DNA of 64,000 bases from Syntrophales bacterium (GTDB lineage Bacteria; Desulfobacterota; Syntrophia; Syntrophales; UBA2185), in contig JBEKXK010000001.1 of the NCBI GenBank assembly GCA_049512055.1, positions 28,680-92,679 on the forward strand, given 5' to 3'. This document shows positions 1 through 64,000 of this stretch, in pieces (positions within the stretch are counted from its first letter, which is position 1; each line of letters starts with the position of its first letter). Both the position numbers and the translations under genes were made by a program. The notes under the pieces are model-generated. The model was not told the origin of the DNA. It searched no databases and saw only the letters and a list, made by a program, of their open reading frames with translations.

Positions 1-258
1 GATTTCGAGAGTCTTGTCATTCCCCGTAAGCTCCATGGCTTCCGTCATCAGAGCCACGATATAGGGTTGAGAAATAGTCTGCCCCCCGTCTATAGGAAGT
101 GGATTGTCATTGTAAGCCTGGTCTCTTAAAGCCTCATTGACAAAGAGATGCCGGGGAACCTTTTCCATTGCCGTGAGTACGCGCGGATCCCTGATCCCCC
201 TTGCTCTTATCTGAGATTCCACCATCTTCTTTCTTTGCTTTATATAACGATCCATCAT
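1..258 (-). CDS. pcm: protein-L-isoaspartate O-methyltransferase, N-terminal 86 codons (gene runs off the left edge)
   Basis: Own reverse-strand translation from ATG at 258: [86 protein letters not shown]. 'VPRHLFV' and '[11 protein letters not shown]' are family-typical boxes. Not in the ORF track because the window truncates it. Confidence 0.85.
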
Positions 259-665
259 ATGTCCCGAAATGGCGGTTTCCTCGGAGGAATGCTGTACCAC
301 TCATCTACCCAATGATGACGACGCATGCCCATAGCCTCTCTCGTTACAATAAGGTAGTAATATCTCAACTTGGCATACTCTCTGGCGCGGTTGAATTTGG
401 CAACCTCCCGATTGATTTCCCCCATCGTTTCCTGCTTCAAAGAAGCAATTTTGTTATAGCTGCGTCTTCCCTCATATTTCTCCATAGTGAAGCGGAAATG
501 CTTCAGCCGCTCATCAATACCCTGCTCTATGATTCTCATCTTATCAATAGCAGCTGCTAACTTTTCACCGGCACGGCCAAGGACTTCCGCTCTTTCCTTC
601 AGCATTTCCTCGCGCAGTATATTTTCCGGATCTTTTTCCCTGCCTAGCTTTAGCATGGTTAACAT
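255..665 (-). CDS. hypothetical charged/coiled-coil protein (136 aa)
   Basis: Long ORF with a helical, charged composition and no family recognised. Its TGA (257-255) overlaps the pcm ATG (258-256) as ATGA, suggesting translational coupling. The overlapping plus-strand ORFs 201..560 and 487..780 look like antisense artefacts. Confidence 0.5.
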
Positions 666-815
666 TTTCCATTATTTTATCACTTTACTATATCACGGAA
701 ACATGCAATTTTCAATACAAAAGGCCTTTTCATCAAGGAATGACAAAGTTTCACTTTACAGTTTTTCGCAATTTAGTTAAAAATTAAATGCCGTCATGTA
801 TTCCCGTAAGATACG

Positions 816-2465
816 ATGCACTCCGAATTTATGCAGAAAGCTTTATTGACTAAGAAAGAAAAATCCGTGACAAGTATCAGGTCTATCATGTCTCGTGCAG
901 TTAGAAATGCATACGGGAATGGCGAAGATGATGAGACATTCCCTCCCCTCGTTTTGTTTGATCGCAAAGATCGACCGGCGGGAAGATTGAAAAAAGGAGA
1001 TGCCGTAATATACTATAACATCCGGGGAGAAAGGGAAGTCGAACTTACCCAGAGCCTGACGGACGTAGGCTTCGACAAATTTCCAGTGGAGAATGACCTT
1101 GTTCTTCATTTTGCCACGATGATAGAATACCAAAAGGATTTGAGGGTTCATGTTGCCTTTCCGCCGGAGGGCGCCATCAAAGACACCCTAAGCGAAGTCA
1201 TTGCAAGACATGACCTGAAACAGGCCAAGATTACAGAGTCTGAAAAGGCGAGTCACGTAGGCTTCTTCCTCAACGGGAAAAACGCAGAAGTCCTGCAGGG
1301 AGAAGAGAGGGTCATCGTTCCGTCTCGAAGAGATGTCATCCTCTTTGACGAAGCTCCTGAGATGTCCATCTATGCCGTCACGGAAAAAGCCAAGGAAAAA
1401 ATTCGTGATCCTTCTTATCATTTTATTTTCATAAACTTCCCCAATGTCGATGTGGTGGGCCACATAGAAAATGAAGAAGCCATCGTTAAGGCGGTCGAAG
1501 CCGTGGATGCATGCATGGGCGATATTATCGCCGAGGCTTCAAGAGAAGGGATGGTCGCCATAGTCAGTTCCGACCACGGTACAGTTGAAAAATGGCTCTA
1601 TCCGGATGGCACCATCGACACGGGACATACAGACAGCCATGTCCCCTTCATTCTCGTGTACAATGATCGCGACATATCTCTCCGCGAGGAAGGAGAGCTT
1701 GCAGACATTGCCCCTACTGTTCTCGAGCTGATGGGCATTCCCCAATCGACGTACATGACGGGGCGTTCACTAATAAAAAGCGCATCCCGGCGACGCATCG
1801 ATCCATCCCGGGAACAACCACAACGGGTCCTGCTTTTGATTCTCGACGGCTGGGGCGAAAACAAAAGCAGCGAGGGAAATCTGATAGCCCGCGCCAACAC
1901 CCCCGCCATGGACAGGCTCAAGAAAATGTACCCTCATACGCTGCTTGCCGCCGCCGGTGAAGCGGTCGGCCTTTCCGAAGGAACGGTCGGAAACTCCGAG
2001 GCCGGACACCTCCACATCGGGTCGGGGAGAAGAATCTTATCCGACAAGGTGAGGATCGATCAATCCATTGCCGATAGATCTTTTTTTCACAATGAGGCTT
2101 TTCTGCATGTCATTCGTAACGCCAAAGATAGAGGCAAAGCTCTACACCTTATGGGTATCGTATCGTTCTTCAGTTCCCATGGATCTGTCAATCATCTTCT
2201 TGCCCTGATGGATATCGCGAAGCAGGAGAAAATAAGGGATGTTTTTATTCATGCCATGCTCGGCAGGCGCGGAGAAATTCAGGAGAGTGGGGCCAAGTAT
2301 ATAGAGATAGTGGAGAAGAAATGTAGGAAGCTCAATCTCGGAAAGGTAGTCTCAGTCATAGGAAGGCATTGGTCCATGGACAGGGAGGAAAACTGGAGCA
2401 GAATCGAAAAGGCATATCGGATGCTCGTCTACGGGGAGGGAACCACCGTTACCGAAAGGAGTTGA
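816..2465 (+). CDS. gpmI: 2,3-bisphosphoglycerate-independent phosphoglycerate mutase homologue with circularly permuted domain order
   Basis: All iPGM hallmark boxes are present but in swapped order. 'NGEDDETF', 'ESEKASHVGFFLNGK', 'NFPNVDVVGH', 'SDHGT', 'GHTDSHVP' and 'ADIAPTVLELMG' come first. After a linker come 'LLILDGWG', 'GNSEAGH' and 'GRHWSMDREENWSRIEKAY'. The start could also be ATG 831 or 888. Confidence 0.8.
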   Translation: MHSEFMQKALLTKKEKSVTSIRSIMSRAVRNAYGNGEDDETFPPLVLFDRKDRPAGRLKKGDAVIYYNIRGEREVELTQSLTDVGFDKFPVENDLVLHFATMIEYQKDLRVHVAFPPEGAIKDTLSEVIARHDLKQAKITESEKASHVGFFLNGKNAEVLQGEERVIVPSRRDVILFDEAPEMSIYAVTEKAKEKIRDPSYHFIFINFPNVDVVGHIENEEAIVKAVEAVDACMGDIIAEASREGMVAIVSSDHGTVEKWLYPDGTIDTGHTDSHVPFILVYNDRDISLREEGELADIAPTVLELMGIPQSTYMTGRSLIKSASRRRIDPSREQPQRVLLLILDGWGENKSSEGNLIARANTPAMDRLKKMYPHTLLAAAGEAVGLSEGTVGNSEAGHLHIGSGRRILSDKVRIDQSIADRSFFHNEAFLHVIRNAKDRGKALHLMGIVSFFSSHGSVNHLLALMDIAKQEKIRDVFIHAMLGRRGEIQESGAKYIEIVEKKCRKLNLGKVVSVIGRHWSMDREENWSRIEKAYRMLVYGEGTTVTERS

Positions 2466-2468
2466 ATC

Positions 2469-2999
2469 ATGGAAGTGAGGATTAACAATTCGATATTATC
2501 CCTCGTCGAAGGAGACATAACACGAGAGGAAACAGACGCAATCGTCAATGCTGCTAATTCGAGACTCGCGGGAGGTGGAGGCGTAGATGGCGCCATACAT
2601 CGGGCGGGCGGACCGTCCATCATGCAGGAGTGTCGAAAAATCGGAGGATGTCCCACAGGACAGGCGGTTATCACCACTGCGGGGAATCTCAAGGCAAAAT
2701 ATGTCATCCACGCCGTGGGACCCGTTTACCAGGGCGGCACAAAAGGTGAAGCAGCACTCCTAAAGAACACCCATCTGGAGAGTCTCAAGCTCGTTTCAGC
2801 AAAGAAGCTCAAGAGCGTCGCCTTCCCGGCCATCAGCACCGGCGTCTATGGCTATCCTGTGGACGAAGCCGCGCACATTGCCCTCACAACAGTCATAGAT
2901 TATCTCAAAGAACACGGCGATATTGAGCTGGTTCGTTTCGTTCTTTTTGGTCGCAAGACATACGAAATCTTTGCGGAGGAACTGAGAAAAATCACATAG
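2469..2999 (+). CDS. macro-domain protein (O-acetyl-ADP-ribose deacetylase / ADP-ribose-binding, YmdB-like)
   Basis: Canonical macro-domain boxes 'GDITREETDAIVNAANSRLAGGGGVDGAIHRAGGP', 'VIHAVGP' and 'AFPAISTGVYGYP'. Starts 4 nt after the preceding stop. Confidence 0.85.
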   Translation: MEVRINNSILSLVEGDITREETDAIVNAANSRLAGGGGVDGAIHRAGGPSIMQECRKIGGCPTGQAVITTAGNLKAKYVIHAVGPVYQGGTKGEAALLKNTHLESLKLVSAKKLKSVAFPAISTGVYGYPVDEAAHIALTTVIDYLKEHGDIELVRFVLFGRKTYEIFAEELRKIT

Positions 3000-3062
3000 G
3001 GATAAATCTTGGATTAAGCCATACATTCTTGACCCCATCACAGGACCATGCAATTATAAGTT

Positions 3063-3569
3063 ATGCGTAAGAAAAGCAAACAGGCAAATCTGCAAAGGCT
3101 CGGCAGTGTCCTCCAGGGCATACTGAAAAAGCACAATATTTTTTTTGACTCCGAGGAACAGCGCCTACTGGAAGTCTGGCAAAAGGCTGTAGGGCCGCAG
3201 ATTTCAGTCCAAACTCGCCCCGACAGACTGAAGAGAAATACCCTTTTCGTCAAGGTTTCTTCTTCCGTGTGGATGCACCAGCTTCATATCCTTAAGCCGG
3301 ATATTATCGAAAAGATCAACCAGCTCCTTGGGAAGGATTTGATAAAAAATATCCACTTTTCCATTGGTGATATCCCCTCGACGATGCCCGCGAATCCATA
3401 CAGTTCATCATTTTCACCGGACTCCTACCCCCTGAAGGATAAGGACAAAAAATTGATCGAGAAAAGCGTTTCTTCTGTTGCAGACCCGGAGTTGAAGGAA
3501 ATTCTAAGAAGGGTAATGACGAAAAACATCATTCGGCGGAGGCTTTCGGCAAACAGCAAAGCTCTCTGA
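3063..3569 (+). CDS. DUF721 / DciA-like protein
   Basis: 'WQKAVGPQISVQTRPDRLKRNTLFVKVSSSVWMHQLHILKPDIIEKIN' fits the DUF721 pattern as I remember it. The 3' end overlaps the convergent methyltransferase gene by 41 nt. Confidence 0.6.
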   Translation: MRKKSKQANLQRLGSVLQGILKKHNIFFDSEEQRLLEVWQKAVGPQISVQTRPDRLKRNTLFVKVSSSVWMHQLHILKPDIIEKINQLLGKDLIKNIHFSIGDIPSTMPANPYSSSFSPDSYPLKDKDKKLIEKSVSSVADPELKEILRRVMTKNIIRRRLSANSKAL

Positions 3570-4317
3570 AAAGGGAGTCCATCGCTTCCGTATATTGGCC
3601 ATCCTCGGAATATACTGTCAGTGGCGGCAAGACTTCCAGCTCCTCCCGCCCATTTTTTACCCCCTCCACCAGGACAAACTCCCCGCGGGATGCGGTATGT
3701 GAATGCACTATTCTCAGTCTCTTGGGCTCCATACCGGCCGTTCTCATGGAAGAGAGAAGCCCTACCATCCTAGTCGCCGGATATATGATATAGACGCGTC
3801 CTGATTTTTTTAAGAGATATGTCGATGCTTTCAAAAAATCGTGCAGCGATGCTTTGATCTCGTGCCGTGCCACGGACTTCTCGGCATTGGGATTTAGTTT
3901 TCCGGAACTTACTCTTCTATAAGGAGGGTTAAGAATTGAAACATCAAAAGATCCCGGTTTAAAGAGGGTCTCGATTTTTCTGACATCTCCATGGCTGATA
4001 TTAACCTTCTCCTGAAGATCATTCAGCATGACGCTTCTTGTCGCCATGTCAACAAGTTCTTCCTGAATATCAACACCTGCGACTTTATAGCATTCTTTTC
4101 TCTGCGCTACGATGATGGCAATCACGCCGCTGCCGGTTCCGAGATCGGCAATCAGGTCTCCCTTTCTCACTCGCACAAAATGAGCTAAGAGAAGGGCATC
4201 GACAGAAAACCGGTACCCCTTCTTTTTTTGAAAGATCTTCACCCGTCTGCCAAGAAGTTCATCGACGGTTTCTCCTTCCCTTCTTAGCTTTGAGACTCGG
4301 GAAACATTCTTTTTCAT
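3529..4317 (-). CDS. class-I SAM-dependent N6-adenine methyltransferase, TrmN6/YfiC-like (tRNA m6A37 type)
   Basis: Motif I 'LIADLGTGSGVIAI' and the N6-adenine box 'ILNPPYRR'. Size is ~260 aa. The ATG overlaps the upstream stop (ATGA at 4314-4317). Confidence 0.7.
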   Translation of the reverse strand: MKKNVSRVSKLRREGETVDELLGRRVKIFQKKKGYRFSVDALLLAHFVRVRKGDLIADLGTGSGVIAIIVAQRKECYKVAGVDIQEELVDMATRSVMLNDLQEKVNISHGDVRKIETLFKPGSFDVSILNPPYRRVSSGKLNPNAEKSVARHEIKASLHDFLKASTYLLKKSGRVYIIYPATRMVGLLSSMRTAGMEPKRLRIVHSHTASRGEFVLVEGVKNGREELEVLPPLTVYSEDGQYTEAMDSLFRELCCLPKASAE

Positions 4318-5558
4318 GATGTGAGGAGATGAATAAATATGCCGCTGCGAAGTTTTGGTTCAAACCAGGTGGATTTTGGAGGCATGACTTTGCCGGCATC
4401 TGACACGTCCATTAGTTGTTCCATACTTGTCGGATACAGAGAAAAGGCAACGGCAAATTCACCTGAATCTACCAGCCTCTCTAACTCTTGCACCCCTCTT
4501 ATGCCGCCTATATATTCTATCCTTTCATCCGTCCGGGGATTCTGGATCCCCAGGACAGGCTTCAATAGATTTTCCTGAAGAATCGAGACATCAAGTATCT
4601 TAATGGGATCATCTTTATCATAGCTATTATCCTTCGCAGTCAGCTTGTACCACCTGCCGCGCAGATACATCCCGATTTCGTGGCACTGGGACGGCGACTT
4701 CGGTGCAAAATTTTCGGATACAAGAAATTGGCCACGAACCTGACGAAGAACTTCGGCCTCATCCAGGCCGCGCAAGTCTGTCACCGCCCGATTGTAGCTC
4801 ATGATCTCGAGTTGATTATGCGGAAACAGAACAGCCATCACATAGTCGTATGCCTGATCCCTGCCGCTTCCAGGAGTTCTTTCCCTCTTCAGTCTCCTCA
4901 CCGCTGCGGCGGCAGCAGCACGGTGGTGGCCATCAGCTATGTAGAGGGTATGCACATCAGCAAATGCTTTTGTTAAAGCTGCAACGTCTTTTTCGGCATT
5001 TATAACCCATACGGTATGAGAAATGCCGTCATCGGCAACAAAATCATACTCGGGCTTACTCTCGACCATTCTTTTGACCATCCGGTCGATGGGATCCTGG
5101 GCTCTGTATGTCACAAATACCGGTCCTGTCTGGGCATCTACTGCCATGACATGCCTGATACGATCATGTTCCTTATCTGCTTTTGTAAGCTCATGTTTCC
5201 TGACTTGGCCCGATTCATATTCAGCGAGGCTGATCGCACCAACTATGCCGTACTGCGCGTGGGCGCCGGTTTTCTGCCTGTATATATAAAAGCAATTATT
5301 TTTCTCCTGAAATAAGATGTTCCTTTCGATCAGCTTATCAAGATTTGCTTTCGCGATCTCATATTGACTCTCATCATTTGCTCCTGCCGAATCTTGCACA
5401 TCGATTTCCGATTTTTCCACATGCAAGAAATTCAGGGGATTGTCTTTAACAATCTCTCTTGCCTCTGCCACGTTCACCACATCATAGGGGTAAGAGGCCA
5501 CGGCCTTGACAAATTGTCTATGTGGCCTCAGCGCCTTAAAAGGAATGACAACAGACAT
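4314..5558 (-). CDS. DUF1015 family protein
   Basis: N-terminal 'VIPFKALRP' and the 'YIADGHHRAAAA' box are typical of DUF1015. Start moved from the ORF-track 5639 to ATG 5558, which has GAGGAG 8 nt upstream. Confidence 0.75.
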   Translation of the reverse strand: MSVVIPFKALRPHRQFVKAVASYPYDVVNVAEAREIVKDNPLNFLHVEKSEIDVQDSAGANDESQYEIAKANLDKLIERNILFQEKNNCFYIYRQKTGAHAQYGIVGAISLAEYESGQVRKHELTKADKEHDRIRHVMAVDAQTGPVFVTYRAQDPIDRMVKRMVESKPEYDFVADDGISHTVWVINAEKDVAALTKAFADVHTLYIADGHHRAAAAAAVRRLKRERTPGSGRDQAYDYVMAVLFPHNQLEIMSYNRAVTDLRGLDEAEVLRQVRGQFLVSENFAPKSPSQCHEIGMYLRGRWYKLTAKDNSYDKDDPIKILDVSILQENLLKPVLGIQNPRTDERIEYIGGIRGVQELERLVDSGEFAVAFSLYPTSMEQLMDVSDAGKVMPPKSTWFEPKLRSGIFIHLLTS

Positions 5559-5686
5559 AACAGAATCTCCTCTTGCGAAATTTCTAACATACTGACATAT
5601 TGAAATCAATTCAAAAGCGCCATCGGGGCACCGCTCCATTTCGCTCTGGAGATAGAGATCAGGGAATGTTGGACAGAGGAGTTTAC

Positions 5687-6169
5687 ATGAAGCCGATAAG
5701 AGTGTTTATCCACGGACTGGAAAGCTCCAGCATGGGAACGAAGGGCGTGTTTTTCAGAGACAAATACCCTGACATGATCATTGAAGATTTTGTCGGCACA
5801 TTCAAAGATAGAATGGAAAAGTTAAATAAGATACTCTCAGGCAAAACGTCTCTGATATTGGTTGGCTCAAGCTATGGCGGATTAATGGCCGCCGTGTATG
5901 CATTCAATAATGAAAAGAGCGTCAAGAATCTTATTCTCCTGGCCCCCGCCCTTGATCTATATGAATTTGAGCCATACCGGGGCAGGCAGCTTCTTCTTCC
6001 TGTTGTCATTTATCACGGCAGAGATGATGATGTGGTTTCCCCTTCGTCCGTCCATGATATCGCCCGGAAGGTATTCGCAAATCACGAGTATCATCTTGTT
6101 GCTGATGACCATTCTCTCCACAGGACTTTCAGTCTCATGAACTGGGATGATCTTCTGGAGACTTTGTAA
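5687..6169 (+). CDS. small alpha/beta-fold hydrolase (YqiA/UPF0227-like esterase)
   Basis: 'RVFIHGLESS', nucleophile elbow 'GSSYGG' and a C-terminal 'DDVV...DDHSLH'. Start moved to ATG 5687 (GAGGAG upstream). The 5600 start would add a non-conserved basic extension. Confidence 0.6.
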   Translation: MKPIRVFIHGLESSSMGTKGVFFRDKYPDMIIEDFVGTFKDRMEKLNKILSGKTSLILVGSSYGGLMAAVYAFNNEKSVKNLILLAPALDLYEFEPYRGRQLLLPVVIYHGRDDDVVSPSSVHDIARKVFANHEYHLVADDHSLHRTFSLMNWDDLLETL

Positions 6170-6210
6170 ACAGTTTCGAATAGGTAGGTATTGCGACAGG
6201 CAACTAATCC

Positions 6211-6239
6211 TTGACAAGATTTCCGCATTCTCTTAACAT
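6211..6239 (+). promoter_or_regulatory. putative sigma70-type promoter (TTGACA-17-TAACAT)
   Basis: TTGACA at 6211-6216, 17-nt spacer, TAACAT at 6234-6239. Lies about 32 nt upstream of the NIL-ferredoxin ATG. Confidence 0.35.
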
Positions 6240-6270
6240 CTGTCAAAAGATGGGAGTCTAAGGAAAAGGT

Positions 6271-6681
6271 ATGTATAGAAAGAAAGTAGTCATCAGGTAT
6301 GCAGCGGACAATGTGGACCAGCCTATAATATGCCAGCTTGTGAAGAAACACGATCTCGAATTCAATATCCTCAAGGCCCAGATCCTGCCTAGGAGGGAAG
6401 GAGTTATTGTCGTTGAGCTAAGCGGTTTGAAAGAAAATTTTGATCAGGGCATCCGTTTTCTCAAAGAAAGGGGTCTCAAGGTCGAGCCCGTTTCAAAAAA
6501 TGTGAGCCAGAATATGGACAAATGTGTGCATTGCGGCGCCTGCATCGCTTTTTGTCCGACTGATGCCCTTTCCATGGAAAAAGAATCTATGAAAGTCGTC
6601 TTCGATCCTGAAAAGTGCAATGGCTGCGAATTCTGTGTATTGGCCTGTCCGCCGAGGGCCATGGAGGTTAACATTTTCTGA
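6271..6681 (+). CDS. NIL-domain / 2x[4Fe-4S] ferredoxin fusion protein
   Basis: The N-terminal ~75 aa match the NIL-domain pattern ('QPIICQLVKKHDLEFNILKAQI...GVIVVEL'). The C-terminus has two Cys clusters, 'CVHCGACIAFCP' and 'CNGCEFCVLACP'. Confidence 0.75.
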   Translation: MYRKKVVIRYAADNVDQPIICQLVKKHDLEFNILKAQILPRREGVIVVELSGLKENFDQGIRFLKERGLKVEPVSKNVSQNMDKCVHCGACIAFCPTDALSMEKESMKVVFDPEKCNGCEFCVLACPPRAMEVNIF

Positions 6682-6731
6682 GCGGTATATCTTTTTGAAG
6701 CTGTAACTCTGACTATCCTTTAATGCCCGAT

Positions 6732-7112
6732 TCAGCGAATTTCATCCGCCGGAGAAGGCTTTTTCTTTTTGTAGGCTTCTTTGTCCTCTTCCATAATCTT
6801 ATCGATATAATCAGTCACAGGTTTTCTGCGCTTTTCGAATATCGCCATCACGCTGTCATATACGTCCCTGCCCTTTTCCACCGCCATATGAGTTTCTTCC
6901 TTGGCCTTCTGCAGGGCCTCATGGATGCTTTTCGGCATTCTATCGGACTCCGTGAAGTATGCATATCCAGTCAACATGATGATGATTAGAATCAGCAACA
7001 AGGCAATCTTGATAAGTTTTTTGAAAAGAAAATATACGATGAGGATTGCAACAAAGATGCATACCCCGGCAGTAAATTGATGGGCAGTCATGTAATCTAT
7101 AATGCTGTTCAT
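6732..7112 (-). CDS. hypothetical membrane protein (2 predicted TM helices, charged C-terminus)
   Basis: Hydrophobic stretches 'FTAGVCIFVAILIVYFLF' and 'IALLLILIIIMLTGYAYF'. Start moved to ATG 7112 (GGAGG 7 nt upstream). Confidence 0.5.
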   Translation of the reverse strand: MNSIIDYMTAHQFTAGVCIFVAILIVYFLFKKLIKIALLLILIIIMLTGYAYFTESDRMPKSIHEALQKAKEETHMAVEKGRDVYDSVMAIFEKRRKPVTDYIDKIMEEDKEAYKKKKPSPADEIR

Positions 7113-7238
7113 AATTGAACCTCCATCGTGAACACGAAGTAAGTCTACTCTATTTATCGACAAAAATCCAGTAATCCTTTAGCCTTGACAAATAGTATAC
7201 GGAAGCTTAGATTCGACAACGTAATATAAAGAGAGGCA

Positions 7239-8561
7239 TTGGTATTGATTAAAGTAGCCATATCAACGCTCGGTTGCAAGGTTAACCAGTATGAATCTGC
7301 AGGCATCCTGGAGATGCTCGATAAGAGCATCTATGTGTCTGTACCATTCAACACGAAGGCTGATTGTTATATAATCAATACATGTACTGTCACGGGCCGG
7401 ACAGAATACCAATCAAGAAACCTTATCAGAAGAGCAATCAGGACAAACCCTGACGCATGCATTATTGTTACAGGCTGCTATGCCCAGGTTGCGCCTCATG
7501 ATCTTGCCGGAATTCCTGGTGTAACCCTCGTTGCAGGAAATGCAGAAAAAGATCATATTCCCCGGCTCATGGAGCACCTGGTAAAAAGAGACCCTCAATT
7601 ACTCGTAGGCGACATCCACAAGGCAAGGAAATTTTCCCGCTTCAACCCATTAAAGTTCGCCGGCCGCACCCGTGCATTCCTCAAGATCCAGGATGGCTGC
7701 GACAGTTTCTGCAGCTACTGTATAGTTCCTTATGCAAGGGGTCACAGCAGGAGTCTTTCACAGATGGATGTATTAAAAAAAATTGAAACTCTTGCCCGGT
7801 ACGATTACAGAGAGATTGTCCTCACAGGCATTCATCTGGGAGTCTATGGTCAGGACTTGCAGCCCTCGTCAAACCTCTATGAGATAATGAAACACGTAGA
7901 TAAGAATAGATTGGTGGGAAGATTGCGCCTGAGTTCCATAGAAATTACGGAAATATCAGATGACATGATGCGGCTCATAGCGGAAGGGACCACGTCATGT
8001 AAACACCTGCATATTCCTCTCCAGAGCGGGGATGACATGATTCTTTCCGCAATGAAAAGGAATTACGACTCAGCATTCTTTAAGAATCGGCTCCAGGAAA
8101 TCACGCAGGCTATTCCTGATATTGCCCTCGGTCTTGACGTTATGGTCGGGTTTCCCGGTGAAGGAGAGAAACAGTTTGACAATACACTCCGTCTGATTGC
8201 AGAACTCCCCGTTGCCTACCTGCATGTATTCCCTTATTCAGAACGTCCGGGCACGGTCGCATCTGGTCTCCACGGCACGGTTGACGAAGCCGTCAAGAGG
8301 CGGCGTGGTGAGATAATGCGGAAACTGGGGCGGCAGAAAAGAAATGCCTTCACCCAGAGGTTTGTAGGGAAAAATCTGAGTGTTCTTGTTGAAGGCAAAA
8401 AAGACAAAGATACGGGCTTTTTGAGAGGACTTTCTGACAACTACATTCCCGTCGTTATAGAGAATGGCAACTCTTCACTGGTAAATCGCGTCCTAAACGT
8501 GATACCGGATTATTCTCTGGAAGGTAAACTGTGGGGAAGGATTACAACCGATGACCGATGA
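7239..8561 (+). CDS. mtaB: tRNA (t6A37) methylthiotransferase MtaB (radical SAM)
   Basis: 'ISTLGCKVNQYES' N-terminal domain, radical-SAM 'CDSFCSYCIVP', C-terminal TRAM-like region. TTG start with AGAGAGG upstream. Confidence 0.85.
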   Translation: MVLIKVAISTLGCKVNQYESAGILEMLDKSIYVSVPFNTKADCYIINTCTVTGRTEYQSRNLIRRAIRTNPDACIIVTGCYAQVAPHDLAGIPGVTLVAGNAEKDHIPRLMEHLVKRDPQLLVGDIHKARKFSRFNPLKFAGRTRAFLKIQDGCDSFCSYCIVPYARGHSRSLSQMDVLKKIETLARYDYREIVLTGIHLGVYGQDLQPSSNLYEIMKHVDKNRLVGRLRLSSIEITEISDDMMRLIAEGTTSCKHLHIPLQSGDDMILSAMKRNYDSAFFKNRLQEITQAIPDIALGLDVMVGFPGEGEKQFDNTLRLIAELPVAYLHVFPYSERPGTVASGLHGTVDEAVKRRRGEIMRKLGRQKRNAFTQRFVGKNLSVLVEGKKDKDTGFLRGLSDNYIPVVIENGNSSLVNRVLNVIPDYSLEGKLWGRITTDDR

Positions 8562-9288
8562 AAGGTTTGTAAACCTCAAGAATTTTCAGCAGACACTCGG
8601 CTACCGCTTCAGCAAGATCGACCTGCTTGATAACGCTCTGATACACCGCTCTTTTGTTAATGAGAACCCGGCGCCCTCCCGCTCAGACAATGAGAGGCTC
8701 GAATTTCTAGGGGACGCTGTTATCGGGCTCTGTCTCAGCTATCTATTGATAAGGAAATTCCCCGACTACGCCGAGGGTCAACTCTCCAAGCTCAGGGCCT
8801 ATGTTGTGAACGAACAATCACTCGCCGGTCTTGCCCGGAAGATTAACATCGGAGATCATATCCTCCTCGGAAGGGGAGAAGAAGGTTCAGGGGGAAGAAC
8901 CAAGGCATCCATTCTTTCGAACGCCTTCGAAGCGGTTGCAGCTGCTATATATCTCGATTGCGGATTTGAGAAGACATACAAATTCTTGGAAAATATTTTT
9001 GAGCCCATAGTTGAGGAAGGAATAAAAAGTGTAATCTATAAAGATTATAAAACGGCGCTCCAGGAAATCTGCCAGAACCGCTTTAAAGAGACGCCGAGAT
9101 ACATACTGATCAATGAAACCGGTCCCGACCATGATAAAGTTTTTGAAATAAGCCTGACTATAGCAGGCAAGATCACGGCCACAGGCACTGGCAAGAGCAA
9201 GAAGGAAGCGGAGCAGCGGGCGGCCCGGAGGGCATTGGAGGAATTTGCAGAACTGCCGGATACTTCCTCTCCCTCAAATGGTGAGTGA
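8551..9288 (+). CDS. rnc: ribonuclease III
   Basis: Signature 'ERLEFLGDAV', a second catalytic box 'SNAFEAVAAAIYLD' and a C-terminal dsRBD ('GPDHDKVFEI...GKSKKEAEQRAA'). Confidence 0.95.
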   Translation: MTDERFVNLKNFQQTLGYRFSKIDLLDNALIHRSFVNENPAPSRSDNERLEFLGDAVIGLCLSYLLIRKFPDYAEGQLSKLRAYVVNEQSLAGLARKINIGDHILLGRGEEGSGGRTKASILSNAFEAVAAAIYLDCGFEKTYKFLENIFEPIVEEGIKSVIYKDYKTALQEICQNRFKETPRYILINETGPDHDKVFEISLTIAGKITATGTGKSKKEAEQRAARRALEEFAELPDTSSPSNGE

Positions 9289-9304
9289 GGCTGAATAGCT
9301 ATAG

Positions 9305-10357
9305 GTGAAACAGATGATTATCCCTTTTTTTATCGTTTATCAAGGTTGTCCGAACCGCTGCATTTACTGCAACATACATAAGACTGCCGGTAACTTTTCT
9401 GAAAGGATTACGGAAGATTCTTTTCGGAGAACGGTTCAAAAATATCTCAATCACCCGAAGAAAAAGGGGAATGGCGCTGAGATCGCATTTTACGGCGGCA
9501 ATTTTACGGGCATGGCGAAAGACAGCCAGACCGAATTACTCGGTTTTGCCGGTCCGTTCATAGAAAAAGGGTTGGTGCATGGTGTGAGGATATCCACAAG
9601 ACCGGACAGCATAGATAACGAAAGCCTGAATCTGATGAAGCGATGCGGCGTAACGACTGTTGAAATCGGTGCACAATCCATGGTGGATGAAGTGCTCCAC
9701 CTTTCCAACAGAGGGCATGGAGCGTCGGATGTGTCTGCCGCCATGGAGATGCTGAAGGAAGGAGGGTTCAAAACGGGTATACACCTCATGGTAGGTCTTC
9801 CGGGAGACAGTCAGCCGGGATTTGAATATACGATTGCACAGACTATTGCCCTCAAGCCGGACATGGTCAGGATTCATCCCACGATAGTCCTTCAAGATAC
9901 CGGCCTGGCAGAGCTCTTCTTAGACGGAACTTATCATCCGCTCAGCATGTCTCACGCCATTGAAATGTGCAAGTATGCTTTGCGAAGATTTGAAGAAGCC
10001 GGCATCGCTGTGATCCGTGTCGGTTTGCAGACAACACGGGAAATGGAGACGGCGGGAAGCATACTCGCCGGCCCCTATCATCCGGCATTCCGTTCACTCG
10101 TCGAGGAATCCATGTTTTTCGATATGGCAGCGGCAATGCTTGCTGGAGGACAACTGGGTAAACAAGAAGTGATTTTTTCGCTCTCTCCCAAGGACATCTC
10201 ATGCTTCCTCGGCCACAAGAATAAAAATATGCACACACTGAAAGAGATCTTCGGCCTCACAAAAATAGACCTATCCGTTGACCCTGTCCAGGAAAGAGGA
10301 ACTCTTACGATGATCGCCGATGGCAGGAAATCAATGACAGAAAGGTTCCGCCATTAA
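9305..10357 (+). CDS. radical SAM protein (Elp3/MiaB-like core, no recognisable accessory domain)
   Basis: 'CPNRCIYC' CxxxCxxC box near the N-terminus. Sits between rnc and era. Confidence 0.8.
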   Translation: MKQMIIPFFIVYQGCPNRCIYCNIHKTAGNFSERITEDSFRRTVQKYLNHPKKKGNGAEIAFYGGNFTGMAKDSQTELLGFAGPFIEKGLVHGVRISTRPDSIDNESLNLMKRCGVTTVEIGAQSMVDEVLHLSNRGHGASDVSAAMEMLKEGGFKTGIHLMVGLPGDSQPGFEYTIAQTIALKPDMVRIHPTIVLQDTGLAELFLDGTYHPLSMSHAIEMCKYALRRFEEAGIAVIRVGLQTTREMETAGSILAGPYHPAFRSLVEESMFFDMAAAMLAGGQLGKQEVIFSLSPKDISCFLGHKNKNMHTLKEIFGLTKIDLSVDPVQERGTLTMIADGRKSMTERFRH

Positions 10358-10429
10358 TAGTATTATTGGTTGAGACGGCAGTTACAATTATCACTCAGTA
10401 AAACGACTAGCTCGACGGAGAAATCGCAG

Positions 10430-11323
10430 ATGTTCAAGTCCGGTTTTACAGGCATCATTGGCAGACCGAATGTGGGAAAGTCAACGCTTCTGAACAGGAT
10501 TATGGGTGAAAAGATAGCCATAACCAGCCATAAGCCGCAGACCACGAGAAACAGGATCACAGGCATCAAGAATGTTGAAAACGGCCAATTGATATTCGTC
10601 GATACGCCGGGCATTCACAGGGCAACGACACCGTTAAATGAATTCATGGTGGCTGCAGCGAAGGATGCCTTCAGAAGCGCTAATATCATCCTTCTGGTTG
10701 TAGAGGCCGCAGAAGGCGTTCACAGGGACGATGAGCTCATTATTGAATCTCTCCAAAACACCGGACTGCCTGTCATACTGCTTATCAACAAGATCGACCT
10801 TGTCCGGAGGAAAAATATCCTTCCGGTCATAGATCAGTTCCAGCGCCTCTTTTCTTTTTCCGAAATTATCCCCGTCTCCGCCCTCACCGGTGATGGGCTT
10901 TCCGCTCTGATGGAGCAAATATGGAAGCTTTTGCCCGAAGGTCCGCGGTACTTCCCCGATGATATGATGACAGACAGGACCGAGCGTTTTATCGCGGCAG
11001 AGATCATCAGGGAAAAAATTATCATGCTGACCCATCAGGAAATACCTTATGCGACGGCCGTTGTCGTAGATTCGTTCAAAGAAGATGAAGATAAGAATCT
11101 GCTCGTCATCCAGGCAACAATCAATGTGGAGAAGAATTCTCAGAAAGGCATACTCATAGGCAAGAAAGGTTCCATGCTCAAAGAAATCGGCAAACGGGCA
11201 AGACAGGACATGGAGAAATTCTTTGCCACCAGGATTTACCTGGAGTTGTTCGTCAGGGTAAGAAAAGACTGGACCCACGATGCAGGAATGCTCAGAGAAT
11301 TCGGGTATGCAGAAAAAACATGA
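10430..11323 (+). CDS. era: GTPase Era
   Basis: G1 'GRPNVGKST', 'DTPG', 'NKID' and a C-terminal KH domain ('KGILIGKKGSMLKEIG'). Start moved to ATG 10430 (GGAG upstream). Confidence 0.95.
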   Translation: MFKSGFTGIIGRPNVGKSTLLNRIMGEKIAITSHKPQTTRNRITGIKNVENGQLIFVDTPGIHRATTPLNEFMVAAAKDAFRSANIILLVVEAAEGVHRDDELIIESLQNTGLPVILLINKIDLVRRKNILPVIDQFQRLFSFSEIIPVSALTGDGLSALMEQIWKLLPEGPRYFPDDMMTDRTERFIAAEIIREKIIMLTHQEIPYATAVVVDSFKEDEDKNLLVIQATINVEKNSQKGILIGKKGSMLKEIGKRARQDMEKFFATRIYLELFVRVRKDWTHDAGMLREFGYAEKT

Positions 11324-11351
11324 AAACGGTAATGGATGAGGTAAAAGTCAG

Positions 11352-12680
11352 GTGAAACCCATAATCGCTATAATCGGCAGGCCCAACGTAGGAAAATCGA
11401 CGTTTTTCAATCGCCTGTCTCATAAGAAAAAGGCCATCGTTATCGATGAGCCCGGCGCTACGAGAGACCGAAACTATGCGGATGCCACATGGTATGGTAA
11501 GGATTTTATCCTTATCGACACCGGCGGATTTGAGCCGGCTTCCGCGGAAACAATCTTGGTACAGATGAGAGAGCAGGCGCATCTGGCAATGCAGGAGGCA
11601 GACATCATTATCTTCCTCATGGACGGCAGGGAAGGTTTGACCCCGTCGGACAGAGAAATCATGAATATCCTGAGGGGGGTCGAAAAACCGGTATTCTTCG
11701 CCATCAATAAAATAGACGGTCCCAAACAGGAGACCCAGACCTATGAGTTCTATGAACTGGGAATTGATATGATTTACAGCATCTCCGCGCAGCACGGACT
11801 CGGCATTCATGAACTCATGGAGGATGTGGCTTTGCATATTGCAGCTCCCGCCGAAGAAGTCCCAGTGGGAGAAAAGCGGATCAAAATAGCCGTGATCGGA
11901 AAACCGAATGTCGGAAAATCCTCGCTCGTTAATAAAATCCTTGGATACGAAAGAACTATAGTCAACCCGATCCCTGGCACCACGAGAGATGCCATAGATA
12001 CACCCTTCGAATTGAACGAAAAGAAATATCTGCTCGTTGACACGGCAGGTATCAGGCGAAAAAGCAGGGTCAGCCACGTCCTTGAGAAATACAGCATTGT
12101 CCAGGCCCTTAAGGCCATAAACCGCTGTGACATAGCTTTGCTCGTCATCGATGCCGAGGAGGGAATGACCGAACAGGATGCCAAGATCGCGGGATTGACC
12201 GTAGAAAAAGGAGTTGCCTGCATCATTGTTGTGAACAAGTGGGACGTTATAGATAAAGACAACTCTACTGTGGGAAACTATGTCAGAGACATCAAAGAGA
12301 CGACCAAGTTCATGGATTATGCACCGATCGTCTTTGTGTCAGCCCTCACCGGGCAGAGGGTGTCCAAGATATTTGACGTTATTGAGACTCTCTTGATCCA
12401 GTACACAAAACGGGTAAGTACCGCCGAGATTAATCGACTTGTCAGGGAGATACTCGCGTCAAACCCTCCGGCCCGGCATCAGAACAGGGCAAATTCGTTC
12501 AGCTATGTAACCCAGGTATCCTCCGCCCCACCCACATTTGTCTTCTTTGTCCGTGAACCCCGCGCCATTCATTTTTCGTACAGGCGCTTTTTGACCAACC
12601 GGATCAGAGAGGCATTCGGGTTTGATCAATCGCCAATCAGGGTTATATTCAGAAAAAAAAACAGGTCAGCGGAAGAGTGA
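11352..12680 (+). CDS. der: ribosome-associated GTPase Der (EngA)
   Basis: Two tandem G domains ('GRPNVGKST' and 'GKPNVGKSS') plus a KH-like C-terminus. GTG start. Confidence 0.95.
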   Translation: MKPIIAIIGRPNVGKSTFFNRLSHKKKAIVIDEPGATRDRNYADATWYGKDFILIDTGGFEPASAETILVQMREQAHLAMQEADIIIFLMDGREGLTPSDREIMNILRGVEKPVFFAINKIDGPKQETQTYEFYELGIDMIYSISAQHGLGIHELMEDVALHIAAPAEEVPVGEKRIKIAVIGKPNVGKSSLVNKILGYERTIVNPIPGTTRDAIDTPFELNEKKYLLVDTAGIRRKSRVSHVLEKYSIVQALKAINRCDIALLVIDAEEGMTEQDAKIAGLTVEKGVACIIVVNKWDVIDKDNSTVGNYVRDIKETTKFMDYAPIVFVSALTGQRVSKIFDVIETLLIQYTKRVSTAEINRLVREILASNPPARHQNRANSFSYVTQVSSAPPTFVFFVREPRAIHFSYRRFLTNRIREAFGFDQSPIRVIFRKKNRSAEE

Positions 12681-12694
12681 CAGGCATGAAAAAA

Positions 12695-12740
12695 GGGACC
12701 TCTATGAATTTAATGTTCACAGAGATCCCTTTCTGTCTTC
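12695..12740. terminator. putative bidirectional intrinsic terminator between convergent der and the ferritin-like gene
   Basis: GGGACCTCT (12695-12703) pairs with AGAGATCCC (12721-12729) at 8 of 9 positions, with a 17-nt loop. An A-run precedes it and a T-rich tract follows. Confidence 0.4.
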
Positions 12741-12787
12741 TATTCTTATTCGCTTGAAAACCTGCAGCAGATGAATCGCTTCGCCGA

Positions 12788-13312
12788 TCAGGCGCCATCC
12801 AAACCCGTGTTCTCCTTCTTTCTGAACCAGGAGACAGGATCGGTCAGGAATTCCTCCGTCTCTTTGAGAGACACGTAGTGTTCGTGTTCTATATTGGCAA
12901 GAAGATTAAAAAATGCCTTTTCCTTTGGGTCGGATACTTGTTCACGGAGATTTGCATAATATTCCGCCCCCTTCCCCTCAAATTCTATTGCTACGCGGAT
13001 GGCTTTGAGGTCATCGGCATCACCCTTGACCGTTTTCGGCGCCTTCTGCGCCGCATCTTTCAAGACGCTCTTGATAACCGTATCTTTAACCTTGAGGGGG
13101 ACAGTTTCGGGCCATTTCTTATCCTTTTCCCAGTTCGCGTGCAGCTGTTTCAGTCTTTCATAATGCTCCAGTTCTTCGCCGCCTATCTGCTCAAACATGG
13201 CCTTGCCAACCGGATTTTTGGTCCTCTCGGCGTTCTTAATATAGAACTCGTGTTCCTTCATCTCGTTGTTGAGGGCAACCTGCAGTGCATTCAGTCTTTC
13301 TTTCATAATCAA
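12788..13312 (-). CDS. ferritin-like diiron protein (rubrerythrin family, no rubredoxin domain)
   Basis: Repeated E..H metal boxes: 'EMKEHEFY', 'EELEHYERL', 'IEFEGKGAEYY' and 'IEHEHYVSL'. Confidence 0.7.
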   Translation of the reverse strand: MIMKERLNALQVALNNEMKEHEFYIKNAERTKNPVGKAMFEQIGGEELEHYERLKQLHANWEKDKKWPETVPLKVKDTVIKSVLKDAAQKAPKTVKGDADDLKAIRVAIEFEGKGAEYYANLREQVSDPKEKAFFNLLANIEHEHYVSLKETEEFLTDPVSWFRKKENTGLDGA

Positions 13313-13452
13313 TCTCCTTATTGAAGTTCAGGTTCTGTAGTTTAATTGCATTATGATTCCTTACCTAAATTTTATTAGTGCAAAATCTAAATGTCAAGAC
13401 CGAAAGCAGAGGCTCAGAAGAAATGTTAACCGGCCCTGCTGAGGATAAATGA

Positions 13453-15051
13453 TCAAGAATCTTTAAGCTCATCGACATATTCCGCAACATTCTGGCAAAG
13501 ATCGGATATTCTTTCGAGATGCATTAACATTTCTACAAAGATGGGACCGGCCTCAGCCTGACAGATCCCTTCATAATATCGCACGAGATGCCTTTCTCGT
13601 GCCTCCTTCACCCTCGCGTCAATATCTTCCTCGCGCAGGGAAATATTCGTTATTTTTTCCAAATTGCGCTCTCCGATCAGAGACACGGCATCGCGAAGGT
13701 TTTCCGTTGCCTGCCGCTCAATTTCTGCCAGCTCCTTTTTGCCCATTTCTGTAAAACTTACCTCCGCTTGATGCTTATTACTCGCCAGCTTTGCCAGTAT
13801 GACGGCATGATCCCCGATCCTTTCAATGTCGTTTGCCATGGCCGTATATGTAAAGAGTTTCCGTGACAATGCCGGTGACAATTGCTGACAGGATATCTTG
13901 CGTAAGAAATTGACGATCTCGCGCCGCAAGACGTCGACAACAAGTTCGACATATATGATATTTTGCCTTTTCCATTCTTTGTAATCCTTCGTCAACTGTA
14001 GGCTCTCGGTTAGTATCTTTTGTACGACGACAATCTCACGCTGCAGTTCTTTTCTTACGCATATCAGAGCCTCTTTGGGATCTACAAGATGCCTGTCATC
14101 GAGGAATTCCGGCCATAACGGCAGGATATCCTCTTGGCCGGGTATGATCTTTTCAATCAATCTGGCAAACGGTTTGAGAAAAAAAATGAAAATGGCGACA
14201 ATGAAAAGATTAAACAAGAGATGACCGACGACGATCTGCTGCGCCACATTTGAAGAAATACTTTTCAAAGATAGAATCAGCCATGGAAGGGCAAGCATGC
14301 AGGCAACAGCGCCGAAACATTTAAAGAAGAGGTGGGAAACAGCGCTTCTCTTGCCGCTGATGTTCGCGACCGCGCTTGCCATAAGAGCGGTGACGGTTGT
14401 CCCCACATTAGCCCCGAAAACAACAGGAAGTGCGTTTTCAATGGTGATAAGATCCTGTTGCGCCAGAATGGCGAGAATGCTGATAGGAATGACTGAGGCT
14501 TGTACTATTCCTGTAAAAATAATACCAACCCCAAGACCCAAGAGCGGATTTTTTGTTTCCCGAAAAAAGCGGATGACCGCCTGATTATCTTTCAATGGCG
14601 CCGTGGTCATCGCCACCAGGCTTAATCCAAAAAACAAAAGGCCGAAATAGAAGATGGCCTCGCCCGCATCCTTCCATTTTGCCTTTCCCGTAAGCCAGAA
14701 AATGCCGCCTGAGACAATAATAAGGGGAGAAATATCGGCAATTTTCCAGACGACCAGTTGAACAGTGAGTACAGTACCGATGTCCGCACCCAGAATGATG
14801 CCGAGGGAATGGTAAAAGGTCATCAACCCCGCGCTCACCATGCCAACGGTCAGGAGTGTCGTCGCCCCGCTGCTCTGAAACAGCATTGTTGTTACTATGC
14901 CGGTCAACAGTCCGTAAACCGGTCTTCTCACCGAATACTTGATATATTCTCTGATGCGCGAAGTAAAAAGTTGCTGCACCTCGGCGCTCAATTTTCTCAT
15001 GCCGAATAAAAACAAAACGAGACCAGATGCAAAAATCAATACTTCTTTCAT
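13453..15051 (-). CDS. Na+/phosphate cotransporter family protein with C-terminal PhoU-like domains
   Basis: Polytopic N-terminal half with duplicated Na/Pi-cotransporter repeats ('GANVGTTVTA', 'GADIGTVLT'). Soluble helical C-terminal half with 'IERIGDHA' and 'LERISDLC' PhoU-type boxes. Confidence 0.85.
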   Translation of the reverse strand: MKEVLIFASGLVLFLFGMRKLSAEVQQLFTSRIREYIKYSVRRPVYGLLTGIVTTMLFQSSGATTLLTVGMVSAGLMTFYHSLGIILGADIGTVLTVQLVVWKIADISPLIIVSGGIFWLTGKAKWKDAGEAIFYFGLLFFGLSLVAMTTAPLKDNQAVIRFFRETKNPLLGLGVGIIFTGIVQASVIPISILAILAQQDLITIENALPVVFGANVGTTVTALMASAVANISGKRSAVSHLFFKCFGAVACMLALPWLILSLKSISSNVAQQIVVGHLLFNLFIVAIFIFFLKPFARLIEKIIPGQEDILPLWPEFLDDRHLVDPKEALICVRKELQREIVVVQKILTESLQLTKDYKEWKRQNIIYVELVVDVLRREIVNFLRKISCQQLSPALSRKLFTYTAMANDIERIGDHAVILAKLASNKHQAEVSFTEMGKKELAEIERQATENLRDAVSLIGERNLEKITNISLREEDIDARVKEARERHLVRYYEGICQAEAGPIFVEMLMHLERISDLCQNVAEYVDELKDS

Positions 15052-15131
15052 GGCAGGTATTTTCCCTTATTTAGGAAACTGAATCCCCTATAGTCTACTG
15101 TACAACCCATCTTGCGCCTTCAACAAAATCT

Positions 15132-15938
15132 CTAGTACCGGCCAGGAAAATCCGGTTTCCGCTTTTCCTTCTGGGCAAGGATGCCTTCACGTGCGTCCTT
15201 ACTGCCGAATACGGGCATGCCGATCTCCAGTTCCCTTTTGAAGGCATCGCTGTAGGACATATCCTGCGATTCGCGGAAGCATCTGATTATGCCTTGAACG
15301 GCAAGGGGACCGTTACTCGCAATTCTGTCCCCTAATTCCATAGATCTCTTCATCAGGTCTTCATGTGACACCACGTGATTGAGGAAACCCCATTCATGGA
15401 GAGTTCTCGCGCGGAAGTTGCCCGCTGTCAGAAGGATTTCAAGTGCACGGCAGGGTGACAGATGCCGGGGGAGATAAACGTTTGAACCACCGACCGGCAT
15501 GATCCCCAGACTGGCTTCTCTCATCTGAAAAACTGCATTTTCCGAGGCAATGCGAAGATCGGCTCCCATGATCATCTCAAAGCCCCCTGTCAGACAGTAA
15601 CCGTTGATGGCAGCAATTACGGGCTTCTTCACAATGTTCGGCTTCAGCATGGCCTCCCCGACATGTGGTCCCACCTGTACCAGCCAACGCTCTGATTCGC
15701 TCCTAGGCTCCCTCGCCCTTGTGAGCACAGGTATGGCCGTTTTCAAATCCATACCGGAGCAAAAGATGTCCGGCAGGCAGGAATAGAGAATAACTACGCG
15801 CACCATGTCGTCCTCATTGACATCCGTCCATGCACGATGCAAGTCCATCAGGATTTCTGGATCAAGGGCGTTCTTTTCCTCGGGACGATTTAGACCTACT
15901 TTTGCGATATGCCCTTCTTTTTCATAGACTAATCCCAT
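15132..15938 (-). CDS. enoyl-CoA hydratase/isomerase (crotonase) family protein
   Basis: 'VGLNRPEEKNAL', 'FCSGMDL' and 'INGYCLTGGFEMIMGADLRIAS'. Start moved to ATG 15938 (AAGGAG upstream). The 50-codon N-terminal extension in the track is non-homologous. Confidence 0.85.
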   Translation of the reverse strand: MGLVYEKEGHIAKVGLNRPEEKNALDPEILMDLHRAWTDVNEDDMVRVVILYSCLPDIFCSGMDLKTAIPVLTRAREPRSESERWLVQVGPHVGEAMLKPNIVKKPVIAAINGYCLTGGFEMIMGADLRIASENAVFQMREASLGIMPVGGSNVYLPRHLSPCRALEILLTAGNFRARTLHEWGFLNHVVSHEDLMKRSMELGDRIASNGPLAVQGIIRCFRESQDMSYSDAFKRELEIGMPVFGSKDAREGILAQKEKRKPDFPGRY

Positions 15939-16430
15939 AGGGTTCTCCTTTCGAGGCACCATTAGAAGTGAATAGCAGGGCATAACGACTTGCCCCTCAA
16001 TATTGGAAGTATTTGCCAGAGACGCGGCTTGAAGATTAAGCCCCCGCCGATTTGCTGCGAGACAGCAGAACATAGAAGTACTTATCAAATTTACCGGTCA
16101 ACCTCAAGACGAATGTTCTTTGCTTTCCTGACCTTCGATGAAGGGCTCTTCCGCGATCCAAGCGACCCATTCAAGGGGTGGGCATTATGTTCTCTATGAC
16201 TGAGAAGGCATTTGTAGCCTGTAACTTCTTCCATATTTATGATATCTACATCAAAAACCAACTCACCGCACCACGTGGAGCGGACATCTCTACAGTAGCT
16301 ATCCGGGATAAATATCCTTCCACAGATTATTGAAGAACGTGCCGGATAAAAAATGAGCGAAGCACATATCTAAATTATTCAGCATTACCCGTCATCATTC
16401 GGTCTCACTGACAGGAGGAGCGGTCAGAAA

Positions 16431-17287
16431 ATGGACGCCGAAACAGTAAACCAGATAATCTTAGATATTGAAGATAAGATACTCAACAATGTTAACCTCG
16501 GTTTTAACCCGGACGTGCTTGCTGTGCTCAGCGATCCGGACGCGAACGAGAGTGAAATTGAGCTTTTGAAATCAAAGATGGGAGATGAAATCCTGGTAAG
16601 GCTTTTCATTATAGCCAACTACGCCTATTACAGGCATCTGAAAAGGGGAACTGTCGACACATTCTACAAGGTTGTTTCCAGGCTGGGCATGGACTTTGCC
16701 CGGGTTCTCATAATATTCTTATCGTTTGCAACTCTATCAAAGGACAAGGAAGTGAGAATTATTTGCGCAAAAAGTTTTGCAACTTCCATAATCGGGGGCA
16801 GGATTCTCGCGAAAGAATTCGGCCTGAGGGACGATGATACAAGAAGAGTGGAGATAAGGGGCTTCTCCTCGAAATCGGTAAGATCATCATCGCCCTGTAC
16901 AGGTCGCTATATGAAGATGAGTATGAACAAGCGCAAATAGGATAATATTTTATCTCTCAGAATCAATCACATCTCGGCATGAAATTTATGGAAAAATTTG
17001 GCTTACCGGAATTCCTGAAGGATGTAATTTCCGCCACGTGCCTCACGCTTGAGGCGGAGCTTATTTCTCTATCCGGCATAGTCATTGCGGCCTACAGCAT
17101 CGTAGACCTGAGCTTCAGAAGATTTGATAACAAACTCGTTTTGTCCTCACCCATGCCTGATCCGGAGGGAATGATCGTGCATACGATGGGCGCAACCATC
17201 GAAGAGATATTCAAAGCAGTCGGGCTCGGAGGTTATATCGAGATTAAGAAACCGCCAGAGCCAAAGCATAAGTTGTCTCAAGAATGA
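16431..17287 (+). pseudogene. HDOD-domain signalling protein gene, disrupted by one frameshift and one in-frame stop
   Basis: ORF 16431..16940 carries the HDOD N-terminal part and has a strong AGGAGG RBS. The hallmark 'GLLLEIGKIIIALY' is readable only in the +2 frame, beginning just after the G4 run at 16858-16861. That frame hits TAA at 16943-16945, then continues in frame as 'SQNQSHLGMKFMEKFGLPEF...' (ORF 16979..17287). Confidence 0.6.
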
Positions 17288-17411
17288 CAAATATTCGAGC
17301 AATACCATACCATTGACGATATTCCTCAGGTGATTGAAGCTCTCCGCAGCAAGCCACGGGGAATGCGCTCGCTACCGAATTCAAAAGCCACTGTCTCTGC
17401 TCATATAAAAT

Positions 17412-17439
17412 TTGACATGGAAGAAGCATTTAGTATATA
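17412..17439 (+). promoter_or_regulatory. putative sigma70-type promoter (TTGACA-16-TATATA)
   Basis: TTGACA at 17412-17417, 16-nt spacer, TATATA at 17434-17439. Lies about 250 nt upstream of the PilZ-protein ATG. Confidence 0.4.
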
Positions 17440-17690
17440 AATAGATACTAATTTTTATCCTAGGGAAGGAAGGGCAGCGCTTCCGGATCAATATAAAGTG
17501 GTCTTTTCCGATCCGGCATCTCCTCCTCTGTCTTGCGGAAATCGCATTTCTGCCTTCTATGCTGTATTTGCTTTCAAATCCTTATGGCCGAATACGCTTT
17601 TTGGGAAAAGCGGCATCCTGAACATTCCTCGACAACACGGTGTAACTGCCGCAAATTTGTTATGTCGAAAAAATTGTAGGCCTTCGATAA

Positions 17691-19781
17691 ATGGAAGACA
17701 AAAAGACAAGGCAATCCATTCTCATTGACATCGGGAAAGTCAGAAAGGCTCCTGAGGAACCATTCCTGCCCCTCTGGTTTTTTCAGCACGATGATCTCAT
17801 TAATGCCATCGATGCTGGCAGCCGCATCAAAAAAGAAAATCTGATAAATACCCTGAACCGTATCCATTTTATGGGCGATTCTATCTGCGTCCTGTTGCGC
17901 CATCCTAAGTACGACGAAGCAATTCTCGTAAAGGCAATTTTGGAGAATATCGAAGGAGATGAATTTGCCTGTTCCTGGGATAAGAGTCACATGAGTTTCG
18001 GCCTGGAAAATTTCCAGTTCAGTTACCTGATAGTAATGGACCAACAGTCAATCATCCTTATTCCTGCAAAGCTTCTGGGTATCGACAGTGTAGGATTTAA
18101 GGTACTGTTGCCGGACGAGAGCTACCTTATAAGCAAGCGAGTGACAAATCGCTTTCCCTGCCGGGATGTCACTGCAGAGTTGACGCAGAGCGGTTTTTTG
18201 GCCAGAGGCAGCCTTATAGATTTCAGCCCGCAGTCTTTCCGCATAAAGGTAAGCCCTGAAATGCCCTCATCATATCACGAGTTCAATCCTGATGCCACGG
18301 TTACCATCAGATTAACGAGCGACGGTAAAATGCTTTTTTCGGGAAACTGCAGCTGTTTAAGACAAACGCATGAAATTCACGACTGGGAAATCGTCCTTGC
18401 TCCCCCGAGTGAACAAATCAAACGCTTCCAGACAAGAACGATTCGCCATCCGCGACGCCGGATATTCCCTCCGCCAATGGCCGTTTTTGAACATCCATTT
18501 TTTAAGAGAAAAGTCCAGCGAGAAATCACAGACATCTCCATTACAGGTTTTTCTGTGTATGACGATGTAAAAGACGGCATATTGTTGCCCGGAATGATTA
18601 TGCACGGCCTGTCAATAATCTATGCCGGGGAGTTGAAGATGCGTTGCACAGCCCAGGTGCTCTATCGCGGGAAACAGAATGAAAAAGGAATATTGTGCGG
18701 CATAGCCATCCTGGATATGGACGTCCACAGCTACAGCCGTTTGAATAGGATCATCACTTTAAATATGGACCATCATTCCTGCATATCTACGGAAGTGGAT
18801 ATGGATGCCCTCTGGGAATTCTTCTTCGATACCGGTTTCATATACCCTAAGAAGTATAAACTACTCCAGGACCACCGCGAAGATTTCAAAAAAACCTACA
18901 GAAAGCTCTATCAGGAAAATCCCGAGATCGCCATGCACTTTACCTACGAGGAAAATGGGCGCATATACGGTCATATGTCCATGCTCAGGGCTTACGAGCG
19001 CGCATGGATGATACATCACCACGCAGCAAGGCCGATGCACAATAAACTGCCCGGCTTCCAGATTTTGAAACATATGATACTTTTTTTGTACGGCATGTAC
19101 CATCTCCCTTCCGCAAATATGGACTACGTCATGTGCTTCTTCCGTCCGGAGAACAAATTTCCCGACCGCGTCTTTGGAGGGTTTGCAAGGGATTTAAATA
19201 ATCCCCGCATCTGTTCTCTCGACCTTTTTTCTTACGTCACATTTCCCGTGGAAATGCCCCAGAGCCAGCTGCCGCCAGACTGGTCATTGCACGAAAGTAC
19301 CTATTCTGAATTATGGCAGCTCGAACAATTCTTGAAACATTCTTCCGGCGGCTTATTATTCGATGTACTAAATTTAGGGAAAAAGGACCCTGCAGATGAC
19401 TCACTGGAGAAGGTGTCCCAACGACTCGGTTTCATAAGAAAGTGGGCAGTCTACTCACTTGTCAACAGTGGTTGTCTAAAAACTGTCTTGATTGTCAATC
19501 AGTCTGATGTGGGAGTAAATTTATCGGAGCTGTTAAACGGCATCACAGTGCTGGTGATCGACACGGAAAGTCTGCCACGTGAAGTGCTTTACGTGGCTGT
19601 CGCACAACTTACAGGGGTTTATCACCTTGACAGCATTCCTCTTTTAATTTATCCATCTGACTATTCCGATGTTATGAAAATCCCGAGCGAAAAGAAATAC
19701 CAACTATGGATCACGTATATGCGCCATTCCAATAAGTTCCTGGAGTACGTGCAGCGGCATTTTAGAATGCGATACGAGTAG
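17691..19781 (+). CDS. tandem PilZ-domain protein with a large uncharacterised C-terminal domain (696 aa)
   Basis: Two c-di-GMP-type motif pairs: 'RVTNR...DFSPQS' (near-canonical) and 'RHPRR...DISITG' (canonical RxxxR / DxSxxG). I could not assign the ~145-aa N-terminus or the ~330-aa C-terminus. Confidence 0.7.
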   Translation: MEDKKTRQSILIDIGKVRKAPEEPFLPLWFFQHDDLINAIDAGSRIKKENLINTLNRIHFMGDSICVLLRHPKYDEAILVKAILENIEGDEFACSWDKSHMSFGLENFQFSYLIVMDQQSIILIPAKLLGIDSVGFKVLLPDESYLISKRVTNRFPCRDVTAELTQSGFLARGSLIDFSPQSFRIKVSPEMPSSYHEFNPDATVTIRLTSDGKMLFSGNCSCLRQTHEIHDWEIVLAPPSEQIKRFQTRTIRHPRRRIFPPPMAVFEHPFFKRKVQREITDISITGFSVYDDVKDGILLPGMIMHGLSIIYAGELKMRCTAQVLYRGKQNEKGILCGIAILDMDVHSYSRLNRIITLNMDHHSCISTEVDMDALWEFFFDTGFIYPKKYKLLQDHREDFKKTYRKLYQENPEIAMHFTYEENGRIYGHMSMLRAYERAWMIHHHAARPMHNKLPGFQILKHMILFLYGMYHLPSANMDYVMCFFRPENKFPDRVFGGFARDLNNPRICSLDLFSYVTFPVEMPQSQLPPDWSLHESTYSELWQLEQFLKHSSGGLLFDVLNLGKKDPADDSLEKVSQRLGFIRKWAVYSLVNSGCLKTVLIVNQSDVGVNLSELLNGITVLVIDTESLPREVLYVAVAQLTGVYHLDSIPLLIYPSDYSDVMKIPSEKKYQLWITYMRHSNKFLEYVQRHFRMRYE

Positions 19782-19799
19782 TACAGTGTCAAGACAAAG

Positions 19800-22640
19800 A
19801 TGAAAGATACCCCATTATACAACAGTAGAATCATTAAGAACTTTGTTGAATATATTAACGAGCATCACCCTGAGGTCAATACAAATGTTCTTCTCAGCTA
19901 TGCGGGAATTACAACCTACCAACTTGAAGATGGAGGCCACTGGTTCACTCAGAGTCAAATCGATCTTTTCCATGAAATAATGCAACAGCAAATTGGTGTG
20001 CCCAATATTGCTCGCGAAGTTGGCCGCAACACACCTTTTTCAAAGGCCACTAGTGCAGTGTCACAGTATGCACTAGGGTTCATTACACCTTCCGTCGCCT
20101 ATTCAATGCTCGGAAAGCTCCACGTTTTCTTCAGTCGCGCTGTGACAGTTTATACAAGAAATCTTGGTCCAAACCAAATCGAAATTCTTGCCAGCCCAAA
20201 TCCCGGTGTCCGAGAAAAACCCTTCCAGTGTGAGAATAGAATAGGAACCTTCGAAGCAATTGCCAAACTGTTTACAACCAAGTTCGCCAGTGTCGAACAC
20301 CCTACGTGCATACATAGAGGGGGAGATAGTTGCCGCTACGTAATAAGCTGGGAGAAAACTCCTTCGTTAGTATGGAAGACAATCCGCAATTACGTTGCAC
20401 TTTCGGCTTTTGTGGTCTGCCCGGTTTTATTCCTTATTCTCCACGACACCGAATGGGCTTGGACAGTGCCTGTCTTGCTGTACGTACTGTTGGTGTCGGG
20501 TTTTTTATATTACTCCGAGCATATGGAAAAAAGCGAACTCGCAGCAAACCTCAAAAGCCAAGGTGATTTAGCCAATACCCTCTTGGATGAGATTAACATC
20601 CGCTACAACAATGCCCTGCTCATTCAGGAGATCGGCCAGGCAACCGCCATGATTTTGGATAGCGCAAAGCTGCTCAAACTGGTTATGGAAGCCATGGCGA
20701 ATCGATTCGATTTTGATCGGGGTATGATTTTGCTGACCAACCAGGAGAAAACTCATCTGCTTTATAGTGCTGGTTACGGTTACAATCCTGGGCATGAGGA
20801 ATATCTCGCCGGAGTGGAGTTTCACCTTGATAGGCCACATTCGAAGGGACCCGCCGTGGAATCTTTTCGCTTGCAGAAACCTATCCTGATTGATGACATA
20901 TCCCAAATAGAAAACAACCTCTCAAAAAAGAGTCAGGTGTTTGCCCAGATGATGGGCGCCAAGTCATTCATATGTGTTCCCATTGTTTTCGAAAACGAGT
21001 CTTTGGGCGTCCTGATGGTTGACAACGTGAAATCAAAGAGACATCTCAGGCAGAGTGATGTGAGTTTGCTTATGGGGATTGCAACTCAGATCGCCATCAG
21101 CATAAATAACGCAACATCCTATCAAAGAGTGCTCGAAAGTGAAGAGCGGTTCCGATCCTTGAGTGAGAATGCCCCGGACATTATTTACACTCTTGATGCC
21201 AATTGTGCTTTTACTTACATAAATCCCGTCTGGGAGAAAATTCTGGGACATCGCCCTGATGAGGTCATAGGACGAAATTTTGTCGACTTCGTCAGGAAGG
21301 AGGACTCCGGAGAATATATTCAACTTTTTGAGCAGATAAGGGATGGACAGCTTATTCTAAGGGACAGGGTCGGCACCATTCTCCACAAAGATGGGTCGGA
21401 AAAGTTTTTTAATATCAGTGGAGCTCCAAATCTTGATTTAAAAGGAAATGTGACTGGTATCGTGGGAATATTCAGGGATATTTCCGAGCAGAAGCAGCTT
21501 GAATCACAGCTGCTCCATGCCCAGAAGATGGAAGCCGTAGGTACCCTTGCCGGGGGCATTGCCCATGATTTCAACAATCTCCTCACGGGCATACAGGGGT
21601 ATGCTTCTTTAATGTTTCTCGATATGAATATCACTCATCCTCTTTATGACAAGCTAAAGGGAATTGAAGACCAGGTGAGAAGCGGTGCGGAGCTGACCAA
21701 GCAGCTATTGGGCTTTGCCCGTGGCGGCAAATATGAAGTCAGTGTGACCGATATGAACGAAATCATCAACAAGACGTCATCCATGTTCGGAAGGACGAAG
21801 AAGGAAATCACTATTCACAGGCAGTATAAAGACAATATCTGGGCGGTGGAGGTTGATCGCGGGCAGATAGAGCAGGTGCTCTTGAATATCTATGTAAATG
21901 CCTGGCAGGCCATGCCTGGCGGCGGGGATTTGTATCTGGAAACGGCTAACGTCTTTCTTGACGAGGAGTCTGCCAGACCGTATGGTGTGAAGCCCGGGAG
22001 GTATGTGCGTGTCGCGGTGACCGATACGGGTATCGGGATGGATGAACAGACGCGGGAGAGGATTTTTGAGCCCTTTTTCACGACGAAGGAGATGGGGAGG
22101 GGTACTGGCCTCGGGCTTGCGTCTGTTTACGGTATTGTCAAGGGACACAACGGTATAATAGATGTATACAGTGAAAAGGGTCACGGGGCGACCTTCACCA
22201 TCTATCTTCCTGCTTCGGAGAAGGAGCTTGTCAAGGAAGAGAAGGTTGCCACAGATATCGCAAGGGGTGAGGGAACGATCCTTCTCGTGGATGACGAAGA
22301 TGTGATCATCGATGTGGGCAGCGAGATCCTGGAGGTGCTGGGGTATAAAGTTTCTGTGGCCAGGAGTGGCAGGGAAGCTATAGAGAAATACAAAGAAATG
22401 CAAAATGAGATTGACATGGTTATCCTGGACATGATCATGCCGGAAATGGATGGAGGGGAGACATTCAACGCTCTCAAGTCCATCGATCCCGGCATTAAAG
22501 TGATCCTTTCCAGCGGATACAGCGCAGACGCACGTTCAACAAGGATGATGGAACAGGGTTGCTATGGCTTCATTCAGAAACCGTACAGCGTAAATACCCT
22601 TTCGCAAAAAGTGAGGGAGGTGTTGGACAAAAAAATATGA
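19800..22640 (+). CDS. hybrid sensor histidine kinase (V4R-like N-domain, 2 TM, GAF, PAS, HisKA, HATPase_c, REC)
   Basis: '[15 protein letters not shown]...[20 protein letters not shown]' is a V4R-like Cys pattern. Then come hydrophobic helices, a GAF-like region, a PAS region ('[18 protein letters not shown]'), the H-box '[11 protein letters not shown]', '[13 protein letters not shown]' and a receiver ('ILLVDDED', '[14 protein letters not shown]'). Confidence 0.9.
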
Positions 22641-22894
22641 TAGCGACTTGCAGTATATTATCTGGTCCGCTGAGCAATGAATTCCGTTTGCGACAAAGAA
22701 CTGTAGAAACAAAATGGTCGTCCGAGGAAGAAAAAGCAACTTATTCTGTTTATCTCAGAAGAGAAACACAAGCCAGCCTACAAATTCGAAACAAATAATT
22801 TTACTTGATTATACAACAAACCGTGTTATCCTCCAAAATGTGACTTTCGTTTTGGTCATTTTCTTCTGTTCAATACAGTAAAGGAAGGCATTTT

Positions 22895-23725
22895 ATGAGA
22901 CCGGTCTTAGATTATGCAACGTGGGTAAATGACAATAGAGAGCATCTGAAGACATTCTCCGATAAACGTGTTTTTGTTACGTACGCAGGCGGAAAGGATG
23001 CTTCCGTAATACTCCATTTTCTCATACAGGCAAGAAGGGACTTCCGTTTTGAATTTGAAACACATGCGGCTATGTTCCCGACGCACGTTTATACGAACGA
23101 CGAAGTGAGCAAACTTGATTCATACTGGAAAGCGCGAGATATACACATAACCTGGCATCCTGTACCCGCAAATGAATCCGCTTTCGACATAGCCAAGCAA
23201 AAGGGGACAAATCCTTGCGAGGTATGTCATGCGGCAAAGAGGAAGAGATTTCTGGAATACTTGAATCAGACTACCACTGACTGGGATTCTCTTGTCATCA
23301 TTGTTGGTTGGTCACTTTGGGACCTTGTCGGCTACTCGCTGGAATATTTATTCGGCAGTGTCTATGCGAATAACGACAATATGTTCCAGGGGAAAAATAT
23401 CAATGACAGATATTTCAGGACCGGCCAGCGCTTTTATCCCATGTTGAAGATGAAAGAAGGCTATACTTTATTCAAACCGCTACTCAGGTACAATGACCAG
23501 GACATTAGAAAAGTGATTCATGATAATCAAATACCGATTCTAACCACGGATTGTAAATATAAGGACTACAGACCCAAACGGCTGTTTGCTGACTGTTACA
23601 TACAGATGGACCTTTATTTCGACTACGATAAGGTATTGAAATTCGCTCGGGAAGCGCTTGCCCTGCAAGAACCAACCTCATATACCAATATTAGCAAAGA
23701 GAATTTCATAACATCAATCTTTTGA
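22895..23725 (+). CDS. PP-loop (N-type ATP pyrophosphatase) protein, TtcA/TilS-like with degenerate motifs
   Basis: PP-loop 'VTYAGGKDAS', 'NPCEVCHAAKRKRFLEYL' (TtcA-like C..C...KR..L) and 'FKPLLRYNDQDIRKVIHDNQIP'. The usual GHxxDD box reads 'GWSLWD'. RBS AAGGAAGG. Confidence 0.65.
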   Translation: MRPVLDYATWVNDNREHLKTFSDKRVFVTYAGGKDASVILHFLIQARRDFRFEFETHAAMFPTHVYTNDEVSKLDSYWKARDIHITWHPVPANESAFDIAKQKGTNPCEVCHAAKRKRFLEYLNQTTTDWDSLVIIVGWSLWDLVGYSLEYLFGSVYANNDNMFQGKNINDRYFRTGQRFYPMLKMKEGYTLFKPLLRYNDQDIRKVIHDNQIPILTTDCKYKDYRPKRLFADCYIQMDLYFDYDKVLKFAREALALQEPTSYTNISKENFITSIF

Positions 23726-23863
23726 AGCAATGCGTCGCGACTGTGAGAAGCATGCGACACATTCACAATTACCATTTCCGAAACATCTTTGTCATTGCGT
23801 AGATAATTACGCCCCCAGCTTAGGCCACAATCTCCTTCACGGAAAGTTCAACAATGGTATCAG

Positions 23864-24859
23864 CTAGACCACGCCTTTTATGATTCCCGAGTCACTTGGA
23901 AACTGGGAGGGAATGCGCTTAATCTCCTTCGCCCCGGCCTGGGCAAGCATCTCCATTATTTCCGCCTCAGAGTAAGACCTGCCGTTTGCCGTTCCGAGGA
24001 GCATATTTAGGGAAAAAAGTGCCGGCTGAAGCGGACCGTCCATGGAGTTTTCCAGGATAAATTCATGGATCAACAACAGGCCTCTGGGCTCCAAGACTGA
24101 CGCCGCTTTCCCGATTATCCTCTGACAATCCTCTGGACCTTCCGCATGGAGAATTTGAGAAAGCCATGCTACGTCATAGCTTCCGGGAATATCTTCCTTC
24201 AGGTAATCGCCTGACACGAAATCAATCCGGTCTGATAGGCCGAACTTCTCTATTGTCTTTACCGCATATGGTTCGGTTCCCGGAAGGTCATAGACCGTCG
24301 CCTTCAGCCGGGGGTTGTTGAGGCAGAAGTGGATGGCATATGTGCCGGGCCCGCCGCCAAGATCAAGCAGGTGACGCCTTCCGGAGATATCTATTGTATT
24401 GACCAGCCGGGGAGCCAGATTCATGGCAATATTGAACATACCCATGAGAAAACTTTCCCGAGCTTCTTCGTCGCTCCCGGATGATCTTCCCCTCATGGGG
24501 CCGCCCGTCCTTACCGCATCATCCAGCTTCAACCACGATAGGGCAAGATGGTGATGATGCATGATCATATGGCCCATATATTCCGGGGATTTCTTGGAGA
24601 GAAAAGATGTACTGGACGGGGTGTTGGAGTATCTGTCGCCTCTCTTTACAAGAAGATTCATTGCCGCCATGGCGTTGAGCAGCATCACAACGCCTCTTTC
24701 CTTCGCGTTCAATCTCTGAGTAATATCCCCAGCTGTAAGTTCTTCGCTGTCTATTATAGTAAATATCCCGAGTTTAATCGCAGCGTGCAGGGCAAAAGAC
24801 TTCCAGTAATATCCCGATACCTTCAGCAGTTTATCAGGACTCCATGCCCGTGTCTCCAT
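23864..24859 (-). CDS. small-molecule O-methyltransferase (Methyltransf_2 type with N-terminal dimerisation/wHTH domain)
   Basis: 'LLDLGGGPGTYAIHF' SAM motif preceded by a COMT/CrtF-like dimerisation region. Start moved to ATG 24859 (AAGGGGA upstream), 13 nt after the rfbB stop. Confidence 0.8.
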   Translation of the reverse strand: METRAWSPDKLLKVSGYYWKSFALHAAIKLGIFTIIDSEELTAGDITQRLNAKERGVVMLLNAMAAMNLLVKRGDRYSNTPSSTSFLSKKSPEYMGHMIMHHHHLALSWLKLDDAVRTGGPMRGRSSGSDEEARESFLMGMFNIAMNLAPRLVNTIDISGRRHLLDLGGGPGTYAIHFCLNNPRLKATVYDLPGTEPYAVKTIEKFGLSDRIDFVSGDYLKEDIPGSYDVAWLSQILHAEGPEDCQRIIGKAASVLEPRGLLLIHEFILENSMDGPLQPALFSLNMLLGTANGRSYSEAEIMEMLAQAGAKEIKRIPSQFPSDSGIIKGVV

Positions 24860-24872
24860 ACAGGTCCCCTTT

Positions 24873-25940
24873 CTATTTAGAGCATTCCCCGTAATGCTCG
24901 TCAATCCACCTCTGGTATTCACCGCTCCTGATATTCCCAATCCATACTTTGTTCTCGAGGTACCATGTTATCGTTTTCCTGATGGCCGATGCGAAAGATT
25001 CCCGCGGAGCCCAGTTCAGATCCCTTTGCAGCTTGCTGAAGTCAATGGCGTACCTGCGGTCGTGCCCCGGTCTATCCTTCACAAAAGTGATCAGCTTTCT
25101 CCTCAACATCCCGTCAGGGGAAGGAAGTACCTCATCGAGGATATCGCAGATCATCTCCACAATGACGATGTTTTCCATCTCTGAATTGCCGCCTATATTA
25201 AACGTCCCTCCCCTTTCCCCGGATTGCATGATCGTCCAGATGGCCTCACAGTGATCTTTGACATACAGCCAGTCACGGACATTCCGGCCATCTCCATAGA
25301 CCGGCAGAGGCTTGTCCTCAACAGCATTTAAAATCATCAGAGGGATCAGCTTTTCCGGAAACTGGTAAGGGCCATAATTGTTGGAACAATTGGTAATGAC
25401 AACGGGGAGGCGGTAAGTCTCATGATAGGCACGGACCAGGTGATCCGAGGCCGCTTTGGAGGCTGAATAGGGACTGTTAGGCCGGTACGGGGTCTCCTCC
25501 GTAAAATATCCTTGTTCGCCGAGGCTGCCGAAGACCTCATCAGTACTAACATGATGAAAGAGGACAAATTTATCCGCCCTGGCCCTGGCAATCTCAAGGA
25601 GATTAAAAGTTCCGATAATATTCGTGTGGATGAAGCTCTCCGGCCTTTTGATCGACCTGTCGACGTGAGATTCCGCTGCGAAATGACAGACGGCATCAAT
25701 ATTGTAGTCAACGAAGATTTTCTCCATCCCATCGGCATTACAGATGTCCATCTTCTGAAAGACGTACCTGTCGCCAAATCGTTCATCTATGCCTTTGAGA
25801 TTCTCAGGATTACCCGCGTAGGTCAACTTATCGACATTAATTATCCTGCCCGTGAATTCTGTTTCCTTCAGCACATAATGGATGAAGTTACTGCCGATAA
25901 ACCCGCAGCCGCCGGTGACCATCAGATTATTGATATTCAC
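24873..25940 (-). CDS. rfbB: dTDP-glucose 4,6-dehydratase
   Basis: 'VTGGCGFIGSNF', 'YSASKAASDH' and 'RPGHDRRYAID'. GTG start with GGAAGGAG upstream. Confidence 0.95.
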   Translation of the reverse strand: MNINNLMVTGGCGFIGSNFIHYVLKETEFTGRIINVDKLTYAGNPENLKGIDERFGDRYVFQKMDICNADGMEKIFVDYNIDAVCHFAAESHVDRSIKRPESFIHTNIIGTFNLLEIARARADKFVLFHHVSTDEVFGSLGEQGYFTEETPYRPNSPYSASKAASDHLVRAYHETYRLPVVITNCSNNYGPYQFPEKLIPLMILNAVEDKPLPVYGDGRNVRDWLYVKDHCEAIWTIMQSGERGGTFNIGGNSEMENIVIVEMICDILDEVLPSPDGMLRRKLITFVKDRPGHDRRYAIDFSKLQRDLNWAPRESFASAIRKTITWYLENKVWIGNIRSGEYQRWIDEHYGECSK

Positions 25941-26122
25941 GTTACTCCTTCCCCTTTCATTCTTACACCAATTTTTCGGTAAAGCGATACGTTTTTCCTG
26001 CCTTGACAGATTGGCATCAACGGCAATCCATATGATATCTTCCCCTGCTCTTTATCAAATTACAAGTACGGGAGAAGATATTGAGATGACGCAAATCCCC
26101 TTCTTCGAGGCTCCCAGCAAAC

Positions 26123-26959
26123 TCATATATATGTCATACCACCGACATACCTTTTTTTGTAATAGCTACTCGACAAGTGATCTACACGGATATTCTTGCC
26201 TCTGCCCGCGGCATGGATAAATCGGCCGTCTCCTACATATATGCCCACGTGCGCTACCTTGTCCTTGCCGGAAGTGGCAAAAAAAACGAGGTCACCTTTC
26301 AGAAGGTCATTCCGCCCGACAGGGCTGCCTGTTTCATACTGCTGCTTGGATGACCGGGGGAGATCGAGCCCGTTTATCTGATAGACTGTCATTGACAAAC
26401 CGCTGCAGTCAAATCCGGTGTTTGGGGAGGTGCCGCCCCAGAGATATGGAACACCCACGAAGCTCTCGGCCGTTTTAATTAGCTCCTCCCTAATATACAC
26501 GTCGCCATACTTTTGTTGTTTGGCAACAGCATATTCATCGGGGTTGACAATATAAAATTCATCAATCACCCGCGAAGATTTGAGGCCCTCTGCCTTCTGG
26601 CGGGCTACGGCCTTTGATGGGTAATTGCCAAACCGCACCTTGTACAGCCCTGCGCGGGCTACGAAATATGTTGCATCCAACCCCCTGGCCTGGAGCTGGT
26701 CAGTCAGTCGGGCGGCATTTTCTACATCGGAAAAGGCGCCAACCTGAATGGTATAACCCAGACGGGCGAGAGGCTTGTCTATAACCCTTGGTCGACTACT
26801 GTATGCCCGAGGTCCTGTGCAACCTGAAAAAAGAAAGATAATCAGAAAAAGGACGCCCATTGCCTTCAGGAAGCATTGCAGTTTCAGACTAATGCCTGTT
26901 CCTCTCACGGGTCCGTTGGATTGCTCGCCAATCATTTTTTCAAACGTCCTAAACATCAT
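26123..26959 (-). CDS. SPOR-domain / NlpC-P60 (C40) cell-wall peptidase
   Basis: Signal/TM segment, SPOR-like 'YTIQVGAFSDVENAARL...YKVRFGNY', then 'YLWGGTSPNTGFDCSGL...GDLVFF...HVGIYVG'. The ATG overlaps the cca stop. Confidence 0.85.
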   Translation of the reverse strand: MMFRTFEKMIGEQSNGPVRGTGISLKLQCFLKAMGVLFLIIFLFSGCTGPRAYSSRPRVIDKPLARLGYTIQVGAFSDVENAARLTDQLQARGLDATYFVARAGLYKVRFGNYPSKAVARQKAEGLKSSRVIDEFYIVNPDEYAVAKQQKYGDVYIREELIKTAESFVGVPYLWGGTSPNTGFDCSGLSMTVYQINGLDLPRSSKQQYETGSPVGRNDLLKGDLVFFATSGKDKVAHVGIYVGDGRFIHAAGRGKNIRVDHLSSSYYKKRYVGGMTYI

Positions 26960-28320
26960 CCAGGCAACTTATCCGCCCAGCGATCCATGATCAGCCTGCG
27001 GGCCTCCTCGCACGTCGATATCGTCCCGTCAAGCTGCGCATCCTCAACAGCTTCAAGGATCTCGCCAAAAAGAGGGCTCGGAGGAAATCCCATGGCAACA
27101 AGATCATCTCCGGTGAGTAACCTCGGAGGATGCAGCTCATCCTCCCCCACTTCCGTAAGCTTGTTCCTGCAGAACTCATGGCTGTCGAGAAACCCATGGC
27201 TCGCAAGGCAGTCCAAACGATGAAGCTCAAGGTGCAGTTGGAAGTCGGGTATTCTGAGGAAGCGTTTTAGCCTGTTCGATCTCATATCTGTAACGTTCAT
27301 GAAGAGCATATGATAGTGAATGAGGGCAAGAATGGTCTCCATATCTGCACGGGAGAACCTGAAGCGCCGCATCAATGCTTCCGCGATCCTCTCGCCTTCG
27401 CGCACATGACCGTAGAAGTGAATGCCTGAATCATCTATGGAACCCGTGCAGGCCTTGCCAACGTCGTGTAATAGTACGCCCCAGGCAAGGCGTAAGTCGA
27501 TCTCCACGCCTTCTCCTCCTGAAGCCAGCAGGTCAAGCATTCGGAGTGTATGTTCCCATACGTCACCTTCCGGGTGAAATGCCGGCGGCTGTTCTATACC
27601 ACGCAGGCAATCTACCTCTGGTAAGATTTCTGCAAGAAGACCGGTTTCCGCCATTATTTCCATTCCGCGGCGCGCACCACCGCGCGTGAGGAGCTTCGTC
27701 AATTCATCTCGGATGCGCTCGGCACTGATACGTCTTATCTCGAAAGCATGTCGTTTTATGGCACGGGAAGTATCGGGATCAATTGCGTACCCAAGGTTGG
27801 CGGAAAAACGAAGAGCACGAAGCATTCTTAAATGATCTTCGGCAAAGCGCTCGTCAGGATTTCCGATTGTCCGGATTACACGGTCCTCGATATCCTTCTT
27901 GCCGCCGACATAATCGATGACGTTACCCGTCATAGGATCCATGAGTAGGGCGTTGATGGTGAAGTCGCGGCGGCACACATCCCCATATGCGCTCGTGAAT
28001 TCGACATGGGACGGCCTGCGCCCGTCCTCATAGCCACTCTCGGCGCGAAATGTGGCGACTTCATATCCATGACCTTCCTCAACCACAACGACGACGCCAA
28101 AACTCATACCCACTGGGACTGTATGAGGAAAGAGCGAACATACCTCCTCGGGCCGCGCGGAGGTAACGATGTCATAATCTCCGGGCTCCACGCTGCGCAG
28201 GAGATCACGCACGCATCCACCGACGAAGTATGCTTCATGGCCGGCATCTCGCAATCTACAAACAATACTTACCGCAGTATCGCGGGATGCTTTTAATTTT
28301 CCGGAACTATCAGCTAACAA
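26956..28320 (-). CDS. cca: CCA-adding tRNA nucleotidyltransferase (with HD domain)
   Basis: 'YFVGGCVRDLL', 'DYDIVT', 'RDFTINAL' and HD box 'LLHDVGK'. Confidence 0.85.
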   Translation of the reverse strand: MLADSSGKLKASRDTAVSIVCRLRDAGHEAYFVGGCVRDLLRSVEPGDYDIVTSARPEEVCSLFPHTVPVGMSFGVVVVVEEGHGYEVATFRAESGYEDGRRPSHVEFTSAYGDVCRRDFTINALLMDPMTGNVIDYVGGKKDIEDRVIRTIGNPDERFAEDHLRMLRALRFSANLGYAIDPDTSRAIKRHAFEIRRISAERIRDELTKLLTRGGARRGMEIMAETGLLAEILPEVDCLRGIEQPPAFHPEGDVWEHTLRMLDLLASGGEGVEIDLRLAWGVLLHDVGKACTGSIDDSGIHFYGHVREGERIAEALMRRFRFSRADMETILALIHYHMLFMNVTDMRSNRLKRFLRIPDFQLHLELHRLDCLASHGFLDSHEFCRNKLTEVGEDELHPPRLLTGDDLVAMGFPPSPLFGEILEAVEDAQLDGTISTCEEARRLIMDRWADKLPG

Positions 28321-28371
28321 AGACCATCTACCCTGTTCATTATCCTGCTACCTTTAATACGGAGAGCCTTC

Positions 28372-29169
28372 CTATTCATCCAATGAAACCGGAAAAAAAT
28401 GCGTTATCAACCTGTATCCTGTTCCAGTGCTGCATGAAGTTCTTATGGCCTTGGTTATATAGGCTTTTGCCCCTTCTACTGCTTTAGCCACGCTCTCACC
28501 TTTCGCCAACAGGGTAGCAATGGCCGCGGAAAAAGTGCACCCTGTGCCGTGCGTTTCCATCTTATCAATCCTCTTGGAGGAATATCGGCGAAATTTCTTG
28601 CCATCATAGAGGATATCTATAGCATCGCCTGTCAGATGTCCTCCTTTAATCACCACATTCTTCGCACCAAAGCCGTAAATTACCTTCGCAGCCTCTTTCA
28701 TGTCGGACGTAGAGGTTATTTGCATTTCAGCTAAGACCTCTGCCTCAGGTATATTCGGCGTCACGACAAAGGCCAGTGGAAGCAATTCTCTTATCAATGC
28801 ATCCCTTGCCTCGCCTCTGATCAATGTCTCCCCTCCCTTGGCCGCCATTACCGGATCGACGACGACCTTTTCAATGCCGTATTTCATGATCATGCCCGCT
28901 GCTGTCCTTAATATCCCGGTGTTCGTCAGCATCCCCGTTTTAGCAGCATCAACGCCCACATCGGCCATGACAGATTCAAACTGCTTCTCCACAAATTCAG
29001 GCGAGATCTCATAAACATCTTGGATGCCAAAGGTATTCTGAGCGGTGAGGGCTGTTATAACGCTCATCCCGAAACCGCCTAATGACATGATTGTCTTCAG
29101 ATCTGCCTGTATCCCTGCGCCACCGCAGGAATCCGAACCGGCGATGGTTAAAACCCGGACTAACTTCAT
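28372..29169 (-). CDS. thiD: hydroxymethylpyrimidine/phosphomethylpyrimidine kinase
   Basis: 'IAGSDSCGGAGIQADLKT', 'VVDPVM' and 'THGTGCTFSAAIA'. Confidence 0.9.
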   Translation of the reverse strand: MKLVRVLTIAGSDSCGGAGIQADLKTIMSLGGFGMSVITALTAQNTFGIQDVYEISPEFVEKQFESVMADVGVDAAKTGMLTNTGILRTAAGMIMKYGIEKVVVDPVMAAKGGETLIRGEARDALIRELLPLAFVVTPNIPEAEVLAEMQITSTSDMKEAAKVIYGFGAKNVVIKGGHLTGDAIDILYDGKKFRRYSSKRIDKMETHGTGCTFSAAIATLLAKGESVAKAVEGAKAYITKAIRTSCSTGTGYRLITHFFPVSLDE

Positions 29170-29177
29170 TTGTCCCC

Positions 29178-29840
29178 TCAGGGTAGAACCCCCGTCTTGA
29201 AATATCTGATTACAAGGAGATGACCGGTTTTAACGGAAATGATGCCCCTCGCGGCAGCCAAGCGATTGCTGACCCCATAAGGTGTCCCGATTTCCATTGT
29301 TCCATCTTTGAGTGGATATTCAAATCCGTCGATTGTCACTCCTGTGACCATATCCGAAAGAGGGAGAAGGGATACCGTCTGCCCCGGTTCACCCTCAATT
29401 GCATACTCATGGCTCACGATGAAAGTCTCACACCGTTCATCAATCAATTTAATTTGTACGCCCTTTTTCAATCCGAGAGCCAGGAGTGATACATTGGCAA
29501 GGGTGTGATCGATCCTGGTTCCGAAGGCACCGAACACATAGATTTCATCGGGCAAAATGCCAAAAGCATATTCCAAAGCCAGTTGCGTATCAGTTTCTTT
29601 CTTACCCTCCGGGAATCTGATAATTCGGCTCCCCCGCTCCTTGAAGTACTCCAGCATACCTGGCAATAGAGAGTCCATATCGCCTATTATGACATGTGGG
29701 ACCATGCCGATTGCGCGAAGATAGCCGGCGCCGCTGTCTGCACAGATTATCTCGGCAGGTTTCAACTCGGAGATCTTTGACCGGAAAAATGCCAGGTCCC
29801 TGATCTCTCCGCCGGCAACGACTAATATGACTTTATTCAT
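29178..29840 (-). CDS. thiN: thiamine pyrophosphokinase
   Basis: 'ADSGA', 'IIGDMDS' and 'KKETDTQLAL' boxes plus a C-terminal thiamine-binding beta domain. Start uncertain (ATG 29840 or TTG 29864). Confidence 0.75.
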   Translation of the reverse strand: MNKVILVVAGGEIRDLAFFRSKISELKPAEIICADSGAGYLRAIGMVPHVIIGDMDSLLPGMLEYFKERGSRIIRFPEGKKETDTQLALEYAFGILPDEIYVFGAFGTRIDHTLANVSLLALGLKKGVQIKLIDERCETFIVSHEYAIEGEPGQTVSLLPLSDMVTGVTIDGFEYPLKDGTMEIGTPYGVSNRLAAARGIISVKTGHLLVIRYFKTGVLP

Positions 29841-29903
29841 GGGATTAATATGAGAATTTGTCAAAAGGATTATCTAATGTCCGGCCAGCGATTCTTGGGC
29901 TCT

Positions 29904-30668
29904 CTAAGTAATACCAAAGACATCCTTTGTATTTTGATATGTCACACTGGCCAATTCTTCAAAGGACAGGCCTTTTATCTCCGCCACCTTTCTTGCCGTA
30001 TGGACGACATAGGTAGGTTCATTCCTTTTCCCCCTATTTGGATGGGGGGTGATGTAGGGTGCATCTGTCTCTACCAGAAGACTCGTTACTGGGATATACC
30101 TCACCACTTCCCGGAGCTTTTCGGACTTCCCGAACGTAATCGCGCCCGGTATAGAAATGAGAAAACCCATGTCGAGACATTTCGCCGCCATCGTCTGATC
30201 GCCGGAAAAACAGTGGATGACCCCTCTTTGCTCCCATTTCCATGTTCCGAGCATGTCTATGGTTTCCTTATGGGCGTCACGATCATGTATGATTACGGGT
30301 AGTCCAATCTCGCCGGCCACTTCCAGCTGTTCTCCGAACCTCCTGATCTGCGTCTCCCTCGGAGAGAGATTGCGGAAAAAATCAAGGCCGATTTCCCCGA
30401 AGGCCACAACTTTATCCATTCTTGCCAGCTTCCTGAGAGAGTCATAGGTCCCATCATTAATTTCCTTCACATCATGGGGATGTATGCCAATCGCCGCATA
30501 TACATTCTTAAACTTCCCGGCGATGGAAACCGCCTTTCTGCAATCATCCAGGGTCGTACCAACCGTTACAATCAGGCCAACTCCCGCGTCTTCAGCCCTT
30601 TTTATAACTTCTGCCCTGTCACGGTCGAAGTCCCTCATTTCCAGATGTGCGTGTGAATCAGCGAGCAT
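29904..30668 (-). CDS. tatD: TatD-family metal-dependent hydrolase
   Basis: 'ADSHAHLE', 'GEIGLDF', 'IHDRDAH', 'GVIHCFSG' and 'VETDAPY'. Confidence 0.9.
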   Translation of the reverse strand: MLADSHAHLEMRDFDRDRAEVIKRAEDAGVGLIVTVGTTLDDCRKAVSIAGKFKNVYAAIGIHPHDVKEINDGTYDSLRKLARMDKVVAFGEIGLDFFRNLSPRETQIRRFGEQLEVAGEIGLPVIIHDRDAHKETIDMLGTWKWEQRGVIHCFSGDQTMAAKCLDMGFLISIPGAITFGKSEKLREVVRYIPVTSLLVETDAPYITPHPNRGKRNEPTYVVHTARKVAEIKGLSFEELASVTYQNTKDVFGIT

Positions 30669-30705
30669 AAGCCCTTCCGCGCAAAAAAGTATTCCACCGG
30701 TCGGA

Positions 30706-30888
30706 TTATTCTATTTCTATCTCATCCGCACAGGAGGACACGTCGGGAAGCTCCTTGAGGTAAGTTTGCAAATCCTTCTCTGTAATCTCCCCATCAAGCA
30801 ACATCTTTGTAAGAATTCTCTTATCAGTCTCACCCTCGCAACCAGACCTTCTTTCCTTCATCATGAGTTCCTCCCTTTTCTCAGACAT
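30706..30888 (-). CDS. small acidic hypothetical protein (60 aa)
   Basis: ORF only. It sits 38 nt upstream of tatD in the same orientation. No family recognised. Confidence 0.35.
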   Translation of the reverse strand: MSEKREELMMKERRSGCEGETDKRILTKMLLDGEITEKDLQTYLKELPDVSSCADEIEIE

Positions 30889-30957
30889 TGATCAGGACTG
30901 ACTATCTATTACATTTTTTCTTTTTTTTCAACAAATACTCGCAGAAGAGCCAACAGC

Positions 30958-30986
30958 TTGACAGGCAAAATTAAATTGGATAAATT
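30958..30986 (+). promoter_or_regulatory. putative sigma70-type promoter (TTGACA-17-TAAATT)
   Basis: TTGACA at 30958-30963, 17-nt spacer, TAAATT at 30981-30986. Upstream of the membrane-protein gene. Confidence 0.35.
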
Positions 30987-31076
30987 CTTAGAGGTTTATA
31001 GCGGCGTGAACTTGTCATCATAATTTGTCTCTTTTTTGTTTTCCGTTATCGTATCAAGTTGCCAACAGGTCCTGCG

Positions 31077-31943
31077 ATGGATATAAAATTGACATCACGT
31101 GTTTGGAACTGGCCCCTTTACGGGTGGCTCGGCTCGGGAATGGCCATCACATTCTGGATTCTGAACTGGTCACTTTCCGGACTGCGCACGCAGTGGGGGT
31201 TTTTCCCCATGTGGCTTGGATACTGCCTCACTGTTGACGCCACGGTTTTCACTCGGAAAGGTCATTCGCTCTTGACCCGCAGTCCCGGCGCCTATGCGGC
31301 GCTTTTTCTAATTTCCGCGCCGGCATGGTGGCTTTTTGAAATTATAAATATGCGCACGCAGAACTGGTACTACGTGGGCGAGCAATACTTCACCTATGCT
31401 GAGTTCTTTATGTTTTCTTCGCTGAGCTTCTCGACGGTCATTCCTGCCGTATTCGGCACTGCCGAGCTGGCCGGCACCTTCACCCGGATCAAGAGAATGA
31501 AATTCAACCTCCGATTCAGGATAACTCCAGCCAGATTGACCGCCCTCTTTGCTACAGGCCTTATTATGCTGCTGTTGATGTTGATCTGGCCTATTTACTT
31601 TTTTTGTTTTGTCTGGCTATCAGTCTATCTGATGCTCGAACCACTGAATGCCTGGCTGAAGAATCGCACACTTCTCCAGTACATTTCCGCGGGCAATTGG
31701 CAACCGCTGCTGGCCCTATGGGTCGGGTGCATCATATGCGGTTTCTTCTGGGAGATGTGGAATTTTTACTCATATCCGAAGTGGATATATTATATACCAT
31801 TCTTCAATTTCCTCCATATCTTTGAAATGCCCCTGCTCGGCTATCTCGGATACCTGCCGTTCTCCATGGAGATATTTGCCCTGTATCACTTCACGATCGG
31901 CGTGCTCCAACCTGGCAGGGCAGAAGATTACATCCAAATTTGA
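31077..31943 (+). CDS. hypothetical polytopic membrane protein (Trp/Phe-rich, ~8 TM)
   Basis: Continuous hydrophobic ORF ('WLGSGMAITFWILNW', 'FFPMWLGYCLT', 'LFLISAPAWWLFE' and others). No family recognised. Start at ATG 31077 or the upstream TTG 31059. Confidence 0.6.
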   Translation: MDIKLTSRVWNWPLYGWLGSGMAITFWILNWSLSGLRTQWGFFPMWLGYCLTVDATVFTRKGHSLLTRSPGAYAALFLISAPAWWLFEIINMRTQNWYYVGEQYFTYAEFFMFSSLSFSTVIPAVFGTAELAGTFTRIKRMKFNLRFRITPARLTALFATGLIMLLLMLIWPIYFFCFVWLSVYLMLEPLNAWLKNRTLLQYISAGNWQPLLALWVGCIICGFFWEMWNFYSYPKWIYYIPFFNFLHIFEMPLLGYLGYLPFSMEIFALYHFTIGVLQPGRAEDYIQI

Positions 31944-32034
31944 CAAGACAGCGATGGATAAGAAGCAACGGGCTGAGATCTGAAATGGCGGCGGCGGCGC
32001 CTAGCATCTGCATTTCGGAACAATTTTCGCGGCT

Positions 32035-33342
32035 CTAGATATTGCGTCTATCTATAACAATCCCGGCTTTGCCTTCATGCCTGGCAATCGTGTTGGGCGC
32101 CACCAGCTTCACTGCAGCGCTTACTCCTATTACGGATCTTATCTTCTTTTCAACCATCTCTAAAAAAGCCTTTTGCCTTTTCATTTGGTCAAAGAAGGTC
32201 CCTTCCGCAGCCTCAAAATGAATCTCCAAAAAATCATGGGCGCCTTTCCGATCCGCTACAATCTGATAATACGGCGCTGTTCCCACAATGGCGGCCAATA
32301 CGGATTCTATCTGCGAAGGATATACGTTAACCCCCCTGATGATAAGCATGTCGTCTGATCGTCCCGCTGTCTTATTCATCCGCACCATGGTTCTCCCGCA
32401 TCTGCACTCCCCGTATTCGAGAGATGTCATGTCTCCCGTGCGATAACGGATCATGGGAAAGGCCTCTTTCTTGAGAGTTGTCAGGACAAGTTCCCCGACG
32501 CGCCCGGCTGGCATCTGTTCACCCGTCTTGGGATCAATAATCTCCGGAATAAAGGCGTCCTCAAAGATATGCATGCCACATCTGTATTCACATTCACCCG
32601 CCACTCCCGGACCGATAATCTCCGATAAGCCGTAATTGTCTGTGGCAGTGATGCCCAGTCGTGATTCTATCTCTTCGCGCATGACCTCGGACAATGGTTC
32701 TCCGCCAAATAGGCCGACCCTCAATGATAACTTCTTAGGGTCAACGCCGATACCTTCCATCCTCTCTGCCAGTGTCACCGCATAGGTCGGCGTGGAAATA
32801 AGAGCTGATGTTCTATAGTCCTGCATGATCATTATCTGCTTTTCCGTGTTGCCGGTGCCCGTGGGGATTACACTTGCCCCTATTGCTTCCGCCCCGTAAT
32901 GAAACCCGAAGGCGCCCGTATATAGACCGTAACTGAAAGTAATTTGCACCATATCATCGCGGGTAACTCCGGCAGCAGTCATGACGCGGGCTACAAGGTT
33001 CGTCCATGCCTTGATGTCATTTCTTGTATAGCCAACGACAACAGGTTTTTCAGTCGTCCCTGATGATGAATGCACCCGCACCACTTCACGAAGAGGAACC
33101 GCAAACATGCCGTAGGGATAGTTCATCCTCAAGTTTTCCTTGCTGGTAAACGGGATATTCACCAACCCGGAAATGGACTGCATATTTTCAGGAACAATCC
33201 CCAACTCGTCGAACATTTTGCGATAGAACGTCACATTTTTGTAAACCCTGTTTAGAGTTGCCTGCAGCCTTTCGAGCTGAAGCTCCTCCAGCTCTTCGCG
33301 TGGCATACATTCATATTTGGCATCCCAAATTTTCATAAGCAC
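32035..33342 (-). CDS. paaK: phenylacetate--CoA ligase family (PaaK-like adenylate-forming enzyme)
   Basis: 'SSGTTEKPVVVGYT' AMP motif, 'YGLSE', 'YRTGDM' and a C-terminal 'GKAGIVIDRR'. Size is ~435 aa. Confidence 0.8.
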   Translation of the reverse strand: MLMKIWDAKYECMPREELEELQLERLQATLNRVYKNVTFYRKMFDELGIVPENMQSISGLVNIPFTSKENLRMNYPYGMFAVPLREVVRVHSSSGTTEKPVVVGYTRNDIKAWTNLVARVMTAAGVTRDDMVQITFSYGLYTGAFGFHYGAEAIGASVIPTGTGNTEKQIMIMQDYRTSALISTPTYAVTLAERMEGIGVDPKKLSLRVGLFGGEPLSEVMREEIESRLGITATDNYGLSEIIGPGVAGECEYRCGMHIFEDAFIPEIIDPKTGEQMPAGRVGELVLTTLKKEAFPMIRYRTGDMTSLEYGECRCGRTMVRMNKTAGRSDDMLIIRGVNVYPSQIESVLAAIVGTAPYYQIVADRKGAHDFLEIHFEAAEGTFFDQMKRQKAFLEMVEKKIRSVIGVSAAVKLVAPNTIARHEGKAGIVIDRRNI

Positions 33343-33356
33343 CTCACGTCTTGTTG

Positions 33357-34100
33357 TTAACGTTCCCAGATTTCCTTTCTATCTTTTCCGAGATATGCCC
33401 TCTGCACATCCTTATTTGCCAGAAGCTCTGATGCCGTCTCCTCAAGAATCACCTTTCCGGTTTCAAGCACATAACCCCGATCGGCAACCTTGAGTGCTAC
33501 CCGCGCATTCTGTTCTACGAGAAGTATGGAGGTTCCCCGCTGCCTGCGGAGCTCTTCGATAACCTGAAATATCTCCTGCACCAAGAGCGGAGCAAGTCCC
33601 ATAGCAGGTTCGTCAAGCAGGAGCAGCCGCGGTTTCGCCATGAGCGCCCTGCCTATGGCCAACATCTGCTGTTCACCCCCCGACAGGGTTCCCGAAATCT
33701 GTTTGCATCTTTCCCCAAGGCGCGGGAATAGCGCATAAACCGCGTCCTTATCTTTCATTATGTCTTTCCTTTTTTCTCCGGCCTCAGAGCGGAGATATGC
33801 GCCGAGCTCAAGATTATCTTCAACAGAAAGAGGTTTGAATATCTGCCTCCCCTCGGGAACCTGGGAGACGCCAAGTTTCACTATGGCATCCGGGGAAAGT
33901 CTGCTGATCAACATGCCGTCAAAATGTATTTCGCCATTTGCCGGAGGCGTGACAGCAGAGACCGTATTCAATATTGTCGTCTTCCCGGCGCCGTTAGATC
34001 CGATCAAGGCCACTATCTCTCCGGCGCTGACATGGAGGGAAACATTTCTCAGGGCATGCAGTTTACCATAATATGTGTTGATGTTCTTAATTTTCAACAT
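33357..34100 (-). CDS. livF: branched-chain amino acid ABC transporter ATP-binding protein (LivF type)
   Basis: Walker A 'GSNGAGKTT', signature 'LSGGEQQML' and Walker B 'LLLLDEP'. Confidence 0.9.
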   Translation of the reverse strand: MLKIKNINTYYGKLHALRNVSLHVSAGEIVALIGSNGAGKTTILNTVSAVTPPANGEIHFDGMLISRLSPDAIVKLGVSQVPEGRQIFKPLSVEDNLELGAYLRSEAGEKRKDIMKDKDAVYALFPRLGERCKQISGTLSGGEQQMLAIGRALMAKPRLLLLDEPAMGLAPLLVQEIFQVIEELRRQRGTSILLVEQNARVALKVADRGYVLETGKVILEETASELLANKDVQRAYLGKDRKEIWER

Positions 34101-34116
34101 TCCTTATAACCCACCG

Positions 34117-34869
34117 TCAACCCTCTCCCAGATAGGCCGTTATCACATTTTCATCTTCCTGAATCTGTCGTGCCGTCCCTTCCGCAAGTTTACACCCTAG
34201 ATTGAGAACAACGACGCGGCTGCAAATTCCCATAACCAACTCCATATCATGTTCTACAAGAGCGACTGTGACTCCCGAACTTTTTATTCTCTCAATCAGC
34301 AGGGCGAGATCGGAAGTCTCCCTGCTATTGAGCCCCGCTGCCGGTTCATCCAGGAGGATGATCTTTGGTTCCACGGCCATTGCGCGGGCAATCTCGAGGA
34401 GCCGCCCCTTGCCAAACGGTAAATTGGCCGCTTTCATATGAGCCAGTTCCGCGATGCCCGCGAATTCGAGCCAGGAAATTGCCCGTTCTCTGATATGGCG
34501 TTCCTCCCGCAAATGGGCCGGCAATTTTAAAGCCGAAGAAATGATGCCGCTTTGTGACCTTGTATGAAGACCAACCATGACATTTTCCAGAACCGTCATT
34601 TGACCAAACAACTCAATACCCTGAAATGTGCGCACCAAGCCGCGTCGGGCAAGCTTCTCCGGGGGAAATCCGGTTACATCTTTCCCATCATAGTAGACTT
34701 TTCCGGATGTAGGATGATATATACCCGTTACAATATTGAAGAGCGTCGTCTTGCCCGCTCCGTTAGGACCGATAATGCCGGTAATCTCGCCTGCTGCAAC
34801 TGAGAAGGATACGTCCTCAAGGGCCGTGAGGCCGCCGAATATTTTTGTAATGCTTTCTATCTTAAGCAA
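34117..34869 (-). CDS. livG: branched-chain amino acid ABC transporter ATP-binding protein (LivG type)
   Basis: 'GPNGAGKTTLFN', 'LPFGKGRLLEIARA', 'ILLDEPAAGL' and a LivG-type C-terminus 'VITAYLG'. Confidence 0.9.
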   Translation of the reverse strand: MLKIESITKIFGGLTALEDVSFSVAAGEITGIIGPNGAGKTTLFNIVTGIYHPTSGKVYYDGKDVTGFPPEKLARRGLVRTFQGIELFGQMTVLENVMVGLHTRSQSGIISSALKLPAHLREERHIRERAISWLEFAGIAELAHMKAANLPFGKGRLLEIARAMAVEPKIILLDEPAAGLNSRETSDLALLIERIKSSGVTVALVEHDMELVMGICSRVVVLNLGCKLAEGTARQIQEDENVITAYLGEG

Positions 34870-34881
34870 CTTATAATTCCC

Positions 34882-35853
34882 CTAAACACTTTTCGCAGAA
34901 GGGAGACCAGACTTAAGCTTCGCGAGCAGGAATCTGGCCAGAAGCGGCACGCCTCGCACGAGGCCGCCCGGCATGAACATGGTCATTACTATCAGAACAA
35001 TGCCGTAAACAACAATATCATAATCCTGAAACGTCCGGAAAAGCTCCGGCAGTAAAGTCAGAATGGCAGCGCCCAGAAAAGAACCGTAGATACTCCCCAG
35101 TCCCCCGATGATCACCATAGTAAGGAGTTCTATGGAAACATTAAACCCGAAAGATGCAGGCGAGATAAACTGGACAGTGTGGGCATAAAGACTTCCGGCA
35201 AGGGCAGAGAAAATTCCGGAGATCGTGAATACCTGTACCTTCAAGAGTCTGACATTCACTCCCAGGATACGAGCCGCCACCTCGGAGTCATGAATGGCCC
35301 GAAGAGCCCTGCCAATCCTTGATTGGGAAAGATTGACAGATAAGAGTATGGTGACGATGACGAAGGACCAGACCAAATAATAGTTTTTCATGTCGGTATT
35401 GAAGACAATGCCGCCGATAGAGAGATTCGGTATACCCGGCAGTCCTGAAGGGCCGCCCGTTATATCGACGGTTTCGTTGAAGATAATGTAGACGATAATC
35501 CCCATGCCGAGCGTTGCCATTGCCAGGTAATGTCCCTTGAGCTTGAGGATGGGAGAGCCGAGGACAAAGGCTATGACACCCACGGCAATGACGGCGATTA
35601 CCATGGCTAGCCAGGGATTCACAGCATGCGTCGCCGTGAGCACGCCGGATATGTAAGCGCCAAGCCCAAAAAACGCCGCTTGCCCGAGGGAGATTTGACC
35701 GGCAAGACCGAGCAACAGGTTCAGGGCCACGGCTAAAATAGTATAAATGCCGACGAAAACCAGCACATTCACAATATAGCCGCCCTTGAGGAACATAGGC
35801 GCCGTGAGGATAGCGGCAGCAAATACAAGAAACTTCATCAATTCACGTTTCAT
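34882..35853 (-). CDS. livM: branched-chain amino acid ABC transporter permease (LivM type)
   Basis: Polytopic ORF with 'GQISLGQAAFFGLGAY' typical of LivM. Confidence 0.85.
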   Translation of the reverse strand: MKRELMKFLVFAAAILTAPMFLKGGYIVNVLVFVGIYTILAVALNLLLGLAGQISLGQAAFFGLGAYISGVLTATHAVNPWLAMVIAVIAVGVIAFVLGSPILKLKGHYLAMATLGMGIIVYIIFNETVDITGGPSGLPGIPNLSIGGIVFNTDMKNYYLVWSFVIVTILLSVNLSQSRIGRALRAIHDSEVAARILGVNVRLLKVQVFTISGIFSALAGSLYAHTVQFISPASFGFNVSIELLTMVIIGGLGSIYGSFLGAAILTLLPELFRTFQDYDIVVYGIVLIVMTMFMPGGLVRGVPLLARFLLAKLKSGLPSAKSV

Positions 35854-35870
35854 TCATCCGTCCAATAATT

Positions 35871-36779
35871 TTATACCCTTTCCGCTTCTCCCTTTCCGAA
35901 CAGCCCCTGAGGCCTGATTAGCAAGATGATAAGGAGAATGATAAAGGCGATGGCGTCCTTATAACCTGACGATATTAAGCCCGCCCCAAGAGACTCCAGA
36001 ACGCCTACAAGCAAACCGCCGGCAACGGTTCCCATGCCGGTGCTCATACCGCCGATGATGGCGGCACAGAACCCCTTCAATCCGAGCATAACACCCACAT
36101 CATATGACGTCATGGTAAGGGGCGCGATGATGATTCCCGCTGCAGCCCCCATGGCCGAACTTATGACAAAGGAAAAAAGGATCATGCGCTTGACATCGAT
36201 TCCGACAAGACTTGACGCTATCCTGTTGAAAGAGCAGGCGCGCATCGCTTTCCCGCTTATGCTGTGGTGGAAAAAAATCCTGTTTGCTGTGATAATTATC
36301 AGCGTGATGCCAAAAATCCAAATGTTCTGAGGCATTATTGCGGCGCCCATCAAAATGATCGGCTCGTTTCCGGAAAACATAGGCAGGGCATGCGTATCCT
36401 TTCCCCAGAGGAGCATGGCAACTCCGCGGATAAGAATGCTTCCGCCTATTGTGATGATGACGAGAATGATCGGTTCAGCATCCTTAAGGGGGCTGATGGC
36501 GAGGCGTTCAAATAATGCGCCCACTGCCGTAGCAACCACAATAGCAAGTACGACGGCAAGCGGAAGGGAAAGCCCCAGAGTGACGTGGAAGAATAAGGTC
36601 AGCATACCGCCCAGCATCACAAACTCGCCTTGAGCAAAGTTGATTATGCTCGTGGAATTGTAGATGATGGCAAAACCAAGCCCGATGAGGGCGTAAATTG
36701 CCCCTGTGGAGAGACCGGACAGAGTATATTGCAGTAACTGCTCAATAGGTTCCATAGGATTAATGCTTATATGCGGCAA
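35871..36779 (-). CDS. livH: branched-chain amino acid ABC transporter permease (LivH type)
   Basis: 'GLSTGAIYALIGLGFAIIY...INFAQGEF' is LivH-typical. The true start may be ATG 36755. Confidence 0.85.
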   Translation of the reverse strand: MPHISINPMEPIEQLLQYTLSGLSTGAIYALIGLGFAIIYNSTSIINFAQGEFVMLGGMLTLFFHVTLGLSLPLAVVLAIVVATAVGALFERLAISPLKDAEPIILVIITIGGSILIRGVAMLLWGKDTHALPMFSGNEPIILMGAAIMPQNIWIFGITLIIITANRIFFHHSISGKAMRACSFNRIASSLVGIDVKRMILFSFVISSAMGAAAGIIIAPLTMTSYDVGVMLGLKGFCAAIIGGMSTGMGTVAGGLLVGVLESLGAGLISSGYKDAIAFIILLIILLIRPQGLFGKGEAERV

Positions 36780-36942
36780 ATCACATTAATATGATCTTCT
36801 GGTGAATCGCTTCACACATTGCATGCCCGGGCAAGATGTCAGTTCCGCCCATGCGTATCTCACCAATCATCGATATCTTTCGGAATGCTCGAAATAACAG
36901 TCTCATTAATTTATAGAGGAGACGATTTCCAGATTCTGAATG

Positions 36943-38088
36943 CTACTTTACAAGTACCCATTCCTTATTTTTTATCGTCACGAGCACAAAGGCATCCTTT
37001 CTCAGGCCTGCGTGATCTTGAGGAGTGAAGTTGAATATACCGCCGATACCCTTAAAATTGCGGGTATTTTCAAGCTCACTGCGAATTGCAGCGGGTGAAT
37101 CGCCTCCACGTTCAATCGCACCTTTGAGAAGCATGACCGCATCCCATGCATGACCGCCGAAATGATCTCCCTCCACCTTAAAATGATTCTTGTAATCGTT
37201 TACGAAAGCAAGCAGTGACTTTTTCTGCTGGTCGGATTTGGGAAGCACATTTGCAACAATAACCCGTCCCGAAGGGAGAGTTATCCCTTCCGCCGCATCT
37301 CCGGCCAGTTCAATAAATTTCTTGGAGGAAACGCCATGGCTCATATAGAGCGGCAGATTGAGCCCGAGTTGCTTGGCGTTTCTTGCCACCTTGGCAGGTC
37401 CCGGATTCGTTCCCCAGCAGATAATGGCCTGTGCCTTGCTGCCGCGTATCTTAACCAACTGGGCGGTCATGTCCGTATCGTTGGGACTGTAGACTTCATC
37501 GGATACTATGGTGATGCCGGAATCCTTGGCACGAATTTTCAACTGTTCCCTGCCTGAAGCACCGAAACCGTCTGATACTGTGAGTATGGCAACATTATTT
37601 ATATTCCATTTCCTGAGGTGATCATAGATACGCTCCACGGCCAGGGAATCATTCTGGGCCGTTTTAAAGACCCATTTCTTTACCGGTTCTGTAATCTTGA
37701 CCCCGGCAGCGCAGGATATCAACGGAATCCCTGCAGCTTCGATGGTCCCAATAATGGCCATTGTCTCGCCAGTCGTGCTGGGACCGATAATAGCGCTGAC
37801 ACGGTCTTCCTTGATGAGTCGTGTGGCTGCCTGCACCGCTTTGGTGGCATCGCCCTGCGTATCGTAGAATACCAGTTTCAGCTTTCGCCCTTTGATGCCA
37901 CCCGCCTTGTTAATCTGATCTACCACCATATTGGCCGTATTACGTTCCGGCTCACCGAGAAATGAGGGTGGACCGGTAACGGCAAACAGTCCTCCGATCT
38001 TAATCGGTTCCTGCGACCAAGAGTTTACCGTAAAGACAAGAAGAAGGCAGAAAATGCAAATTGATTTGATGATTATTTTTTTAAACAT
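36943..38088 (-). CDS. livK: ABC transporter substrate-binding protein (LivK/Leu-Ile-Val-binding family)
   Basis: Signal peptide, then 'IKIGGLFAVTGPPSFLGEP' and a type-I periplasmic binding fold pattern. GGAGG RBS. Confidence 0.85.
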   Translation of the reverse strand: MFKKIIIKSICIFCLLLVFTVNSWSQEPIKIGGLFAVTGPPSFLGEPERNTANMVVDQINKAGGIKGRKLKLVFYDTQGDATKAVQAATRLIKEDRVSAIIGPSTTGETMAIIGTIEAAGIPLISCAAGVKITEPVKKWVFKTAQNDSLAVERIYDHLRKWNINNVAILTVSDGFGASGREQLKIRAKDSGITIVSDEVYSPNDTDMTAQLVKIRGSKAQAIICWGTNPGPAKVARNAKQLGLNLPLYMSHGVSSKKFIELAGDAAEGITLPSGRVIVANVLPKSDQQKKSLLAFVNDYKNHFKVEGDHFGGHAWDAVMLLKGAIERGGDSPAAIRSELENTRNFKGIGGIFNFTPQDHAGLRKDAFVLVTIKNKEWVLVK

Positions 38089-38555
38089 GTTGTACCTCCT
38101 GATAAATTTATCGTTATATTGTAATCCTCACATTAAGAAAGTGTTACAATTGTTTTGTTGCTTTTTACTATTGGGGATTGATTCTATCTGGATTTGATTC
38201 TGATTAGGCCTGCATGCCCGCCCATTGAGGCGCACAGCAGGCATCAATATGTGTATTTACAGCGGGTCTGGTCGATGATCAGTTGCAGGAATTCTTTATT
38301 CATTTGCACGTCACACTTTCTGATAGTCCGCGAAACTTAAAAGTATTTGCTGATAATGTCAAGGAATATTTTCCCATGTTCGTTGCGTCCTCTTCTTTGG
38401 ACCATATATTCCTTTGAAATTTGTTAACTTTCACCTTGCCTGAACCGTAAGACTGTGTTATGTTCCGCCTTAATATATGACAGATATTAGCGCCTTACAG
38501 AAATTGTTTCAACCTCGGCAACTCATAGTTGAATTGTACGATAGGAGGTCAGGCC

Positions 38556-38855
38556 ATGTCATTGCTAATTGGCGGCGCAGTCTCGGTAATTGTGGGACTC
38601 TTAGGTCTCATATTCTGGTGGAGTGATTTTGTCATCATCCTGAAAGGCGGAATCCCCATCGTTATTGTACTTAGCGGTATTCTCGCCGTTTATATCGGTC
38701 TCGATGAGATTCAGGACAAGCTGAGAGAAGAAAGGCAAAAGCAGGAGGAAAGTCTGGCAAAGGCAAGGGAAGAAATCGAATTGGTGAGGGCCCAGGCCGA
38801 AAAGTATAAGGAAGAGCTTGACAGGATGAAAGAAGAATCAAAAAAGAAAGATTAA
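38556..38855 (+). CDS. small membrane protein with C-terminal charged coiled coil
   Basis: Two hydrophobic helices followed by 'DKLREERQKQEESLAKAREEIELVRAQAEKYKEELDRMKEESKKKD'. ATG 38556 has AGGAGG 7 nt upstream, so the track's 38529 start was rejected. Confidence 0.5.
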   Translation: MSLLIGGAVSVIVGLLGLIFWWSDFVIILKGGIPIVIVLSGILAVYIGLDEIQDKLREERQKQEESLAKAREEIELVRAQAEKYKEELDRMKEESKKKD

Positions 38856-38923
38856 GAAATAAAGCCCGGGATTCCGATAAAAACTATCTGCTGTTCGCTG
38901 TCAAACATTGAGGAGGAGGCACG

Positions 38924-39292
38924 GTGGGAAAAATAATTCTTGTTGTCGATGATGATCCTGACATACTTAAAATAGTGGAATTGCGGCTTACAGCATATAA
39001 TTATGAGGTACACACTGCGCATACCGGAGAGGAAGGGCTGAGCAAGTGCAAACAGATAAGACCTGACGCAGTCATACTGGATCTAATGATGCCGGACATG
39101 GATGGGTCAAGTGTTGCACATGAAATGAAAGACGACCCCAATACATGTAACATTCCCGTAATTTTTCTTACCGGCGCCGTTAAGGCAAGCGAGGTCCCGA
39201 AGAGCCACAAGATAGGCGGCCAATACTTTCTTGCCAAGCCTTTCAAGGCCGAAGAGCTGCTCAAAATGCTGCAACTTGTGCTTCCAGAATAG
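38924..39292 (+). CDS. single-domain response regulator (CheY-like receiver)
   Basis: 'ILVVDDDPD', phospho-acceptor context 'AVILDLMMPDMDG', 'IPVIFLT' and 'KPF'. GTG start with GAGGAGGAGG upstream. Confidence 0.85.
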   Translation: MGKIILVVDDDPDILKIVELRLTAYNYEVHTAHTGEEGLSKCKQIRPDAVILDLMMPDMDGSSVAHEMKDDPNTCNIPVIFLTGAVKASEVPKSHKIGGQYFLAKPFKAEELLKMLQLVLPE

Positions 39293-39832
39293 TCGATTTT
39301 GTCCATCAGATCGCACTGGCAGCCGACACAGCATTATAAACTGCTTTGACAGCACGGTCATGCCAGATGAGATAACGATAGCCTCCCGAGCGATAAGATG
39401 CGAAAGCATCAATAAGTTAGACATCTCAAATCATTGACAATTCACTTGCCGCGACCCGCCTATTCCACATATTTCAATACGCCACCGTGAAAAATCAGAA
39501 CGTAAATGAAATCGCCCGAACCCTTATCATAATACCATTTTTCAATTCCACCCCTTCTGGACGACGTCTTTTCTCTAAAAGAGGGCTTACCGCATTACGT
39601 TATCACCTCAACCTTTGTGTCCCCTACCGCGGCAAGCTCACTGCCGCATCGTAAACTCTCTGAGGATGAGGAGCATGCTTCCCCGCATATAAACAGCAAG
39701 ACAATTATTAATGATAATAGCTTCTTCATAAATTCCCCCGCCGAGCATGCAATACTTCCGTCGAGGTTGATATTTAATTGGATACTTCAATCTATGCAAT
39801 AAAACAAGCCAAATTCGCGTCATTATTTTCAT

Positions 39833-39861
39833 TTGACACCGTCTTTGGCCCATTTTATAAT
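39833..39861 (+). promoter_or_regulatory. consensus sigma70 promoter (TTGACA-17-TATAAT) ending 5 nt before an ATG
   Basis: TTGACA at 39833-39838, exactly 17 nt of spacer, TATAAT at 39856-39861, then ATTAA and ATGATG at 39867. Confidence 0.55.
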
Positions 39862-39866
39862 ATTAA

Positions 39867-40217
39867 ATGATGAGTGCCGAATTAACTATTACAAACCTCA
39901 GCAGACATTTCACTTACATCATTATTCTCGATGGACACGAGGGTGGAGAGGTATTTTCATTGCAATCCACTTCGTTGAAAATCGAACCCGGCAAACATGA
40001 ACTATCCTTTAAGGACACTGATACTGACAATCTCCCCACGAATTGCAAGCCCATACAGATAACAATGGCGGATGGCAGATCGCTCCACTTGAAGATTCTC
40101 ACCGAGGATTTTTCCATCAGGATCTATGATGAACAGGGTACGCATCTTAACGGGAAGCGCGGCTTTCTCTGCGGTCAGGTCGGTGAGGGCATTCATGTTG
40201 AAAACCCGATTACCTGA
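39867..40217 (+). CDS. hypothetical protein (116 aa), probably translated from a leaderless mRNA
   Basis: ORF with no Shine-Dalgarno sequence possible, because the promoter -10 abuts the ATG. No family recognised. Confidence 0.5.
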   Translation: MMSAELTITNLSRHFTYIIILDGHEGGEVFSLQSTSLKIEPGKHELSFKDTDTDNLPTNCKPIQITMADGRSLHLKILTEDFSIRIYDEQGTHLNGKRGFLCGQVGEGIHVENPIT

Positions 40218-40273
40218 CTAATCTTGCCATATACCATATCCGGGTAATAAATCTACGGCACAAACAAGACTCT

Positions 40274-42256
40274 ATGAACTCTGACGATTCGGGGCATAAA
40301 ATAAGATTTGCTGGGAAGTTGCGCCGCAGATTGATAGGGCCGCCCCGAGATATCCACGAGCCTTCAATATTTCACAGGATATCTCTCATCCCCGTCCTTG
40401 CATGGATCGGCCTGGGAGCCGACGGCCTTTCTTCTTCTTCGTACGGTCCGGAAGAGGCGTTCAAGGCGCTGGGTCCCCACACCTACCTTGCCGTATTCCT
40501 GGCCTTGGCTACGGCATTGACGGTTTTTATCATCTCTTACGCGTATTCACGTATCATCGAGCATTTCCCCCATGGCGGCGGCGGATACATCGTCTCCACC
40601 CATACGATCGGTAAGAACGCGGGGGTAATATCCGGATGCGCCCTCCTCGTCGATTACGTACTGACCATCACCGTGTCTCTTGCTTCCTGCGGCGATGCCT
40701 TGTTCAGCTATTTACCTGTCACATTTCTTAAGTACAAGTTGATCTTCGTGGTCTTCTTGATCCTCCTCCTTGTTGTCATGAACTTAAGAGGGGTGAAGGA
40801 ATCTGTAACAGCCCTCGCACCGATTTTTATAACATTTGTAGTAACCCACATTTTGTTAATCGGTTATGGCATTCTGAGTCACGCCAATCAGGTTGGACCG
40901 GTTGCACGGGCGTTCGAGGAGAATTTCAGATATGATATCTCCGCCATCGGTTATGTAAGCATGCTGGCCATCTTTCTCAGGGCCTTTTCTCTGGGGGGTG
41001 GTACCTATACGGGGATAGAAGCGGTTTCCAACGCCATGCAGATGATGCGTGAGCCGAAAGTTCAGACAGGCAAGCGCACGATGGTATACTTGGCCACATC
41101 TCTTGCAATTACGGCAGCAGGCCTTTTGTTCTGCTATTCACTTTACCGAATAGTGCCTGCTGAGGGCAGAACGTTGAATGCCGTACTTGCCGATCTCACC
41201 TTTGGTAATTGGCCGCTCGGCAGAACGATCGCGCTGATAACGATTCTCTCCGAAGGAGCCCTGCTTATGGTTGGCGCTCAGTCAGGATTCGCAGGGGGGC
41301 CAAGTGTTATGGCAAACATGGCCATCGATTCCTGGCTGCCTCGTCGCTTTGCATCGCTATCGGAGCGTCTCTCCATGCAGGACGGCGTTCTGCTGATGGG
41401 CGGTGCAGCCCTTCTGCTCTTACTATACACGGATGGTTCCGTTTCCGCACTCGTTGTAATGTACTCCATCAATGTGTTTCTTACCTTTACACTGTCACAG
41501 TTCGGAATGGCGACTTTTTTCTTCCGCAACAGGGACAGGGATAAGGCATGGAAAAGACATATTGCTGTGCATGTGGTGGGCTTGATCCTCTGTCTCACAA
41601 TCCTCATCATTACTGTAGTTATTAAATTTGAGGAGGGCGGCTGGCTGACCCTCGTAATCACCTCTGGAGTTATCGGGCTGTGCTATTTGATCAGGAGGCA
41701 TTACAGAAAAGTCCGCAGAGGGGTTCGCCAACTCGAGGAGATTCTGTCTGAACTCCCCAAAGGCAGTCAACCCAACAATGAACCGCTGGATCAAAAGGAG
41801 GCCACAGCAATACTCCTCGTAAGGGGCTACAGCGGATTCGGTCTTCATGTATGGCTTTCCGTTGTCCGTGAATTTCCCAAACTTTACAAGAATTTTATTT
41901 TTGTCTCTGTAGGTGAAATCGATTCCGGCTCATTCAAGGGCATAGCGGAAATAGACGCCTTAAACAAATCCGTGGAAAGTGATCTGACAAAATACGTCCG
42001 CCTTGTCCGTTCCTACGGATTTGCCGCTGACTACAGAATGGGGATAGGAACCGACGTAGCTGATACTGCAACGGGGCTGTGCGAAACTCTAGTGAAAGAA
42101 TTTCCGAGAGCAACGGTCTTCACCGGGAAACTGATCTTTCGTGAAGAAAACCCCTTCCAGAAAGTGCTCCACAATGAAACCGCTTTTGCAATTCAGCGAC
42201 GGTTGCAGTGGAAGGGCATCACGACCGTCATATTGCCAATCCGTGTCGATATGTAG
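40274..42256 (+). CDS. APC-superfamily amino acid/polyamine permease with ~200-aa cytoplasmic C-terminal domain
   Basis: About 12 hydrophobic segments with 'GADGLSSSSYGPEE' near TM1, then a soluble tail. Confidence 0.8.
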   Translation: MNSDDSGHKIRFAGKLRRRLIGPPRDIHEPSIFHRISLIPVLAWIGLGADGLSSSSYGPEEAFKALGPHTYLAVFLALATALTVFIISYAYSRIIEHFPHGGGGYIVSTHTIGKNAGVISGCALLVDYVLTITVSLASCGDALFSYLPVTFLKYKLIFVVFLILLLVVMNLRGVKESVTALAPIFITFVVTHILLIGYGILSHANQVGPVARAFEENFRYDISAIGYVSMLAIFLRAFSLGGGTYTGIEAVSNAMQMMREPKVQTGKRTMVYLATSLAITAAGLLFCYSLYRIVPAEGRTLNAVLADLTFGNWPLGRTIALITILSEGALLMVGAQSGFAGGPSVMANMAIDSWLPRRFASLSERLSMQDGVLLMGGAALLLLLYTDGSVSALVVMYSINVFLTFTLSQFGMATFFFRNRDRDKAWKRHIAVHVVGLILCLTILIITVVIKFEEGGWLTLVITSGVIGLCYLIRRHYRKVRRGVRQLEEILSELPKGSQPNNEPLDQKEATAILLVRGYSGFGLHVWLSVVREFPKLYKNFIFVSVGEIDSGSFKGIAEIDALNKSVESDLTKYVRLVRSYGFAADYRMGIGTDVADTATGLCETLVKEFPRATVFTGKLIFREENPFQKVLHNETAFAIQRRLQWKGITTVILPIRVDM

Positions 42257-42434
42257 AAGTTTAGAAATCCAATGGACAGATAGGTGCAAAATAGCCGCTG
42301 ACAATTCCGACAACCTCAAATAATAATCCAGAAAATTGAGATGAGAAATATTAAATGAGTTCAAACTTGCCTTGAAATCGATGCTATCGATATGATAGCT
42401 TGCCGCCCAGATATCATCGAGATGTCAAAGGATA

Positions 42435-42899
42435 ATGATGTTTCGTTTACAAAAAGTCTTTTTATTTGCACTAAGTTTTTCCACTCTGTGCATCATGCTT
42501 GTCTCCGGATGCGCCACCATTCCCCGTGAATATGGCAAGGCAGAAACGCGGAATATGCTGGTTACCGCCTATGACGCCGGCAAGAAATCGACGGGCTGGA
42601 AAAACAAATACGGATGCTTCCTGATGCCGCCGGTCTATGCATATGGACCGCACGAGGGAGAGAGGAAGAAAGTGGGCATCACCTCTGACGGAACCAAGGC
42701 AAAAAAGGGGACAATCGCAGCGGACATCAGCAGGTATCCTTACGGCACGAAGATGTATGTCCCCGGTTACGGTTGGGGAGAGGTGCACGATACAGGCACT
42801 GCCATCAAAGGAGACCACATCGACATTTTCTTTCCCGATGAAAAAGATGCCAAGGCATGGGGCAGAAAGTATCTCGACGTTACCATCAACAAACCATAA
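42435..42899 (+). CDS. 3D-domain (MltA-like double-psi beta-barrel) lipoprotein
   Basis: Lipobox 'LVSGC'. 'VTAYDAG...GTIAAD...YPYGTKMYVPGYGWGEVHDTGTAIKGDHIDIFF' matches the 3D-domain Asp pattern. Confidence 0.7.
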   Translation: MMFRLQKVFLFALSFSTLCIMLVSGCATIPREYGKAETRNMLVTAYDAGKKSTGWKNKYGCFLMPPVYAYGPHEGERKKVGITSDGTKAKKGTIAADISRYPYGTKMYVPGYGWGEVHDTGTAIKGDHIDIFFPDEKDAKAWGRKYLDVTINKP

Positions 42900-42919
42900 A
42901 TTTCTAATGAGGAGCTTCC

Positions 42920-45016
42920 ATGAATTTCTTTTTTGACCCGGACGGAGTCGCTATTGTCGGTGCAACGCCTAACCCTCTCAAAGGTGGGTATGCTATATTC
43001 AAGAATCTCCTCATCAGCTATAAAGGAAATATTTATCCTGTCAATCCCAGCTACAAGGAAATTGAGGGTATTCACTGCTATCCGTCCGTAAGCGTCGTCC
43101 CCGGTCATGTTGACCTTGCCATCGTCTTTGTTCCGGCAAAACTCGTACCGGCAGTCATAGAGGATTGTGCAGCCAAAGGTGTGCGGGGTGTCATGATAGA
43201 ATCCGGCGGCTTTGCTGAAGCCGGTCGGGATGGAAGTTTTCTGCAGCAATCTCTGAAAGATATATGCAAACGAACGGGGATTCGCCTATGGGGGCCCAAT
43301 TGCATGGGGCTCGTTGATGCCGTGGGGGGCTTTCTTTTTTCTTTTATGGATCCACGTTCATTGCAGCAAGGACTACTTATCTCCGGAAACGTATCACTTG
43401 TGGTACAAAGCGGATTGCTATCCGCCGGCTTTCTCGTTGATGTAATGAGTCACCGCGTGATGGGCATCAGTAAAGTATGCTCCATAGGCAATAAGATAGA
43501 TGTCAACGAGTGCGATCTGCTGTCTTACCTGATTCAAGATGCTAACACTGAAGTTATCGGCCATTACCTGGAGTCTTTTTCCGATGGCAGGCGCTTTACG
43601 GACCTGTGCCGGAAAAGTACAAAACCCATTGTTGTCCTCCATGGGGGGAAGAGCAGAAAAGGGGCTGAAGCGGCAATGAGCCATACGGCATCCATGGCCG
43701 GAAATCACAAGATCATCTCAGGAGCCCTGGCCCAGGCCGGGGTGACTGAAGCCGGAGATTTTCATCAGATGATGGACCTCTGCCGTTCACTCGCTGCAAG
43801 GCCCCGACCGGCCAGCCGACATGGTCGCATTGCTATTCTCACATTCAGCGGCGGCTCCGGCATTGTCGCCTCTGACTTTATTGAAGAGCATGGCCTGACC
43901 GTCGCAGAACTTTCCCGGGAAACCAAGGGCGCCTTGGGACGTCTTTTCCCTGACTGGATGCCTGTGGGGAATCCCGTCGATCTGTGGCCGGCCATAGAAA
44001 AGCATGGCGGCACGAACGTCGATGTATACAGCGCAGCTCTTTCCGCGGTGCTTAGCGATCCCGCAGTCGATGCTGTTTTCCTCCACGCCTTTGCGGGGAA
44101 TTTCCAGCTGGGAATCAATGTCACAGATATTGCCGAACAGGCGCGTGCTGCTGGCAAGCCTGTATTTGTATGGCTCCTGGGGAGACAAGAAGAGGCCCTT
44201 CGTTTTAAGGCAGAGGCCGTCTCCTCTGGTATTCCTGTATTCCAAGAAATATCCCGCGCAATGGAATGCCTGGCGGTTGTTTTCCATCAGCAGAAATCAT
44301 CTGAAATTATTGAACGACTACCGGAGAAAGCAAAGACTATACACATCCCCGATAAGCTCTGTAATGTCCTGGAAAATGCAGTGGGACCATTGGACGAGTA
44401 TGTCTCCAAGGCTATTCTCAGGCTTCACGGTATTCCGGCTGTAGAAGAGGAAATAATATCGGATGAAGCGGCGTGCAAAAAAGCCGCAAAGCGGCTCGGG
44501 TTCCCGCTTGTCATGAAGGGCCTGCAAAAGGGAAAGGTACATAAGACCGAACTCGGCCTGGTGCATTTAAACGTAACAACGCCGGAAGCTGCCCTTCAGG
44601 TTTTCAATTCCCTGCAGAAGAAGATGGACTCGTCTGGTCAGGTCCTTGCCTATAAACAGGTTAAAGGGAAAATCGAGATCATCGTCGGACTTGTCAGGGA
44701 CTTTCACTTCGGCCCCTGTGTCATGCTGGGGCTGGGAGGTATCATGGCGGAGATACTGAGTGATGCAGTTTTTGCCCCGGCTCCCCTGACCGTAGAGGAC
44801 GCTCTGGCGCTAATCGGTCGTTTGAGGGGACAGAAGATATTTCATGGCTTCAGGGGAGAGCCGCCTGTTAACAGGGAAGAACTCGCAGGGATACTTGTTG
44901 CCCTGGGCGACATCGGTCTTCAGTATCCGCGGATTCAGGAAATTGATGTAAACCCCCTCATATTGGGCGAAAAAGGCGCTATGGTGGCTGTTGACGCCAC
45001 AATTGTCTTGAGATAA
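42920..45016 (+). CDS. ADP-forming acyl-/acetyl-CoA synthetase (fused alpha/beta; CoA-binding + ATP-grasp)
   Basis: 'VAIVGATPNP.KGGY', 'GVRGVMIESGGFAE', 'GPNCMG', the phospho-His loop region 'MSHTASMAG' and a C-terminal ATP-grasp ('GFPLVMKG...HKTELGLV'). Confidence 0.85.
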   Translation: MNFFFDPDGVAIVGATPNPLKGGYAIFKNLLISYKGNIYPVNPSYKEIEGIHCYPSVSVVPGHVDLAIVFVPAKLVPAVIEDCAAKGVRGVMIESGGFAEAGRDGSFLQQSLKDICKRTGIRLWGPNCMGLVDAVGGFLFSFMDPRSLQQGLLISGNVSLVVQSGLLSAGFLVDVMSHRVMGISKVCSIGNKIDVNECDLLSYLIQDANTEVIGHYLESFSDGRRFTDLCRKSTKPIVVLHGGKSRKGAEAAMSHTASMAGNHKIISGALAQAGVTEAGDFHQMMDLCRSLAARPRPASRHGRIAILTFSGGSGIVASDFIEEHGLTVAELSRETKGALGRLFPDWMPVGNPVDLWPAIEKHGGTNVDVYSAALSAVLSDPAVDAVFLHAFAGNFQLGINVTDIAEQARAAGKPVFVWLLGRQEEALRFKAEAVSSGIPVFQEISRAMECLAVVFHQQKSSEIIERLPEKAKTIHIPDKLCNVLENAVGPLDEYVSKAILRLHGIPAVEEEIISDEAACKKAAKRLGFPLVMKGLQKGKVHKTELGLVHLNVTTPEAALQVFNSLQKKMDSSGQVLAYKQVKGKIEIIVGLVRDFHFGPCVMLGLGGIMAEILSDAVFAPAPLTVEDALALIGRLRGQKIFHGFRGEPPVNREELAGILVALGDIGLQYPRIQEIDVNPLILGEKGAMVAVDATIVLR

Positions 45017-45162
45017 CGCCCCGCCCCCGACAAATTTAAATGTGTCACAGGACTTGAGGGCAGATCATCGGGGAATACAATCTGCGAATGCATAGACAGG
45101 CTCATAGCAATATATGGGACGACAGAATAATAATCGCCGAACTTACTCCGTTACAGTTTTCT

Positions 45163-45774
45163 TCATAAAACAGATCTTAAGACTATCTCCTCGATGTAAT
45201 CTATAATCTCCTCGTCAGTATATTTTCTCCTTAGACTCCACCCCCGCAAGGCCTCAAAGGCAATTTGATAGGCAATCATATTTGCCACAAAGAATGGGTC
45301 TTTTATATTGAATACCTTCTTTTCGACACCCCTTTTCAGAATCATCTCAAAACATTCGACAAACCCTGTTTCCTTGTGTAAAATTTCCTTAAGGATTCTT
45401 TTGGGCAAGTGCATGCTCTCGCGATACATCAGGAGGGCCATATCCCGATATTCGTGTACGAGTTCCAACATCTTGCGGAGCGCGGTGCGCAGCTGCTCAA
45501 GCGGATCTTCAATGGTAAAAACACCATGCTTATCTAAATTCTTCGTCCATGTGCTGTAGAATGCGTCAAAAACGAGATAAAGAACGTCTTCTTTTTTGGT
45601 TATATAGTCATATAGGTTGCCGATAGTGATCCCAGTGGCTTTAGATATCTCCCTCATGCTTGTATTTGCATACCCTTTTTTGATGAAAAGCTTGCTTGCT
45701 ATTTTTGCTATTTGTAAGTGCTTCTGCCGGATGAGTTCCGGATCTTTAATTTGAGTCTTGATTGCTTTTTTCAT
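45163..45774 (-). CDS. TetR/AcrR family transcriptional regulator
   Basis: N-terminal HTH 'IASKLFIKKGYANTSMREISKATGITIGNLYDYITKKEDV'. Confidence 0.85.
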   Translation of the reverse strand: MKKAIKTQIKDPELIRQKHLQIAKIASKLFIKKGYANTSMREISKATGITIGNLYDYITKKEDVLYLVFDAFYSTWTKNLDKHGVFTIEDPLEQLRTALRKMLELVHEYRDMALLMYRESMHLPKRILKEILHKETGFVECFEMILKRGVEKKVFNIKDPFFVANMIAYQIAFEALRGWSLRRKYTDEEIIDYIEEIVLRSVL

Positions 45775-45947
45775 TTTTCACCAGCCCGTTAATATCTCTT
45801 TGTTAATAACATTTTCGGGGGTACTAACCAGTCAAGGTTATCTGTCTCTAATTTCGGCAGAGATATATCAAGATAAATGAAGAAGTCAAGCACCTAAAAC
45901 AGTTTTCTTCCAGAGAAGACATGGGAACTTTCAATTAAAAAAAGGGG

Positions 45948-45976
45948 TTGACATTAATTTTGGCTTGATTTAATTG
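45948..45976 (+). promoter_or_regulatory. putative sigma70-type promoter (TTGACA-17-TAATTG)
   Basis: TTGACA at 45948-45953, 17-nt spacer, TAATTG at 45971-45976, immediately followed by the palindrome listed next. Confidence 0.4.
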
Positions 45977-45980
45977 TTCA

Positions 45981-46004
45981 GTGATAACGAACGCTCGTTA
46001 TCAC
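45981..46004. promoter_or_regulatory. 24-bp palindromic operator candidate (GTGATAACGAAC/GCTCGTTATCAC)
   Basis: 11 of 12 positions are self-complementary. It sits in the TetR / acyl-CoA operon divergent region, right at the predicted transcription start. Confidence 0.5.
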
Positions 46005-46279
46005 ATGGTTGCCTGATGCTCAACAAATGAGTCAAGAAATACGCCCCAGCAACGCATGGAAATAATGACAAAAAACAGGTTCTGACGTGTTTGCAGAATA
46101 TAGCATAATTGCACCAAGGGGTGCACATTGACATACAAAAGAAAAGTGCTGTTAATTATATGCTGCATAGTATTTATTGCGAGAGACCATATTACCTTTA
46201 TCTCCGGTGAGAGTCGCGAACATATGTCTCGATATTATCGGAGGCATTTAGCCAACTACAAATTCAAGGGGGATAATAT

Positions 46280-48142
46280 ATGGGGAATAGTCTGGTGAAC
46301 ACAAGAGATCAGAAGTTCGTTCTCTATGAGCAGAACGGGATTGAAAGACTGTTTGAATCTGACAGGTACAAAGAATTCTCCCGCGAGGTAGTGGACATGA
46401 TACTCAGCGAGGCTGAGAAGTTTGCGGTGGAAGAGATCCTTCCGACCTACGAGATCGGTGACAAGCGGGATACTGCTGTTTTTAAAGATGGCAAGACATA
46501 CGCTCCCAGATGTTATCATGAGCCCTACAGAAAATACTGCCAGTCCGGCTGGATCTGCTCTGTTGCCTCTCCCGTGATGGGTGGACAAGGGTTGCCGATT
46601 TCGATTGGCATCGCCTGCTCTGAACTTTTCGGCGCCGCCAATTTCGCCTTTTTGCTGTATCCTGCCCTTACTCTGGGGGCTGCCGTAATGATCGAGACAT
46701 ACGGGAATGAAGAGCAAATCAAGAAGTATGCTATCAAGATGTTCTCTGGCGAATGGTCCGGCACCATGTGCCTGACTGAGCCCGGTGCGGGCACCGATGT
46801 AGGAAATCTAAGGACGAGTGCCAGAAGAATGCCGGACGGCACTTTCAGCATCACCGGCACAAAGTGCTTTATAACATCGGGAGACCACGATCTTACCGAA
46901 CAAATTGTCCATCCCGTGCTCGCCAGAATCGACGGCGACCCCCCTGGCACAAAAGGGATCTCCATCTTTATCGTGCCCAAATATAGGGTAAATAACGACG
47001 GGGGTCTCGGAGAGTTTAATGACGTGACTACTGGTAACATTGAACACAAGATGGGAATTAAGGGTTCTGCCACCGCAACACTGATTTTCGGTGAAAATGG
47101 GAATTGTATCGGTGAGCTTTTGGGGCATGAACGTGAAGGTATCAATGTCATGTTCCAGTTGATGAATAAAGCCAGACTAAGCACAGGTATGCAGGGGTTG
47201 GATTTAGCAAGCGTCAGCTATGAACATGCACTGCAATATGCTAAAGAGAGGATTCAATCCAGAAGAATTGAGGATTGGAATAATCCGGCGGCCCCGCCTG
47301 TTGCCATTATCAACCATCCCGATGTCAGGCGCTCCCTGCTCTGGATGAAAGCACATGTAGAGGGCATGCGGGCGATGAACTATTTTATCGCATACTGCAT
47401 CGATATGGAGCGCATTGCCGCAAGCGAAGAGGAGCGGGAGAAAATGAGAGGATTTGTTGAATTCCTGACCCCGATTAGCAAGGCTTACTGTTCTGACAAA
47501 GCTGTTGAAATATGTACGCTTGGCATAGATATATTTGGCGGCTACGGCTATTGCAGTGAATATCCAATGGAGCAGTATCTGAGGGATTCCAAGATTGCCA
47601 CCATCTACGAAGGCACCAACTATATCCAATCTCTCGACCTTGTGGGCAGAAAGCTGGGACAGAATAAGGGTCGTAATTTAATCAATCTCTTCAGGGAAAT
47701 TGCCGGCACTATCAAAAAAAATAAATCACGTGATGAGATGAGGCCCAATGCCGTCCATCTGGAAGACGCCCTTACAGCCGTGAGCAATCTCACGAAGTCA
47801 TTCGCCGAGTGGGGAAGGAGTTTAGACTACATCGTCCCCATATTGAATGCGAGACCCTTCCTGATGATAATGGGTGATCTTATAATTGGTTGGAAACTGT
47901 TACAGGCCGCGGATATTGCGCAGGAAAGGTTGGCTTCCCTGTATAAGGAAGCAGGGGATGATAATACCAATGCCCATAGCCTGGCCCAACATAACCCAGA
48001 TGTCGCATTCTACCAAGGGAAGGTTGCTTCGGCAAATTATTTTGCCGCTAATGTTCTTCCTACAGTAGAGGCAAGATGTAAATGCATTATACTGGCAGAT
48101 AAGACGCCAATCGAAATGGCACAGGAATCATTTTCCGTCTGA
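46280..48142 (+). CDS. long (FadE-type, ~600 aa) acyl-CoA dehydrogenase
   Basis: 'GEWSGTMCLTEPGAGTDVG', 'YEGTNYIQSLDLVGRKL' and an extra C-terminal helical domain. Confidence 0.85.
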   Translation: MGNSLVNTRDQKFVLYEQNGIERLFESDRYKEFSREVVDMILSEAEKFAVEEILPTYEIGDKRDTAVFKDGKTYAPRCYHEPYRKYCQSGWICSVASPVMGGQGLPISIGIACSELFGAANFAFLLYPALTLGAAVMIETYGNEEQIKKYAIKMFSGEWSGTMCLTEPGAGTDVGNLRTSARRMPDGTFSITGTKCFITSGDHDLTEQIVHPVLARIDGDPPGTKGISIFIVPKYRVNNDGGLGEFNDVTTGNIEHKMGIKGSATATLIFGENGNCIGELLGHEREGINVMFQLMNKARLSTGMQGLDLASVSYEHALQYAKERIQSRRIEDWNNPAAPPVAIINHPDVRRSLLWMKAHVEGMRAMNYFIAYCIDMERIAASEEEREKMRGFVEFLTPISKAYCSDKAVEICTLGIDIFGGYGYCSEYPMEQYLRDSKIATIYEGTNYIQSLDLVGRKLGQNKGRNLINLFREIAGTIKKNKSRDEMRPNAVHLEDALTAVSNLTKSFAEWGRSLDYIVPILNARPFLMIMGDLIIGWKLLQAADIAQERLASLYKEAGDDNTNAHSLAQHNPDVAFYQGKVASANYFAANVLPTVEARCKCIILADKTPIEMAQESFSV

Positions 48143-48259
48143 TCTCAATAGCGTGAGAAACAGTGCTTCATCACAAAACGCAAGTCTATCGGAAATGGTA
48201 CAATCATCTTTAACCCGGAAGAAATTTCATCAAACATCAAGATTCAAAGGAGGAATGTT

Positions 48260-49903
48260 ATGAAGGCAAAGATTTACAAACCAGGAGAAAGCTACGATTA
48301 TCCTCTGATCATCAAGAAAATTCTGGCTACGGGTATCATATACGGACAGAACCAGGAAATCGTCTATAGGGATAAGGTCCGGTATCGCTATCACGACATG
48401 CATGAGCGGGTTCATAGACTTGCAAACGGTCTTGCCGCCCTGGGAGTGGGAAAGGGCCATGTCGTAGGCGTACTGGATTTTGACAGCCACCGATACCTGG
48501 AGTGCTTCTTTGCCGTTCCCATGATGGGGGCGGTCATACATACCCTCAACTGGCGGCTCTCTCCCGCGCAACTTGTCTACACGATTAATCATGCCGAGGA
48601 CTCGGTCATCCTCGTTAATCAGGATTTTCTCCCGCTTCTCGAGGCGATTCAGGGTCACCTCAAGACGGTGAAAAAAATCATTCTTATGTCGGATGAAGGA
48701 AGGATGCCGGAAACAAAGGCCAGGATCGATGCAGAATATGAGGAGATGCTGCAGGCGGCACCCACATCCTACGATTTTGCCGATCTCGATGAGAATACAC
48801 GGGCGTCGATTTTCTATACGACGGGAACTACCGGCGATCCCAAAGGCGTGCATTTTACCCATCGCCAGCTTGTTTTGCATACCCTGGCAATGGGTGTGAA
48901 TGTGGGCAGCTACGAGACGACGGGACGGTTTAGATCAAACGACGTCTACATGCCGCTCACGCCGATGTTTCATGTCCACGCCTGGGGCGTTCCTTATCTG
49001 GCGACCATGCTGGGGGTGAAACAGGTTTATCCGGGGCGTTATGAACCGGAGGTCCTGTTGAAACTCATCCTCGGCGAGAAGGTCACCTTCTCCCACTGCA
49101 TTCCTACCATTATACATATGCTCGTTACAAACCCGATCGCAAAAAAATTGGACCTTTCGAAATGGAAGGTGGTCATCGGCGGTGCCGCCCTTCCCAAGGC
49201 ATTGGCGATGGCCGCCATGGAACTCGGGATACAGATCTATTCCGCCTACGGGATGTCCGAGACCTGTCCCCTCATCTCGGGCGCCAGCCTCAAAAGCACC
49301 ATGTTGAATCTGGACGAAGACAAGAAACTCGATATCTTTGTCAAGACCGGTCTTCCCGCACCCCTGGTGGAGGTGCAGGTCGTCGATTCCGGTGGAAAGC
49401 CCCTGCCCAGTGATGGTAGAAGTACCGGGGAACTGGTGATGAGAGCTCCGTGGCTTACAGCATCCTATTACAAGGACCCCGAGAAATCAAAATACCTCTG
49501 GAGGGATGGCTGGCTCCATAGCGGTGATGTGGCATACATAGATGACCAGGGATATGTCCAGATCACAGACCGCCTGAAAGACGTCATCAAGACCGGGGGA
49601 GAGTGGGTTTCTTCCATCGACCTCGAGAATCTGGTCAGCATGCATCCCGCTGTTTCCGAGGCCGCCGTAATCGGCGTACCGGATTCCAAGTGGGGGGAAA
49701 GACCGCTTGTGGTTCTCACCCTGAGAACGGAATTCAAGGGCAAGGTAACGGGCGACGACATGAAGGAGTACGTGAAGAAGATGTCCGAGCAAGGCAAACT
49801 CCCGAAATACGGCATTCCCGACCGCTTTGAGTTCGTCGACGCCATTCCACGAACCAGCGTGGGGAAAATTAATAAAGTGGAATTAAGGAAGTTGTATGCA
49901 TGA
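48260..49903 (+). CDS. AMP-forming fatty-acid/acyl--CoA ligase
   Basis: 'YTTGTTGDPKGV', 'YGMSET', 'GDVAYIDDQGY' and 'GKINK'. Confidence 0.9.
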   Translation: MKAKIYKPGESYDYPLIIKKILATGIIYGQNQEIVYRDKVRYRYHDMHERVHRLANGLAALGVGKGHVVGVLDFDSHRYLECFFAVPMMGAVIHTLNWRLSPAQLVYTINHAEDSVILVNQDFLPLLEAIQGHLKTVKKIILMSDEGRMPETKARIDAEYEEMLQAAPTSYDFADLDENTRASIFYTTGTTGDPKGVHFTHRQLVLHTLAMGVNVGSYETTGRFRSNDVYMPLTPMFHVHAWGVPYLATMLGVKQVYPGRYEPEVLLKLILGEKVTFSHCIPTIIHMLVTNPIAKKLDLSKWKVVIGGAALPKALAMAAMELGIQIYSAYGMSETCPLISGASLKSTMLNLDEDKKLDIFVKTGLPAPLVEVQVVDSGGKPLPSDGRSTGELVMRAPWLTASYYKDPEKSKYLWRDGWLHSGDVAYIDDQGYVQITDRLKDVIKTGGEWVSSIDLENLVSMHPAVSEAAVIGVPDSKWGERPLVVLTLRTEFKGKVTGDDMKEYVKKMSEQGKLPKYGIPDRFEFVDAIPRTSVGKINKVELRKLYA

Positions 49904-49959
49904 TAATCGGAACGGATCTTCACTTCCGAGAAGCGCTAAAAATACGAGGTAATAAAAAA

Positions 49960-51228
49960 ATGGAAAATGTGGTCATTCTCAGCTGTATCCGCACACCGAT
50001 AGGCGCCTATGGCGGGGCCATGAAAGATATTACGGTCTACCGGTTGGGTAGCCTCGTTTTGAATGAGGCTATAAGGAAGGCCGGCATCGAAGCCGCTGCA
50101 GTTGATGATGTAATCATGGGAACGTCCTACCAGAACGGGGAATGCGCCAACGGCGCCCGGATGGCAGTTCTTGATGCGGGTTGGCCGGATACTGTGCCGG
50201 GCGTAGTGATCGACCGGCGTTGCTGTTCAGGGTTGGAATCCATCTTCTATGGCACTTTACAGATCCAAACCGGAAATGCAGAAATTATCGTTGCGGGAGG
50301 CATGGACAGTATGAGCCAGGCAGAACTCTATATACCAGGTGATATCAAGTGGGGCCTCGGCGGTAAGAGCCATGACAAGTATGGGTTCATGCCTAGGGGC
50401 CACGGCGCCCTCGCCATGTGGGGCATCCCGCTCTACGACAGGATACAGCGCGGCAGGGTGATGTCGCAGCCCATGCACCGTTACGGAGAACTGAACTCCA
50501 TGATGTCCTGGGCGGAAACGGCGGCCAAAAGGGAAAATATAACCCGCGAAGAGGCCGACAGATGGGCATATCGCAGCCACAAAAGGGCTATTGCTGCATG
50601 GGATGGCGGGAAATTCGCACAGGAAATAGTACCCGTTCCTGTCGGAAAGGGGAAAGATGGAGGCATTATTTTTTTCAATACAGATGAGGGACCGCGTCGC
50701 GAAACGACCGTGGAAAAGCTTGCCAAGCTCAAGCCGGTTTACCCGGATGGGGTGTGCACTGCCGGCAATTCCTCTTCCGAGAATGACGGCGCTTCTGTCG
50801 TTGTCCTTGCATCGGAGAAAAAAGCAAACGAGCTCGGCGTTAGGCCGATAGCATATTTTCGCTCATGTGCCATTGCCGCCACGGATCCGATATTGACATA
50901 CCCGGCAGTGCCTGTCGCCGTTTCCAGGGCTCTCAGTAAGGCCGGTTTGAAGATCGATCAGATAGATCTCATAGAGGTGCAGGAGGCCTTTGCAGTCCAG
51001 ACCTTGGCCGACGCAAGGCTCTGCGGACTCAGCGAGGAAGATATGGAAGAGAAGGTGAATGTGAATGGGTCGGGCATTTCCCTCGGCCATCCGGTAGGCG
51101 CAACCGGTACGATGAGACTGACAACGCTCCTCCATGAAATGAAAAGACGCAATGCCCGTTACGGGCTGGAAACCATCTGCGGCGGCGGCGGGCAGGGAAT
51201 TTCTCTAATCGTGGAGAGAAAATCATAA
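49960..51228 (+). CDS. thiolase (acetyl-CoA C-acyltransferase family)
   Basis: 'RTPIGAYGG', nucleophile region 'DRRCCSGLES', 'GHPVGATG' and 'CGGGGQG'. Start moved to ATG 49960 (GAGG upstream). Confidence 0.85.
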   Translation: MENVVILSCIRTPIGAYGGAMKDITVYRLGSLVLNEAIRKAGIEAAAVDDVIMGTSYQNGECANGARMAVLDAGWPDTVPGVVIDRRCCSGLESIFYGTLQIQTGNAEIIVAGGMDSMSQAELYIPGDIKWGLGGKSHDKYGFMPRGHGALAMWGIPLYDRIQRGRVMSQPMHRYGELNSMMSWAETAAKRENITREEADRWAYRSHKRAIAAWDGGKFAQEIVPVPVGKGKDGGIIFFNTDEGPRRETTVEKLAKLKPVYPDGVCTAGNSSSENDGASVVVLASEKKANELGVRPIAYFRSCAIAATDPILTYPAVPVAVSRALSKAGLKIDQIDLIEVQEAFAVQTLADARLCGLSEEDMEEKVNVNGSGISLGHPVGATGTMRLTTLLHEMKRRNARYGLETICGGGGQGISLIVERKS

Positions 51229-51246
51229 ATCACCAAGGAGAACACA

Positions 51247-52404
51247 ATGGATTTTGCACAAACGCAAGAACAGCAAATGATTCGGGACATGGCAAAAAAT
51301 TTCGCCGAGAATGAAATCAAGCCATATGTCGAGGACGATGAAAAGAACCAGTACTGGCGCAGGGAGATATTCGAAAAGATGGCGGCACTGGGTTTCTTTG
51401 GTTTCTGTATCGACGAGAAATATGGAGGCAACGGCATGGGATTTCTCGAAGGGAGCTTGGCGATTGAGCAGGTTGCAAAGGTCCATACCTCCTGGCGGAT
51501 GGCCTTTAATATGCAGTGTTGGGGCCCGGCGTTGACAATCCAGAAATTCGGTACACAAGCACAGAAGGAGCATTACATATCCAGGTTTGTCGGCGGTAAA
51601 TTCATCGGGAGCTTTGCCATGACGGAACCCGATATTGGCTCCGACGTTGCCAGCATGCGCTGCCGCGCGCAGGATAAGGGGGATCATTTTCTCTTGAACG
51701 GTACCAAGATGTTCATAACCAATGGAACGATATGCAATCATGGCCTCCTTTATGTTAAGACGGACAAGGATGCCGGGGCGAATGGGATAACCTGCCTGAT
51801 AATGGATTACAGCCTGCCCGGCATCACCCGCCGGAAGCTTCATGACAAGGTGGGATTGTGTGCCTCCGATACGGCGGAAATCGCCTTTGAGGATGTCAAG
51901 GTTCCCAAGGAGCTTGTTCTCGGACAGATGAACAAGGGATTTCAGATATGCATGACACAACTGAATGCAACCCGTCTGGGCTGTTCGGCCGGCGCCCTGG
52001 GCCTTTCCGGCGCCATTCTGGAGCAATCCATTAAATATGCAAATGAAAGAACGCAGTTCGGAAAACAGATTGGCAGATACCAGCTGATTCAGCAGCAGAT
52101 CGCGGAAATGAAGATGGAGCACGAGTCGCTCGCGGCTCTGGTGTACAAGGCGGCCTGGCTGAAAGATAAGAACCTTCCGAATGTGATGGAGACCTCGATG
52201 TCTAAGCTCTACGGGGCAAAGATCGTCGTTCATGCGGCCAATGAATGCATGAAGCTTCACGGCTCCTACGGTTACTCCGAAGAGTATCCCTGCGGACGCT
52301 TCCTGCGGGATTCAAAGCAGTTTGAAACTCTCGAGGGGACTTCCCATATGCATACCATGATCGTGGCCAACGCGGCCCTCGGTTATGCCCCGAATAGGGT
52401 ATAG
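51247..52404 (+). CDS. acyl-CoA dehydrogenase (short/medium-chain size, 385 aa)
   Basis: 'FAMTEPDIGSD', 'NGTKMFITNG', 'RTQFGKQIG' and 'LEGTSHMH'. Confidence 0.9.
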   Translation: MDFAQTQEQQMIRDMAKNFAENEIKPYVEDDEKNQYWRREIFEKMAALGFFGFCIDEKYGGNGMGFLEGSLAIEQVAKVHTSWRMAFNMQCWGPALTIQKFGTQAQKEHYISRFVGGKFIGSFAMTEPDIGSDVASMRCRAQDKGDHFLLNGTKMFITNGTICNHGLLYVKTDKDAGANGITCLIMDYSLPGITRRKLHDKVGLCASDTAEIAFEDVKVPKELVLGQMNKGFQICMTQLNATRLGCSAGALGLSGAILEQSIKYANERTQFGKQIGRYQLIQQQIAEMKMEHESLAALVYKAAWLKDKNLPNVMETSMSKLYGAKIVVHAANECMKLHGSYGYSEEYPCGRFLRDSKQFETLEGTSHMHTMIVANAALGYAPNRV

Positions 52405-52436
52405 GATAAATACGGCCTGGACAGGAGAAGCAAATA

Positions 52437-54272
52437 ATGGAATTCAAATACGACTTGAGAGATTTGAAATTTATTCTGAAGGAATGGCTGCCTTCCGAGG
52501 AGGTATTTGCCTGCGACCGATTCAAGGAATATTTTAGCACTGCTGATATCGATATTGTTTTGAATGAAGTCTACAAGGTCGCGCGGGAGATCGTGAACCC
52601 CATAAACGCCGTCGGAGATAAAACAGGAGCCAAACTGGAGAACGGTATCGTGATACCCTCACCAGGCTTCAAGGAAGCATACCAGTTTCTTCAGCAAAAC
52701 GGATGGGGATCAAGCAGCGAATGTATAAAGCTTAACACAGGTATGCCTCTTATTCTTTACAAGGCCGTCTCTGAGATCAACCAGGCAGCATGCCCTGCTT
52801 TGACGTCCTACATTAAGCTTACCAGCGGAGCAGCTAATCTGATTCTGCGCTTCGGCACAGAAAAGGACGAATCCATGTTCTTGCAAAAGATGCTCACCGG
52901 TGAATGGCAAGGAACCATGTGCCTTACCGAACCAAACTTCGGATCGGATGTAGGAGATATTACGACGAGGGCATTCCCGACCAATGATCCCCGCCTATAC
53001 AAGATCAAGGGAACGAAGATGTTCATCACGGGCGGGGACGGCGGCCATTGCGAGAACACAATACACATGGTGCTGGCACGTCCGGAAGGGGGCGCCCAAG
53101 GCTCCCCGGGAATCGGCCTCTACATCGTTCCCAAGATGTGGGTGAATGCTGACGGTTCCCTCGGCAAACCCAACGATGTCAAGACAGCGCGCCTCGAGCA
53201 CAAGATGGGTCTCCATGCCCAAGCTACGGCCCTGCTCAATTTCGGCGACGACGACGAATGCTACGGAATCCGCCTCGGCCCGCCGCCGGACGAAAAAGGA
53301 CGTTCCCAGGGCCTGGCGATGATGTTTCACATGATGAATGAGTCCAGGATAGCCACTGGGCACAACGCCAACACTCAGGCGGCTGCGGCATACTATTTCG
53401 CATCCCAGTTCGCCACGGAGCGCATCCAGGGAAGACCGTTCGGGGTGAAGAACGCCGAGCGCATTCCGATCATAAAGCATGAAGATGTCAGGAGGATGCT
53501 CATTGATATGAAGGCGCATGTCGAGGGCATCAGGGCCATGGTCTTCAAGGCATTCTATTATCTCGATATTCAGACAAACTCCAGCGACACAGAGAGGGCC
53601 AGGAAGTTGGGCGAATTGGCCGAAATACTCACCCCGATGGTGAAATGCTATGGCAGTGAGGCCTGCCTCGGAATTATTTCCCAGGCAATTCAGATCCTCG
53701 GAGGGGTCGGCTATACCCAGGAATATCCGGTCGAACAATATCTCAGGGATTCAAAAATCCTGTCGATCTGGGAAGGGACCTCTTTCATTCACGGAAATGA
53801 CCTGGTGGGGAGGAAGATGCGTATGAAGGAGGGCTCTTCTTTTGCAAACTGGATGGCAACCATAAAGGGATTCATCGAAGCCAACCGGAATGCCCCCGGT
53901 TTCGAGAAAGAGATGCGTAACTTGGCCAGGGGCTACCAATGCCTGGAGGTAGTAAGAGCTACTTATGATTTCTGGTATGACAATATGGGTGAAAAAAAGT
54001 CACTCATACCCCTGTATGCGATAAAAGTGCTGTTCGTCTGCTCCCAGGTCCAGGTTGCCGAGTGTCTGCTTGAGCAAGCGCTGATTGCGAGGAAGAAGCT
54101 CGATGACATATCCGTCGATGCAGTCGATACAACATTCTATAAAGGGAAGATCGCGTGCGCCAGGTATTACGCCAACAACATATTGCCGAACGTTTTCCTT
54201 GCGACAGAGTTGATTAAAAATGAGGATGACACGATCATGGCTTGCCCCGAGGAAGCATTAATCGTCAGTTAA
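52437..54272 (+). CDS. long (FadE-type) acyl-CoA dehydrogenase, paralogue of 46280..48142
   Basis: 'GEWQGTMCLTEPNFGSDVG' and 'WEGTSFIHGNDLVGRKM'. Colinear by eye with the first long ACAD. Confidence 0.85.
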   Translation: MEFKYDLRDLKFILKEWLPSEEVFACDRFKEYFSTADIDIVLNEVYKVAREIVNPINAVGDKTGAKLENGIVIPSPGFKEAYQFLQQNGWGSSSECIKLNTGMPLILYKAVSEINQAACPALTSYIKLTSGAANLILRFGTEKDESMFLQKMLTGEWQGTMCLTEPNFGSDVGDITTRAFPTNDPRLYKIKGTKMFITGGDGGHCENTIHMVLARPEGGAQGSPGIGLYIVPKMWVNADGSLGKPNDVKTARLEHKMGLHAQATALLNFGDDDECYGIRLGPPPDEKGRSQGLAMMFHMMNESRIATGHNANTQAAAAYYFASQFATERIQGRPFGVKNAERIPIIKHEDVRRMLIDMKAHVEGIRAMVFKAFYYLDIQTNSSDTERARKLGELAEILTPMVKCYGSEACLGIISQAIQILGGVGYTQEYPVEQYLRDSKILSIWEGTSFIHGNDLVGRKMRMKEGSSFANWMATIKGFIEANRNAPGFEKEMRNLARGYQCLEVVRATYDFWYDNMGEKKSLIPLYAIKVLFVCSQVQVAECLLEQALIARKKLDDISVDAVDTTFYKGKIACARYYANNILPNVFLATELIKNEDDTIMACPEEALIVS

Positions 54273-54327
54273 GACAATATAGAAATGGGGGAGCACGATA
54301 AATATCTTTTGTGAAGCTCCAATAATC

Positions 54328-54612
54328 TTATTCCACCTTCTTTATCTTTTTCCCCATACGCCCGGACTCGCCTTGCCTGCAGTCCACTTTCATAGTCATG
54401 TATAACCGCGGGCAGTCCTTCTTTAGTTCATCCATGCAGCGCTTTACAACAAGCATGACCTCGTCCCATTCTCCCTCTATTGATGTCCCCATCGGACCTA
54501 TATGATGAGGCAGTTCGCTGTCCTTAATTATTTTAACCGCCCGCGATGCGTATTTGCTTACACTCTCCTCTTTACCACTAGGGAAAATTGAAAAATCAAC
54601 GATGACGCTCAT
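54328..54612 (-). CDS. MTH1187/YkoF-family (DUF77) thiamine-binding-like protein
   Basis: 'VDFSIFPSGKEESVSKYASRAVKII...HIGPMGTSIEGEWDEVM' fits the MTH1187 family pattern. Confidence 0.75.
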   Translation of the reverse strand: MSVIVDFSIFPSGKEESVSKYASRAVKIIKDSELPHHIGPMGTSIEGEWDEVMLVVKRCMDELKKDCPRLYMTMKVDCRQGESGRMGKKIKKVE

Positions 54613-54655
54613 AACAACCCCCCATTCCCACCCAGCATCCTTCTTAAACGGTAAG

Positions 54656-55315
54656 TCATTTAATCTTCTGGATGTCTTTTTCCTTAGCTATAACTACGAG
54701 TATCTCTCCGTCCTTCAGGACAAAATTGGCGGCCGGCACCATGTGAACCTGGTCTGTTAGCACGTCTTTCACGGCGATGACTTCGATGTGATATCTGCTC
54801 CTCAACTCAAGTTCACCGATGCTCTTCCCCAAAAAACTATTAGGCGGTGCAATTTCAAATATCATATAGCCCTCAGAGAGGGGAAGGCAATCGAGGACAC
54901 TCGGAGAAATCAGGCTCTTGGCAACTTTGCTGGCAACTTCCTTTTCAGGAATGATGACGTCAGTTGCACCAACCTTTTCGAGAATAAGTTTATGCTCTTC
55001 GTTGGGGGCTTTGACGATTATATGTTTGACCTTCATCTTTTTCAGGTGCAGTGTTATGAGCGTGCTGGCCGCGAGGTCTTCGCCGAAGGAGATAATGACT
55101 ACATCATCCTCCTGAACGCCGATATGATCCATCACCTCGTTGTCCGTACCATCGGCGACAATTGCCTTGGTGGCAAAATCTTTTAACCGATGGACGGCCT
55201 CCTTATCCTTATCGACGGCAATGACATCGAATCCATTTTCATATAATTCTTTGACGATATTGGAGCCAAAGATACCGAGCCCAACCACAATCACGCGCCG
55301 CGTTATTGAAGCCAT
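54656..55315 (-). CDS. ktrA: K+ uptake system NAD-binding subunit (TrkA/KtrA type)
   Basis: Rossmann 'VIVVGLGIFGSNIVKEL', RCK_N then RCK_C ('FEIAPPNSFLGKSIGEL'). Confidence 0.85.
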   Translation of the reverse strand: MASITRRVIVVGLGIFGSNIVKELYENGFDVIAVDKDKEAVHRLKDFATKAIVADGTDNEVMDHIGVQEDDVVIISFGEDLAASTLITLHLKKMKVKHIIVKAPNEEHKLILEKVGATDVIIPEKEVASKVAKSLISPSVLDCLPLSEGYMIFEIAPPNSFLGKSIGELELRSRYHIEVIAVKDVLTDQVHMVPAANFVLKDGEILVVIAKEKDIQKIK

Positions 55316-55327
55316 TACCGAACCTCC

Positions 55328-56680
55328 TTATCCAACCATGACAGACTCTTCCGCATATGTTAAGCCCTTTCTCGGTGAATACCAGGAGAAAGCGAGAGTA
55401 AGCGGCCCTACGCGCCCCGCAAACATCGTGAGGATGATAGCCAGTTTCTGGCCTGTACTCAGGGTCGGCGTTATGCCCATGGACAGTCCCACATTGCCAA
55501 AGGCGGATACTGTTTCAAAAAGATACTCCACAAAGAAGTGACGGCTCTCAAGGGGAGGTGAATCGCCTGTACCCCCTAACAACAGAAGAATGGACGTGAT
55601 GAGGGTGACCGAAAAGGCGGAAGCGAAGATGATGGCGATAGTTCGTGTTAGGATCTCCCCGGGGATAGTCCTGTCATAGACATTCACCTGTTCCTGTCCC
55701 TTCAGCCGATTCCAAATCATCAGGAGGAGCAGTGCGAAACTCGTTGTCTTAATGCCTCCCCCTGTTGAACCCGGCGACGCGCCGATAAACATCAGCATAA
55801 TAAGGACAAGGATTGTCGGATTTGTCAGATGACCGATATCAATCGTATTAAACCCTGCCGTACGGGGAGTTACAGATTGAAAAAATGATGTAAGAAGCTG
55901 CGTCTTGACGGGTGCGTCTTTCAGAATGTGATTCATCTCAAACAGATAAAAAAATGCGGCGCCACCGATGATCAGACTTGCTGTAGTTAAAAGAACTATT
56001 CTTGAATGTACGGAAATCTTCTGCTGATATCCCCTCCACTTGGAAACGACCTCATACTGGACGATAAAGCCTATCCCGCCAAGAACAATCAATGCCATGA
56101 TCGTGAGATTGATGATTAGATCATTCTGATAATGCACCAGTTTACCCGGCAGGAGCGAGAGTCCGCAATTGTTGAAGGCAGAAACAGCATGATACAGAGC
56201 CTGATAGAAAGCCCGACTGGGAGAAAAATCCTGTGAAAACCGGAGAAATAAGAAAAATGTCCCCGCAGCCTCGATGATAAAGGTGAGGCCGAAAACCCAT
56301 TTCATAATGACGAAGAAATCTCTTCGCGGGGTATGGAGAAATGCCGACTGGAAAATTTCCCTGCCCTTAAACGAAATGCCTCTCCCCATCAGCCCGAAAA
56401 GAACGACGGAGAATGTAATAATCCCGAGCCCGCCGATTTGAAAGAGACACAGAGTCACTATCTGCCCGCTCAAAGATAGATCCTTGCCGATGTCCAAAAC
56501 GGTAAGACCCGTAACACAAACTGCCGAGGCAGACATGAAGAGGGCGTCAACAAAATTTATTTGTCTGCCGATAGCAGAATAAGGCAGCCAGAGGAGAACA
56601 GCCCCTATAAATATCACCGATGCGAAACTGATGATGAAAAATCTCTGGGGTGATAACAGCTTCGATACAAACCGCTTCAT
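55328..56680 (-). CDS. ktrB: K+ transporter membrane subunit (TrkH/KtrB type)
   Basis: Polytopic ORF with repeated selectivity-filter-like 'TGLT', 'NCGLS', 'RTAGFN' and 'GNVGLS'. The ATG overlaps the lspA stop (ATGA at 56677-56680). Confidence 0.85.
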   Translation of the reverse strand: MKRFVSKLLSPQRFFIISFASVIFIGAVLLWLPYSAIGRQINFVDALFMSASAVCVTGLTVLDIGKDLSLSGQIVTLCLFQIGGLGIITFSVVLFGLMGRGISFKGREIFQSAFLHTPRRDFFVIMKWVFGLTFIIEAAGTFFLFLRFSQDFSPSRAFYQALYHAVSAFNNCGLSLLPGKLVHYQNDLIINLTIMALIVLGGIGFIVQYEVVSKWRGYQQKISVHSRIVLLTTASLIIGGAAFFYLFEMNHILKDAPVKTQLLTSFFQSVTPRTAGFNTIDIGHLTNPTILVLIMLMFIGASPGSTGGGIKTTSFALLLLMIWNRLKGQEQVNVYDRTIPGEILTRTIAIIFASAFSVTLITSILLLLGGTGDSPPLESRHFFVEYLFETVSAFGNVGLSMGITPTLSTGQKLAIILTMFAGRVGPLTLAFSWYSPRKGLTYAEESVMVG

Positions 56681-57171
56681 GGGCTATTCTCATGCTCCTT
56701 TGGGCGTTTAAACAATGCAAAAAGCATAATGAAGGCTCCAATGGTTATGGCCGAATCAGCAACATTAAAGGCGGGCCAGTGGTAGGCGTCCAAATGCACA
56801 TCGATGAAATCAATCACCTCTCCCAGACGCACCCTGTCAATGAAATTCCCCAAAGCACCGGACAGAATCAGGGAAAGGGCAAATATCATGAACGGTTCTT
56901 CAGTCTTGCTCTTGGCTATATAGTAGAGAACGAGTATTATGGCTAAGACCGTTACCGTCAGGAAGAAGACGGACCGAAAACCCGGTGAGGCACTGGCAAG
57001 AAAGCTGAAGGCCGCTCCCGGATTCCTGACATACGTGATATTCAAAAAGCCCCCTATGACCACAATCGATTCATGAAGGGACATATTCGAGTCGATGTAC
57101 GCCTTGGTAATGTAGTCGAGAAGCACCACGGCTGACACTGTGGCAGAGAGGATGAAATACTTTCTTTTCAA
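56677..57171 (-). CDS. lspA: lipoprotein signal peptidase (signal peptidase II)
   Basis: 'YVRNPGAAFS', 'GALGNFIDR', 'VIDFID' and 'FNVADSAI'. TTG start. Confidence 0.9.
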   Translation of the reverse strand: MKRKYFILSATVSAVVLLDYITKAYIDSNMSLHESIVVIGGFLNITYVRNPGAAFSFLASASPGFRSVFFLTVTVLAIILVLYYIAKSKTEEPFMIFALSLILSGALGNFIDRVRLGEVIDFIDVHLDAYHWPAFNVADSAITIGAFIMLFALFKRPKEHENSP

Positions 57172-57364
57172 GATATGTCTCCGCTATTTTAGATCCTTCT
57201 TCACATAAGAAGAATGGACTGTTTCGCCATTCCATGCAATCGCAGCCGCCGGATGTTCTTTCTACGCAGGGAGAAATCTAATTGGAACAGGCAGTGATCA
57301 AGATTTCTCGCTCCGCTCGAAATAACGGAATCGCAACTGCATACCGAGCGAAATGCAGGATGTG

Positions 57365-60145
57365 CTAAAGATTCGCAACGCACCTTTCACAGATAGTAGG
57401 ATGTTCGCTATTAACACCCACAGTCTCGCTGTACACCCAGCATCGGTCACATTTCTTTCCACGCGTCTTTCTCACCCCAATTGTCAGACCCGCAAATTCA
57501 GGGCTTGCATAAGGGTCTTTGATGACATCCTCTTTTGCTATAGCAACCTCGGACACGATGAGCAGGGCTTTTAGATCATCAAGATGCGTCTCCAAAAACG
57601 CGCGGAGTTCACCCGATGCAGAGATATCCACACCGGCGTCGAGGGAGTGCCCGACGACTTTATTCTTCCTTGCCGTCTCAATTGCCTTCGATATCTCTCC
57701 CTTGAGGGCGATCATCTTGTTCCAATTCTGGGCCAGACCCGCATCCATATACTCCGGATTCACTTCAGGGAATTGAGTGAGATGAACGCTGATTTCCCTG
57801 CCCTGATGCGGAGGCAAAGATAACCATATCTCCTCCGCAGTGAAGGAGAGTATGGGGGCAAGCAGGCGTGCCATGGCATCAAGAATAATAAGCATGGCAG
57901 TCTGCGCAGATCGTCGCTGCCGCGATTCCGCCCTGGATGTATAGAGTCTGTCTTTCAGGACATCCAGGTAAAGGGCGCTCAGGTCAACGGTGCAGTAATT
58001 ATGAAGCGTAAAGAACGCATGATGAAATTGATACTGATTATAAGCCGTCCTTACACGCTCGATAATTTCCTGGAGCCTGTGCAGGGCCCAGCGGTCGATT
58101 TCTTCCATATCCCGATAGGATACCATTTTACTGCGGTCAAAATCATACAGATTCCCCAGAATGAAGCGACTGGTATTGCGAATTCGCCTATAGGCTTCTA
58201 CGAGGCGTTCAAGGATTTCTTCGGAAATCCTTATGTCCTGCGTATAATCCTCTGCAGCCACCCAAAGTCGCAATATCTCAACGCCATGCTTATCGATGAT
58301 CTCCTCCGGGTCAACAACGTTGCCCATGGATTTGGACATCTTCTTTCCCTCGCCGTCAACGACAAACCCATGTGTCAGCACCGTCCTGTACGGGGCGCGG
58401 GCTCTCGTTCCCACAGACTCGAGCAGTGAGGAATGGAACCACCCCCTGTGCTGGTCACTGCCTTCGAGGTACATATCCGCCGGGGAGCCGAGGTAAGGTC
58501 GCTTTTCGAGCACCGCAGCATGACTAACACCGGAATCAAACCACACATCGAGTATATCCGTCTCTCTTGAAAATTGGTCGCTCTGACATACGGGACAGAC
58601 CGTTCCTATGGGCAGCAGGTCTTTCGTATCCCTCTCGAACCAGACATCGGCGCCGTATTCATTGACGAGCTTCACGACGTGCACGATGATATCTTTTGTC
58701 ATGAGGTCGCTCTTGCAGCGGCTGCAGGAGAACATGGTAATAGGTACGCCCCACAATCTCTGCCGGGAGATACACCAGTCGGGACGGTTTCTGATCATTC
58801 CGGATATCCTATCGCGACCCCACGCCGGCAGCCACTCCACGGTCTCAATAGCTTCGAGCGTTTTCTGCCTGAGGTTATTTTTCTCCATGGAGATAAACCA
58901 CTGCTCCGTGGATCTGAAAATGATGGGATTCTTGCACCGCCAGCAGTGAGGATAGGTATGCTCTATGTCGACACGGCCAAGCAGGGCGCCTGCCTCTGCC
59001 AATTTCTTAATGACCGATTCGTTGGCATCGAAGACAAACTGCCCCGCAAAATCCTTGACATCGGAGGTGTATCTGCCGTCATCGTCAACAGGGGCGTAAT
59101 TGTCAAGACCGTACTTCATGCCTATTTCATAATCTTCCTGCCCATGCCCGGGCGCGATATGCACCAATCCCGTTCCTGCATCGAGGGTGACAAAGGGAGC
59201 CAGGATCAGGAGGCTCTCGCGGTCGACCAATGGATGTTTGCATTTCAGGCCCTCCAGGACCGACCCTGGAAATTCGTCCAGAACCTTGTAACTCTTGTAG
59301 CCAAAGGCATCCATGCAATAGTCCAGAAGATCCTTGGCAAGTATCAGAGTTTCATCATTCACTTTGACTGCCGCATAGACGAATTCCTCATGCATGGCGA
59401 TTGCCTGGTTGGGTGGTATGGTCCACGGGGTCGTCGTCCATATTACGACGCTGACTTTTTCTCCCGCCAGTTTCGGCCGGACCTTCGATATATCTGAGAT
59501 CATCGCGAATTTGACATAGATGGACGGCGTCGTATGGTCATTATATTCGACTTCGGCCTCCGCCAGGGCAGTCTTGCAGGAAGCGCACCAGTACACGGGC
59601 TTTTTCCCCCGGTAAACGTTACCGCTGAAATAAAGCTTCCCGAATTCCTCAACGGTCGCCGCCTCATAGTCGTAGGACATGGTGAGGTAGGGGTTCTCCC
59701 ATTCACCAAAGACACCCAACCGCTTAAACTGTTCCCTCTGGATACCCACATATCTGTCTGCAAACGTCCTGCAGAACCGCCTTATATCAGCATGGGACAT
59801 CTCGTTCTTCTTCGCGCCCAGTTCTTTCTCAACCTGATGCTCTATGGGAAGACCGTGGCAGTCCCAGCCAGGGACGTAAATGCTGTCAAAGCCAGACATA
59901 TTCTTTGACTTAATCACCATGTCTTTAATCACCTTATTCAGCGCCGTACCCAGATGAATGTTCCCGTTTGCATAAGGAGGCCCGTCATGAAGGATATACG
60001 TCTTTTTCCCCTTCAAGGCCTGTCTGATCTTCTCATAGATGTTCATATCATCCCACATCTTGAGCAATTCCGGTTCCTTCCGGGAAAGATTAGCCTTCAT
60101 GGGGAAGTTGGTTTTCGGCAGATTCAATGTATCCTTATAATCCAT
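57365..60145 (-). CDS. ileS: isoleucine--tRNA ligase
   Basis: 'PPYANGNIHLGTALNK' (HIGH), 'KMSKSMGN', a CP1 editing region and a C-terminal Zn ribbon 'CDRCW...CERC'. Confidence 0.97.
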   Translation of the reverse strand: MDYKDTLNLPKTNFPMKANLSRKEPELLKMWDDMNIYEKIRQALKGKKTYILHDGPPYANGNIHLGTALNKVIKDMVIKSKNMSGFDSIYVPGWDCHGLPIEHQVEKELGAKKNEMSHADIRRFCRTFADRYVGIQREQFKRLGVFGEWENPYLTMSYDYEAATVEEFGKLYFSGNVYRGKKPVYWCASCKTALAEAEVEYNDHTTPSIYVKFAMISDISKVRPKLAGEKVSVVIWTTTPWTIPPNQAIAMHEEFVYAAVKVNDETLILAKDLLDYCMDAFGYKSYKVLDEFPGSVLEGLKCKHPLVDRESLLILAPFVTLDAGTGLVHIAPGHGQEDYEIGMKYGLDNYAPVDDDGRYTSDVKDFAGQFVFDANESVIKKLAEAGALLGRVDIEHTYPHCWRCKNPIIFRSTEQWFISMEKNNLRQKTLEAIETVEWLPAWGRDRISGMIRNRPDWCISRQRLWGVPITMFSCSRCKSDLMTKDIIVHVVKLVNEYGADVWFERDTKDLLPIGTVCPVCQSDQFSRETDILDVWFDSGVSHAAVLEKRPYLGSPADMYLEGSDQHRGWFHSSLLESVGTRARAPYRTVLTHGFVVDGEGKKMSKSMGNVVDPEEIIDKHGVEILRLWVAAEDYTQDIRISEEILERLVEAYRRIRNTSRFILGNLYDFDRSKMVSYRDMEEIDRWALHRLQEIIERVRTAYNQYQFHHAFFTLHNYCTVDLSALYLDVLKDRLYTSRAESRQRRSAQTAMLIILDAMARLLAPILSFTAEEIWLSLPPHQGREISVHLTQFPEVNPEYMDAGLAQNWNKMIALKGEISKAIETARKNKVVGHSLDAGVDISASGELRAFLETHLDDLKALLIVSEVAIAKEDVIKDPYASPEFAGLTIGVRKTRGKKCDRCWVYSETVGVNSEHPTICERCVANL

Positions 60146-60258
60146 GGGGAACTCCTCAACTCTACATAATCAATGACATTTTATATGCTTGATATAGTTA
60201 TGGGCAAATTGGTAGTCGGAGAGGCTATCACAGAAATTAACCTCTTTCAAGCAGAACT

Positions 60259-60289
60259 AAAAAAGCCCCCTGCCACAAAACAGGGGGCT
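60259..60289 (-). terminator. intrinsic terminator downstream of groEL
   Basis: On the minus strand: AGCCCCCTG-ttttgtgg-CAGGGGGCT followed by TTTTTT. 9-bp GC-rich stem, 30 nt after the groEL stop. Confidence 0.7.
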
Positions 60290-60319
60290 TGTTCACAATG
60301 AGATGAGATTAAAAACCTC

Positions 60320-61954
<1,635 letters not shown>

Positions 61955-61986
61955 CTAACTTATCCTCCTTATGAATAATCGTATAG

Positions 61987-62277
61987 TTACTTTTCAATGA
62001 TTCCCAATATATCGTCTTCTCTCATGATGAGATGTTCTACGCCATCGATCTTGACTTCCGTGCCAGCATACTTGCTGAAGAGAACCCTATCTCCGGCCTT
62101 GACATCGGGCTTTACCAATTTGCCGTCTTCTGTCGTTTTTCCCTTGCCCACGGCTACAACCTCGCCCTCCACAGGCTTTTCTTTGGCTGTGTCAGGGATT
62201 ATAATCCCGCCTTTTGTCTTCTGTTCTTCCTCTAACCTCTTGATAATCACTCGATCCTGTAATGGCCTAATCTTCAT
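61987..62277 (-). CDS. groS: co-chaperonin GroES
   Basis: '[32 protein letters not shown]' and a size of 96 aa. Confidence 0.98.
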
Positions 62278-62359
62278 GACCTCATCTCTCCTTTCCCTAT
62301 TTTTAATATTTTTTGGTATTTTTTGTCACGTAATTATATCCGCCAATCGGTTTGGCAGT

Positions 62360-62387
62360 AAAATATACACAAATTCTCCCATGTCAA
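62360..62387 (-). promoter_or_regulatory. putative groESL promoter (TTGACA-16-TATTTT on the minus strand)
   Basis: -35 TTGACA at 62387-62382 and -10 TATTTT at 62365-60. An alternative -10, TATATT at 62367-62, gives a 14-nt spacer. A/T-tract-rich upstream region. No CIRCE inverted repeat seen. Confidence 0.45.
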
Positions 62388-62407
62388 GACGTTTTGAGCA
62401 GATTTTT

Positions 62408-62459
62408 AAAAAAAATGAGGGAAAAGAGCATTTTTTTAGAAAAAAACACCCTTTTCCCT
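62408..62459 (-). terminator. intrinsic terminator downstream of the histidine kinase gene (nested palindrome + T8)
   Basis: Minus strand: AGGGAAAAG-ggtg-TTTTTTT-ct-AAAAAAA-tgct-CTTTTCCCT-CA-TTTTTTTT. The outer arms are 9 bp and the inner arms 7 bp (A/T only). Confidence 0.6.
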
Positions 62460-62476
62460 TCAATTTTTTCTGATTT

Positions 62477-64000
62477 TTATGTTTTCGGGACCTTATTTTG
62501 GGGAAAAGTGAGAGAAACCGTGGTACCTCTTCCCACCTGACTTTCGATATCAATGCTGCCTTTATGGGCCTTCATGAGATGTTTTACTATTGACAATCCC
62601 AGACCGGTGCCTCCCAACTCCCGCGAACGTGCCTTGTCCGCGCGATAGAAACGTTCTCCGAGCCTGGGAATTTCCATTTTCGGTATGCCCATGCCCGTGT
62701 CAGAGACTTTCACGACCACAAAGCCACCGTCATCTTGAACCGCAGAAATGGAAATCTTTCCGCCACTTGGCGTAAATTTGAGGGCATTATCCAGGATGTT
62801 CACAAGAATCTGCGTCAACTTATCCCTATCTGCCCCAATGAAGGGGAGTTCATCGGAGATTTGTTTATCAATAGTCAAGGACTTCTCTGCCGCTTTCGTC
62901 TCGAACATGGGCAACACGTTCTCAATTGCATCGGCTATGGATACATTTTCAAACTGCAATTTCATTTCCCCCAGCTCAATGCTGGAAAGGATCAGAAGGT
63001 CGTCCACCAGTCTTCCAAGACGATGAGCATTTTCGGAAATTATGTGAAGAAATTTCTTTGCCGTCACTTCTTCCTTGATGGCACCCCCCTCCAGGGTCTC
63101 AATAAATCCTGTGATAGCCGTAAGCGGTGTCTTAATCTCGTGGGTAACATTAGCCACGAAGTCCTCGCGTATCTTTTCCAGTTTCTTAAGACGCGTGACG
63201 TCGTGAAATACCATCAACATCTTTTGTTCTTCTTCGGGCAGTCCAAGAACGGCTGATATAGTAACATCCAGGATAACCGGCGCTTCCTGGCCGAGGTTAA
63301 TCTCCCGCAAGACAGGTCCTCCAGATTCTCTGAACAGATCAAGGGCATCCTGCAACTCGACATTCCTGAATGCCTCAAGAGGCGTCTTATCCAGAATGTC
63401 AGTGATGCCTTCATTTTCGAGGATCTTTTTCAGGCTTTTATTGAGAAACTCAATGCGGTTCTGACTGTTCATGACAAGTACGCCCTCTGTCATACTGGCA
63501 AAGGCCGCTTCAAGTTTCGCCTTCTCCTCATCGGCAACCCTCACTCTTTCCTGCTGTTCGAGCACCATGAGATTGATGTCTTTTTCCAATTGCCCAACGT
63601 CATCATTTGACTCCACCAGAAGTGTTCCTAATGCCTCGCCGCTGCAAACCTTGTGCGTATAGGAAATTACTTTCTCGATTGGCGATATAAGTTTTCTGGC
63701 CAGAAGAAGTGCAATTATAAGGGCAGGAATTATGGCGATCAGGAGACACTTATATATATAGGCGTACTGCTGATCGATGGATTTTTTGACATCGAAAAGC
63801 GGACGGGCAAATCGTATGTAGCCTCTTACTTCGGAGCCTTCTGTAACCGGAAAGGCGATGTAGAGCATGTCTACCCCAAGGGTGCGGCTGTAACGAATGG
63901 CTTCCCCCTGTCCCTTGATCCTGGCCTCCTGAATTTCCGAACGGTTCAGGTGACTGTCGATTTGCGCCAAGTCTTTCTCTGAATCCGCCTTGACCCGCCC
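62477..64000 (-). CDS. PhoR-like sensor histidine kinase (sensor domain, TM/HAMP, PAS, HisKA, HATPase_c); 5' end outside window
   Basis: 'FVANVTHEIKTPLTAI' H-box, 'NALKFTP', 'DTGMGIP' and 'GGTGLGLSIVKH'. The reading frame stays open upstream of the track's Met to position 64000. Confidence 0.85.
   Translation of the reverse strand, partial: GRVKADSEKDLAQIDSHLNRSEIQEARIKGQGEAIRYSRTLGVDMLYIAFPVTEGSEVRGYIRFARPLFDVKKSIDQQYAYIYKCLLIAIIPALIIALLLARKLISPIEKVISYTHKVCSGEALGTLLVESNDDVGQLEKDINLMVLEQQERVRVADEEKAKLEAAFASMTEGVLVMNSQNRIEFLNKSLKKILENEGITDILDKTPLEAFRNVELQDALDLFRESGGPVLREINLGQEAPVILDVTISAVLGLPEEEQKMLMVFHDVTRLKKLEKIREDFVANVTHEIKTPLTAITGFIETLEGGAIKEEVTAKKFLHIISENAHRLGRLVDDLLILSSIELGEMKLQFENVSIADAIENVLPMFETKAAEKSLTIDKQISDELPFIGADRDKLTQILVNILDNALKFTPSGGKISISAVQDDGGFVVVKVSDTGMGIPKMEIPRLGERFYRADKARSRELGGTGLGLSIVKHLMKAHKGSIDIESQVGRGTTVSLTFPQNKVPKT

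Follow-up and report, generated by a model that had tools for sequence, protein, structure and literature searches.

The locus lies in a 64,000-nucleotide stretch of DNA from a Syntrophales bacterium (the window). It carries a single open reading frame (ORF) of the cofactor-independent phosphoglycerate mutase (iPGM) family, which is present as the initial annotation described it and contains every motif quoted there, and directly behind it a macro-domain gene (Table 1). The first ~18 codons of the ORF are probably not translated, as suggested by an alignment in which the conserved start of close relatives falls on GTG 870, eight codons ahead of the 'MS' in MSRAVR. In-frame stops are found upstream of the aligned start in relatives L001, L005, L006 and others, and most members of the family alignment are 522 to 540 aa long. 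The stop codon of the ORF (2463-2465) is separated by 3 nt from the macro-domain ATG at 2469, and this gap holds no terminator-like site on the + strand. The two genes are probably co-transcribed. Searches of the 64-kb window for glycolytic genes and for RNA genes found none of either kind.

Table 1. Features of the permuted iPGM locus (positions in the window; residues of the query numbered from the first codon of the ORF)
Feature	Position	Strand	Description	Residues (query = canonical)
Permuted iPGM-family ORF	816..2465	+	549 codons + stop	
Probable true start GTG	870..872	+	531-aa protein; 18 codons upstream probably untranslated	
Transferase segment T2, now N-terminal	897..1169	+	aa 28 to ~118 = canonical 219 to ~310	R70, R73 = R261, R264
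Phosphatase segment P2	1170..1775	+	aa ~119-320 = canonical ~311-509	K144, D212, H216, D253, H254, H271 = K336, D403, H407, D444, H445, H462
Linker KSASRRRIDPSREQPQ	1776..1823	+	aa 321-336, 16 residues; ancestral C-terminus to ancestral N-terminus	
Phosphatase segment P1	1824..2039	+	aa 337-408 = canonical 5-76	D344 = D12; GNSEAGH with nucleophile S394 = S62, H398 = H66
Transferase segment T1, now C-terminal	2040..2450	+	aa 409-545 = canonical 77-213	H455 = H123, R485 = R153, R517 + R523 = R185 + R191
Family motif SFFSSHG	2163..2183	+	aa 450-456; replaces canonical SDGGVHS; 80/80 genomes	
Family motif MLGRRGE	2256..2276	+	aa 481-487; replaces canonical FLDGRD; 80/80 genomes	
Shine-Dalgarno-like AAAGGAG for macro gene	2455..2461	+	within 3' end of iPGM ORF	
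Macro-domain gene, O-acetyl-ADP-ribose deacetylase type	2469..2999	+	PF01661 3.1e-45; NF001664 218.9 bits, cut-off 200	

The initial annotation proposed a natural circular permutation that places the new termini within the transferase domain, and the family alignment and comparison with canonical iPGMs fully support this proposal. In a phmmer search of PDB sequences, the whole query matched Geobacillus iPGM (1EJJ) with an E-value of 4.9e-113, in two swapped blocks and not colinearly from end to end. Query residues 28-320 align with 1EJJ 219-509 (i-Evalue 5.4e-58) and residues 337-545 with 1EJJ 5-213 (i-Evalue 1.2e-52), and as sequence matches these swapped-order blocks are far beyond chance. 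Profile searches gave the same picture: the Pfam domain Metalloenzyme (PF01676, 115-309) precedes iPGM_N (PF06415, 414-544), and the match to TIGR01307, whose score of 472.7 bits exceeds the cut-off of 330.65 and indicates homology to bacterial iPGM, is also split in two, the best stretch pairing query 25-320 with profile 213-504. In canonical iPGMs, which run colinearly from the N-terminal part of the phosphatase domain through the transferase domain to the C-terminal part of the phosphatase domain, the transferase domain (about residues 77-310 of 1EJJ) is one continuous insert that splits the phosphatase domain. In the permuted Syntrophales enzyme, by contrast, it is the transferase domain that is split, and the phosphatase domain forms one piece. 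The chain runs from transferase part 2 through hinge 2, phosphatase part 2, the linker, phosphatase part 1 and hinge 1 to transferase part 1, with the T2/P2 boundary placed from the 1EJJ alignment and these domain limits. The iPGM mechanism needs two domains that close around the substrate, and since both inter-domain hinges appear to be retained, this open/closed mechanism could operate as usual.

The permuted form is standard in the order Syntrophales and is present in other lineages too. A confirmed relative was found in 164 species-level genomes, and the best 80 of these, all from Syntrophales and with complete genomes such as that of S. buswellii among them, each encode a full-length, colinear, permuted orthologue. 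The Syntrophales orthologues are 60-90% identical (at least 80 species-level genomes). The best 120 database matches, including those from Syntrophus aciditrophicus SB and S. gentianae, are 522-567 aa long and colinear across 89-100% of the query; the S. aciditrophicus protein is Q2LUU2 (ABC77850.1). The same order and breakpoint occur in hundreds of metagenome contigs, and about ten further 50%-identity clusters elsewhere have the same breakpoint. An orthologue search of this kind had been proposed in the initial annotation, which also raised the possibility of an assembly chimera. Such a chimera, or a frameshift fusion of adjacent iPGM fragments, would make the swapped order a peculiarity of this contig. 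Nothing beyond that a priori concern speaks for an artefact, to which we assign a negligible probability. Misassembly is excluded because all 80 genomes examined encode the colinear full-length orthologue: the order, breakpoint and junction recur in at least 80 independent species-level genomes, closed chromosomes among them, the metagenome contigs agree, and the linker is always in frame. The permutation is real.

Natural circular permutants of enzymes keep the same fold with a reordered sequence; their new termini lie in a surface loop, and the old termini are bridged by a variable linker. The linker of the query, found where the initial annotation placed it, has no conserved columns in the family alignment, and its length over the 80 genomes, taken by one fixed measure, ranges from 9 to 20 residues. 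A resemblance between segments near the new termini (KSVTSIRS and GTTVTERS) had also been read as the trace of a tandem duplication followed by end-trimming, and this claim did not survive. A local alignment score of 13 was equalled by 1654 of 5000 shuffles (p ~0.33), the likeness is missing in close relatives, and most of the N-terminal stretch that contains KSVTSIRS is probably untranslated.

The fold of the query is confidently predicted to be iPGM-like. The AlphaFold2 model (pLDDT 79.9, pTM 0.80) contains the expected secondary-structure elements, and only the N-terminal extension, the linker and some loops are of low confidence, with pLDDT <50 at residues 1-20 and at linker residues 324-331. 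In a Foldseek search of the PDB, the best 22 matches were all iPGMs, and the best fit was to the substrate-bound structures 1O98, 1O99 and 1EJJ (rmsd 3.5 Å, 300 columns). The TM-scores of 0.47-0.50 describe one aligned block of 300 columns, because Foldseek aligns sequentially.

The catalytic core of the enzyme is conserved, in agreement with the initial annotation, which judged the metal and serine boxes intact. The two-metal ligands and serine nucleophile of 1EJJ (D12, S62, D403, H407, D444, H445 and H462) correspond to D344, S394, D212, H216, D253, H254 and H271 of the query, and the metal ligand list has been confirmed for Caenorhabditis elegans iPGM (PMC5382265). All of these query residues are invariant in the family alignment, as are H398, K144, R70, R73, H455, R485, R517 and R523. 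Among the latter, H455, R517, R523, R70, R73 and K144 are the counterparts of canonical H123, R185, R191, R261, R264 and K336, which are substrate-binding residues. The roles assigned to residues here also draw on a conservation analysis of 132 canonical iPGM representatives, in which 65 columns were at least 93% conserved; the query retains 58 of these and has changed seven. The most prominent change is in the LDGRD box, the reading of which as MLGRRG in the initial annotation was confirmed by both the 1EJJ alignment and the family alignment. Residues D151, G152, R153 and D154 of this box are 95-99% conserved in the canonical representatives, and the query has G483, R484, R485 and G486 in their place, so that R153 alone is kept: D151 and D154 are both replaced by G, and G152 by R. 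Canonical D154 contacts the glycerate. Literature searches for the functions of D154 and H125 yielded nothing usable. The second family motif, SFFSSHG, is invariant in the family alignment, and the other replacements are DHGN by DHGT (78 of the 80 genomes) and RxDR by RGER.

Neighbor-joining (NJ) trees of un-permuted sequences, calculated with Kimura and gamma-Poisson distances, place the query within a deep permuted clan (bootstrap 98-100) that has a signature of GNSEAGH, xxSSHG and RGER. The motif xxSSHG is found throughout this divergent clan, and every examined clan cluster except one has another residue in place of D154. Outside the clan fall three conservative metagenome clusters of permuted iPGMs, P0150, P0152 and P0144, which have the same order and the same breakpoint as the query. 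Unlike the query, P0150 and P0152 match the canonical enzymes in all 65 near-invariant columns, LDGRD and SDxGVHS among them, and P0144 departs from them in two or three; mean identity to canonical iPGMs is 44-46% for the three clusters compared to 38% for the query. The sequences of P0150 and P0152 indicate that an iPGM can be permuted and still have an entirely canonical active site. P0150 is a neighbor of pgi, whose end it overlaps. A single origin of all permuted forms was recovered in 0-2 of 100 bootstraps, and multiple origins are likewise not established; because the deep nodes of the trees are poorly supported, we do not choose between the two.

We favor, with moderate confidence, the interpretation that the protein is a real, vertically inherited permuted bacterial iPGM (GpmI) that most likely still acts as a 3PG/2PG mutase. 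Phosphoryl transfer would go through phospho-Ser394, and the interconversion of 3- and 2-phosphoglycerate would most likely serve gluconeogenesis in these syntrophs, which degrade fatty acids and aromatic acids. The invariant changes in the pocket (MLGRRGE, SFFSSHG, DHGT and RGER) may affect the way the glycerate part of the substrate is bound without abolishing the reaction. In the TBLASTN data of Foster et al. 2010 (PMC2964296), S. aciditrophicus SB has a single locus for an E. coli-type iPGM and none for dPGM, and we infer that this single locus is the permuted gene. The same study reported three archaeal-type iPGM homologues in S. aciditrophicus (PMC2964296), which could be a source of mutase activity and which we count against a mutase role for the permuted enzyme. 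We also count against it the seven changed residues, which are near-invariant in canonical enzymes and include the whole LDGRD box; the score of 383.3 bits for the equivalog NF003897, compared to a cut-off of 862; and the genomic context, namely the macro-domain partner, the lack of glycolytic genes nearby and the ABC-transporter loci in the clan. No experimental report on any permuted iPGM member was found in the searchable literature. The lost LDGRD box and the NF003897 score below cut-off might also be expected of a catalytically dead pseudoenzyme kept for a structural or regulatory role. However, none of the metal ligands, the serine nucleophile or the Lys and Arg residues that bind phosphate varies across a sequence divergence of 60-90%, a pattern typical of an active enzyme, and we consider a pseudoenzyme very improbable.

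The suggestion in the initial annotation that specificity could differ is reasonable, and both the gene contexts and the active-site changes particular to the family add weight to it. It is possible, but in our view doubtful, that the protein is a neofunctionalised iPGM-like enzyme, a phospho-Ser/two-metal mutase or phosphatase that acts on a phosphoester other than phosphoglycerate, with the Syntrophales enzyme partnering the co-transcribed macro protein and other clan members acting on imported organophosphates. The strong bootstrap support and separate signature of the clan are consistent with this possibility, and the conservation of MLGRRGE, SFFSSHG and DHGT in all or nearly all of the 80 genomes would reflect selection for a different pocket. 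Yet most of the phosphoglycerate binders (both Arg pairs, the Lys, His123 and Arg153) are invariant, and no direct evidence points to an alternative substrate. In 75 of the 80 genomes, the macro gene is directly downstream of the permuted iPGM gene, at distances of a few to ~150 nt in genomes other than the one studied here, and insertions gather between the macro gene and DciA, sparing the iPGM-macro gap. This arrangement would fit a functional partnership, although it may be inherited synteny alone because gene order is broadly conserved in Syntrophales. Three loci of other clan members (P0317, P0184 and P0242) contain an ABC transporter, with a GDPD gene in two and a LysR regulator in two, and P0162 is located between a HAD hydrolase gene and an apgM-type gene; none of these loci contains glycolytic genes. 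These neighbors would fit action on imported organophosphates, but an Afu-like ABC transporter context would also fit phosphoglycerate uptake. In S. aciditrophicus, the three archaeal-type iPGMs could cover glycolytic mutase activity.

Adjacency to a macro gene is not a clan-wide trait, being missing at P0188, P0190/P0317, P0184, P0242, P0162 and P0142/P0296. A further reading, which we regard as improbable, holds that the clan is a distinct non-glycolytic family derived from iPGM, with a remodelled glycerate pocket, that its Syntrophales branch makes up a two-gene module with the macro-domain ADP-ribose hydrolase and acts on an ADP-ribose-derived or other non-glycolytic phosphoester, and that the permutation arose more than once in the same transferase-domain loop. 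Under its last element, one event would have occurred in the divergent clan and another in the conservative P0150/P0152 lineages.

Compared to known systems, the query is closest to bacterial iPGM (GpmI/GpmM; TIGR01307; 1EJJ, 1O98, 2IFY and 4MY4), with ~38-42% identity in both blocks and a shared two-metal site, serine nucleophile and Lys/Arg residues for binding phosphate and carboxylate; the two domains of the fold, with their two hinges, are predicted to be retained. It differs from bacterial iPGM in its swapped order, with the cut falling near 1EJJ residues 214-218, in having a linker over the old termini, and in the motif replacements described above. ApgM (TIGR00306, PF10143) and DeoB share with the query the metal-binding core of the alkaline phosphatase superfamily, and their profiles match it weakly in this phosphatase core only (residues ~185-320, E ~1e-10); unlike the query, they have a different inserted domain and no permutation. 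No example of a circularly permuted iPGM was found in the searchable literature, and the protein is a real permuted form of a known enzyme that has apparently not been described before. The permuted proteins are already in databases, as iPGM or as "alkaline phosphatase family protein", and RefSeq now gives the Syntrophales orthologues only the latter name.

iPGM is a textbook glycolytic enzyme and a target for anti-parasite and antibacterial drugs. A natural permutant with a continuous phosphatase domain and a split transferase domain is a ready-made system in which to ask how the connectivity of the chain influences folding and the closing of the domains. The disagreement among annotation pipelines over the permuted proteins matters for reconstructing the metabolism of syntrophs that degrade fatty acids and benzoate and need gluconeogenesis. 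If the clan does have a new substrate, it would represent a fresh activity in the alkaline phosphatase superfamily.

The query ORF is, on its sequence matches, a true circular permutant of cofactor-independent phosphoglycerate mutase (iPGM), because matches to the Geobacillus stearothermophilus structure 1EJJ, to Pfam and to TIGR01307 all run in swapped order. In a phmmer search of all PDB sequences, two high-scoring stretches were found, with query residues 337-545 corresponding to 1EJJ 5-213 (i-Evalue 1.2e-52) and residues 28-320 to 1EJJ 219-509 (i-Evalue 5.4e-58). Similarly, the Pfam Metalloenzyme domain (115-309) precedes iPGM_N (414-544), and TIGR01307 matches as two stretches, the best aligning query 25-320 with profile 213-504. 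These alignments place the cut at about canonical residue 214-218, within the transferase domain, as the initial annotation had proposed. Every motif quoted there was found in the ORF, and the linker lies at the position it had reported.

An AlphaFold2 model of the query, built from a 31-sequence family alignment with templates off, had a mean pLDDT of 79.9 and a pTM of 0.80, with low confidence confined to residues 1-20, linker residues 324-331 and a few active-site loops. The 22 best Foldseek matches in the PDB (E < 1e-9) were iPGMs without exception, aligned over about 300 columns, which represent one block, as expected of a sequential aligner. Closed structures with bound substrate gave the closest fits (1O98, 1O99 and 1EJJ, rmsd 3.5 Å); fits to open apo structures were at 7-9 Å. 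The permuted chain would keep both inter-domain hinges, with a continuous phosphatase domain (parts P2, linker, P1) and a transferase domain split between part T2 at the N-terminus and T1 at the C-terminus.

Coordinates of the permuted genes and neighboring features
Feature	Source	Position (nt)	Strand	Remarks
Permuted iPGM ORF	window	816-2465	+	single uninterrupted ORF, 549 codons
Linker KSASRRRIDPSREQPQ	window	1776-1823	+	aa 321-336; joins ancestral C- and N-termini
Macro-domain gene, O-acetyl-ADP-ribose deacetylase type	window	2469-2999	+	PF01661 3.1e-45; NF001664 218.9 bits, cut-off 200
Divergent ORF	window	255-665	-	136 aa
DUF1015 protein	window	4314-5639	-	441 aa; E 5e-103
Fatty-acid or aromatic-acid degradation cluster	window	42920-54272
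Distant permuted iPGM-like gene, P0317	L089/L090	6001-7578
Distant permuted iPGM-like gene, P0184	L091	6001-7572
Distant permuted iPGM-like genes, P0242	L092	6001-7548; 13522 onward		two permuted copies
Distant permuted iPGM-like gene, P0242	L093
Locus holding P0162	L094	66-4873
P0188 gene	L081-L083	5001-6572
Giant ORF beside P0188	L081-L083	1-5044		2142-2401 aa
Conservative permutant P0150	L084	6001-7626
pgi	L084	4556-6004

In a search of a 5.8-billion-protein collection, the 120 best matches were all 522-567 aa long and colinear with the query over 89-100% of its length, at 61-91% identity; they include proteins of Syntrophus aciditrophicus SB (ABC77850.1, UniProt Q2LUU2) and S. gentianae. 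When one genome of each GTDB species was scanned, 164 proved to encode a relative. All of the 80 best belong to Syntrophales, with Syntrophaceae and Smithellaceae represented; several closed MAG chromosomes and the complete chromosome of Syntrophus buswellii DM-2 are among them, and each of the 80 carries a full-length permuted gene with the junction in frame. Misassembly, for which the initial annotation had proposed a check, is ruled out by this recurrence, closed chromosomes included. In these genomes the linker is 9-20 residues long by one fixed measure, and it has zero conserved columns in the family alignment; variable length and unconserved sequence are the behavior expected of a connecting peptide. 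JGI and older GenBank records name members of this orthologous group "2,3-bisphosphoglycerate-independent phosphoglycerate mutase" (P0014, P0015, P0019, P0122 and others); current RefSeq/PGAP uses "alkaline phosphatase family protein". This split is likely due to the permuted order, which leaves the score against the equivalog model NF003897 at 383 bits, below the cut-off of 862.

Translation probably does not begin at the annotated ATG at 816, since close relatives (for example, at loci L001, L005 and L006) have in-frame stops upstream of the conserved MSRAVR, in the stretch equivalent to window 816-890. Most relatives start 8 codons ahead of "MS", equivalent to a GTG at 870 in the window, which would yield a 531-aa protein of typical family size. 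A similarity between the N- and C-terminal tails had been read as a relic of tandem duplication. We reject this reading: 33% of shuffles were as good, and close relatives lack the similarity.

Permuted forms also occur beyond Syntrophales. An exhaustive HMMER search covered 1.84 billion cluster representatives at 50% identity, and the best 150 were sorted. The entire Syntrophales family falls in one cluster (representative P0142, 52% identity). Nine further full-length clusters among the 150 have the same order and breakpoint (P0144, P0147, P0150, P0152, P0162, P0184, P0188, which holds a Candidatus Desulfofervidus auxilii protein, P0190 and P0242), and the 135 other representatives have the canonical order. 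In neighbor-joining trees of sequences re-cut to canonical order, the query family groups in one clan with P0142, P0147, P0162, P0184, P0188, P0190 and P0242 (bootstrap 98/100 for 147 taxa, 100/100 for 178). P0144, P0150 and P0152 were placed outside it, and all permuted forms grouped together in just 0-2 of 100 replicates. Few sequences make up the P0150 group: its sole permuted relatives are at 75-85% identity, and the next relatives are canonical iPGMs at about 50%. It is possible that the permutation arose more than once, a statement we limit because the deep nodes are weak.

The active site combines retention and change. Of 65 alignment columns with at least 93% conservation among 132 canonical representatives, the query retains 58, P0144 all but two or three, and the conservative permutants P0150 and P0152 all 65. 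Retained and invariant in the family (1EJJ numbering in parentheses) are D344 (D12), S394 (S62), H398 (H66), D212 (D403), H216 (H407), D253 (D444), H254 (H445), H271 (H462), K144 (K336), R70 (R261), R73 (R264), H455 (H123), R485 (R153), R517 (R185) and R523 (R191), bearing out the initial view that the metal and Ser boxes are intact. The LDGRD box, correctly described as altered, has D151 replaced by G483, G152 by R484 and D154 by G486; elsewhere, D263 is replaced by E72, a conserved Thr by G149, the conserved Gly after H407 by E218, and N447 by T256. In the canonical enzyme the substrate contacts include H123, D154 and the Arg residues. Neighboring the LDGRD box, SFFSSHG stands where the canonical SDGGVHS motif is. 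Because SFFSSHG and MLGRRGE occur in 80/80 Syntrophales genomes and DHGT in 78/80, these motifs are best read as selected features and not as decay. Gly or Ser takes the place of D154 in every other clan cluster examined except one, and GNSEAGH, xxSSHG and RGER are common to other clan members. Since P0150 and P0152 keep every canonical column, permutation alone does not require the altered pocket. We consider the permuted enzyme to be probably a working 3PG/2PG mutase with a remodeled glycerate pocket; a pseudoenzyme or artefact is left with little probability.

Gene neighborhoods bear on a second alternative, which is that the same phospho-Ser chemistry acts on a phosphoester other than phosphoglycerate. 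The loci of P0317, P0184 and P0242 each have an ABC transporter, accompanied by a GDPD gene (P0317 and P0242) or a LysR regulator (P0184 and P0242), which suggests use of imported organophosphates by these distant forms. The transporter is Afu/Ugp-like, with a fused permease of 549-618 aa and a separate ATPase, and its binding protein is found in L089/L090 and L091. P0162 has a HAD hydrolase on one side and an apgM gene of archaeal type on the other; KduI, a LacI regulator and a PRK-family kinase come next, and the whole resembles a cluster for sugar-acid or phosphosugar catabolism. The P0188 gene shares 44 nt with the end of a giant ORF, in which a PPDK_N (PEP/pyruvate-binding) domain and some faint matches to kinases were found. 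P0150 and the end of pgi (glucose-6-phosphate isomerase) overlap by 4 nt, a glycolytic context for a permuted form. For the query, we regard the alternative substrate as possible and the remodeled mutase as the preferred reading.

In Syntrophales, the permuted gene is followed by the macro-domain gene in 75 of 80 genomes, and insertions pile up further downstream, between macro and dciA. The macro ATG lies 3 nt past the iPGM stop codon, a Shine-Dalgarno-like AAAGGAG lies inside the 3' end of the iPGM ORF, and no terminator-like site was found between the two genes; the macro gene is probably translationally coupled to the iPGM gene. The divergent ORF, upstream in 72/80 genomes, had no match in Pfam or NCBIfam, and the DUF1015 protein, near the locus in many Syntrophales genomes, has no NCBIfam name. 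Elsewhere the window has the ordinary gene content of a Syntrophales chromosome (rnc, era, der, ileS, a branched-chain amino-acid ABC transporter and a beta-oxidation cluster), with no other glycolytic genes and no RNA genes within the 64 kb. The degradation cluster encodes three acyl-CoA dehydrogenases, an ADP-forming acyl-CoA synthetase-like protein, a thiolase and an AMP-forming ligase, a gene set that fits a syntrophic degrader.

TBLASTN data for S. aciditrophicus SB recorded three iPGM homologues of the Pyrococcus type, one iPGM locus of the E. coli type and no dPGM, and permutation goes unmentioned (Foster et al. 2010, PMC2964296). We infer that the permuted gene accounts for this one E. 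coli-type locus. Our literature search on circular permutation of phosphoglycerate mutase or iPGM, and on these protein accessions, found no description; the sequences are already public and inconsistently annotated, and the permutation as such is apparently undescribed. The permuted enzyme may serve as the housekeeping mutase on which gluconeogenesis depends; alternatively, archaeal-type paralogues may cover that role and have left it free to diverge. Here a classic glycolytic enzyme has undergone natural circular permutation, and a bacterial order conserves the permuted form, together with an active-site signature of its own and a macro-domain gene as a conserved partner.
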